Below, in pieces: positions 1-41,966 of a stretch of DNA of 41,966 nucleotides (positions within the stretch are counted from its first letter, which is position 1; each line of letters opens with the position of its first letter). The notes under the pieces are model-generated. The model searched no databases. It saw only the letters and a list, made by a program, of their open reading frames with translations, and was not told the origin of the DNA. This stretch comes from Candidatus Geocrenenecus huangii (lineage in GTDB: Archaea; Thermoproteota; Nitrososphaeria_A; Caldarchaeales; Wolframiiraptoraceae), in the NCBI GenBank assembly GCA_023254095.1, contig JALNLM010000008.1:1-41966 (forward strand), written 5' to 3'. The translations under genes and the position numbers were made by a program.

Positions 1-1
1 C

Positions 2-232
2 ATAGCTAGACTTGAGGGTCTAGGCGTAGAGCCCGCATCTGCAGCATCGGTCGCTGGAGTTAGGAAAGCAGTTGAGAAGGGAGTAGTCGACCCCGATGAG
101 GCCACTGTATGCATATGTACGGGGCATCTACTAAAAGACCTGAACTCTGAACTCTTCAAACCAAAAGCGCTGATCGAGATAGAGCCGAATGAAGAAGAAC
201 TAGTACGGGGAATCATCAGCATGGTTCTTTAA
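2..232 (+). CDS. thrC: Threonine synthase, C-terminal part (truncated by window edge)
   Basis: Frame 2 reads IARLEGLGVEPASAASVAG...VCICTGHLLKD, the EPASA and TGxxLKD motifs of fold-type II PLP threonine synthases. Stop TAA at 230-232. Confidence 0.85.
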   Translation: MARLEGLGVEPASAASVAGVRKAVEKGVVDPDEATVCICTGHLLKDLNSELFKPKALIEIEPNEEELVRGIISMVL

Positions 233-347
233 CCTGAATCAGAAAACCGAAATACTCTAGGATATCTAAGAAATAAGAAAAACCAATCCAGATATTTTCT
301 TAGAATGGTTAAATAAAACAATTTTAAGGTTTACGATAGAAGAAGAT

Positions 348-422
348 GCTCCGGTAGTATAGTCCGGTCAAGTATGGCGGCCTCTCGAGCCGCAGACCCG
401 GGTTCAAATCCCGGCCGGAGCA
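348..422 (+). tRNA. tRNA-Glu (anticodon CTC), intronless, CCA not encoded
   Basis: Acceptor stem GCTCCGG/CCGGAGC plus discriminator A; anticodon arm GCGGC-CT-CTC-GA-GCCGC; T arm CCGGG-TTCAAAT-CCCGG; TATA-like TTTTAAG about 25 nt upstream. Confidence 0.97.
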
Positions 423-606
423 TTATATTATATGGTTGTTGGTAAGTTAGAGTCTTAGTAGATGAAGAATTAGAATATAATGACTTGGATTTTAGTTGTT
501 TTTCTAGCTGCTAAGCTTGCATAGATACATGTGTTAGTCTACTACTTTTTCACACAGATTACAAGTTGTCAGCGAGTTAGATGATCTTCAAGCTCTATCT
601 TAGATT

Positions 607-885
607 CTATATATCCAGTTTTATGTCTGCAGGTTGGTGGGATGGTATTTCCTTTTTCAAAGTTTCTCTCTTAGCTGTTAGCTCAGCCACTTCTTTCTGC
701 AGGCTTCTCCTAATATCTTCTAGTTTACTTATCTCTTCTTTCATGTCTCTTAACCTATCTTCTAGACGTTCTATCTCTTTCTTTATTTCTTCGTACTTCT
801 TTAAGTCTGTAAGCATCTTCCATGTTATTATGAATTTGTATAGTTCATCTTCGTTCCCACTAAAGATTACCTGGAAGTTCGCCAT
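607..885 (-). CDS. Small coiled-coil hypothetical protein (about 92 aa)
   Basis: Heptad-rich E/K/L segment. SD-like GAGTGAGGT precedes ATG 885, which I prefer over the ORF-track start at 894. Confidence 0.7.
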   Translation of the reverse strand: MANFQVIFSGNEDELYKFIITWKMLTDLKKYEEIKKEIERLEDRLRDMKEEISKLEDIRRSLQKEVAELTAKRETLKKEIPSHQPADIKLDI

Positions 886-933
886 AGACCTCACTCAAGG
901 TATCCACCATTTTTAGCTATAAAGATTGCTTCT

Positions 934-1527
934 CTACCTTGTTCTAGGTTTTACTATTATTTCTTTTATTGTTAGATTGAAGAAATTGTTCGAGTGAGAG
1001 GGCTTGATTACCAGGGCCGTATCCGCACCTCTACTTGTACCTGCTACTGCTATAACATCTTTATCGACTGGAATCAATCCAGCGTCTGCAGCCATAACCG
1101 TTATCTCAACACATACCTTTACACCTTCACCGAATAATCGTAGCGTTTCAGAAATTATAGCCAGCATTCCAACTGTGCCTAACTTATTTCTTATACCTCT
1201 CTCCACGCCTGAGAAAACATGAGATGCCGTAAGTATTTTCCCACCCATCTTAATTATTTCTTCTTCGAACTCCTTCTTCATCTCTTGCATGCCCGGCTGC
1301 CGAAAACCCGTATGATGCCTAACAACTACTATGTTAAATCCTTTGAAGACTCTGCATGCTTTTACTCCCGTCTCTCCCGTAGTCGAAGCTACTACAACAT
1401 CCTTGATTCCCAGTTCCTCTGCTCTCCTATATGCGTGTTTTAAGGTTTCATCAGTATTCTGGATTCCTGGTTCTTCAAAGTATATTACTTCTACACTTTT
1501 ACAACTACCACTTCTATCTTCCAACAT
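934..1527 (-). CDS. Pyruvate-kinase C-terminal-like alpha/beta domain protein (COG1751/MTH1675 family)
   Basis: Motifs YFEEPGxQNT, VVASTTGETG, HHTGF, GVKVCVEITVMAADAG, AGTSRGADTA. SD GGAGG upstream. Confidence 0.85.
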   Translation of the reverse strand: MLEDRSGSCKSVEVIYFEEPGIQNTDETLKHAYRRAEELGIKDVVVASTTGETGVKACRVFKGFNIVVVRHHTGFRQPGMQEMKKEFEEEIIKMGGKILTASHVFSGVERGIRNKLGTVGMLAIISETLRLFGEGVKVCVEITVMAADAGLIPVDKDVIAVAGTSRGADTALVIKPSHSNNFFNLTIKEIIVKPRTR

Positions 1528-1935
1528 CCAAATCCTCCACTACCTAACCCAGATATAGAAAATACTGCCACAAATACCATTCCAGCAGCTTGATTATTCC
1601 TGACTCAAAACGATGTAGGTAGACTAATAAAGTTTTCATTAAGCCTCTATAACCTCATTAATAAGCTTGGTAATTACCCTATTAAGCCCAGAATAAATTT
1701 CATACGTGATGAATATTCCAGAAGAGTTCTTCTGAGAATGCTTAAGCTGGTGACGCGCAAGCTGTAGAAGACTGCCCGTAAAAATTAGTGATGGAGCTTA
1801 ATATACGGATCCGATAGCATTCTCCCAGCTCATCATCAGTATTCAGTAATCAAGGGTCTCTTCTTACGCAAGCTCAACAGCCTGTTAAAACGAGACTTAG
1901 ATTTTTGGTAATATTTTGTAGAGGTGTTGGCAAGA

Positions 1936-1964
1936 TTTATATTTTGGATGGATAATCCATCCAA
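1936..1964 (+). promoter_or_regulatory. TATA box followed by a perfect 21-bp palindromic operator candidate
   Basis: TTTATAT at 1936-1942, then TTGGATGGAT-A-ATCCATCCAA at 1944-1964 (perfect 10-bp arms, 1-nt spacer), then ATG at 1966 (leaderless geometry). Confidence 0.75.
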
Positions 1965-1965
1965 C

Positions 1966-2308
1966 ATGCAAGAATACAAAGAACTTAGCCTAACAGCGGT
2001 TATGGTGGCTGTTTGTATAGGGTCAAATTACGTCCTGACAGAGGTGGCTAAAACACTATACGACGACATGCTAAAGGCGTGGTGGGATGTTGATGCGGAA
2101 TCACATGGGGCCATGGCTTTGTATGTGAAGGTGATCAAAGGCGAGGAGGAGACGCGATATTGGATCTGGTGGTCATGATGGATCTCGGATGGTCTGAAGG
2201 TAGATCAGCATGCGACAAGTACATTATAAGTAATGGCGAGACGATTTTCTGGTATTACTTATACACTTATACCTCGATCAGCGAACGTATAAGGTTATCC
2301 CACCATGA
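1966..2308 (+). pseudogene. Chimeric remnant: N-terminus of a CbrT-like ECF S component fused to a frameshifted DUF4430 (transcobalamin-like) domain
   Basis: MQEYKELSLTAVMVAVCIGSNYVL resembles the first helix of CbrT-like S components. It continues TLYDDM...GAMALYVKVIKG...RYWIWWS to a stop at 2176-2178, then in another frame DLGWSEGRSACDKYIISNGETIFWYY, which fits the DUF4430 pattern. A probable second shift gives ...TYKVIPP* (TGA 2306-2308). Confidence 0.65.
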
Positions 2309-2340
2309 TAAGCATCATCCTCTTTTCTGGAGGTGGTTAT

Positions 2341-4269
2341 ATGGTTAAGTTGGTTAGGAAGGGTGGGTTTAAGCCCGTCGACTCGAAGAGAATTTATGAA
2401 AAGCTTACTGATGAATTTACGAGAAAGCGGTATGAAGGCTTGAAAGAAGAATTCAGGCTAATGACCCAGATAGAGCTAGTCGACTCATATCTTGAAATGG
2501 TTGACTGGAGGATTAAAGAGAACGCGAACATGAGCTTCTCACTTCAAGGCCTAAACAACTACTTAGCTGGCTCGGTTGTGGCGAACTACTGGCTTAACAA
2601 GCTTTATCCGCCAGAAGTTGCCGAGGCCCATAGGTCAGGCGACTTCCACATACACAACCTTAACGTCCTAGCCTCCTACTGCTGTGGCTGGGATTTGATG
2701 GACCTACTTATGGTAGGCTTCAGGGGCGCGCCGTGTAAAATCGCGAGCAAACCTCCAAAGCACTTTAGGACAGCCCTCCTCCAAATTGCAAACTATACCT
2801 TCACATTACAAGGCGAGACAGCTGGAGCCCAAGCCTTCTCCTATATAGACGTTTACCTAGCACCCTTCATTAGAGAAGACGGCCTCTCAAGAAGAGAGGT
2901 TGAGCAGGCTTTACAGGAATTCATATTCAACATGAATGTTCCAACAAGAGTTGGCTTCCAAACTCCCTTCAGTAATCTTACGCTCGCCGGAGGCATCCCA
3001 GAGTTTATGAAGAATATGCCGGCGCTCATCGGCGGGCAGTTTAATGGCGGCTATTACGGTGACTACGAAGATGAGGTTGAAATGTTTAATGAAGTATTTG
3101 CAAAAATCATGTGTGAAGGCGACGCCGAGGGAAGGGTCTTCACATTTCCAATACCAACCTACAACATAACCAAAGACTTTAACTGGGAAGGCGAAGTTGC
3201 TAGGGGGATATTTGAGATGACCGCTAAGTATGGGATTCCATACTTCGCAAACTTCGTTAACAGTGACCTTAAACTCGAAGATGTTAGAAGTATGTGTTGC
3301 AGGCTTAGACTTGACACCAGGGAGCTTAGAAGGAGAGGTGGAGGACTATTCGGTGCAGATCCATTAACCGGCTCAATCGGTGTCGTAACAATAAACATGC
3401 CTAGAATAGGCTTCCTCTCAGGAGGAGATGATGAAAAGTTCTTTGAGAGACTTGACACGTTGATGGAACTCGCTAAGATAAGCCTTGAAATCAAGAGAAG
3501 TGTTCTTGAGCACTATACTAAGGTGGGCTTATACCCCTATAGCAAATTCTACCTTAGAAAGATTGAGGAGGAATTCGGTGGCTACTGGAGAAACCACTTC
3601 TCAACAATAGGCCTAGTGGGGATGAATGAAGCGTTGCTCAACATGTGGGGCGTAGGAATAGAGGATCCAGAAGGCAGAAAATTCGCGGTAAAAGTCTTAG
3701 AGCACATGAGAGAGAGGCTTGTAGAGTTCCAGAGAGAGACTGGGAACATGTATAACCTTGAGGCCACACCGGCTGAAGGCGCATCATATAGACTCGCGAG
3801 GATTGATAAGCAGAAGTACCCGAACATAAAAGTAGCGAACGAGGAGAATGTTAAACGTGGCTTAGCCCCATTCTACACAAATAGCACGCAACTACCTGCG
3901 GACTGCAAACTAGACCTCTTCGAAGCCCTTGAGCACCAAGAACACCTCCAGACACTCTACACTGGCGGAACTGTTTTCCACATATGGCTTGGGGAGAGAC
4001 TTTCATCATGGAGATCAGCCGCCACTCTCGTCAGGAAGATCTTCACGAGCTTCCGCATACCATACATCACGCTGACTCCGACGTTTAGTGTCTGCTTAAA
4101 CCATGGATATCTGAGCGGAGAGCATAAGCAATGCCCACATTGTGGAGCAAAATGTGAAGTCTACTCAAGGGTTGTAGGTTACCTTCGACCAGTTGATCAA
4201 TGGAATGAGGGTAAACAGGCGGAATTCGCTATGCGTAGAAAATATGATGTGAAAGGTGAGGTGAATTAA
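2341..4269 (+). CDS. nrdD: Anaerobic (class III) ribonucleoside-triphosphate reductase, no ATP cone
   Basis: GDFHIHNL..YCCGW, TFPIPTYN, SMCCRL finger loop, NLEATPAEG, CxxH...CxxC metal site and the glycyl-radical motif YSRVVGY. Start placed at ATG 2341 because GGAGGTGG lies just upstream. Confidence 0.95.
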   Translation: MVKLVRKGGFKPVDSKRIYEKLTDEFTRKRYEGLKEEFRLMTQIELVDSYLEMVDWRIKENANMSFSLQGLNNYLAGSVVANYWLNKLYPPEVAEAHRSGDFHIHNLNVLASYCCGWDLMDLLMVGFRGAPCKIASKPPKHFRTALLQIANYTFTLQGETAGAQAFSYIDVYLAPFIREDGLSRREVEQALQEFIFNMNVPTRVGFQTPFSNLTLAGGIPEFMKNMPALIGGQFNGGYYGDYEDEVEMFNEVFAKIMCEGDAEGRVFTFPIPTYNITKDFNWEGEVARGIFEMTAKYGIPYFANFVNSDLKLEDVRSMCCRLRLDTRELRRRGGGLFGADPLTGSIGVVTINMPRIGFLSGGDDEKFFERLDTLMELAKISLEIKRSVLEHYTKVGLYPYSKFYLRKIEEEFGGYWRNHFSTIGLVGMNEALLNMWGVGIEDPEGRKFAVKVLEHMRERLVEFQRETGNMYNLEATPAEGASYRLARIDKQKYPNIKVANEENVKRGLAPFYTNSTQLPADCKLDLFEALEHQEHLQTLYTGGTVFHIWLGERLSSWRSAATLVRKIFTSFRIPYITLTPTFSVCLNHGYLSGEHKQCPHCGAKCEVYSRVVGYLRPVDQWNEGKQAEFAMRRKYDVKGEVN

Positions 4270-4370
4270 TGGATATAATAAGTGAACTGGCGCCAGATGA
4301 ACATGTACACTTATCAGAGGAGAGATATTACGGGCGTAAATCACCGATACACCATTTTCTTAAAGAGTAA
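4269..4370 (+). CDS. Putative 33-aa small protein coupled to nrdD
   Basis: ATG overlaps the nrdD stop (TAATG), with a strong SD (AGGTGAGGTG) inside the nrdD 3' end. Sequence MDIISELAPDEHVHLSEERYYGRKSPIHHFLKE. No recognisable family. Confidence 0.35.
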   Translation: MDIISELAPDEHVHLSEERYYGRKSPIHHFLKE

Positions 4371-4466
4371 AGAGCATAGTACTGAAGTGAACATAAATAT
4401 GATTAAAAAGGTTTAAACTAAAGGGCTCTAAGGTATTGAGGCAAGATATTAAAGAAGTGACTGAGG

Positions 4467-5147
4467 GTGAAGTTTGCGGGTCTTCAGAAAACCAGTCTGC
4501 TCGACTACCCTGGCTATGTGGCTTCGGTGCTCTTTACGCCTGGGTGCAACCTCCATTGCCCCTATTGTTACAATTGGAGGATAGCCTTCCAGCCATCTCC
4601 TCCATTCCTTTCAGAAAAAGATGCGCTTGAAATACTGCGCCAGCGCAAAAGATATGTTGATGCTATTGTTATCACGGGTGGCGAGCCTACAATCCATAAT
4701 GATCTTCCAACTTTCTTAAAGATGACCAAGGTTGAGAACTTCATCGTTAAACTTGACACAAATGGCTTTAGACCAGATATCCTTGAAGATTGCTTGCCAT
4801 ATTTAGACTATGTGGCGTTAGACGTTAAGACCTCGCCGAGAAAATATCACATGCTAGGAGCTGGGGACGTTTCACCTCTCCTTAAATCAATAGATCTTTT
4901 GAAGAGCGGCAAAGTCAGCTATGAGTTCAGGATAACTGTAGTTCCAGAAGTTGTGGTAGCCAGGGACATCGAGGAGATCGGGGAGCTATGTAGAGGAGCG
5001 GAGAGACTTATATTACAGCAGTTCTTTCCTGAAAACGCTTATGAGGGGTGCTTCAAACAACTAAACCCATACTCCGTTGAGATACTCCACTTATTCGCAA
5101 GCATTCTGAGAAATTATGTAAACGAGGTTCTTGTCAGATACCTTTAA
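4467..5147 (+). CDS. nrdG: Anaerobic RNR activating protein (radical SAM)
   Basis: SLLDYPG...FTPGCNLHCPYCYN (CxxxCxxC), ITGGEPT, KLDTNG, YEFRIT. Adjacent to nrdD. Confidence 0.93.
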   Translation: MKFAGLQKTSLLDYPGYVASVLFTPGCNLHCPYCYNWRIAFQPSPPFLSEKDALEILRQRKRYVDAIVITGGEPTIHNDLPTFLKMTKVENFIVKLDTNGFRPDILEDCLPYLDYVALDVKTSPRKYHMLGAGDVSPLLKSIDLLKSGKVSYEFRITVVPEVVVARDIEEIGELCRGAERLILQQFFPENAYEGCFKQLNPYSVEILHLFASILRNYVNEVLVRYL

Positions 5148-5397
5148 AATCTATAACGGCTTGAGATATTATGTTAGACACAATGCAAATAAACTGACAG
5201 TGATCTTCACAAAGTTTACTATAACATCATTAATATGATTTTAGGCATCGAGATTGCGAGAGCGTCCATCATTATAATAAAATAAGTAGATGGTAGTTAG
5301 AATTAAAGTAGGAATTTTAGAGGTGTTGTATTGTTTTCTGCGTAGTGATCTTAAGAATAAGTTTATTAAGGCTTTTATCTAGAAGTGTTTATGGCGA

Positions 5398-6063
5398 ATG
5401 CCTTATAGGTTTACTTTCGACCTGACGATTGTTCCGAGGAAATTCTTTAGGGAATTGGCATTATTAATTGATTCAAGAAACTTGCATAAGAAGACTGGGG
5501 AAGTCTTGAGGAACTTGATCAAGAAATTTAGGCTCTCCGAGATGACGGGTCTAGATGTATCCGATATTCTGCTTATTCTCGAAGACTTAGTGGACATATA
5601 TCTTAAGAACATAGCCTATAGAGAAAACTTCATCAGAACTGGGAAGAGAGTTTTATTCCTTCCTCATTGTGCTAGGAAGTACATTGATTACAAATGTAGG
5701 GCCGAGTTCGACCCTGAGATACCTACCTATAGGTGTAGAAAATGCTCCGATGACTGCCAAGTAAACCAGGCGGCAGAAATCGCTAGAGGACTAGGCTATG
5801 ATGTATATATTGTTCCAGGAGGTTCATGTATCCCAAATATCATTAAACGTTTTGGATACGATGGGGTTGTCGGAGTAGCTTGTGGAGAAGAGATAAAACT
5901 AGCATCGATATTCCTTGACAGGGCTAATATTGCAGCGCAAGCGGTCCCACTACTGAAGAATGGATGTTCCAATACGAAATTTAATCTTTCATCTTTGTCG
6001 AGGATTCTAGAGCTTTACAGTGAACATAGTATGAGTGGCGGTGAGATTGACTTCTGTGAGTAA
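5398..6063 (+). CDS. DUF116 family Cys-rich protein
   Basis: LFLPHC, CRKCSDDC, YIVPGGSC, VVGVAC and PLLKNGCSNT motifs. Confidence 0.85.
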   Translation: MPYRFTFDLTIVPRKFFRELALLIDSRNLHKKTGEVLRNLIKKFRLSEMTGLDVSDILLILEDLVDIYLKNIAYRENFIRTGKRVLFLPHCARKYIDYKCRAEFDPEIPTYRCRKCSDDCQVNQAAEIARGLGYDVYIVPGGSCIPNIIKRFGYDGVVGVACGEEIKLASIFLDRANIAAQAVPLLKNGCSNTKFNLSSLSRILELYSEHSMSGGEIDFCE

Positions 6064-6510
6064 CCATAATTGTTTAAAGACTTTGTTATAGAAGTCTGTC
6101 CTAGCATCTTCTGATACTGCTATTACTACATCGTATAATCCGTATAGCTCGTGAGCCTCCATTACCGATTCTATAGATTTAAGATGCTTCTCCCAAAATT
6201 TCGGTACAGAGGGCCTCTTAATCTTACCAAATATGTATGCACACTTCTCGATTCGGTTACATCCTTCTACTTCGAAGCTTAAACCACCCTCTTTAACTAT
6301 AAGTGTATTGGAATCTTGGAGACCATTTTGCTGAAGCATATCTAGAAAGGTGTCTACTTGAGAGAAACTATCAAACTCTATCTTACATATCAAGTCGTAT
6401 GTTCCATAGATTAGGTAAGCTTCTTTCACGATCTTCGAGCTTCTAACAGCATTTAGGGCTTGTACTAATCCACCTCTCGGACTAATAATGCTTAGGATAT
6501 ATGCTTTCAT
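6007..6510 (-). CDS. Tandem Lrp/AsnC ligand-binding (RAM) domain protein without HTH
   Basis: Two repeats of AYI...EAxxxYGxYD...T (EAYLIYGTYDLI and EAHELYGLYDVV). Overlaps the convergent DUF116 gene by 57 bp. Confidence 0.85.
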   Translation of the reverse strand: MKAYILSIISPRGGLVQALNAVRSSKIVKEAYLIYGTYDLICKIEFDSFSQVDTFLDMLQQNGLQDSNTLIVKEGGLSFEVEGCNRIEKCAYIFGKIKRPSVPKFWEKHLKSIESVMEAHELYGLYDVVIAVSEDARTDFYNKVFKQLWLLTEVNLTATHTMFTVKL

Positions 6511-6754
6511 TCCAGCTTCTCAATTAATCTATTGTTTCTCTTCTAATAAATACTTTACAATTATTCAGCAGAATGGAGTCTAATGTAACGACCTATAATA
6601 CGAGGAAGCTTACAAATCTTTCACGAGTCATTCTAAATGCCTCAACATATTTCCTCTGTAGAAAGAATAAGATACGACTTGCATAGTCAGATTTTCGGAA
6701 TATTCTTCATATTTTACGAAATATTCTATGATTATAGTCTATTAAGTGCGAAGT

Positions 6755-6792
6755 CGACGATTGTTGAACGATTCTGAGGAAAGGTTATTATA
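6755..6792 (+). promoter_or_regulatory. Promoter of the homocitrate-synthase-like gene with a possible Lrp/LysM-type site
   Basis: BRE/TATA AAAAGG-TTATTATA (TATA at 6785-6792) about 28 nt before ATG 6820. CGACGATTGTTGAAC at 6755-6769 resembles the Sulfolobus LysM site as I recall it. Confidence 0.4.
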
Positions 6793-6819
6793 GTATGAGG
6801 CGAACGTGTATCCAAAACG

Positions 6820-8208
6820 ATGAAGGCTGTATTACTTGATACTACACTGAGAGAAGGTGAGCTTTACAGACCGCTAAAATTATCTGCAAAGATAACTCTA
6901 GCAGAAACTCTACTTGAAGCAGGATTAAACAGAATTGAAGTAACACTAGCTTATCCTCCTAGAACTACTCCAGAAGATTTAAAGAAGATCTTATCAACAC
7001 TGAATGATCATGGGGCTGAGCCGGTTATCCATTGCCGTGCATGTAGAGAAGATGTAGAGAATGCTAGTAAGTATGATTCATGGGGTATAGCTGTCTACGT
7101 AGCTTTAAGCAAAATTCACATAAAGCACAAGTTTGATAAGTATACTGATGAAGAAGTCATTAGAAAACTTGTAGATGCAGTTGAGTCCTCTAGAGAAAAG
7201 GGCTTCAAATATATTCGGGCGACGATAGAGGATGCTTCAAGAATATATCTTGAAGAGAACGTAAAAAGACTGGTCGAGGTCATTGACTTATTGGAAGATG
7301 CTGGGGCCACGATGATAAGCGTTCCCGATACATCTGGTCTATTAACACCATCGCTTACGAGAGAATTCTTCCAAGAACTGAGGAAGCGTACTCAAGCTCC
7401 ATTATCAGCTCATTTCCATAATGATTACGGATATGCTTCCGCCAATACTGTTGAGGCCATACTTGCAGGAGCCGATGAAGCCCACGTCAGCATACTAGGA
7501 ATAGGTGATAGAAATGGGATCGCAGACCTATACGAAGTAGCCGCGGTATTAACCGATATCCATAGAATAGAACTAGGTATAAAGAGGGAATCTCTAAAGA
7601 AGCTATATCAAACTTTCAGTAGATTATCAGGGATCAGGATTCCCGCTAGACATCCACTAAGTGACGAGGCCAGAACTATTAGAGCGGGAGTACATCAATC
7701 CATGACTACTAAAGCTCCTGAAGGATACATACCTAAGATGAAGCTCCAATACGACTTCGATTCCCCACTCTATGAGGTGACCCCGTTCATCAGCAAGAGA
7801 CTAGTCGAAAAACTGCTTAATGGACAGAATCTAGATCCTGAGAAGATAAAGGAGTTAACAGAGTACATAGGTGCAGAAGCTTCTAGACAGGGTGGAAGAC
7901 TATCTATCGAGAGGCTACAGCAGATACTTTCACAGATGGGATTAAGTATACCGCATGAGAGGATAAAAGAGTATTTCGGGTACGTACATGCGTACGTTTT
8001 ATTGAAGATTAGAGACGGACAACTAATCGAGCCGTTAATCGGAGAACTAGCTAAATGGAGAGAAGTAGAACTTATCCAAGAAGTTTCCGGAGACTCCGAC
8101 CTGTTATTAATGGTGAGGATGAATCCAGGAATTGAAGAAAACATAGAGAAGTTTAAGACAAGACTGAGTCATATTGTGGATAAGATAAATTTCCTCATTA
8201 TACGTTAG
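6820..8208 (+). CDS. Homocitrate synthase-like DRE-TIM metallolyase (LeuA family) with C-terminal RAM domain
   Basis: LDTTLREGE, PDTSG, HFHNDYG, GIGDRNG, AGVH. C-terminal HAYVLLK...QEVSGDSDLL is an Lrp/AsnC-type domain, the architecture of Sulfolobus homocitrate synthase. Confidence 0.8.
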   Translation: MKAVLLDTTLREGELYRPLKLSAKITLAETLLEAGLNRIEVTLAYPPRTTPEDLKKILSTLNDHGAEPVIHCRACREDVENASKYDSWGIAVYVALSKIHIKHKFDKYTDEEVIRKLVDAVESSREKGFKYIRATIEDASRIYLEENVKRLVEVIDLLEDAGATMISVPDTSGLLTPSLTREFFQELRKRTQAPLSAHFHNDYGYASANTVEAILAGADEAHVSILGIGDRNGIADLYEVAAVLTDIHRIELGIKRESLKKLYQTFSRLSGIRIPARHPLSDEARTIRAGVHQSMTTKAPEGYIPKMKLQYDFDSPLYEVTPFISKRLVEKLLNGQNLDPEKIKELTEYIGAEASRQGGRLSIERLQQILSQMGLSIPHERIKEYFGYVHAYVLLKIRDGQLIEPLIGELAKWREVELIQEVSGDSDLLLMVRMNPGIEENIEKFKTRLSHIVDKINFLIIR

Positions 8209-8815
8209 CCAACTTATCCATCAATTCACGTAATTCTTCTTCTACATTAATTGACCTAGCCCTCAGATATAGGTATCCTCTATCAATATTTTCGAGATTT
8301 TTGTAGAGGATTTTCAACGCCAAATCAATTTCTCTGAGTCCCCCACGTTTAAGGAGGATGATAACATAATCTTCCGGTGCTAGAATCCTTGTATTTATTA
8401 TTGTTTTAGAGAGCCTCTTTACCATCTCATCATCCCATCTAAGGGGCTCAGGCTCACTAGAAAAAACTAGAAAGTTGTTCATCTGACTATCTAGAATCGT
8501 CAGACAATTAGTTTCCTCTAAAAGTTTCTCAAAATGCGACTCGGTTAAAATAGCCGTAAGTTCCTGGAAACTTATTCTTCTTACTGCAAACCGTATATCT
8601 CTCGACCAATAAGGTATTCCATAGAAATTCACTGCATAATCGCTTATCAATGCATATGTTATGTTAGATTCTTCAAGTAATTTTGAGACACGTATTATAG
8701 TATGTTGGATAGGCCTCATCCACGGCATCATCTCATCAACATATGATAGTATGTCAATATTTCTGTACGAGTCTACTTCCTTTTTGATTCTTTCAATTTC
8801 ACGTTCATCCAGCAT
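8198..8815 (-). CDS. Nucleotidyltransferase-fold protein (DUF6036-like) with degenerate active site
   Basis: YALISDYAVNFYGIPYWSRDIRF aligns to the Y.lIGG.Av..yG.pR.T.DiD pattern; APEDYVIILLK and IDRGYLYLRA match the C-terminal part of the family. Confidence 0.6.
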   Translation of the reverse strand: MLDEREIERIKKEVDSYRNIDILSYVDEMMPWMRPIQHTIIRVSKLLEESNITYALISDYAVNFYGIPYWSRDIRFAVRRISFQELTAILTESHFEKLLEETNCLTILDSQMNNFLVFSSEPEPLRWDDEMVKRLSKTIINTRILAPEDYVIILLKRGGLREIDLALKILYKNLENIDRGYLYLRARSINVEEELRELMDKLANV

Positions 8816-8860
8816 ACAGACTTATAAAATGATAGAATAATATAAGATTGTCCTAGTAAT

Positions 8861-9673
8861 TCATAATAGATTGTAGTATAAGGTTAGTATGCTAAGATAT
8901 GATAAGATTAATGAAGCGGGTAAACTTTTCTCCCATCCAACCCCTCTTGAATGTGTGAGGGCTGAAGCAATCATCACCAACTGTATTACGTGGGCCACGA
9001 TGAACAATAATTGAAGTAGCGGAGTTATCATAGTAATCTGAATATTTAGCTGCTGGAGGAGTAAGATAAATGCGAGATAGGCGTCTATGGGGATGAATGA
9101 GAAGAAGACCCCGACTAGTAGTCCACTAAATCCTCCCTTATATGGGGAGAGAATCTCTCCGGAAAGTAAGACATATCCCAACACTATGCTTAAGCTGATA
9201 ATAGAAGTTGTAAGGCTCCCGCTAGACGGATTTAAAGAGATGTGGAGTATCACCATTCTTAGAGGCATAACATACAGGAGCATGACGGCGATTACCATAA
9301 GCGTTATCCCTAATGCAAGATATCTAGAAGGCTTATTAGATATCCTCTCCATCAATGAGGCCATCGACATCATTCTAAGGATGCTAGTAGATGGGGAAGC
9401 CCTCGTTTCCGCACCCATATCTCTCATCATCTTTTCTACTACAATCAATCCTTTTTCATTCAGCACATATCTACCTCTACTAACCTGGCTCACCAAAGGC
9501 TTCAGGAACTCTAAGTGATAGTATAGTGTCCCATAGCTTACATTTAGTAGTAGTTTAAGCTGAGTAGCATTCATCTCTCCACGAGTGTATAGTAGAGTTA
9601 GGATTTCTCTTCTTAGAGGATTCTTCAAAAGATTATAGACCTGTACTAAGTCGATAGCTTCCTTAGACTCCAT
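8861..9673 (-). CDS. Membrane-anchored transcription regulator: ArsR-like winged HTH plus about 5 TM helices
   Basis: LKNPLRREILTLL...SYGTLYYHLEFL...YVLNEKG, followed by a strongly hydrophobic C-terminal half. Confidence 0.8.
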   Translation of the reverse strand: MESKEAIDLVQVYNLLKNPLRREILTLLYTRGEMNATQLKLLLNVSYGTLYYHLEFLKPLVSQVSRGRYVLNEKGLIVVEKMMRDMGAETRASPSTSILRMMSMASLMERISNKPSRYLALGITLMVIAVMLLYVMPLRMVILHISLNPSSGSLTTSIISLSIVLGYVLLSGEILSPYKGGFSGLLVGVFFSFIPIDAYLAFILLLQQLNIQITMITPLLQLLFIVAHVIQLVMIASALTHSRGVGWEKSLPASLILSYLSILTLYYNLL

Positions 9674-9978
9674 CTTCCATGATATAACAAATCTACTCCC
9701 TCATATATTTCTCCTAGATGATTCTCCGACTTCCTTCATGGATTATGAGCAAAACATATCTAGAAGCACGTATATCACATTCATCCACTATTGAGCCTTA
9801 ACCATTTCTTATATAGATAAAGGCAATCTAAATATTTGAGTGGGTGATTAAACTAGGAGGGAAATACGCAGCTTGTTAACCTAGCTCAATGTTAAGATAG
9901 ACTATACATAGATAAACTTCGAAAAATCTCGAAAAAGGAAAAATTATTAATTAATCTGGAATATTTAAGAACGAGAAG

Positions 9979-11481
9979 ATGACGAAGACTCTTGCGTTAT
10001 TTCTTATATTCTTGTTACTAATTTCTACAGGTTTAGCTACAGCTTTAAGCCAGGATGGTTCTTCTATATCATCTGATAGAACGCTTAAAGATAAAGTAGA
10101 AAGCCTACTAGAGGAGGTTGGAAAACTCTTAAGTGAAGCTAGACAAGAAATAGAGCAGGCAGGAGATGCTGGTCTGGATGTAAAGATCTATAGAGAGATT
10201 CTTGAAGCGGCTGAACTGAAATATCAAGAGGGGCTGGAACTCTATAAAAGAGGAGAACACGATAAAGCATTCTCGACACTAGTATATGCGAAGACAAGGA
10301 TCCAAATAATCATAAAGGCCTTACAAGGAATAGTTGGCGGAAAGATCTCTGTAAAACCTTCAATCCAAGAGGTCCAGAGTAAGCTTGAGTCATTAAAGAA
10401 GAAGTATGATGAATTAGAATCGATTGTAGTTCAATTTATTGAAGAAGAACCTTTAGAAAAACTACTTAGTCAAGCTCGTGACCTCATTAGTAAGGCTGAA
10501 GACATATTAGATAAAAACCCTCAGACTGCATATTCTCTACTAGTTAAGGCTGAGACTGTCCTAAGACAAGTTGAGGAAGCCGTCGGGGTCTCCCATACAA
10601 CAGTAGCAACGAAAGAGACCGAAACCTCGCATACGTCTATTCAGCCTATTACTCCATCCACAAAGATGGAGAATACGGTTAGCACTACCCTCTACATACA
10701 ACAATCTTCTTCCACGGAATCGGAGACTGTTAGAGAAGGTGAAGTCAATATAGAGTTAGAGAGGAAAGATGGAGAATACAGGGTTGTTGTGGAGCATGTA
10801 GAATATCTTATCCAGTATGAGAATGGCACAATACTAATTAGTAGAGAGAAGATAATTACAATAGGAAATAAAACTATTGTTTCTATTAGTAAGGAGCTTG
10901 TCTATGGTATGAATGAATCCAGAAACATAGGTCAAGTATCAGTCGAACAAGAACGGAATATCGTAGGTGCATGGTTTAAAATCTTTAAGGATGCTCCACC
11001 GGAAGTCTATAGACTCGATGAAGCAATCGAAGCCCAGATAATGGAGGCTGAGAAGAATAGAGTTAAGGTTAGGCTTAAGGCTCCAGACAATACTTCAGGC
11101 AGGCTCTTCATAGTAGAGCTTTCCCCAGAAGTTGTAGACCTTGAGAATATCATGGGATTTAATCTTACAGTCAATAATGAGAAAGCTATTCTAGCTTCAA
11201 GCTTCCTAGACCTCGCTTCTGGAATATACGATCAGCCAGCATACGTCTTTATAATCTCAGCAAGAGGAATACAGGTCCTCTTGTACATCCCCCACTTCAG
11301 TGAATACATAGTTGAGATAAACGCGGTAATACAGAAGGTCATCGAAGTATTCAAAGAAAACCTTCAGAGAATCTTCACTATACAAGTAGCAACATATACA
11401 ACTGTAACAGCTACAATCATACTAATAGCATCAACAGCGATCATAATAAATCAGAAAAGACGCTTACAGAAAATAGGGTAG
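9979..11481 (+). CDS. Cell-surface (glyco)protein with signal peptide, helical repeats, S/T-rich linker and C-terminal TM anchor
   Basis: N-terminal hydrophobic signal, two helical-bundle repeats, Ser/Thr-rich segment at about aa 205-250, beta-rich domain ending YIPHFSEY, TM plus basic tail KRR. Sequons NGT, NKT, NES, NTS, NLT. Confidence 0.75.
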   Translation: MTKTLALFLIFLLLISTGLATALSQDGSSISSDRTLKDKVESLLEEVGKLLSEARQEIEQAGDAGLDVKIYREILEAAELKYQEGLELYKRGEHDKAFSTLVYAKTRIQIIIKALQGIVGGKISVKPSIQEVQSKLESLKKKYDELESIVVQFIEEEPLEKLLSQARDLISKAEDILDKNPQTAYSLLVKAETVLRQVEEAVGVSHTTVATKETETSHTSIQPITPSTKMENTVSTTLYIQQSSSTESETVREGEVNIELERKDGEYRVVVEHVEYLIQYENGTILISREKIITIGNKTIVSISKELVYGMNESRNIGQVSVEQERNIVGAWFKIFKDAPPEVYRLDEAIEAQIMEAEKNRVKVRLKAPDNTSGRLFIVELSPEVVDLENIMGFNLTVNNEKAILASSFLDLASGIYDQPAYVFIISARGIQVLLYIPHFSEYIVEINAVIQKVIEVFKENLQRIFTIQVATYTTVTATIILIASTAIIINQKRRLQKIG

Positions 11482-11490
11482 GAAAGTAAA

Positions 11491-11814
11491 GGCGGCGGCA
11501 GCCCCCGAAGATGGTAGGAGGAACAGAGGCCTCGACACATAAGAAGATGTCCTGCACGTTACCACACAGCGGCCCCGCCGCATCTTAGTGCTGCTCCCTC
11601 CCGGACCTAACACGGTTCGATGCGTAAGGAAGATGGAGCCTACTCCTACGAGTAGGGCATCCTCCTACGGAGCCCCGTGTGGACGCACACTCATTCATTT
11701 CTCATGTGTTGTACCTTTGCTCCTCCTACGCTCTTTCAGGTTATCTGGCCCCCGCATGTAGCCCGTTTCGGGTTACAGGGAAGGGCTAGCTCCCCGGCCC
11801 TACCTGCCGCCGCC
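11491..11814 (-). ncRNA. ffs: Archaeal signal recognition particle RNA (7S RNA)
   Basis: Complementary termini GGCGGCGGCAG...CTGCCGCCGCC; Alu-like 5' region GGCCGGGGAGCTAGCCCTTCCCTGTAACCCGAAACGGGC; helix 6 CCTACTC-GTAG-GAGTAGG; helix 8 TTAGGTCC-GGGA-GGGAGCAGCA. Confidence 0.95.
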
Positions 11815-11867
11815 AATAATGTTATATCAGACTCTGAGATATAACTTTTTTATAATCTTTCTTTTCG

Positions 11868-12116
11868 TCAAGTCTTTTCTAGACTATTTTCATTATAGTC
11901 TTCAAGAGTTCTCTTCGGTCTTAATACTACATCTACTGATCCTATTCTCTTCAAGTGTTGAAGTATTCTTCTTATTGTTCTTGGTTTGAGGCCTAAGGTT
12001 TTAGCGATTTCTCTAGAAGATTTCGGTCCATTATTCCTCAGATACATTAGTATCCTCATATATTCTGGTGGTATTGTTGTGTCAGGAAACTTCTTAAATC
12101 TCCAAAGATACACCAT
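11868..12116 (-). CDS. Small winged-HTH protein
   Basis: ILMYLRNNGPKSSREIAKTLGLKPRTIRRILQHLKRIGSV is a typical wHTH. Confidence 0.8.
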   Translation of the reverse strand: MVYLWRFKKFPDTTIPPEYMRILMYLRNNGPKSSREIAKTLGLKPRTIRRILQHLKRIGSVDVVLRPKRTLEDYNENSLEKT

Positions 12117-12189
12117 GAATAATCTGTATCATCTAATGTTAGCCTCCTAATTATTCTTTAGAAGTTAAAGCAAGGTGTATGCATAGCTT

Positions 12190-13167
12190 CTACTTCTTTT
12201 TCCATACTTCCGGGTTAACGATAGACTCCGTTGTTTCTCCCATAAGTACTTTTAAGACGTTTAATGCAGCTTTCCTCTGAATCTCATATATTGTCTCCTC
12301 GCTATACCACGCCATGTGAGGTGTGATCAACAGGTTTCCTAGAGATAGAAGCTTATCTCCTAGTTTCAGGGGTTCTCCTTCAACTACATCTAACGCTGCT
12401 GAGGCAATCCATCCTTCTCTTAGAGCCTTGTATAAGGCTTCACAATCTACTACTGGTCCCCTAGCAGTATTCACCAATATCGCCGTAGGCTTCATTAATC
12501 TCAATTTTTCCTCATTTATTAAATGATGTGTTTCTCTAGTTAGAGGTGTATGGATTAGGATTGCGTCAGATTCTCTCAGCAAATAATCCAGCTCCACTTT
12601 CTCTATACCCAATTCATAGAATACTTTTTCTTCTACGTATGGATCGTAAGCGATTATTCTCGTATTGAAGAATTTAAGCCTCTTGGCCACTTCTCTCCCT
12701 ATCCTTCCTAATCCTACAATGCCTACTGTGCTTGACTTCAATAATCTGATCGGCATGAGACTCCGATAACTCCAAACGCCTCTTCTAACATTCATGTCGG
12801 CCTGCGTAAGCTTCCTCCAACAGGCTAACAGTAGAGCCAGTGTATGCTCAGCGATAGAAGAAACATCGTAGACCACATTTGTAACTACTATACCCTTCTC
12901 CGTAGCTGCCTGAACATCAACGTTATCCACGCCTATACCATATCTCGAGACTACTTTCAATCTAGGCAGGTTCTCTATGACTCTTCTAGTGATAGGGGCA
13001 TAGTCAACTATTATACCGTCGGCATCCCATGCGCATCTAATTACATCTTCCTCGCTTATACAATCATATTTGAATAAGTCTGCAATACTTAGCAAGACTT
13101 CTCTCTCAGGGTCTATGCTGGGATAGTCTCCATCGGTTATCACGACTTTAAGCCTTCTACCACTCAT
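12190..13167 (-). CDS. D-2-hydroxyacid dehydrogenase (CtBP/SerA-like)
   Basis: GIGVDNVD, GIVGLGRIG, HTPLT, NTARG, LDVVEGEP and TPHMAWYS motifs. Confidence 0.9.
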   Translation of the reverse strand: MSGRRLKVVITDGDYPSIDPEREVLLSIADLFKYDCISEEDVIRCAWDADGIIVDYAPITRRVIENLPRLKVVSRYGIGVDNVDVQAATEKGIVVTNVVYDVSSIAEHTLALLLACWRKLTQADMNVRRGVWSYRSLMPIRLLKSSTVGIVGLGRIGREVAKRLKFFNTRIIAYDPYVEEKVFYELGIEKVELDYLLRESDAILIHTPLTRETHHLINEEKLRLMKPTAILVNTARGPVVDCEALYKALREGWIASAALDVVEGEPLKLGDKLLSLGNLLITPHMAWYSEETIYEIQRKAALNVLKVLMGETTESIVNPEVWKKK

Positions 13168-13253
13168 TTACTTCTAGATACCGAGATAACTTATTAAACC
13201 ATACCTAGCCTGGAAAAGATATATTAGATGTCGATTCTTTAATTTGTGGGGTT

Positions 13254-14156
13254 ATGTTTAAGCCAAAGTTTACTGGGGTACTATGTCCAATTATTACTCC
13301 GTTTAGAGCTGATGGAACAATATACAGAGAAGGAATTAGAAATCTAGTTAGCTTCTTGTCTGAGAAAAATATTGATGGATTATTTGTCTGCGGCACCTTC
13401 GGTTTAGGTCCAGCGCTAACTATAGAGGAGAGGAAGAAGACTGTGGAATATGTAGTAGAGTCAATGGATAGGTTCATGAACGTGATCGTACAGATTGGAT
13501 CTACAAATCTAGAGACTTCTCTTGAATTAGCAAAACATGCTGAAAAAAGTGGTGCGGACGCAATAGCTTCTACCCCGCCATTCTATTATAGATATAGTGA
13601 TGAGTCTATAATGCTATTTTTCGAGAATCTCATTTCCAAGGTCGATGTCCCAGTTTTTCTCTACAATATTCCATCTAGAGTGGGGTACGATGTTTCTATT
13701 CCACTACTAGAGAAGCTTGTAGAGATGGGTGTTTCAGGGATGAAAGATAGTGGGAACGATATTCTCAAATCCTATGAATACATGTATGCTGCGAGAGAAA
13801 GGAATAAAGATTTCAGTTTTCTTATAGGTACGGAGGCTCTGATGCTTCCTGCAATTATAGCTGGAGCAGATGGATGCGTCTCAGGTCTTTCGAATATTTA
13901 CCCTGAAGCCGTAGTGAAACTGTACAGATATCTGAGGAGCGGGGAGATCTCTAAAGCTGTAGACCTCCACTTCAAGATAGTTAAAGCTAGAAGGATGCTA
14001 GAAGCTGCTCAGCCTATACAGTTATGTTACGAAGTCCTCAGGTTTAGAGGGGTTGAAGTCGGCTATCCGAAGCCTATTCTTAAGAAGATTGAGCCGAGAG
14101 TGGCCGAGGAGATAATGAGGAAGCTGGAAGAAATAGGTTTGCTGGAAGATGCCTAG
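13254..14156 (+). CDS. DapA/NAL-family class I aldolase, KD(P)G-aldolase-like
   Basis: IITPF, GTFGLGP (compare GTTGLGP of crenarchaeal KDG aldolase), PPFYY, YNIP and the Schiff-base lysine in GMKDS. Confidence 0.85.
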   Translation: MFKPKFTGVLCPIITPFRADGTIYREGIRNLVSFLSEKNIDGLFVCGTFGLGPALTIEERKKTVEYVVESMDRFMNVIVQIGSTNLETSLELAKHAEKSGADAIASTPPFYYRYSDESIMLFFENLISKVDVPVFLYNIPSRVGYDVSIPLLEKLVEMGVSGMKDSGNDILKSYEYMYAARERNKDFSFLIGTEALMLPAIIAGADGCVSGLSNIYPEAVVKLYRYLRSGEISKAVDLHFKIVKARRMLEAAQPIQLCYEVLRFRGVEVGYPKPILKKIEPRVAEEIMRKLEEIGLLEDA

Positions 14157-14159
14157 AAC

Positions 14160-14648
14160 CTAGCTATCTTCGCTCTTCAGCAGTTTTTTAAGTCTATAAA
14201 GTTGATTCCTTAATTCTTCAGCAGACTCTACGAATTCCCTCAACTTGACGTCTTCATCTTCTCCGTTAACCAACTCAATCTCCGGTTCTCTGAGTAGATC
14301 TTCCAGTTTCTCGTCTTCCTCCAAAACGTTATCTTGCCCTTCCATGTGTTCTTGTTCATTCTTTTCCTCAGTTTTTTCATCTAGGATCTCCCTACGTGGA
14401 GAGCCCATTAAGTTGTCTTCCATCTTTTGGTTAATCTTCTTAGCCGGTTCTTCGATTATCTCTTCTGACACAATACTTACATCTTCTAAGGTTTCTCTAC
14501 GCGGTGGACTAGATTCTCTTGGACGATGTGTCATTGGGGGTCTCACCGTTTTCTTTTCTCTTAATAGAAGCAGCGCGACGACGTAGGCTATAGTTATCAC
14601 CAACGCCAGCATTATCCACGTTGAAGGAGAGATAGGTTCTGGAGACAT
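14160..14648 (-). CDS. Single-TM acidic protein with C-terminal coiled coil, last gene of the archaellum operon
   Basis: N-terminal TM helix, E-rich disordered middle, amphipathic C-terminal helix. TAATG overlap with flaJ. Confidence 0.7.
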   Translation of the reverse strand: MSPEPISPSTWIMLALVITIAYVVALLLLREKKTVRPPMTHRPRESSPPRRETLEDVSIVSEEIIEEPAKKINQKMEDNLMGSPRREILDEKTEEKNEQEHMEGQDNVLEEDEKLEDLLREPEIELVNGEDEDVKLREFVESAEELRNQLYRLKKLLKSEDS

Positions 14649-16195
14649 TATAGTCCCCCTGTTATCTCTATCATTTCTTCTTCAAACCTTATGAAGAGAC
14701 GGAATAGTGTATCGGATGCCAGCGAGACTAGGTAGTAGATCACTCCGCTCAGAGTTAATAGTAACCCGAGGCAATAGGTTGGTGTGAACTTCGAGTCTCC
14801 TTCAACTATGTAGAGTGCTATTGAGCTTGATAAAGCTGTCACTAGTATTATCGTGTAGAAGTATGTAGAGATCTGAGAGGGGCTAATCATAGCTATTACT
14901 GGAAACCAGTCTTGTATTAGTAGGCTAAACCTGTAAAGTATTTTCGCTAGAGTTGCTATTAACGCAGCTACTGCGACTAGCGTGGCCTGTAAAGGTATAG
15001 CTAGACCTCTAAGAGTGCCGGCAACCTGTCTTCTCTTCTTTCTATCAATCAACTGTCTAATCACGTAGTCGTACACAGATTTGGCGTAGACTTCAGATCT
15101 AGCTCCGTAGAATATACTATCCGCTATTATTCTAATAGTTTTTAAGATGAGGTTGCTCAGGCTTTCCAGTCCTAGAATGTTTAGAGACTTGTTCTGCTCG
15201 AATCCCATTTCAAGCCTTCTACGTAGACGTCTAATCAGCTTGTTCAACGCTCCGTAATCATTCACCTCCAGAATGACCGAGGACGCTTTCAGGGAGTTTG
15301 TGACCGAGATGGCGTCTCCTAGAGACTTCACGAAGGATGGGTAGCTTTCATCTATCTTCTCTACTTGTTTTATCCATTTTCTCCCAATCTTCCCTACTAG
15401 GAGAAGCGGTATACCTGCAGTGATGATGGGTAGAGGTATCGGTGTTAGATTATTGATAATGGGGTTTTCTGAGCTCATGCTCTTGTTTAGCAGGATGAAT
15501 AAAATTATCGAGAAAGCGATACATGGAATAAAGATTAGTGAATTAAATTTATGGATCATCTTTAGAGAGGGTGGGGCAAGCTCTTCGGTGTGCAGTATAG
15601 GGTCAGGCGGTAAAGCCCTAGCCATCAAGAATATTATGGTGGCCAGCGTCCCGGCTATCATAAGTACAGAATAGGTTAATACCTTGTCGACTTCGACACC
15701 GTATATCATTGAGGTCAAAAGCATTGAGACGCTCAAAAAAGTTGCAGACGTTAGTAGAGCAGAGTATGCTTCAATATACCTTTTTACTCTTTCTACCGCT
15801 CTATCGAATTCTGCAGCACTTGTTTCTAGAAGCTTCTCATACTCGATCTTCATAAAGTTCTCTAAGTCTACCCCCATATTCAAAGAGTATGAAAGTCTCT
15901 GGAGGAATTTCTTGATATTATCTTCTCTAATCGTTGAGGAAACTAGCTGGATTGCTTTATGCAGTGTATAGTTCCACCTATTCACTAATAGTGATATCTT
16001 GCTAAAGATTGCTGTTAAGTCTCCGAGGGCGTATCTTGATCTTCCCGCTATGTTTATAACATCTCTAGGCGATGAGGTGACAGTCGAGAGAGAGTATAGG
16101 TGGATTATCATTATCGAGTAGAAGCCTCTAAGCTTCGCAGATTGTTCAAAATCCTCTATGAAGGCCTTTACCGTCTTCAATAATCGTTTAATCAT
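14648..16195 (-). CDS. flaJ: Archaellum membrane platform protein ArlJ (FlaJ)
   Basis: Polytopic TadC/GspF-like protein (FLQRLSYSLNMGVDLENF, YPSFVKSLG) directly downstream of flaI. Confidence 0.9.
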   Translation of the reverse strand: MIKRLLKTVKAFIEDFEQSAKLRGFYSIMIIHLYSLSTVTSSPRDVINIAGRSRYALGDLTAIFSKISLLVNRWNYTLHKAIQLVSSTIREDNIKKFLQRLSYSLNMGVDLENFMKIEYEKLLETSAAEFDRAVERVKRYIEAYSALLTSATFLSVSMLLTSMIYGVEVDKVLTYSVLMIAGTLATIIFLMARALPPDPILHTEELAPPSLKMIHKFNSLIFIPCIAFSIILFILLNKSMSSENPIINNLTPIPLPIITAGIPLLLVGKIGRKWIKQVEKIDESYPSFVKSLGDAISVTNSLKASSVILEVNDYGALNKLIRRLRRRLEMGFEQNKSLNILGLESLSNLILKTIRIIADSIFYGARSEVYAKSVYDYVIRQLIDRKKRRQVAGTLRGLAIPLQATLVAVAALIATLAKILYRFSLLIQDWFPVIAMISPSQISTYFYTIILVTALSSSIALYIVEGDSKFTPTYCLGLLLTLSGVIYYLVSLASDTLFRLFIRFEEEMIEITGGL

Positions 16196-17909
16196 ATTCC
16201 TCGATCTCCCAGATTTTTTCTCCTAGACTGATTCGCTCCAGCGTCTCCTCAACACTCCTATTGTAAGTATACTTGATGACTCTCCATATATGGAAATAGT
16301 CTAATATGTTCAATCTAGCAAGAGTGGAGAGAAGCTCAGCCCTCATCTCTAGGTCTACATAGATCTTCTTCAAGTCTCTTCTACCGATCCCCTTCATTAC
16401 GGCTATCTTATTCTCTAGAAGATGGCTACTACCCTCACCTCTAAATTCATGTAGATCCGTACTAGGCTGCCAACTGAACAACTCAATATAATCAAATCTA
16501 TTATCTTCTGGGTCGTATCCAACTATCTCATTTATCGATAATACCCTCCTCTCTACTTTCCCCGTGCTAGGTATTCTTACAGCACTTTGGACGACTACTG
16601 CGTTAAGTATGTCTATGTATGTTTTCGGGATTTCTATAGGAGAGCCTGAAAGTCTTTGGATTAACTTCTCAACACTTCCAGCATGGAATGTAGCAAGTAC
16701 AGGAGCACCCGTCTGCATCGCCTGGAAAGCCACGCTCGCTTCTTTCCCTCTAACCTCTCCAACTATAATATAGTTTGGCCTCTGCCTGAGAGCTGCCTTC
16801 AATAAATCGAATAATTCTATGCTTGAGCTCCCCGACTCGGATTGTCTTGTTACCTCTCTCACCCAGTTATCGTGGGGAACTATTATCTCAGGCGTATCTT
16901 CTATGCTTATTATCTTATAGTGGGGATTGATGAACACACATACTGCTCGTAGGAGCGTTGTCTTACCGCTAGCTGTTTCCCCGCAAAACCAGATACTCAT
17001 ATTGTTTTCGAGAAGAATCCATAGGTAAGCTGCGCCTAGAGCACTTATCCCGCCGTACTTGATTATCTGGATTATACTTATAGGTTTATCACTAAATTTC
17101 CTGATAGTAAAGTTCGTGCCCTTCATGCTTATATCTTTCCCGAATACTATGTTAATCCTAGAGCCATCCGGAAGGGATGCATCGACGATAGGGTTTCTAA
17201 AAGTTACAGGTCTGCCAGTTCTCTCCGAGAGCTTTCTAACAAAATTGTCTAACTCATACTCATCTCTAAACACTATATTAGATTGACAGCTTCCAAAAAT
17301 CTTATGCTCTACGAAAATTGGGCCAACTCCGTCACAGCTAACGTCCTCGATATACTCATCTCTAATAAAAGGTTCAAGTATTCCCATCCTTATTTTATCC
17401 ATTATCAATTGATATTCTAAAGACCTGTACGTCTCGTTGTTTACGTATATTCTTTTGTAGCCGCTCTTCTTCTCTATTCTATAATCTCCTGTCTTAAGGC
17501 TTCCATCTATCTTGATCGTATTCTTTAGAATCTTCTTCAAGACTTCTTCATGTTCTTCCACAGTTTTGAAGTCTACACTCTCATCTATCTTGGAGATTAT
17601 TAATTCTTCGACGATCTCCATTATCCTGCATATCTTCTCATTGATAGTTGGCTGGATGACAATATATGATGGTCTCTCTCCCGGCTTCACAGATTTTATA
17701 TGAATGAATATTGGATCTCCTACAGGGTACAAAATGTTTACTTCTTTAGAGTACCTCATCTCTCGGCTGAGCTGCTCAAAATATTCTGGAAGCTCCTCGC
17801 CCTTCCTAGCTAGATTATCTAGGTATCTTGCTAGATGAGGATTCTTTGAAAGAGAATCCTTAAAATTCTTGGCAAGCCTTTCCTCCATGGTCTTGACTAT
17901 TTGACTCAT
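16188..17909 (-). CDS. flaI: Archaellum motor ATPase ArlI (FlaI)
   Basis: YPVGDPIFIHI, DASLPDGSR, Walker A GETASGKTT, IEDTPE, ALRQRPNYIIVGEVRG, TFHA. Confidence 0.95.
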   Translation of the reverse strand: MSQIVKTMEERLAKNFKDSLSKNPHLARYLDNLARKGEELPEYFEQLSREMRYSKEVNILYPVGDPIFIHIKSVKPGERPSYIVIQPTINEKICRIMEIVEELIISKIDESVDFKTVEEHEEVLKKILKNTIKIDGSLKTGDYRIEKKSGYKRIYVNNETYRSLEYQLIMDKIRMGILEPFIRDEYIEDVSCDGVGPIFVEHKIFGSCQSNIVFRDEYELDNFVRKLSERTGRPVTFRNPIVDASLPDGSRINIVFGKDISMKGTNFTIRKFSDKPISIIQIIKYGGISALGAAYLWILLENNMSIWFCGETASGKTTLLRAVCVFINPHYKIISIEDTPEIIVPHDNWVREVTRQSESGSSSIELFDLLKAALRQRPNYIIVGEVRGKEASVAFQAMQTGAPVLATFHAGSVEKLIQRLSGSPIEIPKTYIDILNAVVVQSAVRIPSTGKVERRVLSINEIVGYDPEDNRFDYIELFSWQPSTDLHEFRGEGSSHLLENKIAVMKGIGRRDLKKIYVDLEMRAELLSTLARLNILDYFHIWRVIKYTYNRSVEETLERISLGEKIWEIEEYD

Positions 17910-17913
17910 CCTC

Positions 17914-18633
17914 TCACGCTTTAGCTCTAGAGAAGGGGAGTACCTTTATCCCGAATGCAGGATCAACATCGAAGCTCAAGGTTATCGATGTCTGCTTCAC
18001 TGCACCTTTTAATTTTGGGACTTGAAGTATCTTGACTATCCTGTCGCCTATCTCTTTGACCTGTAGTATGAAATGGACGTCCGAGATGCTTCTCATTCTT
18101 ACAAGCATTTCTTCGCTGAAAGCATATGGGTGAACGGTTACTATCATTGACTTATCCTTTTCCTCTATTATGTTTCTAGCCTCTGTGAAGAAGTTGAGAA
18201 TATCTTCTTCTTTAGCATGAGTGACCAGGTATGTTAGAGAGTCGATAACGTATAGGTCGAAGTATTCTCTAAGTTTTATAGTGTTCAATATCAGCTCTAG
18301 GAACCTTGATGAGAGGAGTTCATCCCATTCCAAGTCTTTAACATGTAATTCGTAGATCTGTAATACACCCTTCAAGTAGTATTCTTTTACCGATAGGCTA
18401 ATCTCTTCCATCGATTTTAGAAGACCCCTAACCCCAGATTCAGTAGTTATAAAAAGTGTTCTGCAACCACACCTAAGAGCCCCGTAAACATATTGTTGTG
18501 CCAAGACACTTTTCCCACTATCATTTGGACCCTCGATCAAGCATAAGAAGGGGATTCTAAGTTCCCCGATCTTTCTATCTAGCTCAGGGTTCATCGCTTT
18601 TACAAATCTAGATTTACCAGATTCCTCGCTCAG
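17914..18633 (-). CDS. flaH: Archaellum KaiC-like ATPase ArlH (FlaH)
   Basis: Walker A GPNDSGKS, Walker B VIDSLT, TVHP, SFDVDPAFGIKVLP. Start uncertain: CTG 18633 (SD-supported), TTG 18657 or ATG 18594. Confidence 0.9.
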   Translation of the reverse strand: MSEESGKSRFVKAMNPELDRKIGELRIPFLCLIEGPNDSGKSVLAQQYVYGALRCGCRTLFITTESGVRGLLKSMEEISLSVKEYYLKGVLQIYELHVKDLEWDELLSSRFLELILNTIKLREYFDLYVIDSLTYLVTHAKEEDILNFFTEARNIIEEKDKSMIVTVHPYAFSEEMLVRMRSISDVHFILQVKEIGDRIVKILQVPKLKGAVKQTSITLSFDVDPAFGIKVLPFSRAKA

Positions 18634-19166
18634 TTTCTCCCACCTCCTTCGATGCAAGGCACTATCAAGACTGACTCTCCAACAACTGGTTCATCTTTTC
18701 TTACCCATGCTTCTATTAGTAGAGCTTCGCCTGGATCCCATAATCCTGATTTAAAATCTCCTGAGACTGGGTTAACCAATTCCGCATGATTACCGTACTC
18801 TATTCTTAGTGGGAGCCAACCCTCATCTAAGCTTCTACTTGGATTATATGTAAGCCATTTTACTCTAGTCTTGTTATCGGTTGATCTATATAGAAAGATT
18901 ACGTCGAGAAGAGGAAAATCTGTTACATGTAGAGGTTTAATACATTTATTCACAAGTTTTAATGATATCGACGTGTTGTCCGGAGAAATCTCTAACTCTC
19001 TGATCTCTATTTCTCCCCTATTTCCTAGTGAGCTCTTCTCTAAGTACTGGCTATAGTATATGAAAAGCGATGTATTGTTGGACAGACTGTTTAACATGTA
19101 TCCAACTAATATGAGCGTAGTTAGCGTAAAGATTACGAACACGGAGAGACTTCCAAGACTAGACAT
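18630..19166 (-). CDS. flaF: Archaellum stator protein ArlF (FlaF)-like
   Basis: N-terminal TM helix, beta domain with LVNP...GLWDPGE. Lies between flaG and flaH. Confidence 0.7.
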   Translation of the reverse strand: MSSLGSLSVFVIFTLTTLILVGYMLNSLSNNTSLFIYYSQYLEKSSLGNRGEIEIRELEISPDNTSISLKLVNKCIKPLHVTDFPLLDVIFLYRSTDNKTRVKWLTYNPSRSLDEGWLPLRIEYGNHAELVNPVSGDFKSGLWDPGEALLIEAWVRKDEPVVGESVLIVPCIEGGGRN

Positions 19167-19177
19167 TCCATAACCCC

Positions 19178-19666
19178 CTACACTGAGAAAAAGTATTCAC
19201 AGGTTTTTCCATTGAACAGTACTAGCTTGACATTGTAATCTCCTTCAGTAAGTGCTTCGTCTAGATTTGATGTAATCTCTAGTGTCTCAGCAGGATCCCA
19301 TCTACCATCATCGTCTACGTCATTCAGCAGTCTGTATGTCCAGCCAGACGATGGATCTTCGTGGAGAAGATACTTTACACTATTATATGATATTAGGAGT
19401 ATCTCTGAAGATTGTATTAGTTGAGGTGATACCTGTTTTGCTCCAGTATTCTTTACCCACAGCTTCACGATATCTGAAGAAATAGATGAATAAGCGAAGA
19501 CTATTCTACAATCGTATTCTATTTCTTCTTTGATTTTCGCTAGTTGAAGTTTCTGAAGGTCTGCTGCTTGATTCATGTTTGAGATGTAGACGCTTGCTAT
19601 GGTTGATGCAACGACGATCGATACTATTGCAAGAATTACCTCCGTCATTAATGACCCTACAGGCAT
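19178..19666 (-). CDS. flaG: Archaellum stator protein ArlG (FlaG)
   Basis: TEVILAIVSIVVAS TM helix, LWVKNTG, WDPAETLEI, GDYNVKLV. ATG 19666 follows the upstream stop. Confidence 0.8.
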   Translation of the reverse strand: MPVGSLMTEVILAIVSIVVASTIASVYISNMNQAADLQKLQLAKIKEEIEYDCRIVFAYSSISSDIVKLWVKNTGAKQVSPQLIQSSEILLISYNSVKYLLHEDPSSGWTYRLLNDVDDDGRWDPAETLEITSNLDEALTEGDYNVKLVLFNGKTCEYFFSV

Positions 19667-19667
19667 G

Positions 19668-20318
19668 TCACGGCACACCCTCTCTACTCTTAAATTCTCC
19701 GAGAGGCTCCTTCAAACCAAACATTAGTAGTATGAAGAACCTATCGTCTACTCTATTATTAGCTAGCAGGCTTATAATGTATGCTGCTGCAACTGTAGAA
19801 TCTAGAGATAACCGGCTCGGAGAACGAACATATACTTCTCCACCAGAATATTTGAGTAGAAAATCCACTACGTCTATCAGAGAATATATCAGTCTCCTAG
19901 GTACAAGTTGACCGGCTATCCTAGAGTTGAGAAACTTTAATACATGTTCCGGACCTAGCAGCTTTATCAGTATCGAACCGCATGCTAGAACATTTAGTAG
20001 GTTTACTTGACCTAAATGAGGTTCTTCGAATCTCGATCCTATGCTTTCTCTACCTACATCCTCGAAATCTTGGAGAGGTTCCTGGAAGACTTCTTTTTTA
20101 CTACTCTTCTTTACGTTTTCTACTTCTTGAGATGCTTGCCTAGGCTGAAATTTTTCAAGGTCTATTATCTTCGCAACGTAGTTGAAGGGGTTTTCCAGCT
20201 CCGATATGAGTTGTCTTACGTCCATGAGTGTAGTCTCTAGAGGTCCCTTCATCCTTCTAACTTCATCTTCAAGTTCTCTAAGCCTCTTTTCGAGGAAGCT
20301 GTGTTCTTCACGGCTCAT
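19668..20318 (-). CDS. Soluble archaellum accessory protein with coiled coil and ENPF motif (ArlCDE/ArlX-related)
   Basis: N-terminal coiled coil ending LMDVRQLISELENPFNY, reminiscent of the NPF motif of ArlC/ArlX. Occupies the slot upstream of flaG. Confidence 0.6.
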   Translation of the reverse strand: MSREEHSFLEKRLRELEDEVRRMKGPLETTLMDVRQLISELENPFNYVAKIIDLEKFQPRQASQEVENVKKSSKKEVFQEPLQDFEDVGRESIGSRFEEPHLGQVNLLNVLACGSILIKLLGPEHVLKFLNSRIAGQLVPRRLIYSLIDVVDFLLKYSGGEVYVRSPSRLSLDSTVAAAYIISLLANNRVDDRFFILLMFGLKEPLGEFKSREGVP

Positions 20319-20841
20319 CCACTCTTTCCTCCAGAGGAGTTATAAGAACAAATTCACATATTGTGTTCTCATTTTCATCTAGGCACGTTGAAACCTTCTT
20401 AATTTCTAACGGCATTTTAAAGAACAGCTCATAATATCTTGAAAGTATTCCTCTATAGAAAAAGTATACGAGAGAAGTTTTGAAGTCTGAGTCTTCTTTA
20501 GAGAATTTCTCAAATTCTTTACTATTGATTCTACAGACTAATTCTAGACGACCGTCCGGTCTAAATGCTTTAAGTATAAAGGTATCCTTAACAAGGTTAT
20601 GTATCTTTAAACAATTGACAAGATACTCATTAGCTTCTTCAAGAGAAGCTCCTCCAGACTTTAAACATGGATGTAGATTGAATAAATCTTCACCGATAGA
20701 CCTGCCAAAGCTATAAAGCAGAACGTTCGTCAGACCCATTCCCAAGCTACTTTTAACAACGTCTAATATCAGTCCTATCACTTCATTAATGCCTGTGAAT
20801 GAGAAACCATTACATTCTTTATCCGAATTGAATACGCTCAT
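20308..20841 (-). CDS. V4R (4-vinyl reductase)-like ligand-binding domain protein, first gene of the archaellum motor operon
   Basis: LLYSFGRSIG, FFYRGILSRYYELFF and C-x8-CEF (TCLDENENTICEFVL) follow the V4R pattern. Confidence 0.65.
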   Translation of the reverse strand: MSVFNSDKECNGFSFTGINEVIGLILDVVKSSLGMGLTNVLLYSFGRSIGEDLFNLHPCLKSGGASLEEANEYLVNCLKIHNLVKDTFILKAFRPDGRLELVCRINSKEFEKFSKEDSDFKTSLVYFFYRGILSRYYELFFKMPLEIKKVSTCLDENENTICEFVLITPLEERVDEP

Positions 20842-20953
20842 AATCTCACAATCCCCTCAAAATAATACTAAAAAGATATTTATATATTTTTCTTGAGCTA
20901 TTTTTGTAAGATAACATTTATATATCAGTATTATCTAAATATTATTGAGAAAA
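20842..20953. promoter_or_regulatory. Divergent promoter region between the motor operon and the archaellin
   Basis: AT-rich, with ATTTATATAT twice (20878-20887 and 20916-20925). The second copy is flanked by the inverted pair AGATAA...TTATCT. Confidence 0.55.
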
Positions 20954-21556
20954 ATGTGGTGGAAAACTCAGGTAAGGAGAAAGATGAGTAGACGTGGATT
21001 AACAGGCCTAGAGACAGCCATCATTCTAATAGCATTCGTTATCGTTGCTGCTGCATTTGCTTTTGCAGTATTGAATCTGGGATTTGCATCTACTCAAAAA
21101 AGTGGTGAAGTTCTAAAAGCTGGATTAGAAGAAGCTACTTCAAGCATAGAGCTAGCAGGCTCGGTGATAGCTACTGGCGAAAAAGCGAGTGATAATAATA
21201 TGAAGGTGTCCAATATTACATTATATGTCAAGACTGCGGTTGGAAAGAGACCTGTAGATCTCAGTAACAATACTTTGATAATATCTTACATGGATCCATA
21301 TAAGGTCGTCGACAAACTTACCCATGGAGTACAAGTAGAAGTCTCGGAAATACAGGGTGATGGAGATTCCCTGATAGAGTATGGTGAATCATTTAAGGTC
21401 GTAATACATGTTGATCAGATCTACGGAGGTATCGATAACGTCCAGCTAAAGCCTAATGATGTATTCGTAATAGAAGTCAAGCCTCTGGTAGGCGCAGTAC
21501 TAAAAGTTGAGAGAAGGATACCTCCATCAATCGATCCTGTAATGGACCTAGCATAA
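20954..21556 (+). CDS. flaB: Archaellin ArlB (FlaB)
   Basis: Class III signal peptide RRG/LTGLETAIILIAFVIVAAAFAF, GDGDSLIEYGE, IEVKPLVGAVL; sequons NIT and NNT. Start is ATG 20954 or ATG 20984 (AGGAG upstream). Confidence 0.95.
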   Translation: MWWKTQVRRKMSRRGLTGLETAIILIAFVIVAAAFAFAVLNLGFASTQKSGEVLKAGLEEATSSIELAGSVIATGEKASDNNMKVSNITLYVKTAVGKRPVDLSNNTLIISYMDPYKVVDKLTHGVQVEVSEIQGDGDSLIEYGESFKVVIHVDQIYGGIDNVQLKPNDVFVIEVKPLVGAVLKVERRIPPSIDPVMDLA

Positions 21557-21635
21557 GATAAGCCAGATTAATCCACGTCTACTCTAATCCCCTATATTTT
21601 TTACCTGCTAAACATATTAAAGAGTTGGAACTAAA

Positions 21636-22658
21636 TTGAAGATCCTTTTATCGTCTCCTAGGATCTCTGGAGTTGGCGGGATAGCTCATCATGTTAGAAC
21701 GCTTGCTAGGAAACTTCGGGACAAGGGCTTCGTGGTGGATATTCTTTCCGCTGAATACTTGAAGATACCCAGCTTGAAGAATTTAGCTAATCCATTGTAT
21801 GGGCTCCTCTCATACTTGAAGACCATCACGAAGGAATACGATATCGTTCATGGACATAATCTACCATCTCTTCCAGCTATCCTATCTTCTAGTGGCGGGA
21901 AGGTCTTGACTCTCCATGGATTGTACTCCAAGCAGATACGGCTACTTCACGGTCAGCAGCTAGGGTACATGGCTGAAGTCGTTGAAAAAAAGTTTCTGAG
22001 GAAGCTAGATGCTATAACAACTGTATCTATGGAGGCCTTGAAATACTATGAGGGCCTCGGGTTAAAGGTTGAGCACATACCTAACGCTATAGACTTGCTA
22101 GATCTACCTAAAGACTCTGAGAGAATATGCAGTCCTCAAATAACCTATCTAGGCAGGTTATCTTATGAGAAGGGTGTAGACTTACTGATCGAGACTGCGG
22201 CTAGATACGGTCTTAGAGGATTGGTTATTGCTGGAGATGGGCCGCTAAGGAGATTTTTCGAGAAAGCTCATGAAAAGAAGCTACTCACATATCTTGGACC
22301 TCTACCTAGGTGGAGAGCGTTGAGAGTCCTCGCAGGCTCTGATGCGGCAATTTTACCCTCTAGACAAGAGGGGATAAGCACGTTCCTACTAGAGGCCATG
22401 GCCTTAAAAATACCCGTGATAGCTAGTAAGGTAGGAGGGAACATAGAAATTATCCAAGAAAACGTAGAAGGTATTCTAATAGAGCCGGATGCTGGAGAAA
22501 TAGCTAAAGCGGCTAGAAATGTTTTGACGAAAACCATCCCAGTAGATAAGATGATCGATAAAGCGTATAATAAGATACTAACACAGTATGAATGGAATAC
22601 TGTGTTGAAAAAATACCTAAACGTTTATGCAAGAATCCTAGACCTAAAACGCTTTTAG
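21636..22658 (+). CDS. Glycosyltransferase family 4 (GT-B)
   Basis: GGIAHH, TLHG, IPNAID, LGRLSYEKG, AGDGP, EGISTFLLEAMA. Confidence 0.9.
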   Translation: MKILLSSPRISGVGGIAHHVRTLARKLRDKGFVVDILSAEYLKIPSLKNLANPLYGLLSYLKTITKEYDIVHGHNLPSLPAILSSSGGKVLTLHGLYSKQIRLLHGQQLGYMAEVVEKKFLRKLDAITTVSMEALKYYEGLGLKVEHIPNAIDLLDLPKDSERICSPQITYLGRLSYEKGVDLLIETAARYGLRGLVIAGDGPLRRFFEKAHEKKLLTYLGPLPRWRALRVLAGSDAAILPSRQEGISTFLLEAMALKIPVIASKVGGNIEIIQENVEGILIEPDAGEIAKAARNVLTKTIPVDKMIDKAYNKILTQYEWNTVLKKYLNVYARILDLKRF

Positions 22659-22806
22659 AAGCTGTCTCAGCCAAGGAATTTTCTAGAGGGGCGGCAGTAT
22701 CCTACTTCAAACACTTAAATAATCCTGCCAAGAATCCATAATTATAGAAGAGGGAAGAACCGATTAATGGATTTTGAAAATCTACATATCAAGGGTGAGA
22801 ACATAA

Positions 22807-23958
22807 TTGAGTACAGGGCCACCAACTATAAAATATATTGTTGAAGCCAGAATAGAGGTAGATGGCATAGTTGATAGAAATGATATCGTTGGAGCGATCT
22901 TCGGTCAAACGGAGGGGTTATTCAGTAGCGACCTAGACCTTAGAGAACTTCAGAAAGCTGGAAGAATAGGTAGAATAGAGATCCATACAAACGCACATGG
23001 AGATAAAACAATTGGGAGAATCACCGTACCATCTGCACTGGATAAGTATGCAACAGCCCTGATAGCGGCCATGGTTGAGAGCGTTGATAGGGTAGGACCA
23101 TACCAAGCTAGAACAAAGATCGAGAAGATAGAAGACGTGAGAGCGGAAAAGAAAAAGAAGATACTTGAAAGAGCCAGAGCGATACTTTATGATTGGGAGA
23201 AGAGCAAAATCCCCGAAGACGACCAGCTACTGAAGGAGCTAGAAGAAACAGTACTGAAGGCGAAAATAATAGAGTATGGCCCTGAGAAGCTTCCGGCAGG
23301 GCCGGAAGTTGAATTAAGTGATGAATTGATCATAGTTGAGGGACGTGCTGATGTTATAAACTTACTTAGACATGGGTTTAAGAATGTAGTTGCTGTTGAA
23401 GGAGTAAAGATTCCTAAAACTATCGAGTCTCTAGCAAGTAAGAAGAAGAAGGTAATCGCATTCCTAGATGGGGATAGAGGAGGAGATATGATACTCAGTG
23501 AGCTCATCAGAATGAATATTAAGATAGACCAAGTAGCTAGAGCACCTCATGGAAAAGAAGTTGAAGAATTAACGGGGAAGGAGATATTCGAATCATTTCA
23601 GAAAGCTGTCCAAATACAGGAGATATTAAAAAACATGAAGATAAAACCTAAACCAGAAGAGGTAGAAGTACCCTCACAGATAAAGGAGTATGTAAAAGAA
23701 GTTGATGGGAAACTAGTATCGATACTGTTGAATGAAGACCTGGTAGAGCTTGCTAGAGTGCCTGTAAGCGAGCTTGCTCAGAAACTACAGGAATTGAAGA
23801 ATGATGTAAAATACGTGGTCTTCGATGGAATAATAACACAGCGTCTAGTAGATATACTTTCAGACGCTCCTAGAGACGTATACATGATAGGGGTTAGACT
23901 AGGAGACATCGTAAATCCATCACCGAGAGTCCACATGTTAATATCCAGTAGACTATAG
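22807..23958 (+). CDS. dnaG: Archaeal DnaG (TOPRIM protein, exosome-associated)
   Basis: GAIFGQTEGL, LRELQKAGRIGRI, IIVEGRADV, FLDGDRGG, FDGIITQRL. Confidence 0.95.
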   Translation: MSTGPPTIKYIVEARIEVDGIVDRNDIVGAIFGQTEGLFSSDLDLRELQKAGRIGRIEIHTNAHGDKTIGRITVPSALDKYATALIAAMVESVDRVGPYQARTKIEKIEDVRAEKKKKILERARAILYDWEKSKIPEDDQLLKELEETVLKAKIIEYGPEKLPAGPEVELSDELIIVEGRADVINLLRHGFKNVVAVEGVKIPKTIESLASKKKKVIAFLDGDRGGDMILSELIRMNIKIDQVARAPHGKEVEELTGKEIFESFQKAVQIQEILKNMKIKPKPEEVEVPSQIKEYVKEVDGKLVSILLNEDLVELARVPVSELAQKLQELKNDVKYVVFDGIITQRLVDILSDAPRDVYMIGVRLGDIVNPSPRVHMLISSRL

Positions 23959-24075
23959 TATCATACCTTTAATGATGCGATGCTGTCGACTTTCAGAGCA
24001 TTGAGAGCATTGATGAAAACTTAGGAAAAACTCTCATAAGAGAATGAGAAGATACGGTACATGATGTAAAGTGTT

Positions 24076-25182
24076 CTAGGATTCGCCATCCTTCTCTATT
24101 TCGGAAAGTCTAAGAGGATAACGTAATGTGGCCACTATTCCTCCTAGACCACGTATTTTATCAGAGGCTTCTAAACCATTTAGTATAACTCTTAACTTTA
24201 TTCTTCCATGTTCAGCTTCGTCAAGTAGAGATGATAACCGCTCGTCTATAATGTTCTCCCATAGGAAGCTCTCCGAGATAAGCACCTTCTCAACAGCCTT
24301 CATCTTAGCTGCCTCTAAGACTTCCTTCAACCCTAACGCGACTTTCTCAGGGTTCCCAGACATCTCCCGAATAAAGTTTTCAACTTCTATGGAGTCTTTT
24401 ACTGGTTTAAGTTCTTCAGCATACTCTCTTAGTTCTCCACTTCTAAGAGCCTCTCTTAGTCCTTCTTCTCTACCCAAGGAAGTATACCCTTTCTTCTTGA
24501 TCTTCTCCAATACATTCTTTGCATTCTTCCTTCCTAGATACCCAACGAATTTCTCAACGCTAATACTTGAGCCCAATAGGGCTATATCCACATCTTTATC
24601 TTCTTTCAGAATACCTTGCATTAGCTTAACCACCTCATCGAATACTTCATACGTTGAGTCCTCAACGAATTCTTCATACATCTTCGTTCTAGAAGGGATG
24701 TTCTTAGAGTAGAGCACTCTTAACCCTAAGTTGCTGAACTCTGAGACGGCGACTCCCTCATTGTCTAATGTTATACATATAATCCTTCTACTCCTCCTTC
24801 TTGAATAGTTTAGAGAAAAGGAGTAAAGCCTATCGAATCTCTCCCTGCTCTCTATCTTTAACTCTACACCTGGAACTACGTGGACCGTATGATACTTCCC
24901 AACTAAGTCTAATTCTCTACTTTCATAGACTATCCGGCCGGTGAAGCTTATTCTCCTAAGTAGAGGATCGACAAACTTTTTCTCAACCATTATCCCAAAC
25001 GTTACAGACACCCTTTCACTATCAAATCTACCGTCTGCACGCTCTTTCTTGATTTCTCTATTAGTCTCAGAGTACATTACATCTCCTATGCTGACCAGCC
25101 TGAAGATATTCAGTAAATCTAGAGTATTCTCGGGAAGTACCATGATAAACCTTTTCAATGGATTGACTTGACGTATAATCAA
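24076..25182 (-). CDS. pelA: Pelota/Dom34 ribosome-rescue factor (divergent)
   Basis: PENTLDL, GKYHT, and an eRF1 domain 3 ending LGGIVATLRY. Confidence 0.85.
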   Translation of the reverse strand: MIIRQVNPLKRFIMVLPENTLDLLNIFRLVSIGDVMYSETNREIKKERADGRFDSERVSVTFGIMVEKKFVDPLLRRISFTGRIVYESRELDLVGKYHTVHVVPGVELKIESRERFDRLYSFSLNYSRRRSRRIICITLDNEGVAVSEFSNLGLRVLYSKNIPSRTKMYEEFVEDSTYEVFDEVVKLMQGILKEDKDVDIALLGSSISVEKFVGYLGRKNAKNVLEKIKKKGYTSLGREEGLREALRSGELREYAEELKPVKDSIEVENFIREMSGNPEKVALGLKEVLEAAKMKAVEKVLISESFLWENIIDERLSSLLDEAEHGRIKLRVILNGLEASDKIRGLGGIVATLRYPLRLSEIEKDGES

Positions 25183-25592
25183 CTCTAGACACCTATAGTC
25201 TTCTACTGGATAAAACTCAGAGTAGGCTAATAATAAACATCATGTGTAAGAATGGCAGGTGAAGAGTCGGCATAATCTTCACAGCATTCATCCCGGATAA
25301 GAATATCGTGGAGCGGCATCTCAGCTCAAGACATGGGTATCAAATTTTAGACAGGGGTACCGATCATGAAATACCGTTTTGGAAAATTGGTAGATGATGT
25401 GAAAGCCGGTGAGAGCGGTATTATATGAGAAGATTTATCTGGATAGTAGCATCCCCTGCGGTTGCACCTTCATCAAACTGATCCGGATAACTGGGCCACC
25501 TTAAAGATGGATCTTATCGATTATAGGAGAACTGAAAGCTTGTAGAGGTATTCTTAATAAACTTGTCTGGAGAATAAACTCATGCTGGTGGA

Positions 25593-26282
25593 TTGGAGGT
25601 AAAGGTAGTCTACGATGAAGATAGATGGACTCTGTTAAGGAATCTTAGAGATAAGGCTTTAAAGATAATGGATGTGTTGAGTCTGAAAGGGTTAGAGACG
25701 ATAGTCTACGGAAGTATCGCTCGAGGGGATGTAAAACCTAAGAGTGATGTAGATGTCTTTATACAGTATCCTGTAAGCTCAGCGATACTACAGGTATACT
25801 TAGAGGAAAATGGATTCAAAATCTATAGGAAAGTCTTAGTTCAGGCAACTCCAAGCTATGTTCCGAAAGCGTATATCTACTTAGACGAAGAGGAATTAAC
25901 TTCAATAAGCTTTCCACTAGCTAAGATGAAGAAAGAGGAAATCGAATTCTACAAGCTAGCCGGTCAACTTGACTACAATAGGCTCAGGGAAGGTGGCAGG
26001 GTTCCAGGGATAAATAAAGACCTACTGTTCATAGTTCCAGTAGAGGATGGACATATAGAGATGCCTGTAAAAATGAACATAGAGAGAGCTGCAAAGATTA
26101 TAGGAGTAGATCCTCAGACTATTAGGAATAGAATACGAGTCTTGGAGAAAAGGAGAGAGCATGGTAGAACTGGAGTCTACAGAGAGATAGAAGTATCAAG
26201 AGAAGAGAACTTCGAAGACATACTAGATTATCTGAGAGATAGAGACCCAGCACTTAGGAGGAGGCTTAAGAAATACGAGTGA
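25593..26282 (+). CDS. Pol-beta-type nucleotidyltransferase (COG2413-like)
   Basis: YGSIARGDVKPKSDVDV, VQATP, RVPGINK, GRTGVY, RDPALRRR. Confidence 0.85.
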   Translation: MEVKVVYDEDRWTLLRNLRDKALKIMDVLSLKGLETIVYGSIARGDVKPKSDVDVFIQYPVSSAILQVYLEENGFKIYRKVLVQATPSYVPKAYIYLDEEELTSISFPLAKMKKEEIEFYKLAGQLDYNRLREGGRVPGINKDLLFIVPVEDGHIEMPVKMNIERAAKIIGVDPQTIRNRIRVLEKRREHGRTGVYREIEVSREENFEDILDYLRDRDPALRRRLKKYE

Positions 26283-26437
26283 AAATGCTTCGTATAGAAG
26301 AGAGTATTCTAAGTGAAGTGTATGTGGAGTTGAACCCTTTTTGCGAGTCTTATTATGTTGTCCTCTAGATAGAAGAAGTCAACTTTAATAAGAATGAGGA
26401 GATATTAATTGGAGAATATAGGGATAGGTGTAGAAGT

Positions 26438-26815
26438 ATGGTCGAGAAGAGTGATGACGATTACATGAAGAGGATGACGAATGCTTTGAGAAGTGGGGCC
26501 AAGATGCTCTCTGAACACTGTCCTATATGCGGGAGCCCCATCTTCGAGATAAAGGAAGAGCTATGGTGTCTAAGATGTAATAAAAGAGTGGTGAAAGTCA
26601 AGTCCGATGAAGAAGTTGGTCAAGCATTATCAGTTTACACATTAACGATTACTGCGTCGACATTAGCGGTAAAGATAGAAGAATTAACAATACTCCTCTC
26701 TAGAGCGGTCGAGGTGGACGAAGTAAAGAGACTTTCCGAGACCCTTGAAATATTGCTTAAGACCCTTGAACAAACACTTAAAGTAAGAAAGCTTCTAAGA
26801 GAAGAAGAAAGTTAG
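26438..26815 (+). CDS. Zn-ribbon protein of the Sjogren's/scleroderma autoantigen p27 (UPF0148) family
   Basis: LRSGAKMLSEHCPICGSPIF...WCLRC followed by a helical tail. Confidence 0.88.
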   Translation: MVEKSDDDYMKRMTNALRSGAKMLSEHCPICGSPIFEIKEELWCLRCNKRVVKVKSDEEVGQALSVYTLTITASTLAVKIEELTILLSRAVEVDEVKRLSETLEILLKTLEQTLKVRKLLREEES

Positions 26816-27277
26816 GAATACACGTATAGTAGCACATATTCCGTCTCCGTAATGGCCACATCAGAACAATAATATCAATTACTTATCTACTACGACACCC
26901 AATTGTGGAATATATCTTGAACCAAGTTAAGATTAATATTAAAGAGAGCTAGGAAGACGCAGAAAAATTAGTGAAGAAATCTACATGAATGTCTACCAAA
27001 AGTATCGAATGAGTAAGCTGGTGGTATATGTTCCGATATGCTCAAGCTAGGACGTTCAACTATACGTGAAATGTTGAAGAAAGAGCATGTAAGAAGAGTG
27101 GCCAAAGTTCATAACCATATTTTGAGTATCTCCATTGACATGTTCAAACCTATCTTTTTAATAAATGATAAGAAGAAGAGGCTTACATGCATGGGTATTA
27201 ATCTCAAGCTATGCTCTTGATTCGGGTCTGGTATTTTTCACATGTAGCTAGCCCGATATACTTTAGAAGATAACTGT

Positions 27278-27299
27278 TTTCCAGTGGAAAGAGAGGGGT
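27278..27299 (+). repeat. Origin recognition box ORB-1
   Basis: TTTCCAGTGGAAAGAGAGGGGT. Confidence 0.9.
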
Positions 27300-27447
27300 T
27301 AGCCAGATTTCCTGTGAAGAAACTCAATATAGCGGCTTTCCATCCTAGAGGAGCTAGAATAAAGCTTCTCTGGCCTTGATACTACAATCCCTTTAACAAT
27401 CTGTGAAGAGTAGATATCATAGTGGAAAGCTAGAGAAACACTCATCC

Positions 27448-27469
27448 ACCCCACTATTTCCATTGGAGA
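27448..27469 (-). repeat. Origin recognition box ORB-2 (inverted)
   Basis: Minus strand reads TCTCCAATGGAAATAGTGGGGT. Confidence 0.9.
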
Positions 27470-27637
27470 ATATTCAACCATAGATATACCGTATGAAAAT
27501 ACATCTTTGGGAGAATAGTACAAGAGGTACAGAAAATTAATGGATCAGATTCTAAAATCTTTGAAAGAACTATCTGTTGGAGGCTAGAACTTGAAAAAAT
27601 CTACAATAAGCAAGAATATTCATCTTCAGGAGGCTTA

Positions 27638-27659
27638 TCTCCACTTGAACAAAAGGGGT
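27638..27659 (+). repeat. Origin recognition box ORB-3 abutting the cdc6 start
   Basis: TCTCCACTTGAACAAAAGGGGT immediately before TTG 27660. Confidence 0.8.
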
Positions 27660-28907
27660 TTGGAGGATCCTTTACGGGACGTTGTTAATAAGGCTTTACA
27701 GAGACCTAAAATCTTCAAAGATAGGCAAGTTATGCGTTCAGATTACATCCCTGGAAATCTTCCTCACAGGTCTGAACATATTAGAAGGCTGGGAGAGATT
27801 CTTTCTCCATCTCTACGTTTCTCTAGAGCAAGTAACGTTTTCATCTATGGTAAGACTGGTACAGGGAAGACGGCCGTCGTTAAGTATGTCTTCAAAAGAT
27901 TTAAGGAGGTCGCCGACCTCGAGAGGTTGCCACTACAGTTCTCTTACATTAACTGTCGTATTGCTGGAACAGAATATCGAGTACTTGCTGAACTATGTGA
28001 TTCAATCGGTGTTAGAGTACCCTTTACAGGCTTGTCTAAAGCAGAGGTATTCAATAGGTTTAGGAGTTCACTGAAGGAGAAGAACATGTTCTTGATAACA
28101 TGCTTAGACGAGATAGATGTACTAGTAAAAAATTATGGAGACAATCTCCTATATGAATTGACTAGAATTAATGAAGGCTTTGAGGCTGGAGGATTAAATC
28201 TTGTCGGTGTATCGAATGACCTCCACTTCAAAGAGCTACTAGACCCAAGAGTACTGAGTAGTCTAAGCGAGGAGGAACTCGTCTTCCATCCATACACTGC
28301 ACTAGAGTTAGTCGACATACTGATGGAGAGAGCGGCCATGGCCTTCTATCCTGAGGCGGTCCCAGAAGAAGTAATCAGACTGTGCGCTGCCCTCGCAGCA
28401 CAGGAGCATGGAGATGCTAGGAGGGCTATAGATCTACTAAGGGTTGCAGCCGAGATAGCTGAGAGGAGCGGGGCCTCTGTGGTCGAAGAAAAACATGTTA
28501 GGTTAGCTCAGAACATGATTGAGAGAGGTAGAGTTTTCGAAGCATTATCTACACTTCCGCTTCACAGCAAGCTTGTTCTGACATCCCTATATCTCCTAGC
28601 GAGAAATAATGTGCAGAACTCTATGTCGGGATTACTCTACGAAGCCTACCGTCAAGTATGCTCTCTATTAGGTATAGAACCGTTAAGTGATAGAAGAGTT
28701 AGCACGCTTATATCAGAACTCGATATGCTAGGTGTTCTCAAAAGTGAGGTTGTAAGTATGGGCAGGTATGGTAGGTCTAGGAAGATAACACTCATGACAT
28801 CAATTGACGAAATTGAACAAGTGTTAGAGAACGACGACCTCCTTAAAACTATCTTGAAAGATGTGAAAAACCTATATACCGTCAAGAAAGAAGCCTCTAC
28901 TAAGTAG
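27660..28907 (+). CDS. cdc6: Orc1/Cdc6 replication initiator
   Basis: YIPGNLPHR, Walker A GKTGTGKT, YINC, Walker B LDEID, LDPRVLSSL, HGDARRAIDLLR, and wHTH with SMGRYGRS. Start moved from 27591 to TTG 27660 (xEDPL N-terminus). Confidence 0.95.
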   Translation: MEDPLRDVVNKALQRPKIFKDRQVMRSDYIPGNLPHRSEHIRRLGEILSPSLRFSRASNVFIYGKTGTGKTAVVKYVFKRFKEVADLERLPLQFSYINCRIAGTEYRVLAELCDSIGVRVPFTGLSKAEVFNRFRSSLKEKNMFLITCLDEIDVLVKNYGDNLLYELTRINEGFEAGGLNLVGVSNDLHFKELLDPRVLSSLSEEELVFHPYTALELVDILMERAAMAFYPEAVPEEVIRLCAALAAQEHGDARRAIDLLRVAAEIAERSGASVVEEKHVRLAQNMIERGRVFEALSTLPLHSKLVLTSLYLLARNNVQNSMSGLLYEAYRQVCSLLGIEPLSDRRVSTLISELDMLGVLKSEVVSMGRYGRSRKITLMTSIDEIEQVLENDDLLKTILKDVKNLYTVKKEASTK

Positions 28908-29044
28908 TACTCTATAAATTCCAGTTTTATACAGGTGTGTTTATAAGTGTACATGTCCGTTGACATGGAGTGGCAAAACATCTTAATACGGTAATGGAAT
29001 ATTCTTAGTCTAGTCACGCTGTGTTCTAGGATGGTGTAAAGGAC

Positions 29045-30529
29045 TTGGAGTATCTCAGGAGGAGGCTCGTCGAAGAAGCTTTAAGAGAAGGATATAATCT
29101 AACTTCAGAGGCCATATCTATACTTGAATCACAGCAGAACCCTCTGGAGACGCTTAGATACATTATCAAGTATCTAAGGACAAGTAGACCAGAAGTAATA
29201 ATAGTTGACTCTAGCCACCTCAGAGAAGTAGGTTTAAAGGTTGTCGATGCTGGGTATGCCGTCTCAGATATAGTGATTGAGAAAGCTCCTCTAGAAGAAT
29301 GGATTCCGAAAATCGAAGTCGATGAAAGATTTCTAAGACATTACAAGATTAAAGGAGAGATAGACGAATTCCAAAACTATTTTAAGAATAGGTACATGAA
29401 GATCAAAAGTATTCTAGAGAAGAGGGGAGAACATTTCTCGAGGATAATCGACCTATTGAAGAATCCTAGGGGTAGTGAGGCCACATTAGCGGTAATACTG
29501 TTGGAGAAGATAGAGAAAGAGCAGTCGATAATACTTCGAGTTGAGGATGATACAGGTACAGCTAGACTCATGGCCCCTAAAAGAGACCTTGAGCTAGCTA
29601 AGAAGGCTGAAAGACTCGTAGTTGACCAAGTCTTCGGAGTCAGAGTCTCCAAGATAGATAATACCTTTATCGTTAGAGACGTCTTCATGCCAGATGTACC
29701 CATTAAGTGGAGGAATGTAGATGAAGAAAGTATTCCCGAAGTCTATATCGCTTTAATCTCAGACCTTCACATAGGCAGCAAGAAGTTTAGAAGAGATTTG
29801 TGGGAGAACTTCCTAGACTGGTTAAGCAACTCTCGTGACCCGGAAGTAAAAAGACTTAGATACCTGGTCGTAGCGGGAGACATCGTTGATGGAGTAGGAG
29901 TCTTCCCGAAGCAGGAGAAAGAGCTTGAACATACTTCGATTACGCAGCAAATAGAAGAAGCGGCTGGTCTCTTCTCAGAAATACCTAAAGAGATCAAGTT
30001 GATAATCTCCGTTGGAAACCATGACCCGGTGGTGAGGGCTCTCCCCCAGCCTCCTCTACCTGACAAGCATAGAAAGAAGCTGGAGAAAGACCGTGAATAC
30101 ATATTCGTAGGTAACCCTGCATATATCAAGGTTGAGAATAGAAGTCTACTCGTATATCACGGTCAAAGCCTAGACGATATTATACAGTATCTCCCAAACA
30201 TATCCTACTCTATGCTAGAAAGAGAGATCAAGAATGTTCTAGAAACCTTAATTCAATGTAGACATCTCGCACCTATATATGGCGAGAACACGCTTATCCT
30301 ACCCACTCAGGAAGACTTGCTAGTCATAGAAGATATTCCAGATATACTACATACTGGTCATGTACATGTTGCATACACTGGAAACTATCGTGAGGTAGTC
30401 TTGGTTAATAGTGGTACATGGCAGGAGCAGACAAGTTATCAGAGAGAAGTAGGCTTAGAACCGACAGTGGGAACAGTAGTCTTGTTAAACCTGAAAACGC
30501 TATCTGCCAAATTGAAAAAGTTTATGTAG
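29045..30529 (+). CDS. polD1: DNA polymerase D small (proofreading exonuclease) subunit DP1
   Basis: YFKNRY, OB fold with VEDDTG, and phosphoesterase motifs SDLHIGS, AGDIVDG, GNHD, HGQSLDD, RHLAP, GHVH, NSGTWQ. Confidence 0.92.
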   Translation: MEYLRRRLVEEALREGYNLTSEAISILESQQNPLETLRYIIKYLRTSRPEVIIVDSSHLREVGLKVVDAGYAVSDIVIEKAPLEEWIPKIEVDERFLRHYKIKGEIDEFQNYFKNRYMKIKSILEKRGEHFSRIIDLLKNPRGSEATLAVILLEKIEKEQSIILRVEDDTGTARLMAPKRDLELAKKAERLVVDQVFGVRVSKIDNTFIVRDVFMPDVPIKWRNVDEESIPEVYIALISDLHIGSKKFRRDLWENFLDWLSNSRDPEVKRLRYLVVAGDIVDGVGVFPKQEKELEHTSITQQIEEAAGLFSEIPKEIKLIISVGNHDPVVRALPQPPLPDKHRKKLEKDREYIFVGNPAYIKVENRSLLVYHGQSLDDIIQYLPNISYSMLEREIKNVLETLIQCRHLAPIYGENTLILPTQEDLLVIEDIPDILHTGHVHVAYTGNYREVVLVNSGTWQEQTSYQREVGLEPTVGTVVLLNLKTLSAKLKKFM

Positions 30530-30546
30530 AGGCGTAACAGCCAGTC

Positions 30547-32574
30547 TTACTTCCTGAAAACTATCTCTACGTAGCTTGTATCTGGTTTTATCTTCTTGAA
30601 TGGTGTACCTACTCCTTCATAGAATTTTGTAAAGAACTCGTATAGATGAAGCCTCAGAGATTGGATGAACACCATTAGCCCCTCTAAGGCCATGATCCCG
30701 AGGTTGCCGATTATAAGTATGGGTAGACTGGTCAATCCGAGTGCATGCCATGAAGCGTTCAGCAACATCAATAAAGCTGTGTGAACTAGGAACAGCACTG
30801 TTATCCTAACATAGCTAAGACTATTGGACATGAAGTGGATGATGTTCTCCAACACTTCTAGTAGTCCTCCCCCCATCAATCCGACTATCCCCCCTTTCTT
30901 CTGGATGATTCCTTCTATAATGGCTCTACCCAAGATTATTATGAACATGCTTGATACTGCTCCACCGATAGCGATTGGTGCAAGAGTTTTCGTAGGTATG
31001 CCGAGGTATGGTACAGGGTTTTCTGAAGAAGTTAATGTAGCCATATCTCCACCTGCTCCGAAGAAGCATAATGCGAAAAGTATGCCGAAAAGATACATTG
31101 TTATCGTTGGAAGCTTACCGGTTAATGCCTCAACGTACTCTCTATGTCTTAATGCTTTCCTAAAGCTTAGAGTATATCCTATCGTTAGATGCGTGGCCCC
31201 TAGGAATAACGTGAACTGAATAAGCTTGAGGACTTCAGACATGTTGAACTGGGTTGTCTCAGCATGTTCTTCAACCAGATGGAGTACTTCAGGCTTAGGG
31301 AATGGGAAATGTATCTTGAATCCGAATGCCTCTCCAATTATGAATCCCGCTATAGCCGCAGATAATCCTAAGATAGTGAGGAGCTTAGCCCATTCTCTGA
31401 GGCTGCCCTTAACTCTCCTATACATGTATAGACCGAACAATGCTAGCACGAGGCCTTGGCCTAAATCTGCAAACATTATACCGTAAAATATTGAGAAGAA
31501 TACTGCTATGAATGGTGTGGGGTCGATTTCATCGTTTCTAGGATATCCTTGGATCAATGTAATGTTCTCGAAGCTCTTAACTACGCCTTTATTGTTTAAG
31601 AGGGTTGGAGCATGATGCTCATGCTTCTCCTCCTCGAAGAATACTCCATATCTTTCCCCAAACCTTGATTCGAATTGTTTCTTCATATCTCTAGGAATAT
31701 ATCCATTTATGATTCTAAACCTCTTCAGACCGCTTTTTCTCCCAAGCCTATCTAGAAGTTCTTCGACTACACGTACAGCCTCTCTCAAAGCCACGATTCT
31801 TGGTCCAGCTTCTTCTTTAATCTTCTCAAGTTCTTCTTCGGCCTTCTTTAATTCTTCTTCCAGCCTCTTCTTTTTCTCAACAACTAGATTATACGCCTCA
31901 TTGAGATCCTGTGGAAAATCTGAGGGTATGGTGAATGGCTTGATGCCGAATCCTCTTAGAACTCTATCGACTTTTTCTTCATCCTCTCTCATGGATACTA
32001 TTAGGAGACCTGCTAGATTTTTACTCACCGGAGCATCTATTACGTAGGATGCAGGTAGACTTCTCTTAATCTCGTTTATGGCCCCCGCCTCAGCTACCGT
32101 GAAGACGACATAGAATCTTTTGAGCTTCTGGATCCTAGCGGGATCTATGTCGAAGTTGAGCAGAGTCTTTAAGGTTGAATAAAGTGTTTCCAACTGTTTA
32201 AGTTCTTCTCTATTTCTTCTCTGAATCTCCATGGAATCCTTAGCTTGGCGTATAAGTGGCTCAGCATCGTTCTCCAGCTTCCCCACCAGGTCTTCAACAT
32301 CTTCAACCTCTATCTTCTCTTTTTGGACGCGGTATTTCCCAACAAGTTGAACCAGTATCCCGGCTTCTACAGATATGTTGAGTGAAGATATCAAGGTATC
32401 GAGCTCTAGACCGAGTTTTCTCAAATCATCATGGACTTTTACTATCTTCTCATCTAGCCCTGTTTCTTTTTCCTCAACGTGGAACCATTCAAAATCATAA
32501 AGTTCTCTAATAACCTCGGTAATCTTATACTCTGGAACTATCACAATAGTCTTCACAAGCTCGGTTAATCCCAA
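30547..32574 (-). CDS. atpI: A/V-type ATP synthase subunit I (a)
   Basis: GYIP, EIDPT, FYGIMFADLGQG, SNSLSYVRI, QSLRLHLYEFFTKFYEG. Start moved to TTG 32574 (GGAG upstream). Confidence 0.93.
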   Translation of the reverse strand: MGLTELVKTIVIVPEYKITEVIRELYDFEWFHVEEKETGLDEKIVKVHDDLRKLGLELDTLISSLNISVEAGILVQLVGKYRVQKEKIEVEDVEDLVGKLENDAEPLIRQAKDSMEIQRRNREELKQLETLYSTLKTLLNFDIDPARIQKLKRFYVVFTVAEAGAINEIKRSLPASYVIDAPVSKNLAGLLIVSMREDEEKVDRVLRGFGIKPFTIPSDFPQDLNEAYNLVVEKKKRLEEELKKAEEELEKIKEEAGPRIVALREAVRVVEELLDRLGRKSGLKRFRIINGYIPRDMKKQFESRFGERYGVFFEEEKHEHHAPTLLNNKGVVKSFENITLIQGYPRNDEIDPTPFIAVFFSIFYGIMFADLGQGLVLALFGLYMYRRVKGSLREWAKLLTILGLSAAIAGFIIGEAFGFKIHFPFPKPEVLHLVEEHAETTQFNMSEVLKLIQFTLFLGATHLTIGYTLSFRKALRHREYVEALTGKLPTITMYLFGILFALCFFGAGGDMATLTSSENPVPYLGIPTKTLAPIAIGGAVSSMFIIILGRAIIEGIIQKKGGIVGLMGGGLLEVLENIIHFMSNSLSYVRITVLFLVHTALLMLLNASWHALGLTSLPILIIGNLGIMALEGLMVFIQSLRLHLYEFFTKFYEGVGTPFKKIKPDTSYVEIVFRK

Positions 32575-32838
32575 AGAGGATCTCCCTTGACCTTCTAAAA
32601 TCGTTAAAATGATTGCACAATATAAACGCATCTTATAATGGAAATATGAATCTTCAATAATTCCCCCGTTTGACATGTCTGTGAAGATGGTCGAATTGAT
32701 GGATCTGGAGACAATTATAAGTTTTCCCCATTCTGGCGCTTCATTCATAATCGAAGCTGAGCATCGACGAGGAGAGTAGCATGCATATAAAGAATCCATA
32801 AATATAGATAATTGGATTCTGAGAGATGCTGAGATGTC

Positions 32839-33135
32839 TTGAAGGTAGTAGCTATTGGAAGTAAACCGTTTATTTCAGGTTTTAGGCTCTCAGGTGTTGG
32901 AGGCATAGAAGTTAGTACACCCGAAGAATTAATTAAGGAAGTCGAGAGAAGCATAGTTAAAGGAGACGTCGGCTTAATAATACTAGATGAAGACCTGTCT
33001 AAATATGTTAGAGATAGATTAAATAGGATTAGAGCTGAAAGACCAATCCCGCTAATATATGAGTTGTCCGGGATTAAACTCGGAAAGGAAAAAATAGATT
33101 ATAGGGCAGCTCTTAGAAAGATTCTGGGAGTCTAG
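32839..33135 (+). CDS. atpF: A/V-type ATP synthase subunit F
   Basis: KVVAIG...GFRLSGV...DVGLIILDE...PLIYEL...RKILGV. Confidence 0.9.
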   Translation: MKVVAIGSKPFISGFRLSGVGGIEVSTPEELIKEVERSIVKGDVGLIILDEDLSKYVRDRLNRIRAERPIPLIYELSGIKLGKEKIDYRAALRKILGV

Positions 33136-33224
33136 CTTCTCTACTTACTCATCGGTGAATGATATACGTAACAATATAAATTGTAGTGTTGTAATACAGG
33201 TTTGAGGAGCGTGTAGCATATTCT

Positions 33225-33821
33225 ATGAGTGGCTTAGCTAGAGTAATAGATGAAGTTGCTGAAAAAATTATAGAAAGGATTGAATCTTCCTTCCAGGAAT
33301 TATCGGGAGAAGTCAGGAAGCTTATCGAGAATGAACGTGGAGAAACCTTGAAGATCGTTGATGAGATGGTCGAGCAAGCTGATAAGAGAAGTGAGATGAT
33401 AAAATCTAGGGTGCTCAGCTTGAGTCAGGTAAAGATTAGAGGGAGGAAACTCGAGCAACTGGAAGAATGCGTAGATGAAGTAATCAAGGAGGTCTTAAAA
33501 GTAATAAGAGAGAAAGCGTCTAGAGGAGAACTAGACGAATATCTTGAGAAAATGCTTGAGGAAGCTGTAGACATAGTTAACGCTAGAAAAGTGAAAGCAT
33601 ACACTAACACTCTTCTCAGAGAGAAGTTGAAGAAGTTTTCAGAGAAGGTATTAAGCGAGAGAGGCATCGAGGTAACCATTCAAGAAGAGCCCGTTGAGAC
33701 AGTATTCGGAGTCATAGTTAAAAGCATAGACGACCTAGTCAGCTACGATAATACAGTCGAAGCGAGACTAGAGAAGATGAAGCCGCAGATAAGAAAAGCA
33801 GTGGCCACACTTATATCATAG
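33225..33821 (+). CDS. atpE: A/V-type ATP synthase subunit E
   Basis: Long N-terminal helix and C-terminal GVIVKS...YDNTVEARL...IRKAVATL. Confidence 0.85.
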   Translation: MSGLARVIDEVAEKIIERIESSFQELSGEVRKLIENERGETLKIVDEMVEQADKRSEMIKSRVLSLSQVKIRGRKLEQLEECVDEVIKEVLKVIREKASRGELDEYLEKMLEEAVDIVNARKVKAYTNTLLREKLKKFSEKVLSERGIEVTIQEEPVETVFGVIVKSIDDLVSYDNTVEARLEKMKPQIRKAVATLIS

Positions 33822-33866
33822 ATAGAGGGCAGTATAGAAATTCTTAATTAATTCCGTAAAGAAGGT

Positions 33867-35558
33867 TTGAGTAAAATGAGTGAACGGAGATTGAAGCATA
33901 GGAGTAGTGTTCTTACGGAAGGCATAGAACGTGCTCCGCATCGTGCTCTTCTAAGAGCTCTCGGCTTATCAGACCGGGAATTCTCTAAGCCCATGATCGG
34001 TATAGCTAATTCATGGAACGAGGTAGTCCCGGGCCACATCCATCTAGACAAGATTAGTAGGAAGATTAAGGAAGGTGTAAAGGATGGTGGAGGAACCCCA
34101 CTCGAATTCAGCACTATAGCTGTATGTGATGGCTTAGCGATGGGACATGAAGGTATGCGCTTCAGTCTCGTCAGTAGAGAGGTGATCGCAGATAGTGTTG
34201 AAATAATGGTCGAAGCACATAAATTTGACGCGTTCGCCGCTCTTTCAAGCTGTGACAAGATTGAACCTGGCATGATGATGGCTATCGCCCGTCTAAACAT
34301 TCCATCGATATTCTTGAACGGTGGACCAATGTGTGCAGGAAAACTAGGAGATAAGAGATTAAGTACGGGAGAAGTATTCGAGGCCGTTGGAAGATACTTT
34401 ACGGGGAGGATGACTCTAGAAGAATTAAAGCTTATCGAGAGATATGCTTGCCCAGGACCAGGGTCTTGTGCTGGACTGTATACTGCCAACACTATGGCCA
34501 TACTATTTGAAGCGCTTGGAATGATTCTTCCAGGAGTCTCAACTATACCTGCCGTAGACTCGAGGAGGCTTGAAGCAGCATACAATACAGGGCTGGCTCT
34601 CATGAATATGCTTGAGGTAGGCTTGAAACCTCGAGACATCCTCACGTTTGAAGCATTTGAGAACGCTATAGTTGTTGACGCGGCTATGGGTGGATCGACG
34701 AACGCCATCTTACATCTCTTAGCTATAGCTAGAGAAGCAGAAGTAAAGCTCACGCTAGATGATTTTGATAGATTAAGTAGGAAGACGCCCTACATCGTAG
34801 ACTTGATCCCTGGAGGAAGACATCCTGTAGAAGACCTCGATAGAGTTGGAGGTCTACCAGTAGTAATGAAGAAGCTTCTACATTCAGGGCTTATAAACGG
34901 TGAAGCGTTAACAGTAACAGGAAAAACAGTTAAACAGAATCTAGAAGAATTCCAGCCTCCGGTAAGAGAAACAGGCGATGTAGTTAGAGAAACATCTAAC
35001 CCGATCTCCAAGCATGGGTCTATAGTGATCCTGAGAGGCAATCTAGCGCCTGAAGGAGCAGTGGTGAAGATAAGCGGTGTAAAGTATCTAACCCATAGAG
35101 GCCCAGCCAAAGTATATAATTCAGAAGAGGAAGCGTTCAAGGCAGTAATAGATAGGGAGATAGAGCCGGGAGACACCGTAGTAATAAGGTATGAGGGGCC
35201 ACGTGGAGGGCCAGGTATGCGGGAGATGCTCTCGGTTACAGCAATACTCGTCGGTCAAGGCTTGGGAGATAAGGTAGCGCTAGTCACAGATGGAAGGTTC
35301 TCGGGGGCCACGAGAGGATTAATGGTCGGACATGTATCTCCTGAGGCAGCAGTCGGCGGCCCAATAGCAATTCTAAGAAATGGAGACACCATCATAATAG
35401 ACGTTCTAAATAGGAGGATCGACGTAGAATTGGACGAGAAAGAGATAAAGGAAAGACTTTCAAAATGGTCTACCGCGAAACCAAGATATACCTCGGGGAT
35501 ACTTGCAAGATACTCCAAATACGCTCTCTCATCATCTCTCGGAGCAGGCTTAGAATAA
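33867..35558 (+). CDS. ilvD: Dihydroxy-acid dehydratase
   Basis: [75 protein letters not shown]. True start may be ATG 33876. Confidence 0.96.
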
Positions 35559-36743
35559 TTATCTTCTAAGAACCTTAGCTGAGGCCTGACTAACCTTATC
35601 TAGATACTCTTTCAAAGTGTATACTCTGAGGATTCCGTATATCTCTGAAGTGAACTTGAGGAGCGGCGAAATATACTCTCTCAATATCGTCTTTCCTTCT
35701 TCCTCCACGTAGAATTCTATTCTATCTTGGTCGACGTATGGTAAAGGAGGGATATACGGTGTATCTATCCAGACATATTTATTGGAAACTCCTGCCTCTT
35801 CAGCGATCAATTCTTCAATATTCCTTATTGCTTCTGCACTCCTAATCAATTCTAGATGCTCTTTTCTCTCGTGAGCTCTATACTCGTATGCAACCTTCGG
35901 TAGGACCCTGCTCTCTATTCTTCTAATTACTTCTCTGGTTTTCTCATTCTGACGCATTAGACACCATACAGTAAGGTCATCGTAGCCTAAATATTCTTCC
36001 ACACTCATTTGGGAGAAGTCGAGGAGGTCTCCAAGCATCTTAACGCCTCTTAGAAACATTGTCTGAGCAGCTCTAACAGTATGATGAAAGTATATGTTTA
36101 CGAAGCTTTGGTATCTCGCTATAGCTAGCTCTTCTAGTACTCCTAGAGCCCTAGTGCTTAACGCAACCTTGCCGTTGACAAGCCTACTCGTATATATTAT
36201 CCTAGCAATATCTATTACACCGTAGAATGCACCTGTGAAATAAGAATCTCTAAGTAGGAAATCTAGCTTATCAACATCTACAGGCCCACTAATAATGCTT
36301 CCGAGAGGATCTTCTTTCTCAAGAACTCTTTTAACATCTTTAACTGATACTCCGCATCCCTCAATAGCGTTAGAAACCTCATTATCTCCCAATATTCTTA
36401 AAGTCATATCTTCATGGCTTATCCCCTTCTCTCTAAGCAAGGCTTCTAGGAGATGTGAGTAAGGTGTATGGCCTATGTCGTGGACTAGCCCTGCGATAGC
36501 TAGGACTTGAAGCTTATACTCATCGAGTCCAAGTCTTTCTCCAAATATCCTGGCTAGATGCATGCATCCAAGAGAATGGTCGAATCGAGTATGCCTAGCG
36601 CCAGGATAAACCAGGTAAACGAAGGGCAGTTGACTTATTCTCCTAAGCCTCTGAAAAGCCGCTGAATCAACGATCCTCAACATATCTTCGTCTAGAATAA
36701 TGTATCCATGAACAGGGTCTTTGACCAGTTTAGATCGATCCAT
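35559..36743 (-). CDS. HD-domain phosphohydrolase (SAMHD1/dNTPase-like)
   Basis: KDPVHG, FQRLRRISQL, HTRFDHSLG, HDIGHTPYSH, DVDKLDFLLRD, YFHHT. Confidence 0.92.
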   Translation of the reverse strand: MDRSKLVKDPVHGYIILDEDMLRIVDSAAFQRLRRISQLPFVYLVYPGARHTRFDHSLGCMHLARIFGERLGLDEYKLQVLAIAGLVHDIGHTPYSHLLEALLREKGISHEDMTLRILGDNEVSNAIEGCGVSVKDVKRVLEKEDPLGSIISGPVDVDKLDFLLRDSYFTGAFYGVIDIARIIYTSRLVNGKVALSTRALGVLEELAIARYQSFVNIYFHHTVRAAQTMFLRGVKMLGDLLDFSQMSVEEYLGYDDLTVWCLMRQNEKTREVIRRIESRVLPKVAYEYRAHERKEHLELIRSAEAIRNIEELIAEEAGVSNKYVWIDTPYIPPLPYVDQDRIEFYVEEEGKTILREYISPLLKFTSEIYGILRVYTLKEYLDKVSQASAKVLRR

Positions 36744-36905
36744 CTCAGACCAACAAATAATCAGCTACAGAAGGTATAAAAGAATACTGCACCGTTTGAT
36801 GAGAATGCTGAAGAAGATGTTGATGGGATATATGGAGAACATTCGCTTAGAGACGATATCCGTGGAGGAAAAAATTATATTAGCATCCAAGCAGATAAAT
36901 AAAAT

Positions 36906-38771
36906 ATGGTTAAAGGTGGTTTTGTAGGAAAAATTCTTAGAGTTGACTTATCCCGTCAAAAGATATGGTTTGAACCTCTGCCCGAAGATCCTATACTCAG
37001 AAAGTTTGTTGGATGCTGGGGGCTCGGCTTAAAGCTTCTCTATGATATGTGTCCTCCGGGAATTCACCCGCTAGAACCTAGCAATCCACTAATATTTATG
37101 ACTGGGCCGCTTACAGGGATACCAGGTATCCCAGCGGCTAATAACACTACTTTGACTACTCTTAATGGGGATACTGGATTCACAGCTGGTAGGTCTCATA
37201 CACATGGATGGTTTGGTCCAAACCTAAAATTCGCTGGGTACGATGGGATAATAATAACTGGTGCTTCTGATGAGTGGGTCTATCTCTGGATCAATGATGG
37301 TGAAGTAGAGCTTAGAGATTCTAGTAAATTCCTGGGAAAAGACACTCATGAAACAGAAGATTTAGTTAAGCAAGATGTCGGTGAACCTAAGGCGAGTGTT
37401 GCAGCTATTGGGCCTGCTGGCGAGAACCTATGTCATGGTGCATTAATCGAGAATGACAAGAACCACTCGTTCTCTCATTCTGGTGTAGGACGTGTTATGG
37501 GCAGCAAGAAGCTTAAAGCTATAGCTGTCTATGGAACGGGGAGGGTCCCAGTATATGATGAAGAAAAACTGAGAGAAGTTGCAAAGATGTGGCATGAAAA
37601 TTTATTCAAGAGCGATGTAGCTAAAGGCTTAGCGAGAGGAGGAATACCAAGAGACGAATACAATTATGCTAAATCCATGTCGATAACATCCGCTAAAAAC
37701 TTTCTAGAAGTGAGTCCACCACAATGGGGCGTGGGAATGTCTAAACACAAGATAACTCCTAAGCCTTGCTTCGCTTGCCCGATAGCATGTAGCTATGATA
37801 TAGAGATAGTTGAAGGACCTAAGAAAGGATATGTAGCAACACCCGCAGGCGGAGGAGAAAATCTTGAGGGAGCAGCATCGATAGTAGGAGTATATGATAG
37901 TAACTGGGTCTTCTACTTGATAGATCTATGCGATAGACTCGGATTCGAATCCAGCACGATAGGATGCACTATAGCACTATGCATAGAATGCTATGAGAAA
38001 GGTTTACTGAAGAAAGAAGAAATAGACGGTATAGAACTGAGATGGGGAGACCCTGAACTAATAGATAGGCTCCTACATATGGCTGCGAAGAAAGAAGGAA
38101 AAATAGGTAAACTACTCGCTCTAGGACCTAAAGGTGCAGCAGAGTATATAGGTGGAGATGCATGGAAGTATACCATACATGTTAAGGGGACAGGCATGAA
38201 TCTACATGATTGGAGAGCGGCCATGGGCATAATGCTTGGGCAGATAGTGGGTGGAGGATCAGGATGGCCAGCTCCTGCAGCTGATGCATGGGCTACGGAA
38301 CCGGACGTAGGTTACCCAGAGTATGAAGACCCGGTCAATCCAAGGCTTAAACCGTTAGCGGTAGCTAAGACGTGGCCTAAGAAGTATTGGGATGACTGTA
38401 ATGGTACATGCTGGTTTGCCACATGGGGTGTGCCTGGAGCATTAAGATTTACTTCAGGAGCGGTGGCCGCGGCTACTGGATGGGACTTCACTGCTGAAGA
38501 GGCATTACAAGTAGGTGAAAGATTAGTACATCTAGAGAGAGTATTCAATGTAAAACATGGATTAACAGTAGAAGATGATACATGTGTTCCACCCAGAATA
38601 GTTGAGGCTCCACCTAGTGGTAAAGCTGCAGGCAAACCCATGGCCCCGTATGTAGAGTGGATGGTTAAAGAAACCTATAGGCTTCTAGGATGGGATGAGA
38701 AGACGGGTAAACCATTAAAGAGCACGTTAAAGAAAGCTGGGCTAGAAGAGTACATTAAAGATATCTGGTAG
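36906..38771 (+). CDS. Aldehyde:ferredoxin oxidoreductase family (tungstopterin) enzyme
   Basis: GKILRVDLS, LKFAGYDGIIITG, IGPAGEN, VMGSKKLKAI, CFACPIAC Fe-S motif, HVKG, ERVFN, GWD..G.P. Confidence 0.9.
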   Translation: MVKGGFVGKILRVDLSRQKIWFEPLPEDPILRKFVGCWGLGLKLLYDMCPPGIHPLEPSNPLIFMTGPLTGIPGIPAANNTTLTTLNGDTGFTAGRSHTHGWFGPNLKFAGYDGIIITGASDEWVYLWINDGEVELRDSSKFLGKDTHETEDLVKQDVGEPKASVAAIGPAGENLCHGALIENDKNHSFSHSGVGRVMGSKKLKAIAVYGTGRVPVYDEEKLREVAKMWHENLFKSDVAKGLARGGIPRDEYNYAKSMSITSAKNFLEVSPPQWGVGMSKHKITPKPCFACPIACSYDIEIVEGPKKGYVATPAGGGENLEGAASIVGVYDSNWVFYLIDLCDRLGFESSTIGCTIALCIECYEKGLLKKEEIDGIELRWGDPELIDRLLHMAAKKEGKIGKLLALGPKGAAEYIGGDAWKYTIHVKGTGMNLHDWRAAMGIMLGQIVGGGSGWPAPAADAWATEPDVGYPEYEDPVNPRLKPLAVAKTWPKKYWDDCNGTCWFATWGVPGALRFTSGAVAAATGWDFTAEEALQVGERLVHLERVFNVKHGLTVEDDTCVPPRIVEAPPSGKAAGKPMAPYVEWMVKETYRLLGWDEKTGKPLKSTLKKAGLEEYIKDIW

Positions 38772-38842
38772 GAATAAACCCTAAATCCATTTTATTTTTC
38801 AATAATCTTTTCTTCATGGATCTCCGTTGGAGGACCTGCATC

Positions 38843-40030
38843 ATGGCTTTACCTCTTGAAGAAGTTAGGGTACTGGATTTCACAAGAGTTATGGCCGGCC
38901 CCTTCGCAACGATGCTCCTAGGAGATCTAGGGGCAGACGTCATCAAGGTTGAACCTCCAGGTGGAGACGATACTAGAGGTTGGGGGCCACCATGGATAGG
39001 TGGAGACTCCGGATATTTCATGAGCGTTAACAGAAACAAGAGAAGCATAATCATAGACTTAAAGAAGCCTGAGAGCTGGAAGATAGTAAAGAAGCTGGTT
39101 AAGAAATCCGACATAGTAGTAGAAAACTTTAGACCCGGGGTAGCAGAAGAACTAGGCATAAGCTACAGTAGGCTCTCACAGATAAACCCTAGAATAATAT
39201 ATTGTAGCATATCGGGATTCGGGCAGAGCGGGCCATATCGTGATAAGCCTGGATACGACTTGATCGCTTTAGCGATGAGCGGGCTCATGAGTATTACTGG
39301 AGAGCCCAAGAGGCCTCCGGTGAAATTTGGTGTACCGATAGCAGACCTGACCACGGCGTTGTTCGCGGTCATCTCAATACTCTCAGCACTCTACTGGAGA
39401 GAGAAGACTGGTAGAGGCCAATACATAGACATGGCCTTACTAGATGTCCAGATCCTACTCTTAACTCATCAAGCATTCAACTATTTCGCAACAGGTACGG
39501 AGCCTGAGAGGATGGGTTCAGCTCACCCAAACATCGTTCCATACCAAGCATTCCAAACTGCTGATGGATACATCGTGGTAACGGTTGGAAGCGAGAAACT
39601 ATGGGAGAAATTCTGTAAGGCTATAGGGAGACCCGACCTCATGGAAAACCCCAAATTTAGAACAAATGCTGATAGAGTAATCAATAGAGAAGAACTCATA
39701 GAGGAATTAAGCAGAATCCTCAGATCTAAACCTACAGACTTCTGGCTAGAAGTATTGGAGAAGGCTGGGGTACCAGCTGCGCCTATCTTGACCGTTGGTC
39801 AAGCATTAAATGACGAGCATGTAAAATATCGTGGGATGGTAGTCGAGGTGCAGCATCCAGAAGCAGGCTTCATCAAGATGCTTGGAACACCATTCAAGCT
39901 ATCTGAAACACCTGGTAGTCTCAGAACTCCCCCGCCGACAAGGGGTCAACACACATATGAGATACTTAGAGAGCTAGGCTTCACAGATGAAGAAATAAGA
40001 ACACTGAAGAATAAGCATGTAGTGGAATGA
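38843..40030 (+). CDS. Family III CoA-transferase (CaiB/BaiF)
   Basis: VLDFTRVMAGP, LGADVIKVEPP, NRNKRS, ENFRPG, ISGFGQSGP, catalytic Asp in PIAD. Start moved to ATG 38843 (GGAGG upstream). Confidence 0.93.
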   Translation: MALPLEEVRVLDFTRVMAGPFATMLLGDLGADVIKVEPPGGDDTRGWGPPWIGGDSGYFMSVNRNKRSIIIDLKKPESWKIVKKLVKKSDIVVENFRPGVAEELGISYSRLSQINPRIIYCSISGFGQSGPYRDKPGYDLIALAMSGLMSITGEPKRPPVKFGVPIADLTTALFAVISILSALYWREKTGRGQYIDMALLDVQILLLTHQAFNYFATGTEPERMGSAHPNIVPYQAFQTADGYIVVTVGSEKLWEKFCKAIGRPDLMENPKFRTNADRVINREELIEELSRILRSKPTDFWLEVLEKAGVPAAPILTVGQALNDEHVKYRGMVVEVQHPEAGFIKMLGTPFKLSETPGSLRTPPPTRGQHTYEILRELGFTDEEIRTLKNKHVVE

Positions 40031-40061
40031 CATCAATGCTAGGCTATGGTACGTCTGGTTA

Positions 40062-40664
40062 TTAAGCTAGGGGGGACTCATGCTTTAAGTGTTCCCCGAC
40101 AACTCTGACTACTTCATGGAATACCTCTCCAATATTTTTCGAAGCGTCGATTACTATCAAACCATCTTCTTCAGCCAGCCTCAAGTACTCCTCTCGAACC
40201 CTTTCTAGGAAGCTTTCTTCTTCAAATCTCGTCCTATGTCTTCTAATCCTACTCAACCCGACCTTCGGCTCAACATCTAAGAGGAGCGTCAAATCAGGTT
40301 TACGAGCAAACTTATTTATTTCTCTAACCCATTTCCGTTCCCCCGTCGTTACGGTCTGATATGCTAGAGAAGAGTAAACATATCTATCTGAGACGACTAC
40401 GTAGCTCTTCTCGAGATATGGTAGGATAATTCTATTCAAATGCTCCAGTCTATCTGCAGCGAAGAGCAATGCCTCAACTCTAGAGTCTACATCTCTCCGC
40501 TTAACTATACTCTTCAATATTCTACCTACAGCTCCATTAGTAGGCTCTCTGGTATACAGAGACCGTACACCATGTTTGCTTAACCACTTAACTAACTTCT
40601 TGGAATGAGTTGTCTTCCCGCTTCCATCTATCCCCTCGATAGATATGAAAACTCCGCCCCCCAT
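40062..40664 (-). CDS. tmk: Thymidylate (dTMP) kinase
   Basis: EGIDGSGKTT, TREP, LLFAADR, SDRYVYSSLAYQ, PDLTLLLD. Confidence 0.96.
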   Translation of the reverse strand: MGGGVFISIEGIDGSGKTTHSKKLVKWLSKHGVRSLYTREPTNGAVGRILKSIVKRRDVDSRVEALLFAADRLEHLNRIILPYLEKSYVVVSDRYVYSSLAYQTVTTGERKWVREINKFARKPDLTLLLDVEPKVGLSRIRRHRTRFEEESFLERVREEYLRLAEEDGLIVIDASKNIGEVFHEVVRVVGEHLKHESPLA

Positions 40665-40711
40665 AATATACCGAACAGAAGTAGCTATCCAGATATTTTA
40701 GAATTCTAATC

Positions 40712-41935
40712 CTAGGATCCATTACTTCCATTAAATCCGTTGATGAAAAGTTTGCCTAGACCTGCCCTCTCTTTAAATTCCCTGTCTTCCCTCAATGCAT
40801 CCAGAAACTCGTCTAGAGGTGTACGAGCTACACATACGTATGTGTCTGCCGCACCATAGTATACAAGAAGTTCTCTATCTCTTATCGCGGCCCCACACGT
40901 GTATGTAACGCCTGGCTTAAACCCAGTATACTCATAATGTTGGTCGGGTTCGATAACTGGAAAACTCGAAACATAGAGTACTTCTTCAGGCTTATCTAGG
41001 TCTAGAAGCATAACGCCTATCTTGTACTTCCATGGCTCTCTCTTACTTAGTCCATGATAGAATAGGAGCCATCCTTCATCTGTTTTTATCGGTGGTGCTC
41101 CAGGACTCTTAATTCTTTCCTCCCATCCATTAGAGTTAGAGTATGGTGTATAATGACTTTCTATGTATTCTCCGTCGTTGAACTCGAGTTTATCCAGATA
41201 GCATATCCGGATTCTAGGAGAGATGCTGTGCAGTATAGCATATCTCCCATCAATCTTCTCTGGAAAGAGTACAAAATTCTTATGAACTTCGTTTGGCTTT
41301 GATATTATTTTCTCCTCTCTCCAATTCCATCTCCTATTTACGAAATCATCCATAGGTATAGATGTTAAGCCTACTCTCAGCCCATCTGGCCCGAAAGCAT
41401 TATACGTCATATAGACCTTGTTATCTTCTTTCATCACAACTATTCTAGGGTCTTCGCATCCACCATATCCTCCACCTGAAGGAGACGGATTATATGAAAG
41501 ACTACTCATCTCACGTTGATATATTGGGTAAGGTAGCCGTTCATCTACTTTGAACCCATCACTTGAAACGGCATACCCAAACCTAGATATTCCGTCAAAA
41601 CCGATAGCTCTATAAACTATGTGGATCTTCCCATCTAGAAGAAGAATTCCTGGATTGAATGTTTGATAAGCTTCCCAAAAATTCTCAAGCCTAGGTTTAA
41701 CTATCGGGTTAACTGGAGACTTTGTCAATAATAGCTTCTTTCCAAAAGCTTTCCACTCATCAATTCTCGGAATACTTTCTGCAACGGTCTCTACTACTAA
41801 TGTCTGCTCAGAAGTTCTACTCTGCAGCTTCTCAGTCTTTCTCCGAGTTATATGTGGCTTCCTTGAAAAGCAACGAGTCCTTAGTTTTCCTGCCGAAGTT
41901 TTCTGTCTTGATTTTCTAGACCCCCTAGTTTTCAT
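40712..41935 (-). CDS. GH130 family glycosidase/phosphorylase (5-bladed beta-propeller)
   Basis: NPIVKP, FNPG, YRAIG, GCEDPR, KNFVLFPEKI, PPIKTDEGWLLFYHG, YYGAAD. Start codon uncertain. Confidence 0.88.
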   Translation of the reverse strand: MKTRGSRKSRQKTSAGKLRTRCFSRKPHITRRKTEKLQSRTSEQTLVVETVAESIPRIDEWKAFGKKLLLTKSPVNPIVKPRLENFWEAYQTFNPGILLLDGKIHIVYRAIGFDGISRFGYAVSSDGFKVDERLPYPIYQREMSSLSYNPSPSGGGYGGCEDPRIVVMKEDNKVYMTYNAFGPDGLRVGLTSIPMDDFVNRRWNWREEKIISKPNEVHKNFVLFPEKIDGRYAILHSISPRIRICYLDKLEFNDGEYIESHYTPYSNSNGWEERIKSPGAPPIKTDEGWLLFYHGLSKREPWKYKIGVMLLDLDKPEEVLYVSSFPVIEPDQHYEYTGFKPGVTYTCGAAIRDRELLVYYGAADTYVCVARTPLDEFLDALREDREFKERAGLGKLFINGFNGSNGS

Positions 41936-41966
41936 TTTTCGACTTTCGCCTCATGCTTTCACGTCA

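Follow-up and report, generated by a model that had tools for sequence, protein, structure and literature searches.

A conserved palindromic operator of a putative archaeal B12 regulon precedes nrdDG in Candidatus Geocrenenecus huangii

We suggest that a perfect palindrome upstream of nrdDG in Candidatus Geocrenenecus huangii is a B12 operator spread through the phylum, with a winged-helix protein carrying DUF4443 as candidate regulator, and that the promoter it belongs to now serves nrdDG; we assign this reading a probability of about 0.7. The B12-regulon interpretation of a previous sequence-only reading is supported. In numerous archaea of hot springs and sediments, one operator would tie B12 uptake, salvage and synthesis to the B12-independent ribonucleotide reductase. 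The window, i.e., the whole stretch of DNA analysed, has 41,966 nucleotides (GCA_023254095.1 JALNLM010000008.1:1-41966). Its relevant features are collected in Table 1 together with two further sites of the same genome.

Table 1. Operator locus of the window and other operator sites in the genome
Feature	Position	Strand	Description
TATA box TTTATATT	1936..1943	+	leaderless promoter; TTTATAT read at 1936-1942
Operator TTGGATGGAT-A-ATCCATCCAA	1944..1964	strandless	perfect 21-bp palindrome, 10+1+10 dyad
Remnant part A	1966..2178	+	about 28 S-component codons fused in frame to DUF4430 gene
Remnant part B	2181..2308	+	C-terminal part of DUF4430, shifted frame, 8-nt insertion
Shine-Dalgarno-like GGAGGTGG	2329..2336	+	4 nt 5' of the nrdD start codon
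nrdD	2341..4269	+	class III B12-independent ribonucleoside-triphosphate reductase; Pfam NRDD 2.8e-197
nrdG	4467..5147	+	NrdD radical-SAM activase; Pfam Radical_SAM 2.1e-23
Second site	C5:4840-4860		precedes Peripla_BP_2 (BtuF-like) protein and BtuC-like permease
Third site	C5:22060-22080		precedes ABC ATPase matching the BtuF/BtuC-like operon

Results

The operator and its copies

The TATA box, the palindrome and the ATG were re-read in the sequence and are correct to the base in the sequence-only reading. The leaderless ATG occupies 1966-1968 and is separated from the palindrome by a single C (1965); coverage of the start region is judged by the archaeal TATA-to-start distance rule. By chance 0.00 matches to the palindrome are expected (100 dinucleotide shuffles of the window, up to 3 mismatches). 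The site has the dyad symmetry of a repressor-type operator (expected length about 15-25 bp) and also its placement, lying downstream of the TATA box and covering the start region.

With up to 3 mismatches the 21-mer is found at three places in the 1.61-Mb genome, and its reversed control at none. A weight matrix derived from 71 related sites finds only these three sites above 14 bits, scoring 38.1, 35.3 and 29.9, and the window operator is the best of the whole genome. Further copies had been anticipated, and this genome has one at the promoter of a btuF/btuC-like operon and one at that of a btuD-like ATPase. The three sites share one layout, TATA box, palindrome, 1-8 nt and ATG, which is also that of most relatives.

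Conservation was scanned with the 19-base core at up to 2 mismatches, using the reversed sequence as control. The core occurs in 48 of the 61 genomes of the order (2 matches for the control), in 56 of 76 genomes of the class and in 140 of 401 genomes of the phylum sample (6 for the control). Of 32 loci, 29 have their start codon at -1 to +8 nt relative to the 19-mer's end. Judged by this recurrence, the palindrome is a conserved operator and no chance feature; the check on conservation proposed earlier has come out in its favour. Five g2 binding-protein promoters (G012, G020, G024, G026, G032) and the salvage-cluster sites of G019, G031 and G034 have it upstream of their TATA box instead, so that position alone cannot fix the sign of regulation.

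Genes behind the operator in relatives

The 61 genomes of the order hold 63 distinct sites. Each was classed by the first gene that follows, and 61 of them stand at promoters of a few linked gene classes. The largest class is that of BtuF-like binding proteins (32 sites, 29 confirmed by Pfam). CbrT-like S components follow 9 sites, and membrane proteins of 220-223 aa, each with a DUF4430-like gene behind it, follow 7; nrdD accounts for 5 sites, ABC ATPases for 4 and the window itself for 1. Two sites precede apgM-like metalloenzymes within a cbiB-cobS-cobD-cobY-cbiZ-btuF-cobT cluster, one belongs to a salvage cluster whose btuF-like gene is broken, and two have no gene start. Outside the class the site precedes CobN in two cases (E ~1e-182), and also ChlI, DUF4430 proteins, ECF S components, FecCD permeases and a CobD-like aminotransferase. 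Copies at promoters of cobamide genes and of nrdD had been predicted, and relatives have both, with nrdD directly behind the site. Within the order, a single neighbour has to do with metals: in G012 a gene of the ZIP family (zinc/iron permeases) is divergent from the site.

From these neighbours we suggest that the operator controls B12 uptake genes, namely CbrT-like S components, DUF4430 proteins that exceed the Pfam cut-off and a BtuFCD-like ABC system, the last of which is matched at family level only, stays below the B12-specific NCBIfam cut-offs for BtuF, BtuC and BtuD and is in sequence equally near to heme or siderophore systems. In relatives, cobamide synthesis and salvage genes (the cbiB-to-cobT cluster, CobN, ChlI) would belong to it as well. 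The family profile of the CbrT-like S components has a sole match in the PDB, 6fnp_A, at full length and E 1.9e-8; 6FNP is described as ECF-CbrT of Lactobacillus delbrueckii, a B12 transporter (PMC5997447). Intact congener S components (182-186 aa) fall below the PF12822/PF07155 cut-off, and their relatives L095 and L191 exceed it. The congener DUF4430 protein reaches 32.5 bits (PF14478, cut-off 23.8); we take DUF4430 to be akin to the transcobalamin beta domain. At genus level, one locus flanked by CutA and HemL-like genes holds either btuF and btuC or the S component and DUF4430 genes, in each case right behind the palindrome.

A decayed transporter operon

What lies between the operator and nrdD is the remnant of such an S component-DUF4430 pair. 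The promoter and the N-terminus of the remnant align with the intact congener S-component genes; the S-component part of the first ORF (1966-2049) shares with them ...CIGSNY.... From 2053 onwards the ORF corresponds to residues 68-111 of the congener DUF4430 protein (59% identity over 44 aa), and in another frame 2181-2264 corresponds to residues 115-142 (71% over 28 aa, tblastn). Alignment with the congener DNA reveals a large internal deletion, two smaller ones of 12 nt and 1 nt, and the 8-nt insertion. The stop TGA 2176-2178 arises from the 1-nt deletion, and the ancestral stop of the DUF4430 gene is TGA 2306-2308. Identity of 59-71% with frame breaks compares with 83% between the same two genomes for the HemL-like neighbour of the other locus. 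Four runs, belonging to four studies, yield contigs with the identical sequence (0 differences), hence the frame breaks are no assembly error. The remnants had been taken for a CbrT-type S component and a DUF4430 protein; this identity holds through the intact orthologues, and a direct profile match is the part that fails, since the remnant ORFs themselves, including the 70-aa ORF, have no Pfam match.

nrdDG and the B12 genes of the genome

Both reductase genes exceed equivalog-model cut-offs, which identifies them as class III NrdD and NrdG. NrdD scores 574 bits with TIGR02487 (cut-off 326) and 950 bits with NF006126 (cut-off 548), in the latter over model positions 91-683 only; NrdG scores 164.6 bits with TIGR02495 (NrdG2, cut-off 131.15). 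The window NrdD is without the N-terminal ATP cone present in relatives. Its first 39 residues are unrelated to theirs; in the alignment with the G027 protein, residue 40 is paired with residue 91. The start codon does fall 32 nt after the stop of the remnant, behind the Shine-Dalgarno-like sequence, as had been described. The accompanying statement that nrdD has no obvious TATA box is too strong, as the remnant contains TTATAA (2224-2229, 112 nt 5' of the ATG) and TATAAG (2288-2293, 48 nt).

Only 9 of the 61 genomes of the order have nrdD. Among the eight relatives that do, five carry the palindrome directly before it, and four of these five also encode NrdJ; at nrdD of the other three (G011, G019, G045) it is not found with up to 5 mismatches. 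The presence of nrdJ elsewhere in the genome of the window, expected earlier, is confirmed (TIGR02504, 761 bits), and PduO adenosyltransferase and a B12-binding radical-SAM protein are encoded too. Thus the B12-independent isozyme appears to be controlled where a B12-dependent one exists, in this genome and in relatives. CobS, CbiB, CbiZ and CobT were searched for in this genome and none is found; it has none of the cobamide synthesis and salvage genes, CobN and ChlI included, that stand under the operator in relatives. The proposal of a riboswitch-free regulon also agrees with the data: the RF00174 covariance model finds 0 matches here, while as a control it detects its target in 7 of 14 known genomes, and the gene behind the operator is leaderless.

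The candidate regulator

A co-occurring regulator had been sought, and a DUF4443 gene repeatedly adjoins the site. In G045 such a gene is divergent from the site, and its product matches PF14544, CggR_N and PH0730-like_N. In the phylum sample, 8 genomes have a DUF4443-protein gene no more than 1.5 kb from a site, and 6 others have one no more than 9 kb away. An independent set, searched +-6 kb around the DUF4443 gene, has the palindrome in 14 of 80 loci and no match for the reversed control in 789 kb. A DUF4443 paralogue is divergent from nrdD in G011 and G019, where related palindromes share the ends TTGGA...TCCAA. Genus g9 has the DUF4443 protein and no close motif; there the corresponding promoter position is occupied by sites that have diverged in sequence. 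DUF4443 is found in 323 of the 401 genomes and the motif in 140, so co-occurrence discriminates little. In the genome of the window the gene is single-copy and outside the window (C17:72933-73556; PF14544, 96 bits), with no B12 neighbours and no palindrome upstream.

The protein combines DUF4443 with an N-terminal winged helix. In the structural model (pLDDT 92) the winged helix is of the MarR/CggR type (MarR-type Z ~11), and DUF4443 forms a small alpha/beta domain with an invariant G-L-E-Q-R-D motif, nearest in fold to the bacterial AspRS insertion domain (Z 11.2); the fold comparison gave no known cobalamin-binding relative. The candidate matches PH0730 (PDB 2p8t) with a profile E of 2.6e-29, a Foldseek value of 3e-11 and a VIA Z of 19.1 over 171 residues. 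PH0730 of Pyrococcus horikoshii has no function on record and 2p8t is labelled 'hypothetical protein'; in a Pyrococcus furiosus transcription-factor list PH0730 stands as a bare family name (PMC6316755). Our literature search returned no mention of DUF4443. We suggest, from genomic adjacency, that the winged-helix DUF4443 protein is most likely the regulator. A further step, to which we give somewhat less than even odds, is that PH0730/DUF4443 is the long-sought B12 sensor-repressor of archaea, which would bind a corrinoid in a fold new for cobalamin and act on one operator of 19-21 bp. If this is true, the family would govern, in much of the phylum, how B12 is taken up, salvaged and made and whether NrdJ or NrdD is used.

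Discussion

Proposed mechanism

The operator occupies the interval from TATA box to transcription start, where a bound dimeric regulator would leave TBP and TFB free to bind but exclude RNA polymerase; repression is therefore to be expected. The regulon would comprise BtuFCD-like ABC uptake and the CbrT-like S component with its membrane-anchored DUF4430 protein, in relatives also the genes by which cobamides are salvaged and made, and nrdDG of genomes that encode B12-dependent NrdJ as well. With B12 present, the regulator would be loaded, the uptake genes and nrdDG would be off and NrdJ would do the work. With B12 absent, the uptake genes and nrdDG would be released. The promoter and operator of the window would formerly have driven the cbrT-like/DUF4430 operon, which has decayed, presumably because the genome now uses the BtuFCD-like system under the same operator. 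The intact promoter and operator most likely now serve nrdDG, 375 nt downstream.

Other explanations

The regulon may be real and the window promoter nevertheless a relic, with nrdDG starting from its own promoter in the remnant and escaping B12 control here. The two TATA-like strings could provide such a start, the Shine-Dalgarno-like sequence would suit either a short leader or a gene inside an operon, and the 5' end of nrdD is rearranged, with the ATP cone lost and unrelated first residues. We regard this as unlikely, although it deserves serious weight. Both TATA box and 21-bp dyad have stayed intact, and no place in the genome scores higher, while the coding sequence behind them has decayed, which is unexpected if the promoter had nothing left to drive. 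Between 1966 and 2340 there is no run of at least 5 T, and TATAAG is inherited coding sequence that the intact congener gene also has. The palindrome directly before nrdD in five of eight relatives makes operator control the rule where the gene exists. Rather improbable, in our view, is a B12-related regulon with a regulator other than DUF4443, or with cobalt or a precursor such as cobinamide as effector. It is favoured by the DUF4443 fold being without a known corrinoid-binding relative, by the many genomes that have the family without the motif at 2 mismatches, and by a gene for another winged-helix protein (MarR-like, DUF7839) that follows the site in G229. Yet the adjacency of DUF4443 gene and site recurs in many families and in the independent sample, g9 pairs its DUF4443 protein with diverged sites at the same promoter position, and a genome without CobS and CbiB could hardly rely on cobalt or cobinamide to choose between NrdJ and NrdD.

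An iron, heme or siderophore regulon, in which the ABC system imports an iron complex and nrdDG is tuned to iron, draws on the names of the matched proteins: the best PDB match of the binding protein is 4m7o, an 'iron-binding protein' (3.8e-33), the next is a heme-binding protein and BtuF comes only at 1e-16, while the best NCBIfam names of the ATPase are FecE and heme transporter ATPase. Such a regulon is very improbable given the sites inside cobamide salvage clusters (cbiB, cobS, cobD, cobY, cbiZ, cobT), before the cobaltochelatase genes CobN and ChlI, and before genes of DUF4430 proteins and of S components with CbrT as their one solved relative; no iron-uptake or iron-storage gene is among the 63 sites of the order. 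That the palindrome marks the boundary of a recombining or mobile cassette could be read from the swap at the CutA/HemL-like locus, but we give it hardly any credence: the register of the site with TATA box and start codon is fixed, the downstream genes are functionally coherent across the phylum, no integrase or transposase stands beside the sites examined, and homologous exchange between conserved flanks can explain the swap.

Comparison with known systems

Rodionov et al. reportedly reconstructed the bacterial cobalamin riboswitch regulons by comparative genomics in 2003. The B12 operator regulon proposed here resembles those RF00174 regulons in its inferred logic and in its content, with B12 transporters, cobamide synthesis and salvage, and nrdDG where a B12-dependent isozyme coexists. 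Unlike in bacteria, the element is a DNA site ahead of the point where transcription of the leaderless genes begins; such an element in a genome with no RF00174 match implies that a protein must do the sensing. The 2003 abstract is also said to describe an archaeal 'CBL-box', a predicted binding signal of a hypothetical B12 regulator, and we know of no regulator named in that prediction. It is likewise a DNA signal before archaeal cobalamin genes with a hypothetical protein regulator. Our text search of the literature returned no mention of a CBL-box consensus, and the box may be the present motif, its relative or a different signal.

Among proteins, the candidate is a full-length homologue of PH0730, which consists of PH0730-like_N and DUF4443. 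The bacterial CarH/LitR proteins are adenosylcobalamin-dependent repressors and thus resemble it as DNA-binding proteins with B12 as ligand, putatively so for the candidate. CarH is of the MerR type, binds B12 through a Rossmann-like domain, acts as a light sensor and has carotenoid genes as its targets, whereas the candidate is modelled with a MarR/CggR-like winged helix and an AspRS-insertion-like domain and would control B12 economy. ThiR (thiamine) and RbkR (riboflavin) are biochemically tested archaeal vitamin regulators that act in place of riboswitches. They share with the candidate the combination of winged helix and small-molecule-binding domain (putative in the candidate), and the palindromes at promoters of vitamin transport and synthesis genes; they have other sensor domains and other vitamins. 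Finally, the S-component-like proteins under the operator match no PDB chain other than ECF-CbrT, but unlike in ECF-CbrT the archaeal S-component gene is always paired with that of a membrane-anchored DUF4430 protein.

Promoter, operator and remnant genes in the window

On re-reading the sequence, the TATA box, the perfect dyad and the start codon behind it lie exactly where the sequence-only reading had placed them. The window spans bases 1-41,966 of contig C11 in a 1.61 Mb, 96% complete genome (G000). We write the operator consensus as TGGATGGAT-N-ATCCATCCA; shuffles of the window give 0.00 dyad matches at ≤3 mismatches. An in-frame ATG at 1948 inside the dyad is only about 9 nt from the centre of the TATA box. 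As the archaeal TATA-to-start distance is usually about 25 nt, this codon would fall outside the transcript and, judged by this spacing, cannot be present in it.

Coordinates of features in the genome of Candidatus Geocrenenecus huangii (window positions unless another contig, C5 or C17, is named)
Feature	Position	Strand	Sequence or remark
TATA box	1936-1942		TTTATAT; read from sequence
Perfect dyad	1944-1964		TTGGATGGAT-A-ATCCATCCAA; read from sequence
Base between dyad and start	1965		C
Start codon behind dyad	1966		ATG
Element preceding nrdD ATG	2329-2336		GGAGGTGG
nrdD start codon	2341		ATG; 32 nt past ancestral stop 2306-2308
Second dyad copy	C5:4840-4860	minus	TTTAAATA, dyad, C, ATG
Third dyad copy	C5:22060-22080		TTTATAT abutting dyad; opens matching ABC ATPase
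Locus between CutA gene and HemL-like aminotransferase	C5:1277-5348		fetched locus L108
DUF4443 gene	C17:72933-73556		neighbours uninformative
Archaellum cluster	14651-21553		two flagellins, FlaI-like ATPase, KaiC-like protein
Cdc6/Orc1	27591-30526		with adjoining gene for DNA polymerase D small subunit
Aldehyde:ferredoxin oxidoreductase	36906-38768		tungsten-type

The N-terminus of the open reading frame at 1966-2178 resembles membrane proteins of 182-186 aa found behind the same palindrome in congeners, with ...CIGSNY... in common. From 2053 the frame corresponds to residues 68-111 of the DUF4430 protein encoded beside those membrane proteins (59% of 44 aa); the match resumes in a different frame at 2181-2264 with residues 115-142 (71% of 28 aa). 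Alignment of the remnant DNA with three congeners reveals a large internal deletion, which leaves some 28 codons of the first gene joined, in frame, to the second, together with a 12-nt deletion, an 8-nt insertion and a 1-nt deletion that makes the stop at 2176-2178. The same alignment gives the ancestral stop, and the spacing claimed earlier between the remnant's stop and nrdD agrees with it. The stretch 1500-2700 recurs, whole or in parts, without differences in contigs of four runs from four studies of hot-spring metagenomes; the frame breaks are therefore genuine.

The descent of the remnants from a CbrT-type S component and a DUF4430 protein, proposed from the sequence, is upheld through the intact congener orthologues; Pfam assigns the two remnant frames themselves to no family, with only a chance match at 0.078. 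With 32.5 bits, the intact congener DUF4430 protein passes the cut-off of 23.8, and across the entire PDB a profile of twelve S-component-like proteins finds a single chain, 6fnp_A (E 1.9e-8, full length). The entry 6FNP is presented in PMC5997447 as the ECF-CbrT vitamin B12 transporter. Searches of the PDB gave no phmmer matches for the S component or the DUF4430 protein and no significant match for the DUF4430 profile. The DUF4430 model (pLDDT 69) had no Foldseek match at E ≤ 0.001, and in the wide VIA search its N-terminal helix filled the match list. We take DUF4430 to be akin to the transcobalamin beta domain.

Operator copies in the genome and the B12 setting of nrdDG

The genome holds exactly three dyad copies. 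Behind the second comes a gene for a membrane-anchored Peripla_BP_2 protein and then one for a BtuC-like FecCD permease. Since this copy and the third head parts of one ABC system, the two loci make up a single split transporter joined by the site, and the copies foreseen at btuFCD-type promoters are thus present in the same genome. The locus between the CutA gene and the HemL-like aminotransferase occurs in two versions (congener loci L034, L035, L036): five genomes of the genus carry btuF plus btuC there and three carry the CbrT-like/DUF4430 pair, with the palindrome heading both. The transporter cassette has been exchanged while the operator stayed the same. In this genome the locus holds the btuFC version, and a decayed copy of the other lies in the window, in a place where the promoter most likely once belonged to a cbrT-like/DUF4430 operon.

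The NrdD of the window matches NF006126 at model positions 91-683 only; its first 39 residues (region 2341-2460) are unrelated to the N-termini of relatives. The ATP cone is absent, so ATP and dATP may no longer switch the enzyme on and off allosterically.

The window dyad is the best-scoring site of the genome, and its TATA box and dyad have stayed perfect while the coding sequence behind them decayed, which argues that they now serve nrdDG. We suggest that this promoter and dyad drive nrdDG by co-transcription, with a probability of roughly 0.6-0.7. Alternatively, nrdD could be transcribed from a start of its own within the remnant, leaving the palindrome promoter as a relic. The earlier statement that nrdD has no obvious TATA of its own needs qualifying in this respect, as two TATA-like strings sit within the remnant, and the rearranged 5' end of nrdD also fits such a start. 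A relic promoter is, however, difficult to reconcile with the preservation of the TATA box and dyad, and the stretch 1966-2340 contains no run of ≥5 T.

As anticipated, an nrdJ gene lies elsewhere in the genome (TIGR02504, 761 bits, cut-off 400), which also encodes a B12-binding radical-SAM protein and a PduO-type adenosyltransferase; CobS, CbiB, CbiZ, CobT and a cobalamin riboswitch were not found in it. This gene content suggests B12 auxotrophy: the organism would take up the vitamin and adenosylate it for NrdJ, with NrdDG as the B12-free alternative. In bacteria, B12 riboswitches control such an arrangement. Within the order nrdD is found in 9 of 61 genomes, none of them among the other seven of the genus. 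The idea of a B12-independent nrdD under the operator is borne out in relatives: in 5 of the 8 with nrdD, TATA and dyad directly precede a leaderless nrdD-nrdG pair. Four of these five have NrdJ; it was not found in the fifth (86% complete genome). In the relative G034 (C66:486-3602) NrdJ matches in two pieces within a single 1306-aa open frame, which suggests an inserted element, perhaps an intein.

Spread and gene company of the operator

The 19-base core at ≤2 mismatches is present in 48 of the 61 genomes of the order (2 matches for the reversed control), in 56 of 76 of the class and in 140 of 401 sampled from the phylum (6 matches for the control). All 63 distinct sites of the 61 genomes were fetched and the first gene behind each was classed; linked gene classes stand at 61 of the 63, in line with the proposed conservation upstream of related loci.

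First gene behind each of the 63 operator sites
First gene	Sites	Remark
BtuF-like binding protein	32	29 Pfam-confirmed, 3 by likeness only (one partly masked)
CbrT-like S component	9	DUF4430 gene next wherever read on
Membrane protein, 220-223 aa, without Pfam family	7	DUF4430-like gene next
nrdD	5
ABC ATPase	4
apgM-like metalloenzyme	2
The window itself	1
Salvage cluster with broken btuF-like gene	1
No nearby gene start	2	probably chance

In nearly all cases the dyad comes 0-2 nt after TATA and the start codon -1 to +8 nt after the dyad; in binding-protein promoters of genus g2 and in salvage clusters the dyad is instead just upstream of TATA. Genus g9 lacks a close match and has diverged versions in the same position before the orthologous binding protein. 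In the relative G019 two sites flank a cbiB-cobS-cobD-cobY-cbiZ(+PgpA-like)-btuF cluster, which cobT adjoins; part of it is repeated in G031 and G034. In genomes from outside the class, it stands before CobN (twice), ChlI, DUF4430 surface proteins, FecCD permeases, a CobD-like aminotransferase and S components above the Pfam cut-off. The operator is thus found at ECF-Cbr and cob/cbi genes, as had been predicted.

By sequence, the ABC proteins are indistinguishable from heme or siderophore types, and the site-linked system might import an iron complex rather than B12. Its neighbours, however, are cobamide salvage and cobaltochelatase genes, DUF4430 proteins and CbrT-like S components, and no iron-uptake or iron-storage genes were found among the sites examined; the one neighbour with a link to metals, a gene for a ZIP-family permease, is divergent from the site of G012. 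On this gene company we assign the regulon to B12, not iron.

Candidate regulator and proposed mechanism

A regulator co-occurring with the operator had been named as expected support, and a candidate emerges from recurrent adjacency. In the relative G045, a 209-aa gene divergent from the palindrome encodes a CggR/PH0730-type winged helix with a DUF4443 domain. Of 61 relatives, 56 have exactly one member of this family. Co-occurrence is weak evidence, since the protein is in 323 of 401 phylum-sample genomes and the motif in 140; in the five families without the protein (35 genomes) the motif appears in 1. Adjacency says more. The gene is ≤1.5 kb from a site in G045, G185, G199, G303, G408, G383, G229 and G217, and ≤9 kb in G398, G308, G136, G108, G283 and G112. 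In an independent sample of 80 loci fetched with the protein (±6 kb), 14 carry the dyad at ≤3 mismatches, against 0 reversed-control matches in 789 kb, and in six of them it lies 50-130 bp before the DUF4443 gene start. Before the DUF4443 gene of the present genome, a palindrome was looked for and not found.

The AlphaFold model of the candidate (pLDDT 92) matches PH0730, PDB 2p8t, from end to end. A MarR/CggR-like winged helix makes up the N-terminal half. The C-terminal half is similar to the insertion domain of bacterial aspartyl-tRNA synthetase (Z 11.2), a fold not known to bind cobalamin. An ESM Atlas search with the sensor domain returned DUF4443 clusters only, and the texts searched give no function for PH0730 or DUF4443. 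NrdR was set aside as regulator on the ground that the regulon is mostly transporters.

The position of the site, its gene set and the gene content are direct observations. In the mechanism that we propose, a dimer of the DUF4443 protein, the putative regulator, would bind the dyad between TATA box and start. Loaded with cobamide, the presumed ligand, it would block polymerase recruitment, so that regulation would be negative; in the absence of B12, transcription from the uptake and nrdDG promoters would be released.

A weaker DUF4443 paralogue is divergent from nrdD in G011 (L055:3300-3375) and G019 (L054), with two related 17-bp palindromes in the short spacer, TTGGACAC-C-GTGTCCAA and TTGGATAC-G-GCGTCCAA, that keep the TTGGA...TCCAA ends of the operator. 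These may represent a second regulator-operator pair dedicated to nrdD.

Relation to known systems

The B12 economy of bacteria is under riboswitch control. We know of no B12 riboswitches in archaea. The logic is the same as in the bacterial regulons, whereas the element here is DNA. Rodionov et al. 2003 reportedly announced, in their abstract, a 'CBL-box' as the signal of a hypothetical B12 regulator of archaea. The texts searched do not mention its consensus, and the present motif may or may not be that box; searchable texts since that prediction name no archaeal B12-sensing regulator. The phylum-wide breadth of the operator, the membership of nrdDG and the assignment of the PH0730/DUF4443 family as likely regulator seem to be new. 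With a sharply defined, phylum-conserved operator, a coherent regulon that includes a B12-independent ribonucleotide reductase, and a candidate protein with a family crystal structure (2p8t), the question of the archaeal B12 regulator becomes open to direct bench test.

The palindrome is also a cheap marker for uncharacterised B12-related genes, such as the DUF4430 partners, in archaea that have not been cultured. In seven genomes of genus g4 (L067-L073) it is followed by the conserved 220-223-aa membrane protein, without Pfam or NCBIfam family, and a membrane-anchored DUF4430-like protein; the former may represent another type of protein for B12 uptake. An apgM-like 'Metalloenzyme', distantly related to the 'proposed homoserine kinase' family, is encoded immediately after the operator in three genomes, from two families (L039:1527-2552, L081:8088-9116, L089:265-1458). 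It adjoins cobamide salvage genes and is a candidate for an unassigned step, e.g. threonine phosphate synthesis. A Dph6-like ATP pyrophosphatase (PF01902) and an asparagine-synthase-like gene, the latter adjoining a CbiA-like gene, are repeatedly found next to the operator or downstream of it (L004, L005-L008, L012, L061, divergent from a btuF-like gene; L013, L014, L094); these may be corrin-pathway amidation enzymes.

Two further genes behind the operator in genomes from outside the class are a glycosyl-transferase-family-3 (phosphoribosyltransferase-like) gene in G090 (L193:2035-3186) and a MarR-like winged-helix gene with DUF7839 in G229 (L200:2169-2981). Other contigs of runs X10, X11 and X12, from the same hot-spring metagenomes, match window 1932-1972 over TATA and palindrome only (33-35 nt, 2-3 differences) and then diverge; they carry the same operator in other community members. 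The remainder of the window, with the archaellum, Cdc6/Orc1 and oxidoreductase genes, looks ordinary.

Follow-up and report, generated by a model that had tools for sequence, protein, structure and literature searches.

The archaellum operon in the window, as we call the whole 41,966-nucleotide stretch of Candidatus Geocrenenecus huangii DNA analysed in this study, is headed by a gene for a divergent stand-alone V4R-family protein of 177 amino acids (aa), whose position in the operon and co-occurrence with arl genes are conserved, making it a conserved extra gene fronting the archaellum operon in one hot-spring archaeal family. We tentatively regard the protein as a lineage-specific, dispensable, archaellum-dedicated accessory factor, acting as a regulatory adaptor or scaffold. 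A literature search found V4R and archaella mentioned together nowhere, the main text of genomic surveys included, and the passages of their supplements that we covered hold no arl-linked V4R instance, which makes the gene a new and concrete candidate component.

The operon consists of eight co-directional minus-strand genes spanning positions 14160–20841, and open reading frame (ORF) and family calls confirm the original prediction of tightly packed arl genes led by a V4R gene. The narrower range first proposed for it (17914–20841) takes in the first five genes: the V4R-like gene (20308–20841), a gene for a 216-aa cytoplasmic protein of ArlC/D/E-like type (19668–20318), arlG (19178–19678; Pfam Arch_flagellin at 32.4 bits, NCBIfam ArlG at E 1.9e-10, under cut-off), arlF (18630–19166) and the KaiC-family gene arlH (17914–18657; NF004723 at 269.7 bits with a cut-off of 194, and Pfam KaiC). 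The remainder comprises the motor ATPase gene arlI (16188–17909; NF058587 at 661.1 bits, cut-off 550), the platform protein gene arlJ (14648–16195; NF004705 at E 7.4e-74, under the model's cut-off) and, last in the operon, a gene for a 162-aa protein with an N-terminal transmembrane (TM) helix and an acidic tail (14160–14648). The latter gave no family match in domain-model searches and has homologues at the same position in genomes G048 (1e-25) and G042 (2e-10), while in G047 a weak match (6e-9) falls inside a 283-aa ORF overlapping arlJ. ArlF has no family match, and only its position and an N-terminal hydrophobic helix identify it; phmmer homologues occupy the corresponding position in related arl loci. 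On that positional call, ArlB, ArlG, ArlF, ArlH, ArlI and ArlJ all occur together in the cluster. The junctions had been predicted to be 11 nt or less, as is the case for six of the seven: the V4R-like/216-aa and 216-aa/ArlG pairs each overlap by 11 nt, ArlI/ArlJ by 8 nt and ArlJ/162-aa by 1 nt, and gaps of 11 and 4 nt separate ArlG/ArlF and ArlH/ArlI, respectively. The seventh, ArlF/ArlH, overlaps by 28 nt, a figure that presumes the longest-ORF TTG start for ArlH.

Divergent from the operon, on the plus strand, lie the archaellin gene arlB (20945–21556; Pfam Arch_flagellin at 102 bits, TIGR02537) and, downstream of it, a GT4 glycosyltransferase gene (21636–22658; Pfam Glycos_transf_1 at 92 bits), a neighbour shared with G048 and G047 and a possible candidate for archaellin glycosylation. 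The A+T-rich, divergent intergenic region of 103 nt between the V4R-like gene and arlB (20842–20944) is a putative promoter region; direct reading of it finds the TATA-like AAAAATATATAAAT as well as a GAGGGG stretch ahead of an ATG.

Homology and fold together identify the 177-aa protein as a member of the V4R family, as had been predicted. The Pfam V4R model (PF02830) gives it 11.8 bits (E 0.43), below the gathering score of 31 bits, and hmmscan at E ≤ 0.1 returns no PF02830 match. The counterparts that occupy this operon position in genera g4 and g8 do match the Pfam V4R model, with E values from 1.9e-7 to 9.9e-5, and the scores at the equivalent position are 31.5 bits in g4, 29.9 in g8, 37.3 in family f29 and 48.4 in f47. 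A jackhmmer search seeded with the Pfam-positive g4 protein from the orthologous position reaches the 177-aa protein at 5.7e-39, and hhalign aligns the profile of its family (alignment A3) with the Pfam-positive V4R protein P0044 (44.8 bits) at 96.4% and E 1.1e-9. Its AF2 model (pLDDT 79.4, pTM 0.78) has the alpha-beta fold of V4R, Bet3 and H-NOX: Foldseek yields four matches at E ≤ 1e-3 (MopR and three chains of Bet3/TRAPPC3), and the protein's structural neighbours by Foldseek and VIA are Bet3, PoxR/MopR/DmpR, BcsD, MJ1460 and H-NOX, with a Z for the oligomeric scaffolds BcsD and Bet3 equal to that of the sensors. Neighbours in ESM feature space are V4R clusters (score 0.92), which we treat as a lead only. 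Against PDB sequences the A3 profile produced chance-level kinase matches alone (E 0.15). As to membership of the Bet3/TRAPP or BcsD families, no Pfam or PDB sequence match was found, the fold alone being held in common, and no TRAPP partner or cellulose-synthase genes lie near the 177-aa gene, whose neighbours are arl genes. The A3 alignment is without a conserved stretch, and a search for related loci using alignment A1 found one locus. The only Pfam-level V4R gene of the window genome encodes an ACT+V4R protein located beside a TackOD1 protein and not beside KaiC. As to the recurrent partnership of V4R with KaiC ATPases put forward at the outset, the portions of PMC5847659 that mention V4R and KaiC do not connect them.

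The linkage to arl genes extends well beyond this genome, recurring across genera and families, and so does not have the single-genome character that would have undermined the original prediction. Our survey of the order covered 76 genomes, and class-level sampling gave the same 76. Within the family, every arl locus that reaches the position directly upstream of the 216-aa gene carries a V4R-like gene there (16 of 16), and wherever arlB is visible the V4R-like gene lies between the two; arlB adjoins it in 15 of 16 loci, the window included, the 16th beginning at a contig end. Counted by genome, 17 members of the family have the 216-aa gene, and in 16 of them the V4R-like gene is adjacent, the exception being a decayed locus; of the 18 that lack the 216-aa gene, 1 shows a strong match to the V4R-like family, on a contig end. 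The decayed arl locus of a congener has lost the V4R-like gene along with arlB, arlG, arlF and the 216-aa gene. A V4R gene likewise occupies the operon position in genus g8 of the sister family, and its junction with the 216-aa gene is tight elsewhere too, with an overlap of 14 nt in g2 and gaps of 13 nt in one g4 locus and 10 nt in g8. Nine further sister-family arl loci (eight from g6, one from g9) possess the ArlCDE-like gene, here a divergent neighbour of arlB at a distance of at most 223 nt, and lack the V4R gene, which is thus not a core archaellum part.

Several further candidates were considered. In a third family, f3, ORFs upstream of the ArlCDE-like gene appeared V4R-like by eye (174 aa in L045; 158 and 192 aa in L046; 154 and 197 aa in L047), and the 158-aa ORF has V4R-like ESM features (0.93); hhalign gave 2–7% for the three tested, and an extended HMM scored four f3 ORFs at E 0.001–0.005, no better than its false match to the ArlCDE-like protein. 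We take the f3 ORFs as no more than a lead. Two ORFs of 138 and 170 aa in the interval between the V4R and ArlCDE-like genes of L100, suspected to be Roadblock- or PH-like, had no Pfam match at E ≤ 1.

The 216-aa protein encoded next to the V4R-like protein is, judged from sequence, ArlC/D/E-like, an identity already published for the group. Its call draws on a 28-sequence alignment (A2), an AF2 model, Pfam and hhalign: an N-terminal coiled coil runs to ENPFN and is followed by a disordered linker and a helical C-terminal domain, and the NPF motif noted in the original prediction is real, forming part of E42-N43-P44-F45-N46, which is invariant among the 28 homologues. The window protein has no Pfam match over threshold, and within its family weak matches occur to FlaC_arch (20 of 28) and ArlX (18 of 28). 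By hhalign the family aligns at 97.4% over 196 columns with a protein carrying Pfam Arch_fla_DE (27.4 bits, cut-off 21), and at 77% with an ArlX-type protein, in the coiled coil only; the fold of the 216-aa model has no PDB match at E ≤ 0.001. The arl cluster thus includes, in the 216-aa family, a cytoplasmic component of ArlX or ArlC/D/E type.

V4R domains have a cluster of three conserved Cys, according to the part of PMC5847659 that treats them. In the window protein (alignment A4) the first is replaced by Y126, and the second and third, C152 and C162, are present, exactly the two C-terminal Cys and the missing upstream metal-site Cys that had been noted at the outset. C152 occurs solely in the window protein and the homologue nearest to it; the close group retains C162, for which g2, g3 and g5 have Tyr. 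The full triad is present in g4, g8, f29 and f47 and is gone in g2, g3 and g5, though gene and position persist. The three-Cys metal site that is canonical for V4R sensors has thus decayed in the window genus, so that any ligand binding would not use a site of the PoxR/MopR type; binding by another pocket would be compatible with the loss, which is not conclusive. Genera g1, g2, g3 and g5 conserve a motif specific to the clade, AN-x-[FL]-L...LK...L-[VA]-[KR]-D, and the V4R-like gene is the fastest-evolving of the operon, with 25–31% identity between genera compared with 60–75% for ArlH.

The combination of a Cys triad that varies while the gene persists, a clade-specific motif and scaffold proteins (BcsD and Bet3) among the structural neighbours argues for an adaptor over a canonical sensor. 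We envisage that the V4R-like protein is made from one transcript with the ArlC/D/E-like protein, the start of whose gene its stop overlaps, and that it would act in the cytoplasm by protein–protein contact at the motor base, with the ArlCDE-like protein and/or ArlH as its putative partner and in an adaptor rather than a sensor role. Complex prediction for the 216-aa (A2) and V4R-like (A3) proteins scored 0.00 in both runs and speaks neither for nor against binding.

The function originally proposed, in which V4R binds a small hydrophobic ligand and relays the signal straight to the ArlCDE-like protein or to ArlH for a one-component, Che-independent gating or steering of the motor, appears to us unlikely. 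Passages of PMC2253512 give binding of hydrophobic ligands and signalling in cis or trans as the presumed activity of V4R domains, and describe the experimental evidence for ligand binding as limited. The 177-aa protein is a V4R, several of its counterparts (g4, g8, f29 and f47) retain the full Cys triad, and its translation is coupled to that of an ArlC/D/E-like protein, ArlCDE being the docking site of CheF in Euryarchaeota in the sections of PMC8978795 and PMC13705601 that deal with it. The predicted lack of che and cheF genes is also confirmed, both in the window and across the 96.4%-complete genome, in which CheF, the MCP signal domain and CheW have zero matches each and no CheA is found; the sole receiver domain belongs to a REC-HTH protein adjoining a PAS-HAMP histidine kinase. 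However, CheW occurs in 1 and CheF in 0 of the 76 genomes of the order, and CheF, CheW/CheA and MCP are missing from 75 of them, including those with V4R-less arl loci, so that the absence of che does not single out V4R. In two of five other lineages checked, moreover, an arl-linked V4R occurs alongside CheW/CheA genes, and V4R is thus not a simple stand-in for Che. The original interpretation is partly supported; the comparison across lineages weakens its functional side, and the degraded triad of the window protein, with its loss in three genera, also counts against the proposed function. Given a gene that is dispensable in sister lineages, a metal site that decays and coexistence with che, a ‘Che replacement’ should not be assumed.

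It is likewise improbable, in our estimate, that V4R acts on archaellin supply instead of the motor, whether as a co-regulator of arlB or arl transcription, together with a DNA-binding partner at the divergent promoter, or in pre-assembly handling of archaellin. Within the family arlB is the most widely shared neighbour of the gene, and among sampled genomes of other families 4 of 57 have a V4R or V4R-like gene beside arlB; in these four lineages outside the order it adjoins arlB instead of the ArlCDE-like gene, at gaps of 181 nt in f29, 44 nt in f47, 144 nt in f6 and 37 nt in f27. The f27 gene is divergent from the entire arl operon, a position typical of regulators, and V4R commonly provides the sensor module in activators of transcription, PoxR, MopR and DmpR among them. 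The location beside arlB outside the order is just as compatible with a role related to archaellin or to expression. Yet the 177-aa protein contains no DNA-binding domain, no candidate partner regulator adjoins its gene, and within the order V4R runs in the direction of the motor genes and is coupled in translation to these and not to arlB. That a generic V4R gene merely landed as a passenger in the ancestral arlB/arlCDE intergenic region and persists without a motility role is very improbable: V4R genes are common (544 matches in 188 of 401 sampled Thermoproteota genomes), this one evolves fast and sister-family arl loci do without it, but it has held its position across five genera despite its divergence, is lost together with arl genes and overlaps the start of the next gene, and five Pfam-confirmed V4R genes occur in the roughly 0.98 Mb of DNA flanking arl genes that was sampled from 57 other genomes, where about 1 would be expected by chance (a rough estimate that spreads the 544 matches over 600 Mb, itself an estimated figure).

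Pairwise BLAST scores are too low to decide whether the V4Rs linked to arl genes across the phylum form a single clade. A bolder generalization, which we hold to be quite doubtful, is that stand-alone V4Rs are a recurrent, hitherto unrecognized archaellum input module in Thermoproteota; with a hydrophobic metabolite or lipid as ligand and the ArlC/D/E-like protein or ArlH as docking site, they would gate rotation or assembly. If true, this would equip hot-spring archaea lacking che with a one-component response, tactic or stop–go, and V4R might supply the missing adaptor in che-positive lineages without a Pfam-detectable CheF. The more restricted accessory role that we favour bears on archaellum control in lineages without chemotaxis genes, and a V4R gene beside an ArlC/D/E-like gene adds a candidate to the cytoplasmic motor parts, which are poorly defined outside Sulfolobus and Euryarchaeota.

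Set against known systems, the window operon is comparable to the Thermoproteota-type operon (arlB-arlX-arlG-arlF-arlH-arlI-arlJ) of, for instance, Sulfolobus acidocaldarius, as outlined in parts of PMC8978795. Both have a single archaellin, one cytoplasmic coiled-coil protein between arlB and arlG, arlG before arlF, an ArlH/ArlI/ArlJ core and no chemotaxis genes. Unlike that operon, the window has arlB inverted, an extra V4R gene placed first and an extra TM/acidic gene placed last, and its 216-aa protein differs from ArlX in having no N-terminal TM helix and an ArlD/E-like C-terminal domain. Compared with the V4R sensors of PoxR, MopR and DmpR (PDB 5fru, 5kbe and 6iy8), the 177-aa protein is stand-alone, without AAA+ or HTH output, and has Tyr for the first Cys of a triad that its clade does not conserve. 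MJ1460 (PDB 2oso) is also a stand-alone archaeal V4R, with no reported motility link; the 177-aa protein falls below the Pfam threshold. From the oligomeric scaffolds Bet3/TRAPPC3 and BcsD it is set apart by gene neighbourhood and by the lack of a sequence-level match. In the CheY–CheF–ArlCDE pathway of Euryarchaeota, as presented in portions of PMC8978795 and PMC13705601, the input comes through CheF, to which V4R is unrelated, and the window genome has neither CheF nor CheA/W or MCP; with its own interaction putative, the V4R-like protein nevertheless resembles that arrangement in being a small cytoplasmic protein encoded with, and possibly acting on, an ArlC/D/E-family protein.

The genus Geocrenenecus belongs to the Wolframiiraptoraceae, a family of the Caldarchaeales ('Aigarchaeota'). 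In the source genome (1.61 Mb, completeness 96.4%) the archaellum (arl) operon comprises eight co-directional minus-strand ORFs running from 20841 down to 14160, whose junctions, in gene order, are overlaps of 11 and 11 nt, a gap of 11 nt, an overlap of 28 nt, a gap of 4 nt and overlaps of 8 and 1 nt. All eight genes of the original prediction are present, but the interval assigned to them (17914-20841) spans the first five only. A V4R-like gene (177 aa, 20308-20841) leads the operon and is directly followed by an ArlC/D/E-like gene (216 aa, 19668-20318); ArlH (NF004723, 269.7 bits), ArlI (NF058587, 661 bits) and ArlJ (NF004705, E = 7e-74) are recognized by family models, ArlG by weak family matches and ArlF by its position alone. 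The last gene (162 aa, 14160-14648) encodes a transmembrane helix and an acidic tail and had no match in family scans. Divergent from the operon stands the archaellin gene arlB (20945-21556; Pfam Arch_flagellin, 102 bits), directly downstream of which a family scan identified a GT4 glycosyltransferase (21636-22658), a candidate for archaellin glycosylation; this gene order is also present in genomes G048 and G047. Elsewhere in the window, the best Pfam match of a 500-aa ORF (9979-11481) was sub-threshold (Rx_N, E = 2.3e-4), and genes for a Toprim-domain protein (22807-23958) and Orc1/Cdc6 (27591-28907) lie less than 7 kb from the arl operon, near which there may be a replication origin.

The first gene encodes a V4R-fold homologue, as originally proposed, though a divergent one, an identity on which the AlphaFold fold, Foldseek and hhalign agree. 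The 177-aa protein went unrecognized by the Pfam family scan, and the Pfam V4R model scored 11.8 bits (E = 0.43) against its C terminus in a genome-wide scan. The family is rare: clustering at 90% identity gives 5 clusters among 5.8 billion sequences, and 1.84 billion sequences contain 10 representatives at E ≤ 0.001. Among the latter is P0044, a bona fide Pfam V4R protein (44.8 bits), to which a 13-sequence family profile aligned with an hhalign probability of 96.4% (E = 1.1e-9). In the AlphaFold model (pLDDT 79.4, pTM 0.78), four helices are followed by a beta-hairpin, then by a long helix and another beta-hairpin; its four Foldseek matches at E ≤ 1e-3 were the phenol sensor MopR and three chains of Bet3/TRAPPC3. 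Its ESM features lie nearest to V4R clusters (0.92), which we treat as a lead only, and one source labels a homologue 'predicted hydrocarbon binding protein'. The sole Pfam-level V4R gene of the source genome is found on another contig (L001:1495-3161, G000:C17), encodes a 266-aa ACT+V4R protein and adjoins a gene whose product bears TackOD1, the Thaumarchaeal output domain. The V4R-like profile also matches ORFs of comparable length (266-327 aa) in many of the genomes sampled from the phylum.

Across 76 genomes of the order, from which 36 arl loci were retrieved and annotated by script, V4R-like profile matches occurred in 18 genomes, all belonging to the window's family f1 (three being 268-279-aa ORFs elsewhere in the genome that represent generic V4R proteins), matches to the 216-aa profile in 43 (families f1, f2 and f3) and ArlI above the cut-off in 28. 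Within f1, a V4R-like ORF lies immediately upstream of the 216-aa gene in all 16 loci that reach this position, window included, covering the window genus g1 and genera g2 to g5; arlB is its other neighbour in 15, and the sixteenth begins at a contig end. Counted by genome, the V4R-like gene is adjacent in 16 of the 17 f1 genomes with a 216-aa gene, the exception being a decayed locus, and a strong family match was found in 1 of the 18 without one, at a contig end. In the congener G051, arlJ, arlI and arlH are broken and arlF through arlB have been lost, the V4R gene among them. Split ArlI and ArlJ and truncated ArlH characterize the decayed loci L064 (G051), L039 (G016) and L059 (G057), and of the seven further genomes in the window genus, five yielded no ArlI match over the family cut-off; motility loss appears to be frequent in this group.

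The g4 proteins are divergent from the family profile (E = 9e-9 to 9e-5) and are matched by Pfam V4R at E = 1.9e-7 (31.5 bits), 2.8e-6 and 9.9e-5. In genus g8 of the sister family f2, 10 nt separate a Pfam-detectable V4R gene (E = 5.9e-7) from the 216-aa homologue that follows it, and jackhmmer links the g8 V4R to its f1 counterparts, retrieving the window protein at 5.7e-39. No V4R gene was found between arlB and the 216-aa gene in the f2 genera g6 (eight loci) and g9 (one locus), where the two genes adjoin and diverge, with no more than 223 nt between them; in family f3, ORFs upstream of the 216-aa homologue are a lead only. Between genera, V4R-like proteins retain 25-31% identity, making theirs the fastest-evolving gene of the operon, compared with 60-75% for ArlH and 62-73% for ArlI. 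The f3 loci L045-L051 carry ArlI ORFs of 936-986 aa (for example L045:5681-8638) versus the usual ~570, of which the NCBIfam ArlI model covers, in the first piece, positions 1-373 only; this suggests an insertion of ~400 aa, possibly an intein, in this motor ATPase across the family.

In a phylum sample of 401 genomes, Pfam V4R gave 544 matches in 188 genomes and ArlI was detected at E ≤ 1e-140 in 112. ArlI-flanking DNA (up to 19.9 kb each) from 57 genomes outside the order, representing 55 genera and 980,748 non-overlapping bases in all, contained V4R-like ORFs in seven genomes, five of them Pfam-confirmed and four directly beside arlB. Family f29 (G290; 163 aa, 37.3 bits) has a window-like arrangement, with V4R divergent from arlB and followed by two ORFs and an ArlCDE-like gene; in f47 (G346; 155 aa, 48.4 bits) V4R follows arlB by 44 nt, in f27 (G315; 288 aa, 30.8 bits) it is divergent from arlB at 37 nt, and in f6 (G178; 187 aa) an ORF matched by the profile and not by Pfam V4R is divergent at 144 nt. 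Five V4R genes near arl compare with about one expected by chance in 0.98 Mb, a rough estimate from 544 matches over ~600 Mb that involves small numbers and sampled genomes. With the f1 loci, g8 and these families, the V4R-arl linkage recurs well beyond this genome, and pairwise scores among the arl-linked proteins are too weak to judge a single origin. The co-directional 138- and 170-aa ORFs between V4R and the ArlCDE-like gene in G290 (L100:13935-14853) had no Pfam match at E ≤ 1; by eye, the former has a Roadblock/LC7-type likeness.

Three conserved Cys are clustered in the V4R domain (PMC5847659). In a wider V4R alignment, this triad is complete in arl-linked proteins from g4, g8, f29 and f47, while the window protein, just as originally noted, keeps two C-terminal Cys (C152 and C162) and has Y126 in place of the first; C152 is common only to this protein and its closest homologue. 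Genera g2, g3 and g5 have non-Cys residues at all three positions, the last being Tyr, and share with g1 a clade-specific motif, AN-x-[FL]-L...LK...L-[VA]-[KR]-D, indicating that the canonical metal site decayed in a gene that was nonetheless retained.

The 216-aa protein has 30 homologue clusters, of which 28 were aligned with E42-N43-P44-F45-N46 invariant. In its AF2 model, which matched no PDB structure, residues 3-55 form one long helix at the N terminus and 56-103 a disordered linker, and the C-terminal domain (107-203) is helical and confidently predicted. Weak Pfam matches among members pointed both to FlaC_arch (20/28) and to ArlX (18/28). By hhalign, the family aligned over 196 columns, C-terminal domain included, with a protein from the corresponding position in another family, in which Pfam Arch_fla_DE scores above cut-off (97.4%, E = 1.5e-11), whereas with an ArlX-type protein (77%) the coiled coil with NPFN alone aligned; the protein is therefore assigned, from sequence comparison, to the ArlC/D/E family. 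The assignment is in line with Makarova et al. 2016, who report FlaC/D/E counterparts found by HHpred in Crenarchaeota and Thaumarchaea (PMC4858521); in later reviews, the thaumarchaeal component is still given as unidentified (PMC8978795).

The window was said to lack che and cheF genes, and this extends to its whole genome, where no CheF, MCP signal domain or CheW/CheA was found and the sole receiver domain is that of a REC-HTH protein whose partner is a PAS-HAMP kinase. CheF occurs in 0 and CheW in 1 of the 76 genomes; che absence is a property of the whole order, g6 and g9 with their V4R-less arl loci included. The lone CheW (L065, G017:C71:1-12000), in the only che cluster of the 76 genomes, adjoins a second ArlI gene and a CheA-like gene in a locus that also has arlB and arlG, has no V4R-like ORF nearby and may have been acquired horizontally or result from contamination during binning. 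CheW/CheA genes are present in two of the five other lineages with V4R in or near the arl locus, G346 and G178, the latter having them between two arl sub-clusters on the same contig. Pfam CheF was absent from all five, so that the Thermoproteota genomes G346 and G178 combine CheW/CheA and archaella with no Pfam-detectable CheF. Given che-less arl loci without V4R and V4R-arl genomes with che, V4R presence does not track Che absence, which weakens the case for the proposed Che-independent control.

The archaellum operon and its ArlC/D/E-like gene are already known, but V4R as a conserved operon member appears undescribed. A literature search found no paper treating V4R together with archaella; the available main text of the 2016 and 2026 genomic surveys of type IV filament systems in archaea does not mention V4R, nor do those supplementary files of the 2026 survey that were readable. 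In the accessible 2016 supplement, '4VR domain' proteins appear three times, two of them adjoining ferredoxin and FrhG genes in Methanoculleus rather than arl loci.

From the V4R fold, the conserved operon position, the loss together with arl genes and the overlap of the V4R-like stop with the start of the ArlC/D/E-like gene, we infer that the protein would be an archaellum-dedicated accessory factor, one that may act through contacts with proteins at the motor base, on the cytoplasmic side. Our leading, still tentative, reading is an adaptor or regulatory partner of the archaellum; a core structural role is unlikely, because V4R is absent from the g6 and g9 loci and evolves fastest in the operon. 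Ligand gating of the motor by V4R, as in the original prediction, seems unlikely, since the metal triad has eroded in a gene that is still maintained and a new clade-specific motif has arisen, both of which favour an adaptor over a canonical ligand sensor. A role in arlB or its expression is about equally doubtful, yet V4R constantly neighbours arlB outside the order, an arrangement that suits a function related to expression or to archaellin equally well and weakens the choice of a motor-base partner. That the gene is a passenger is very improbable. The adaptor is also favoured over a canonical sensor by the nearest structures of the 177-aa fold, which include the oligomeric scaffolds BcsD and Bet3 besides sensors.
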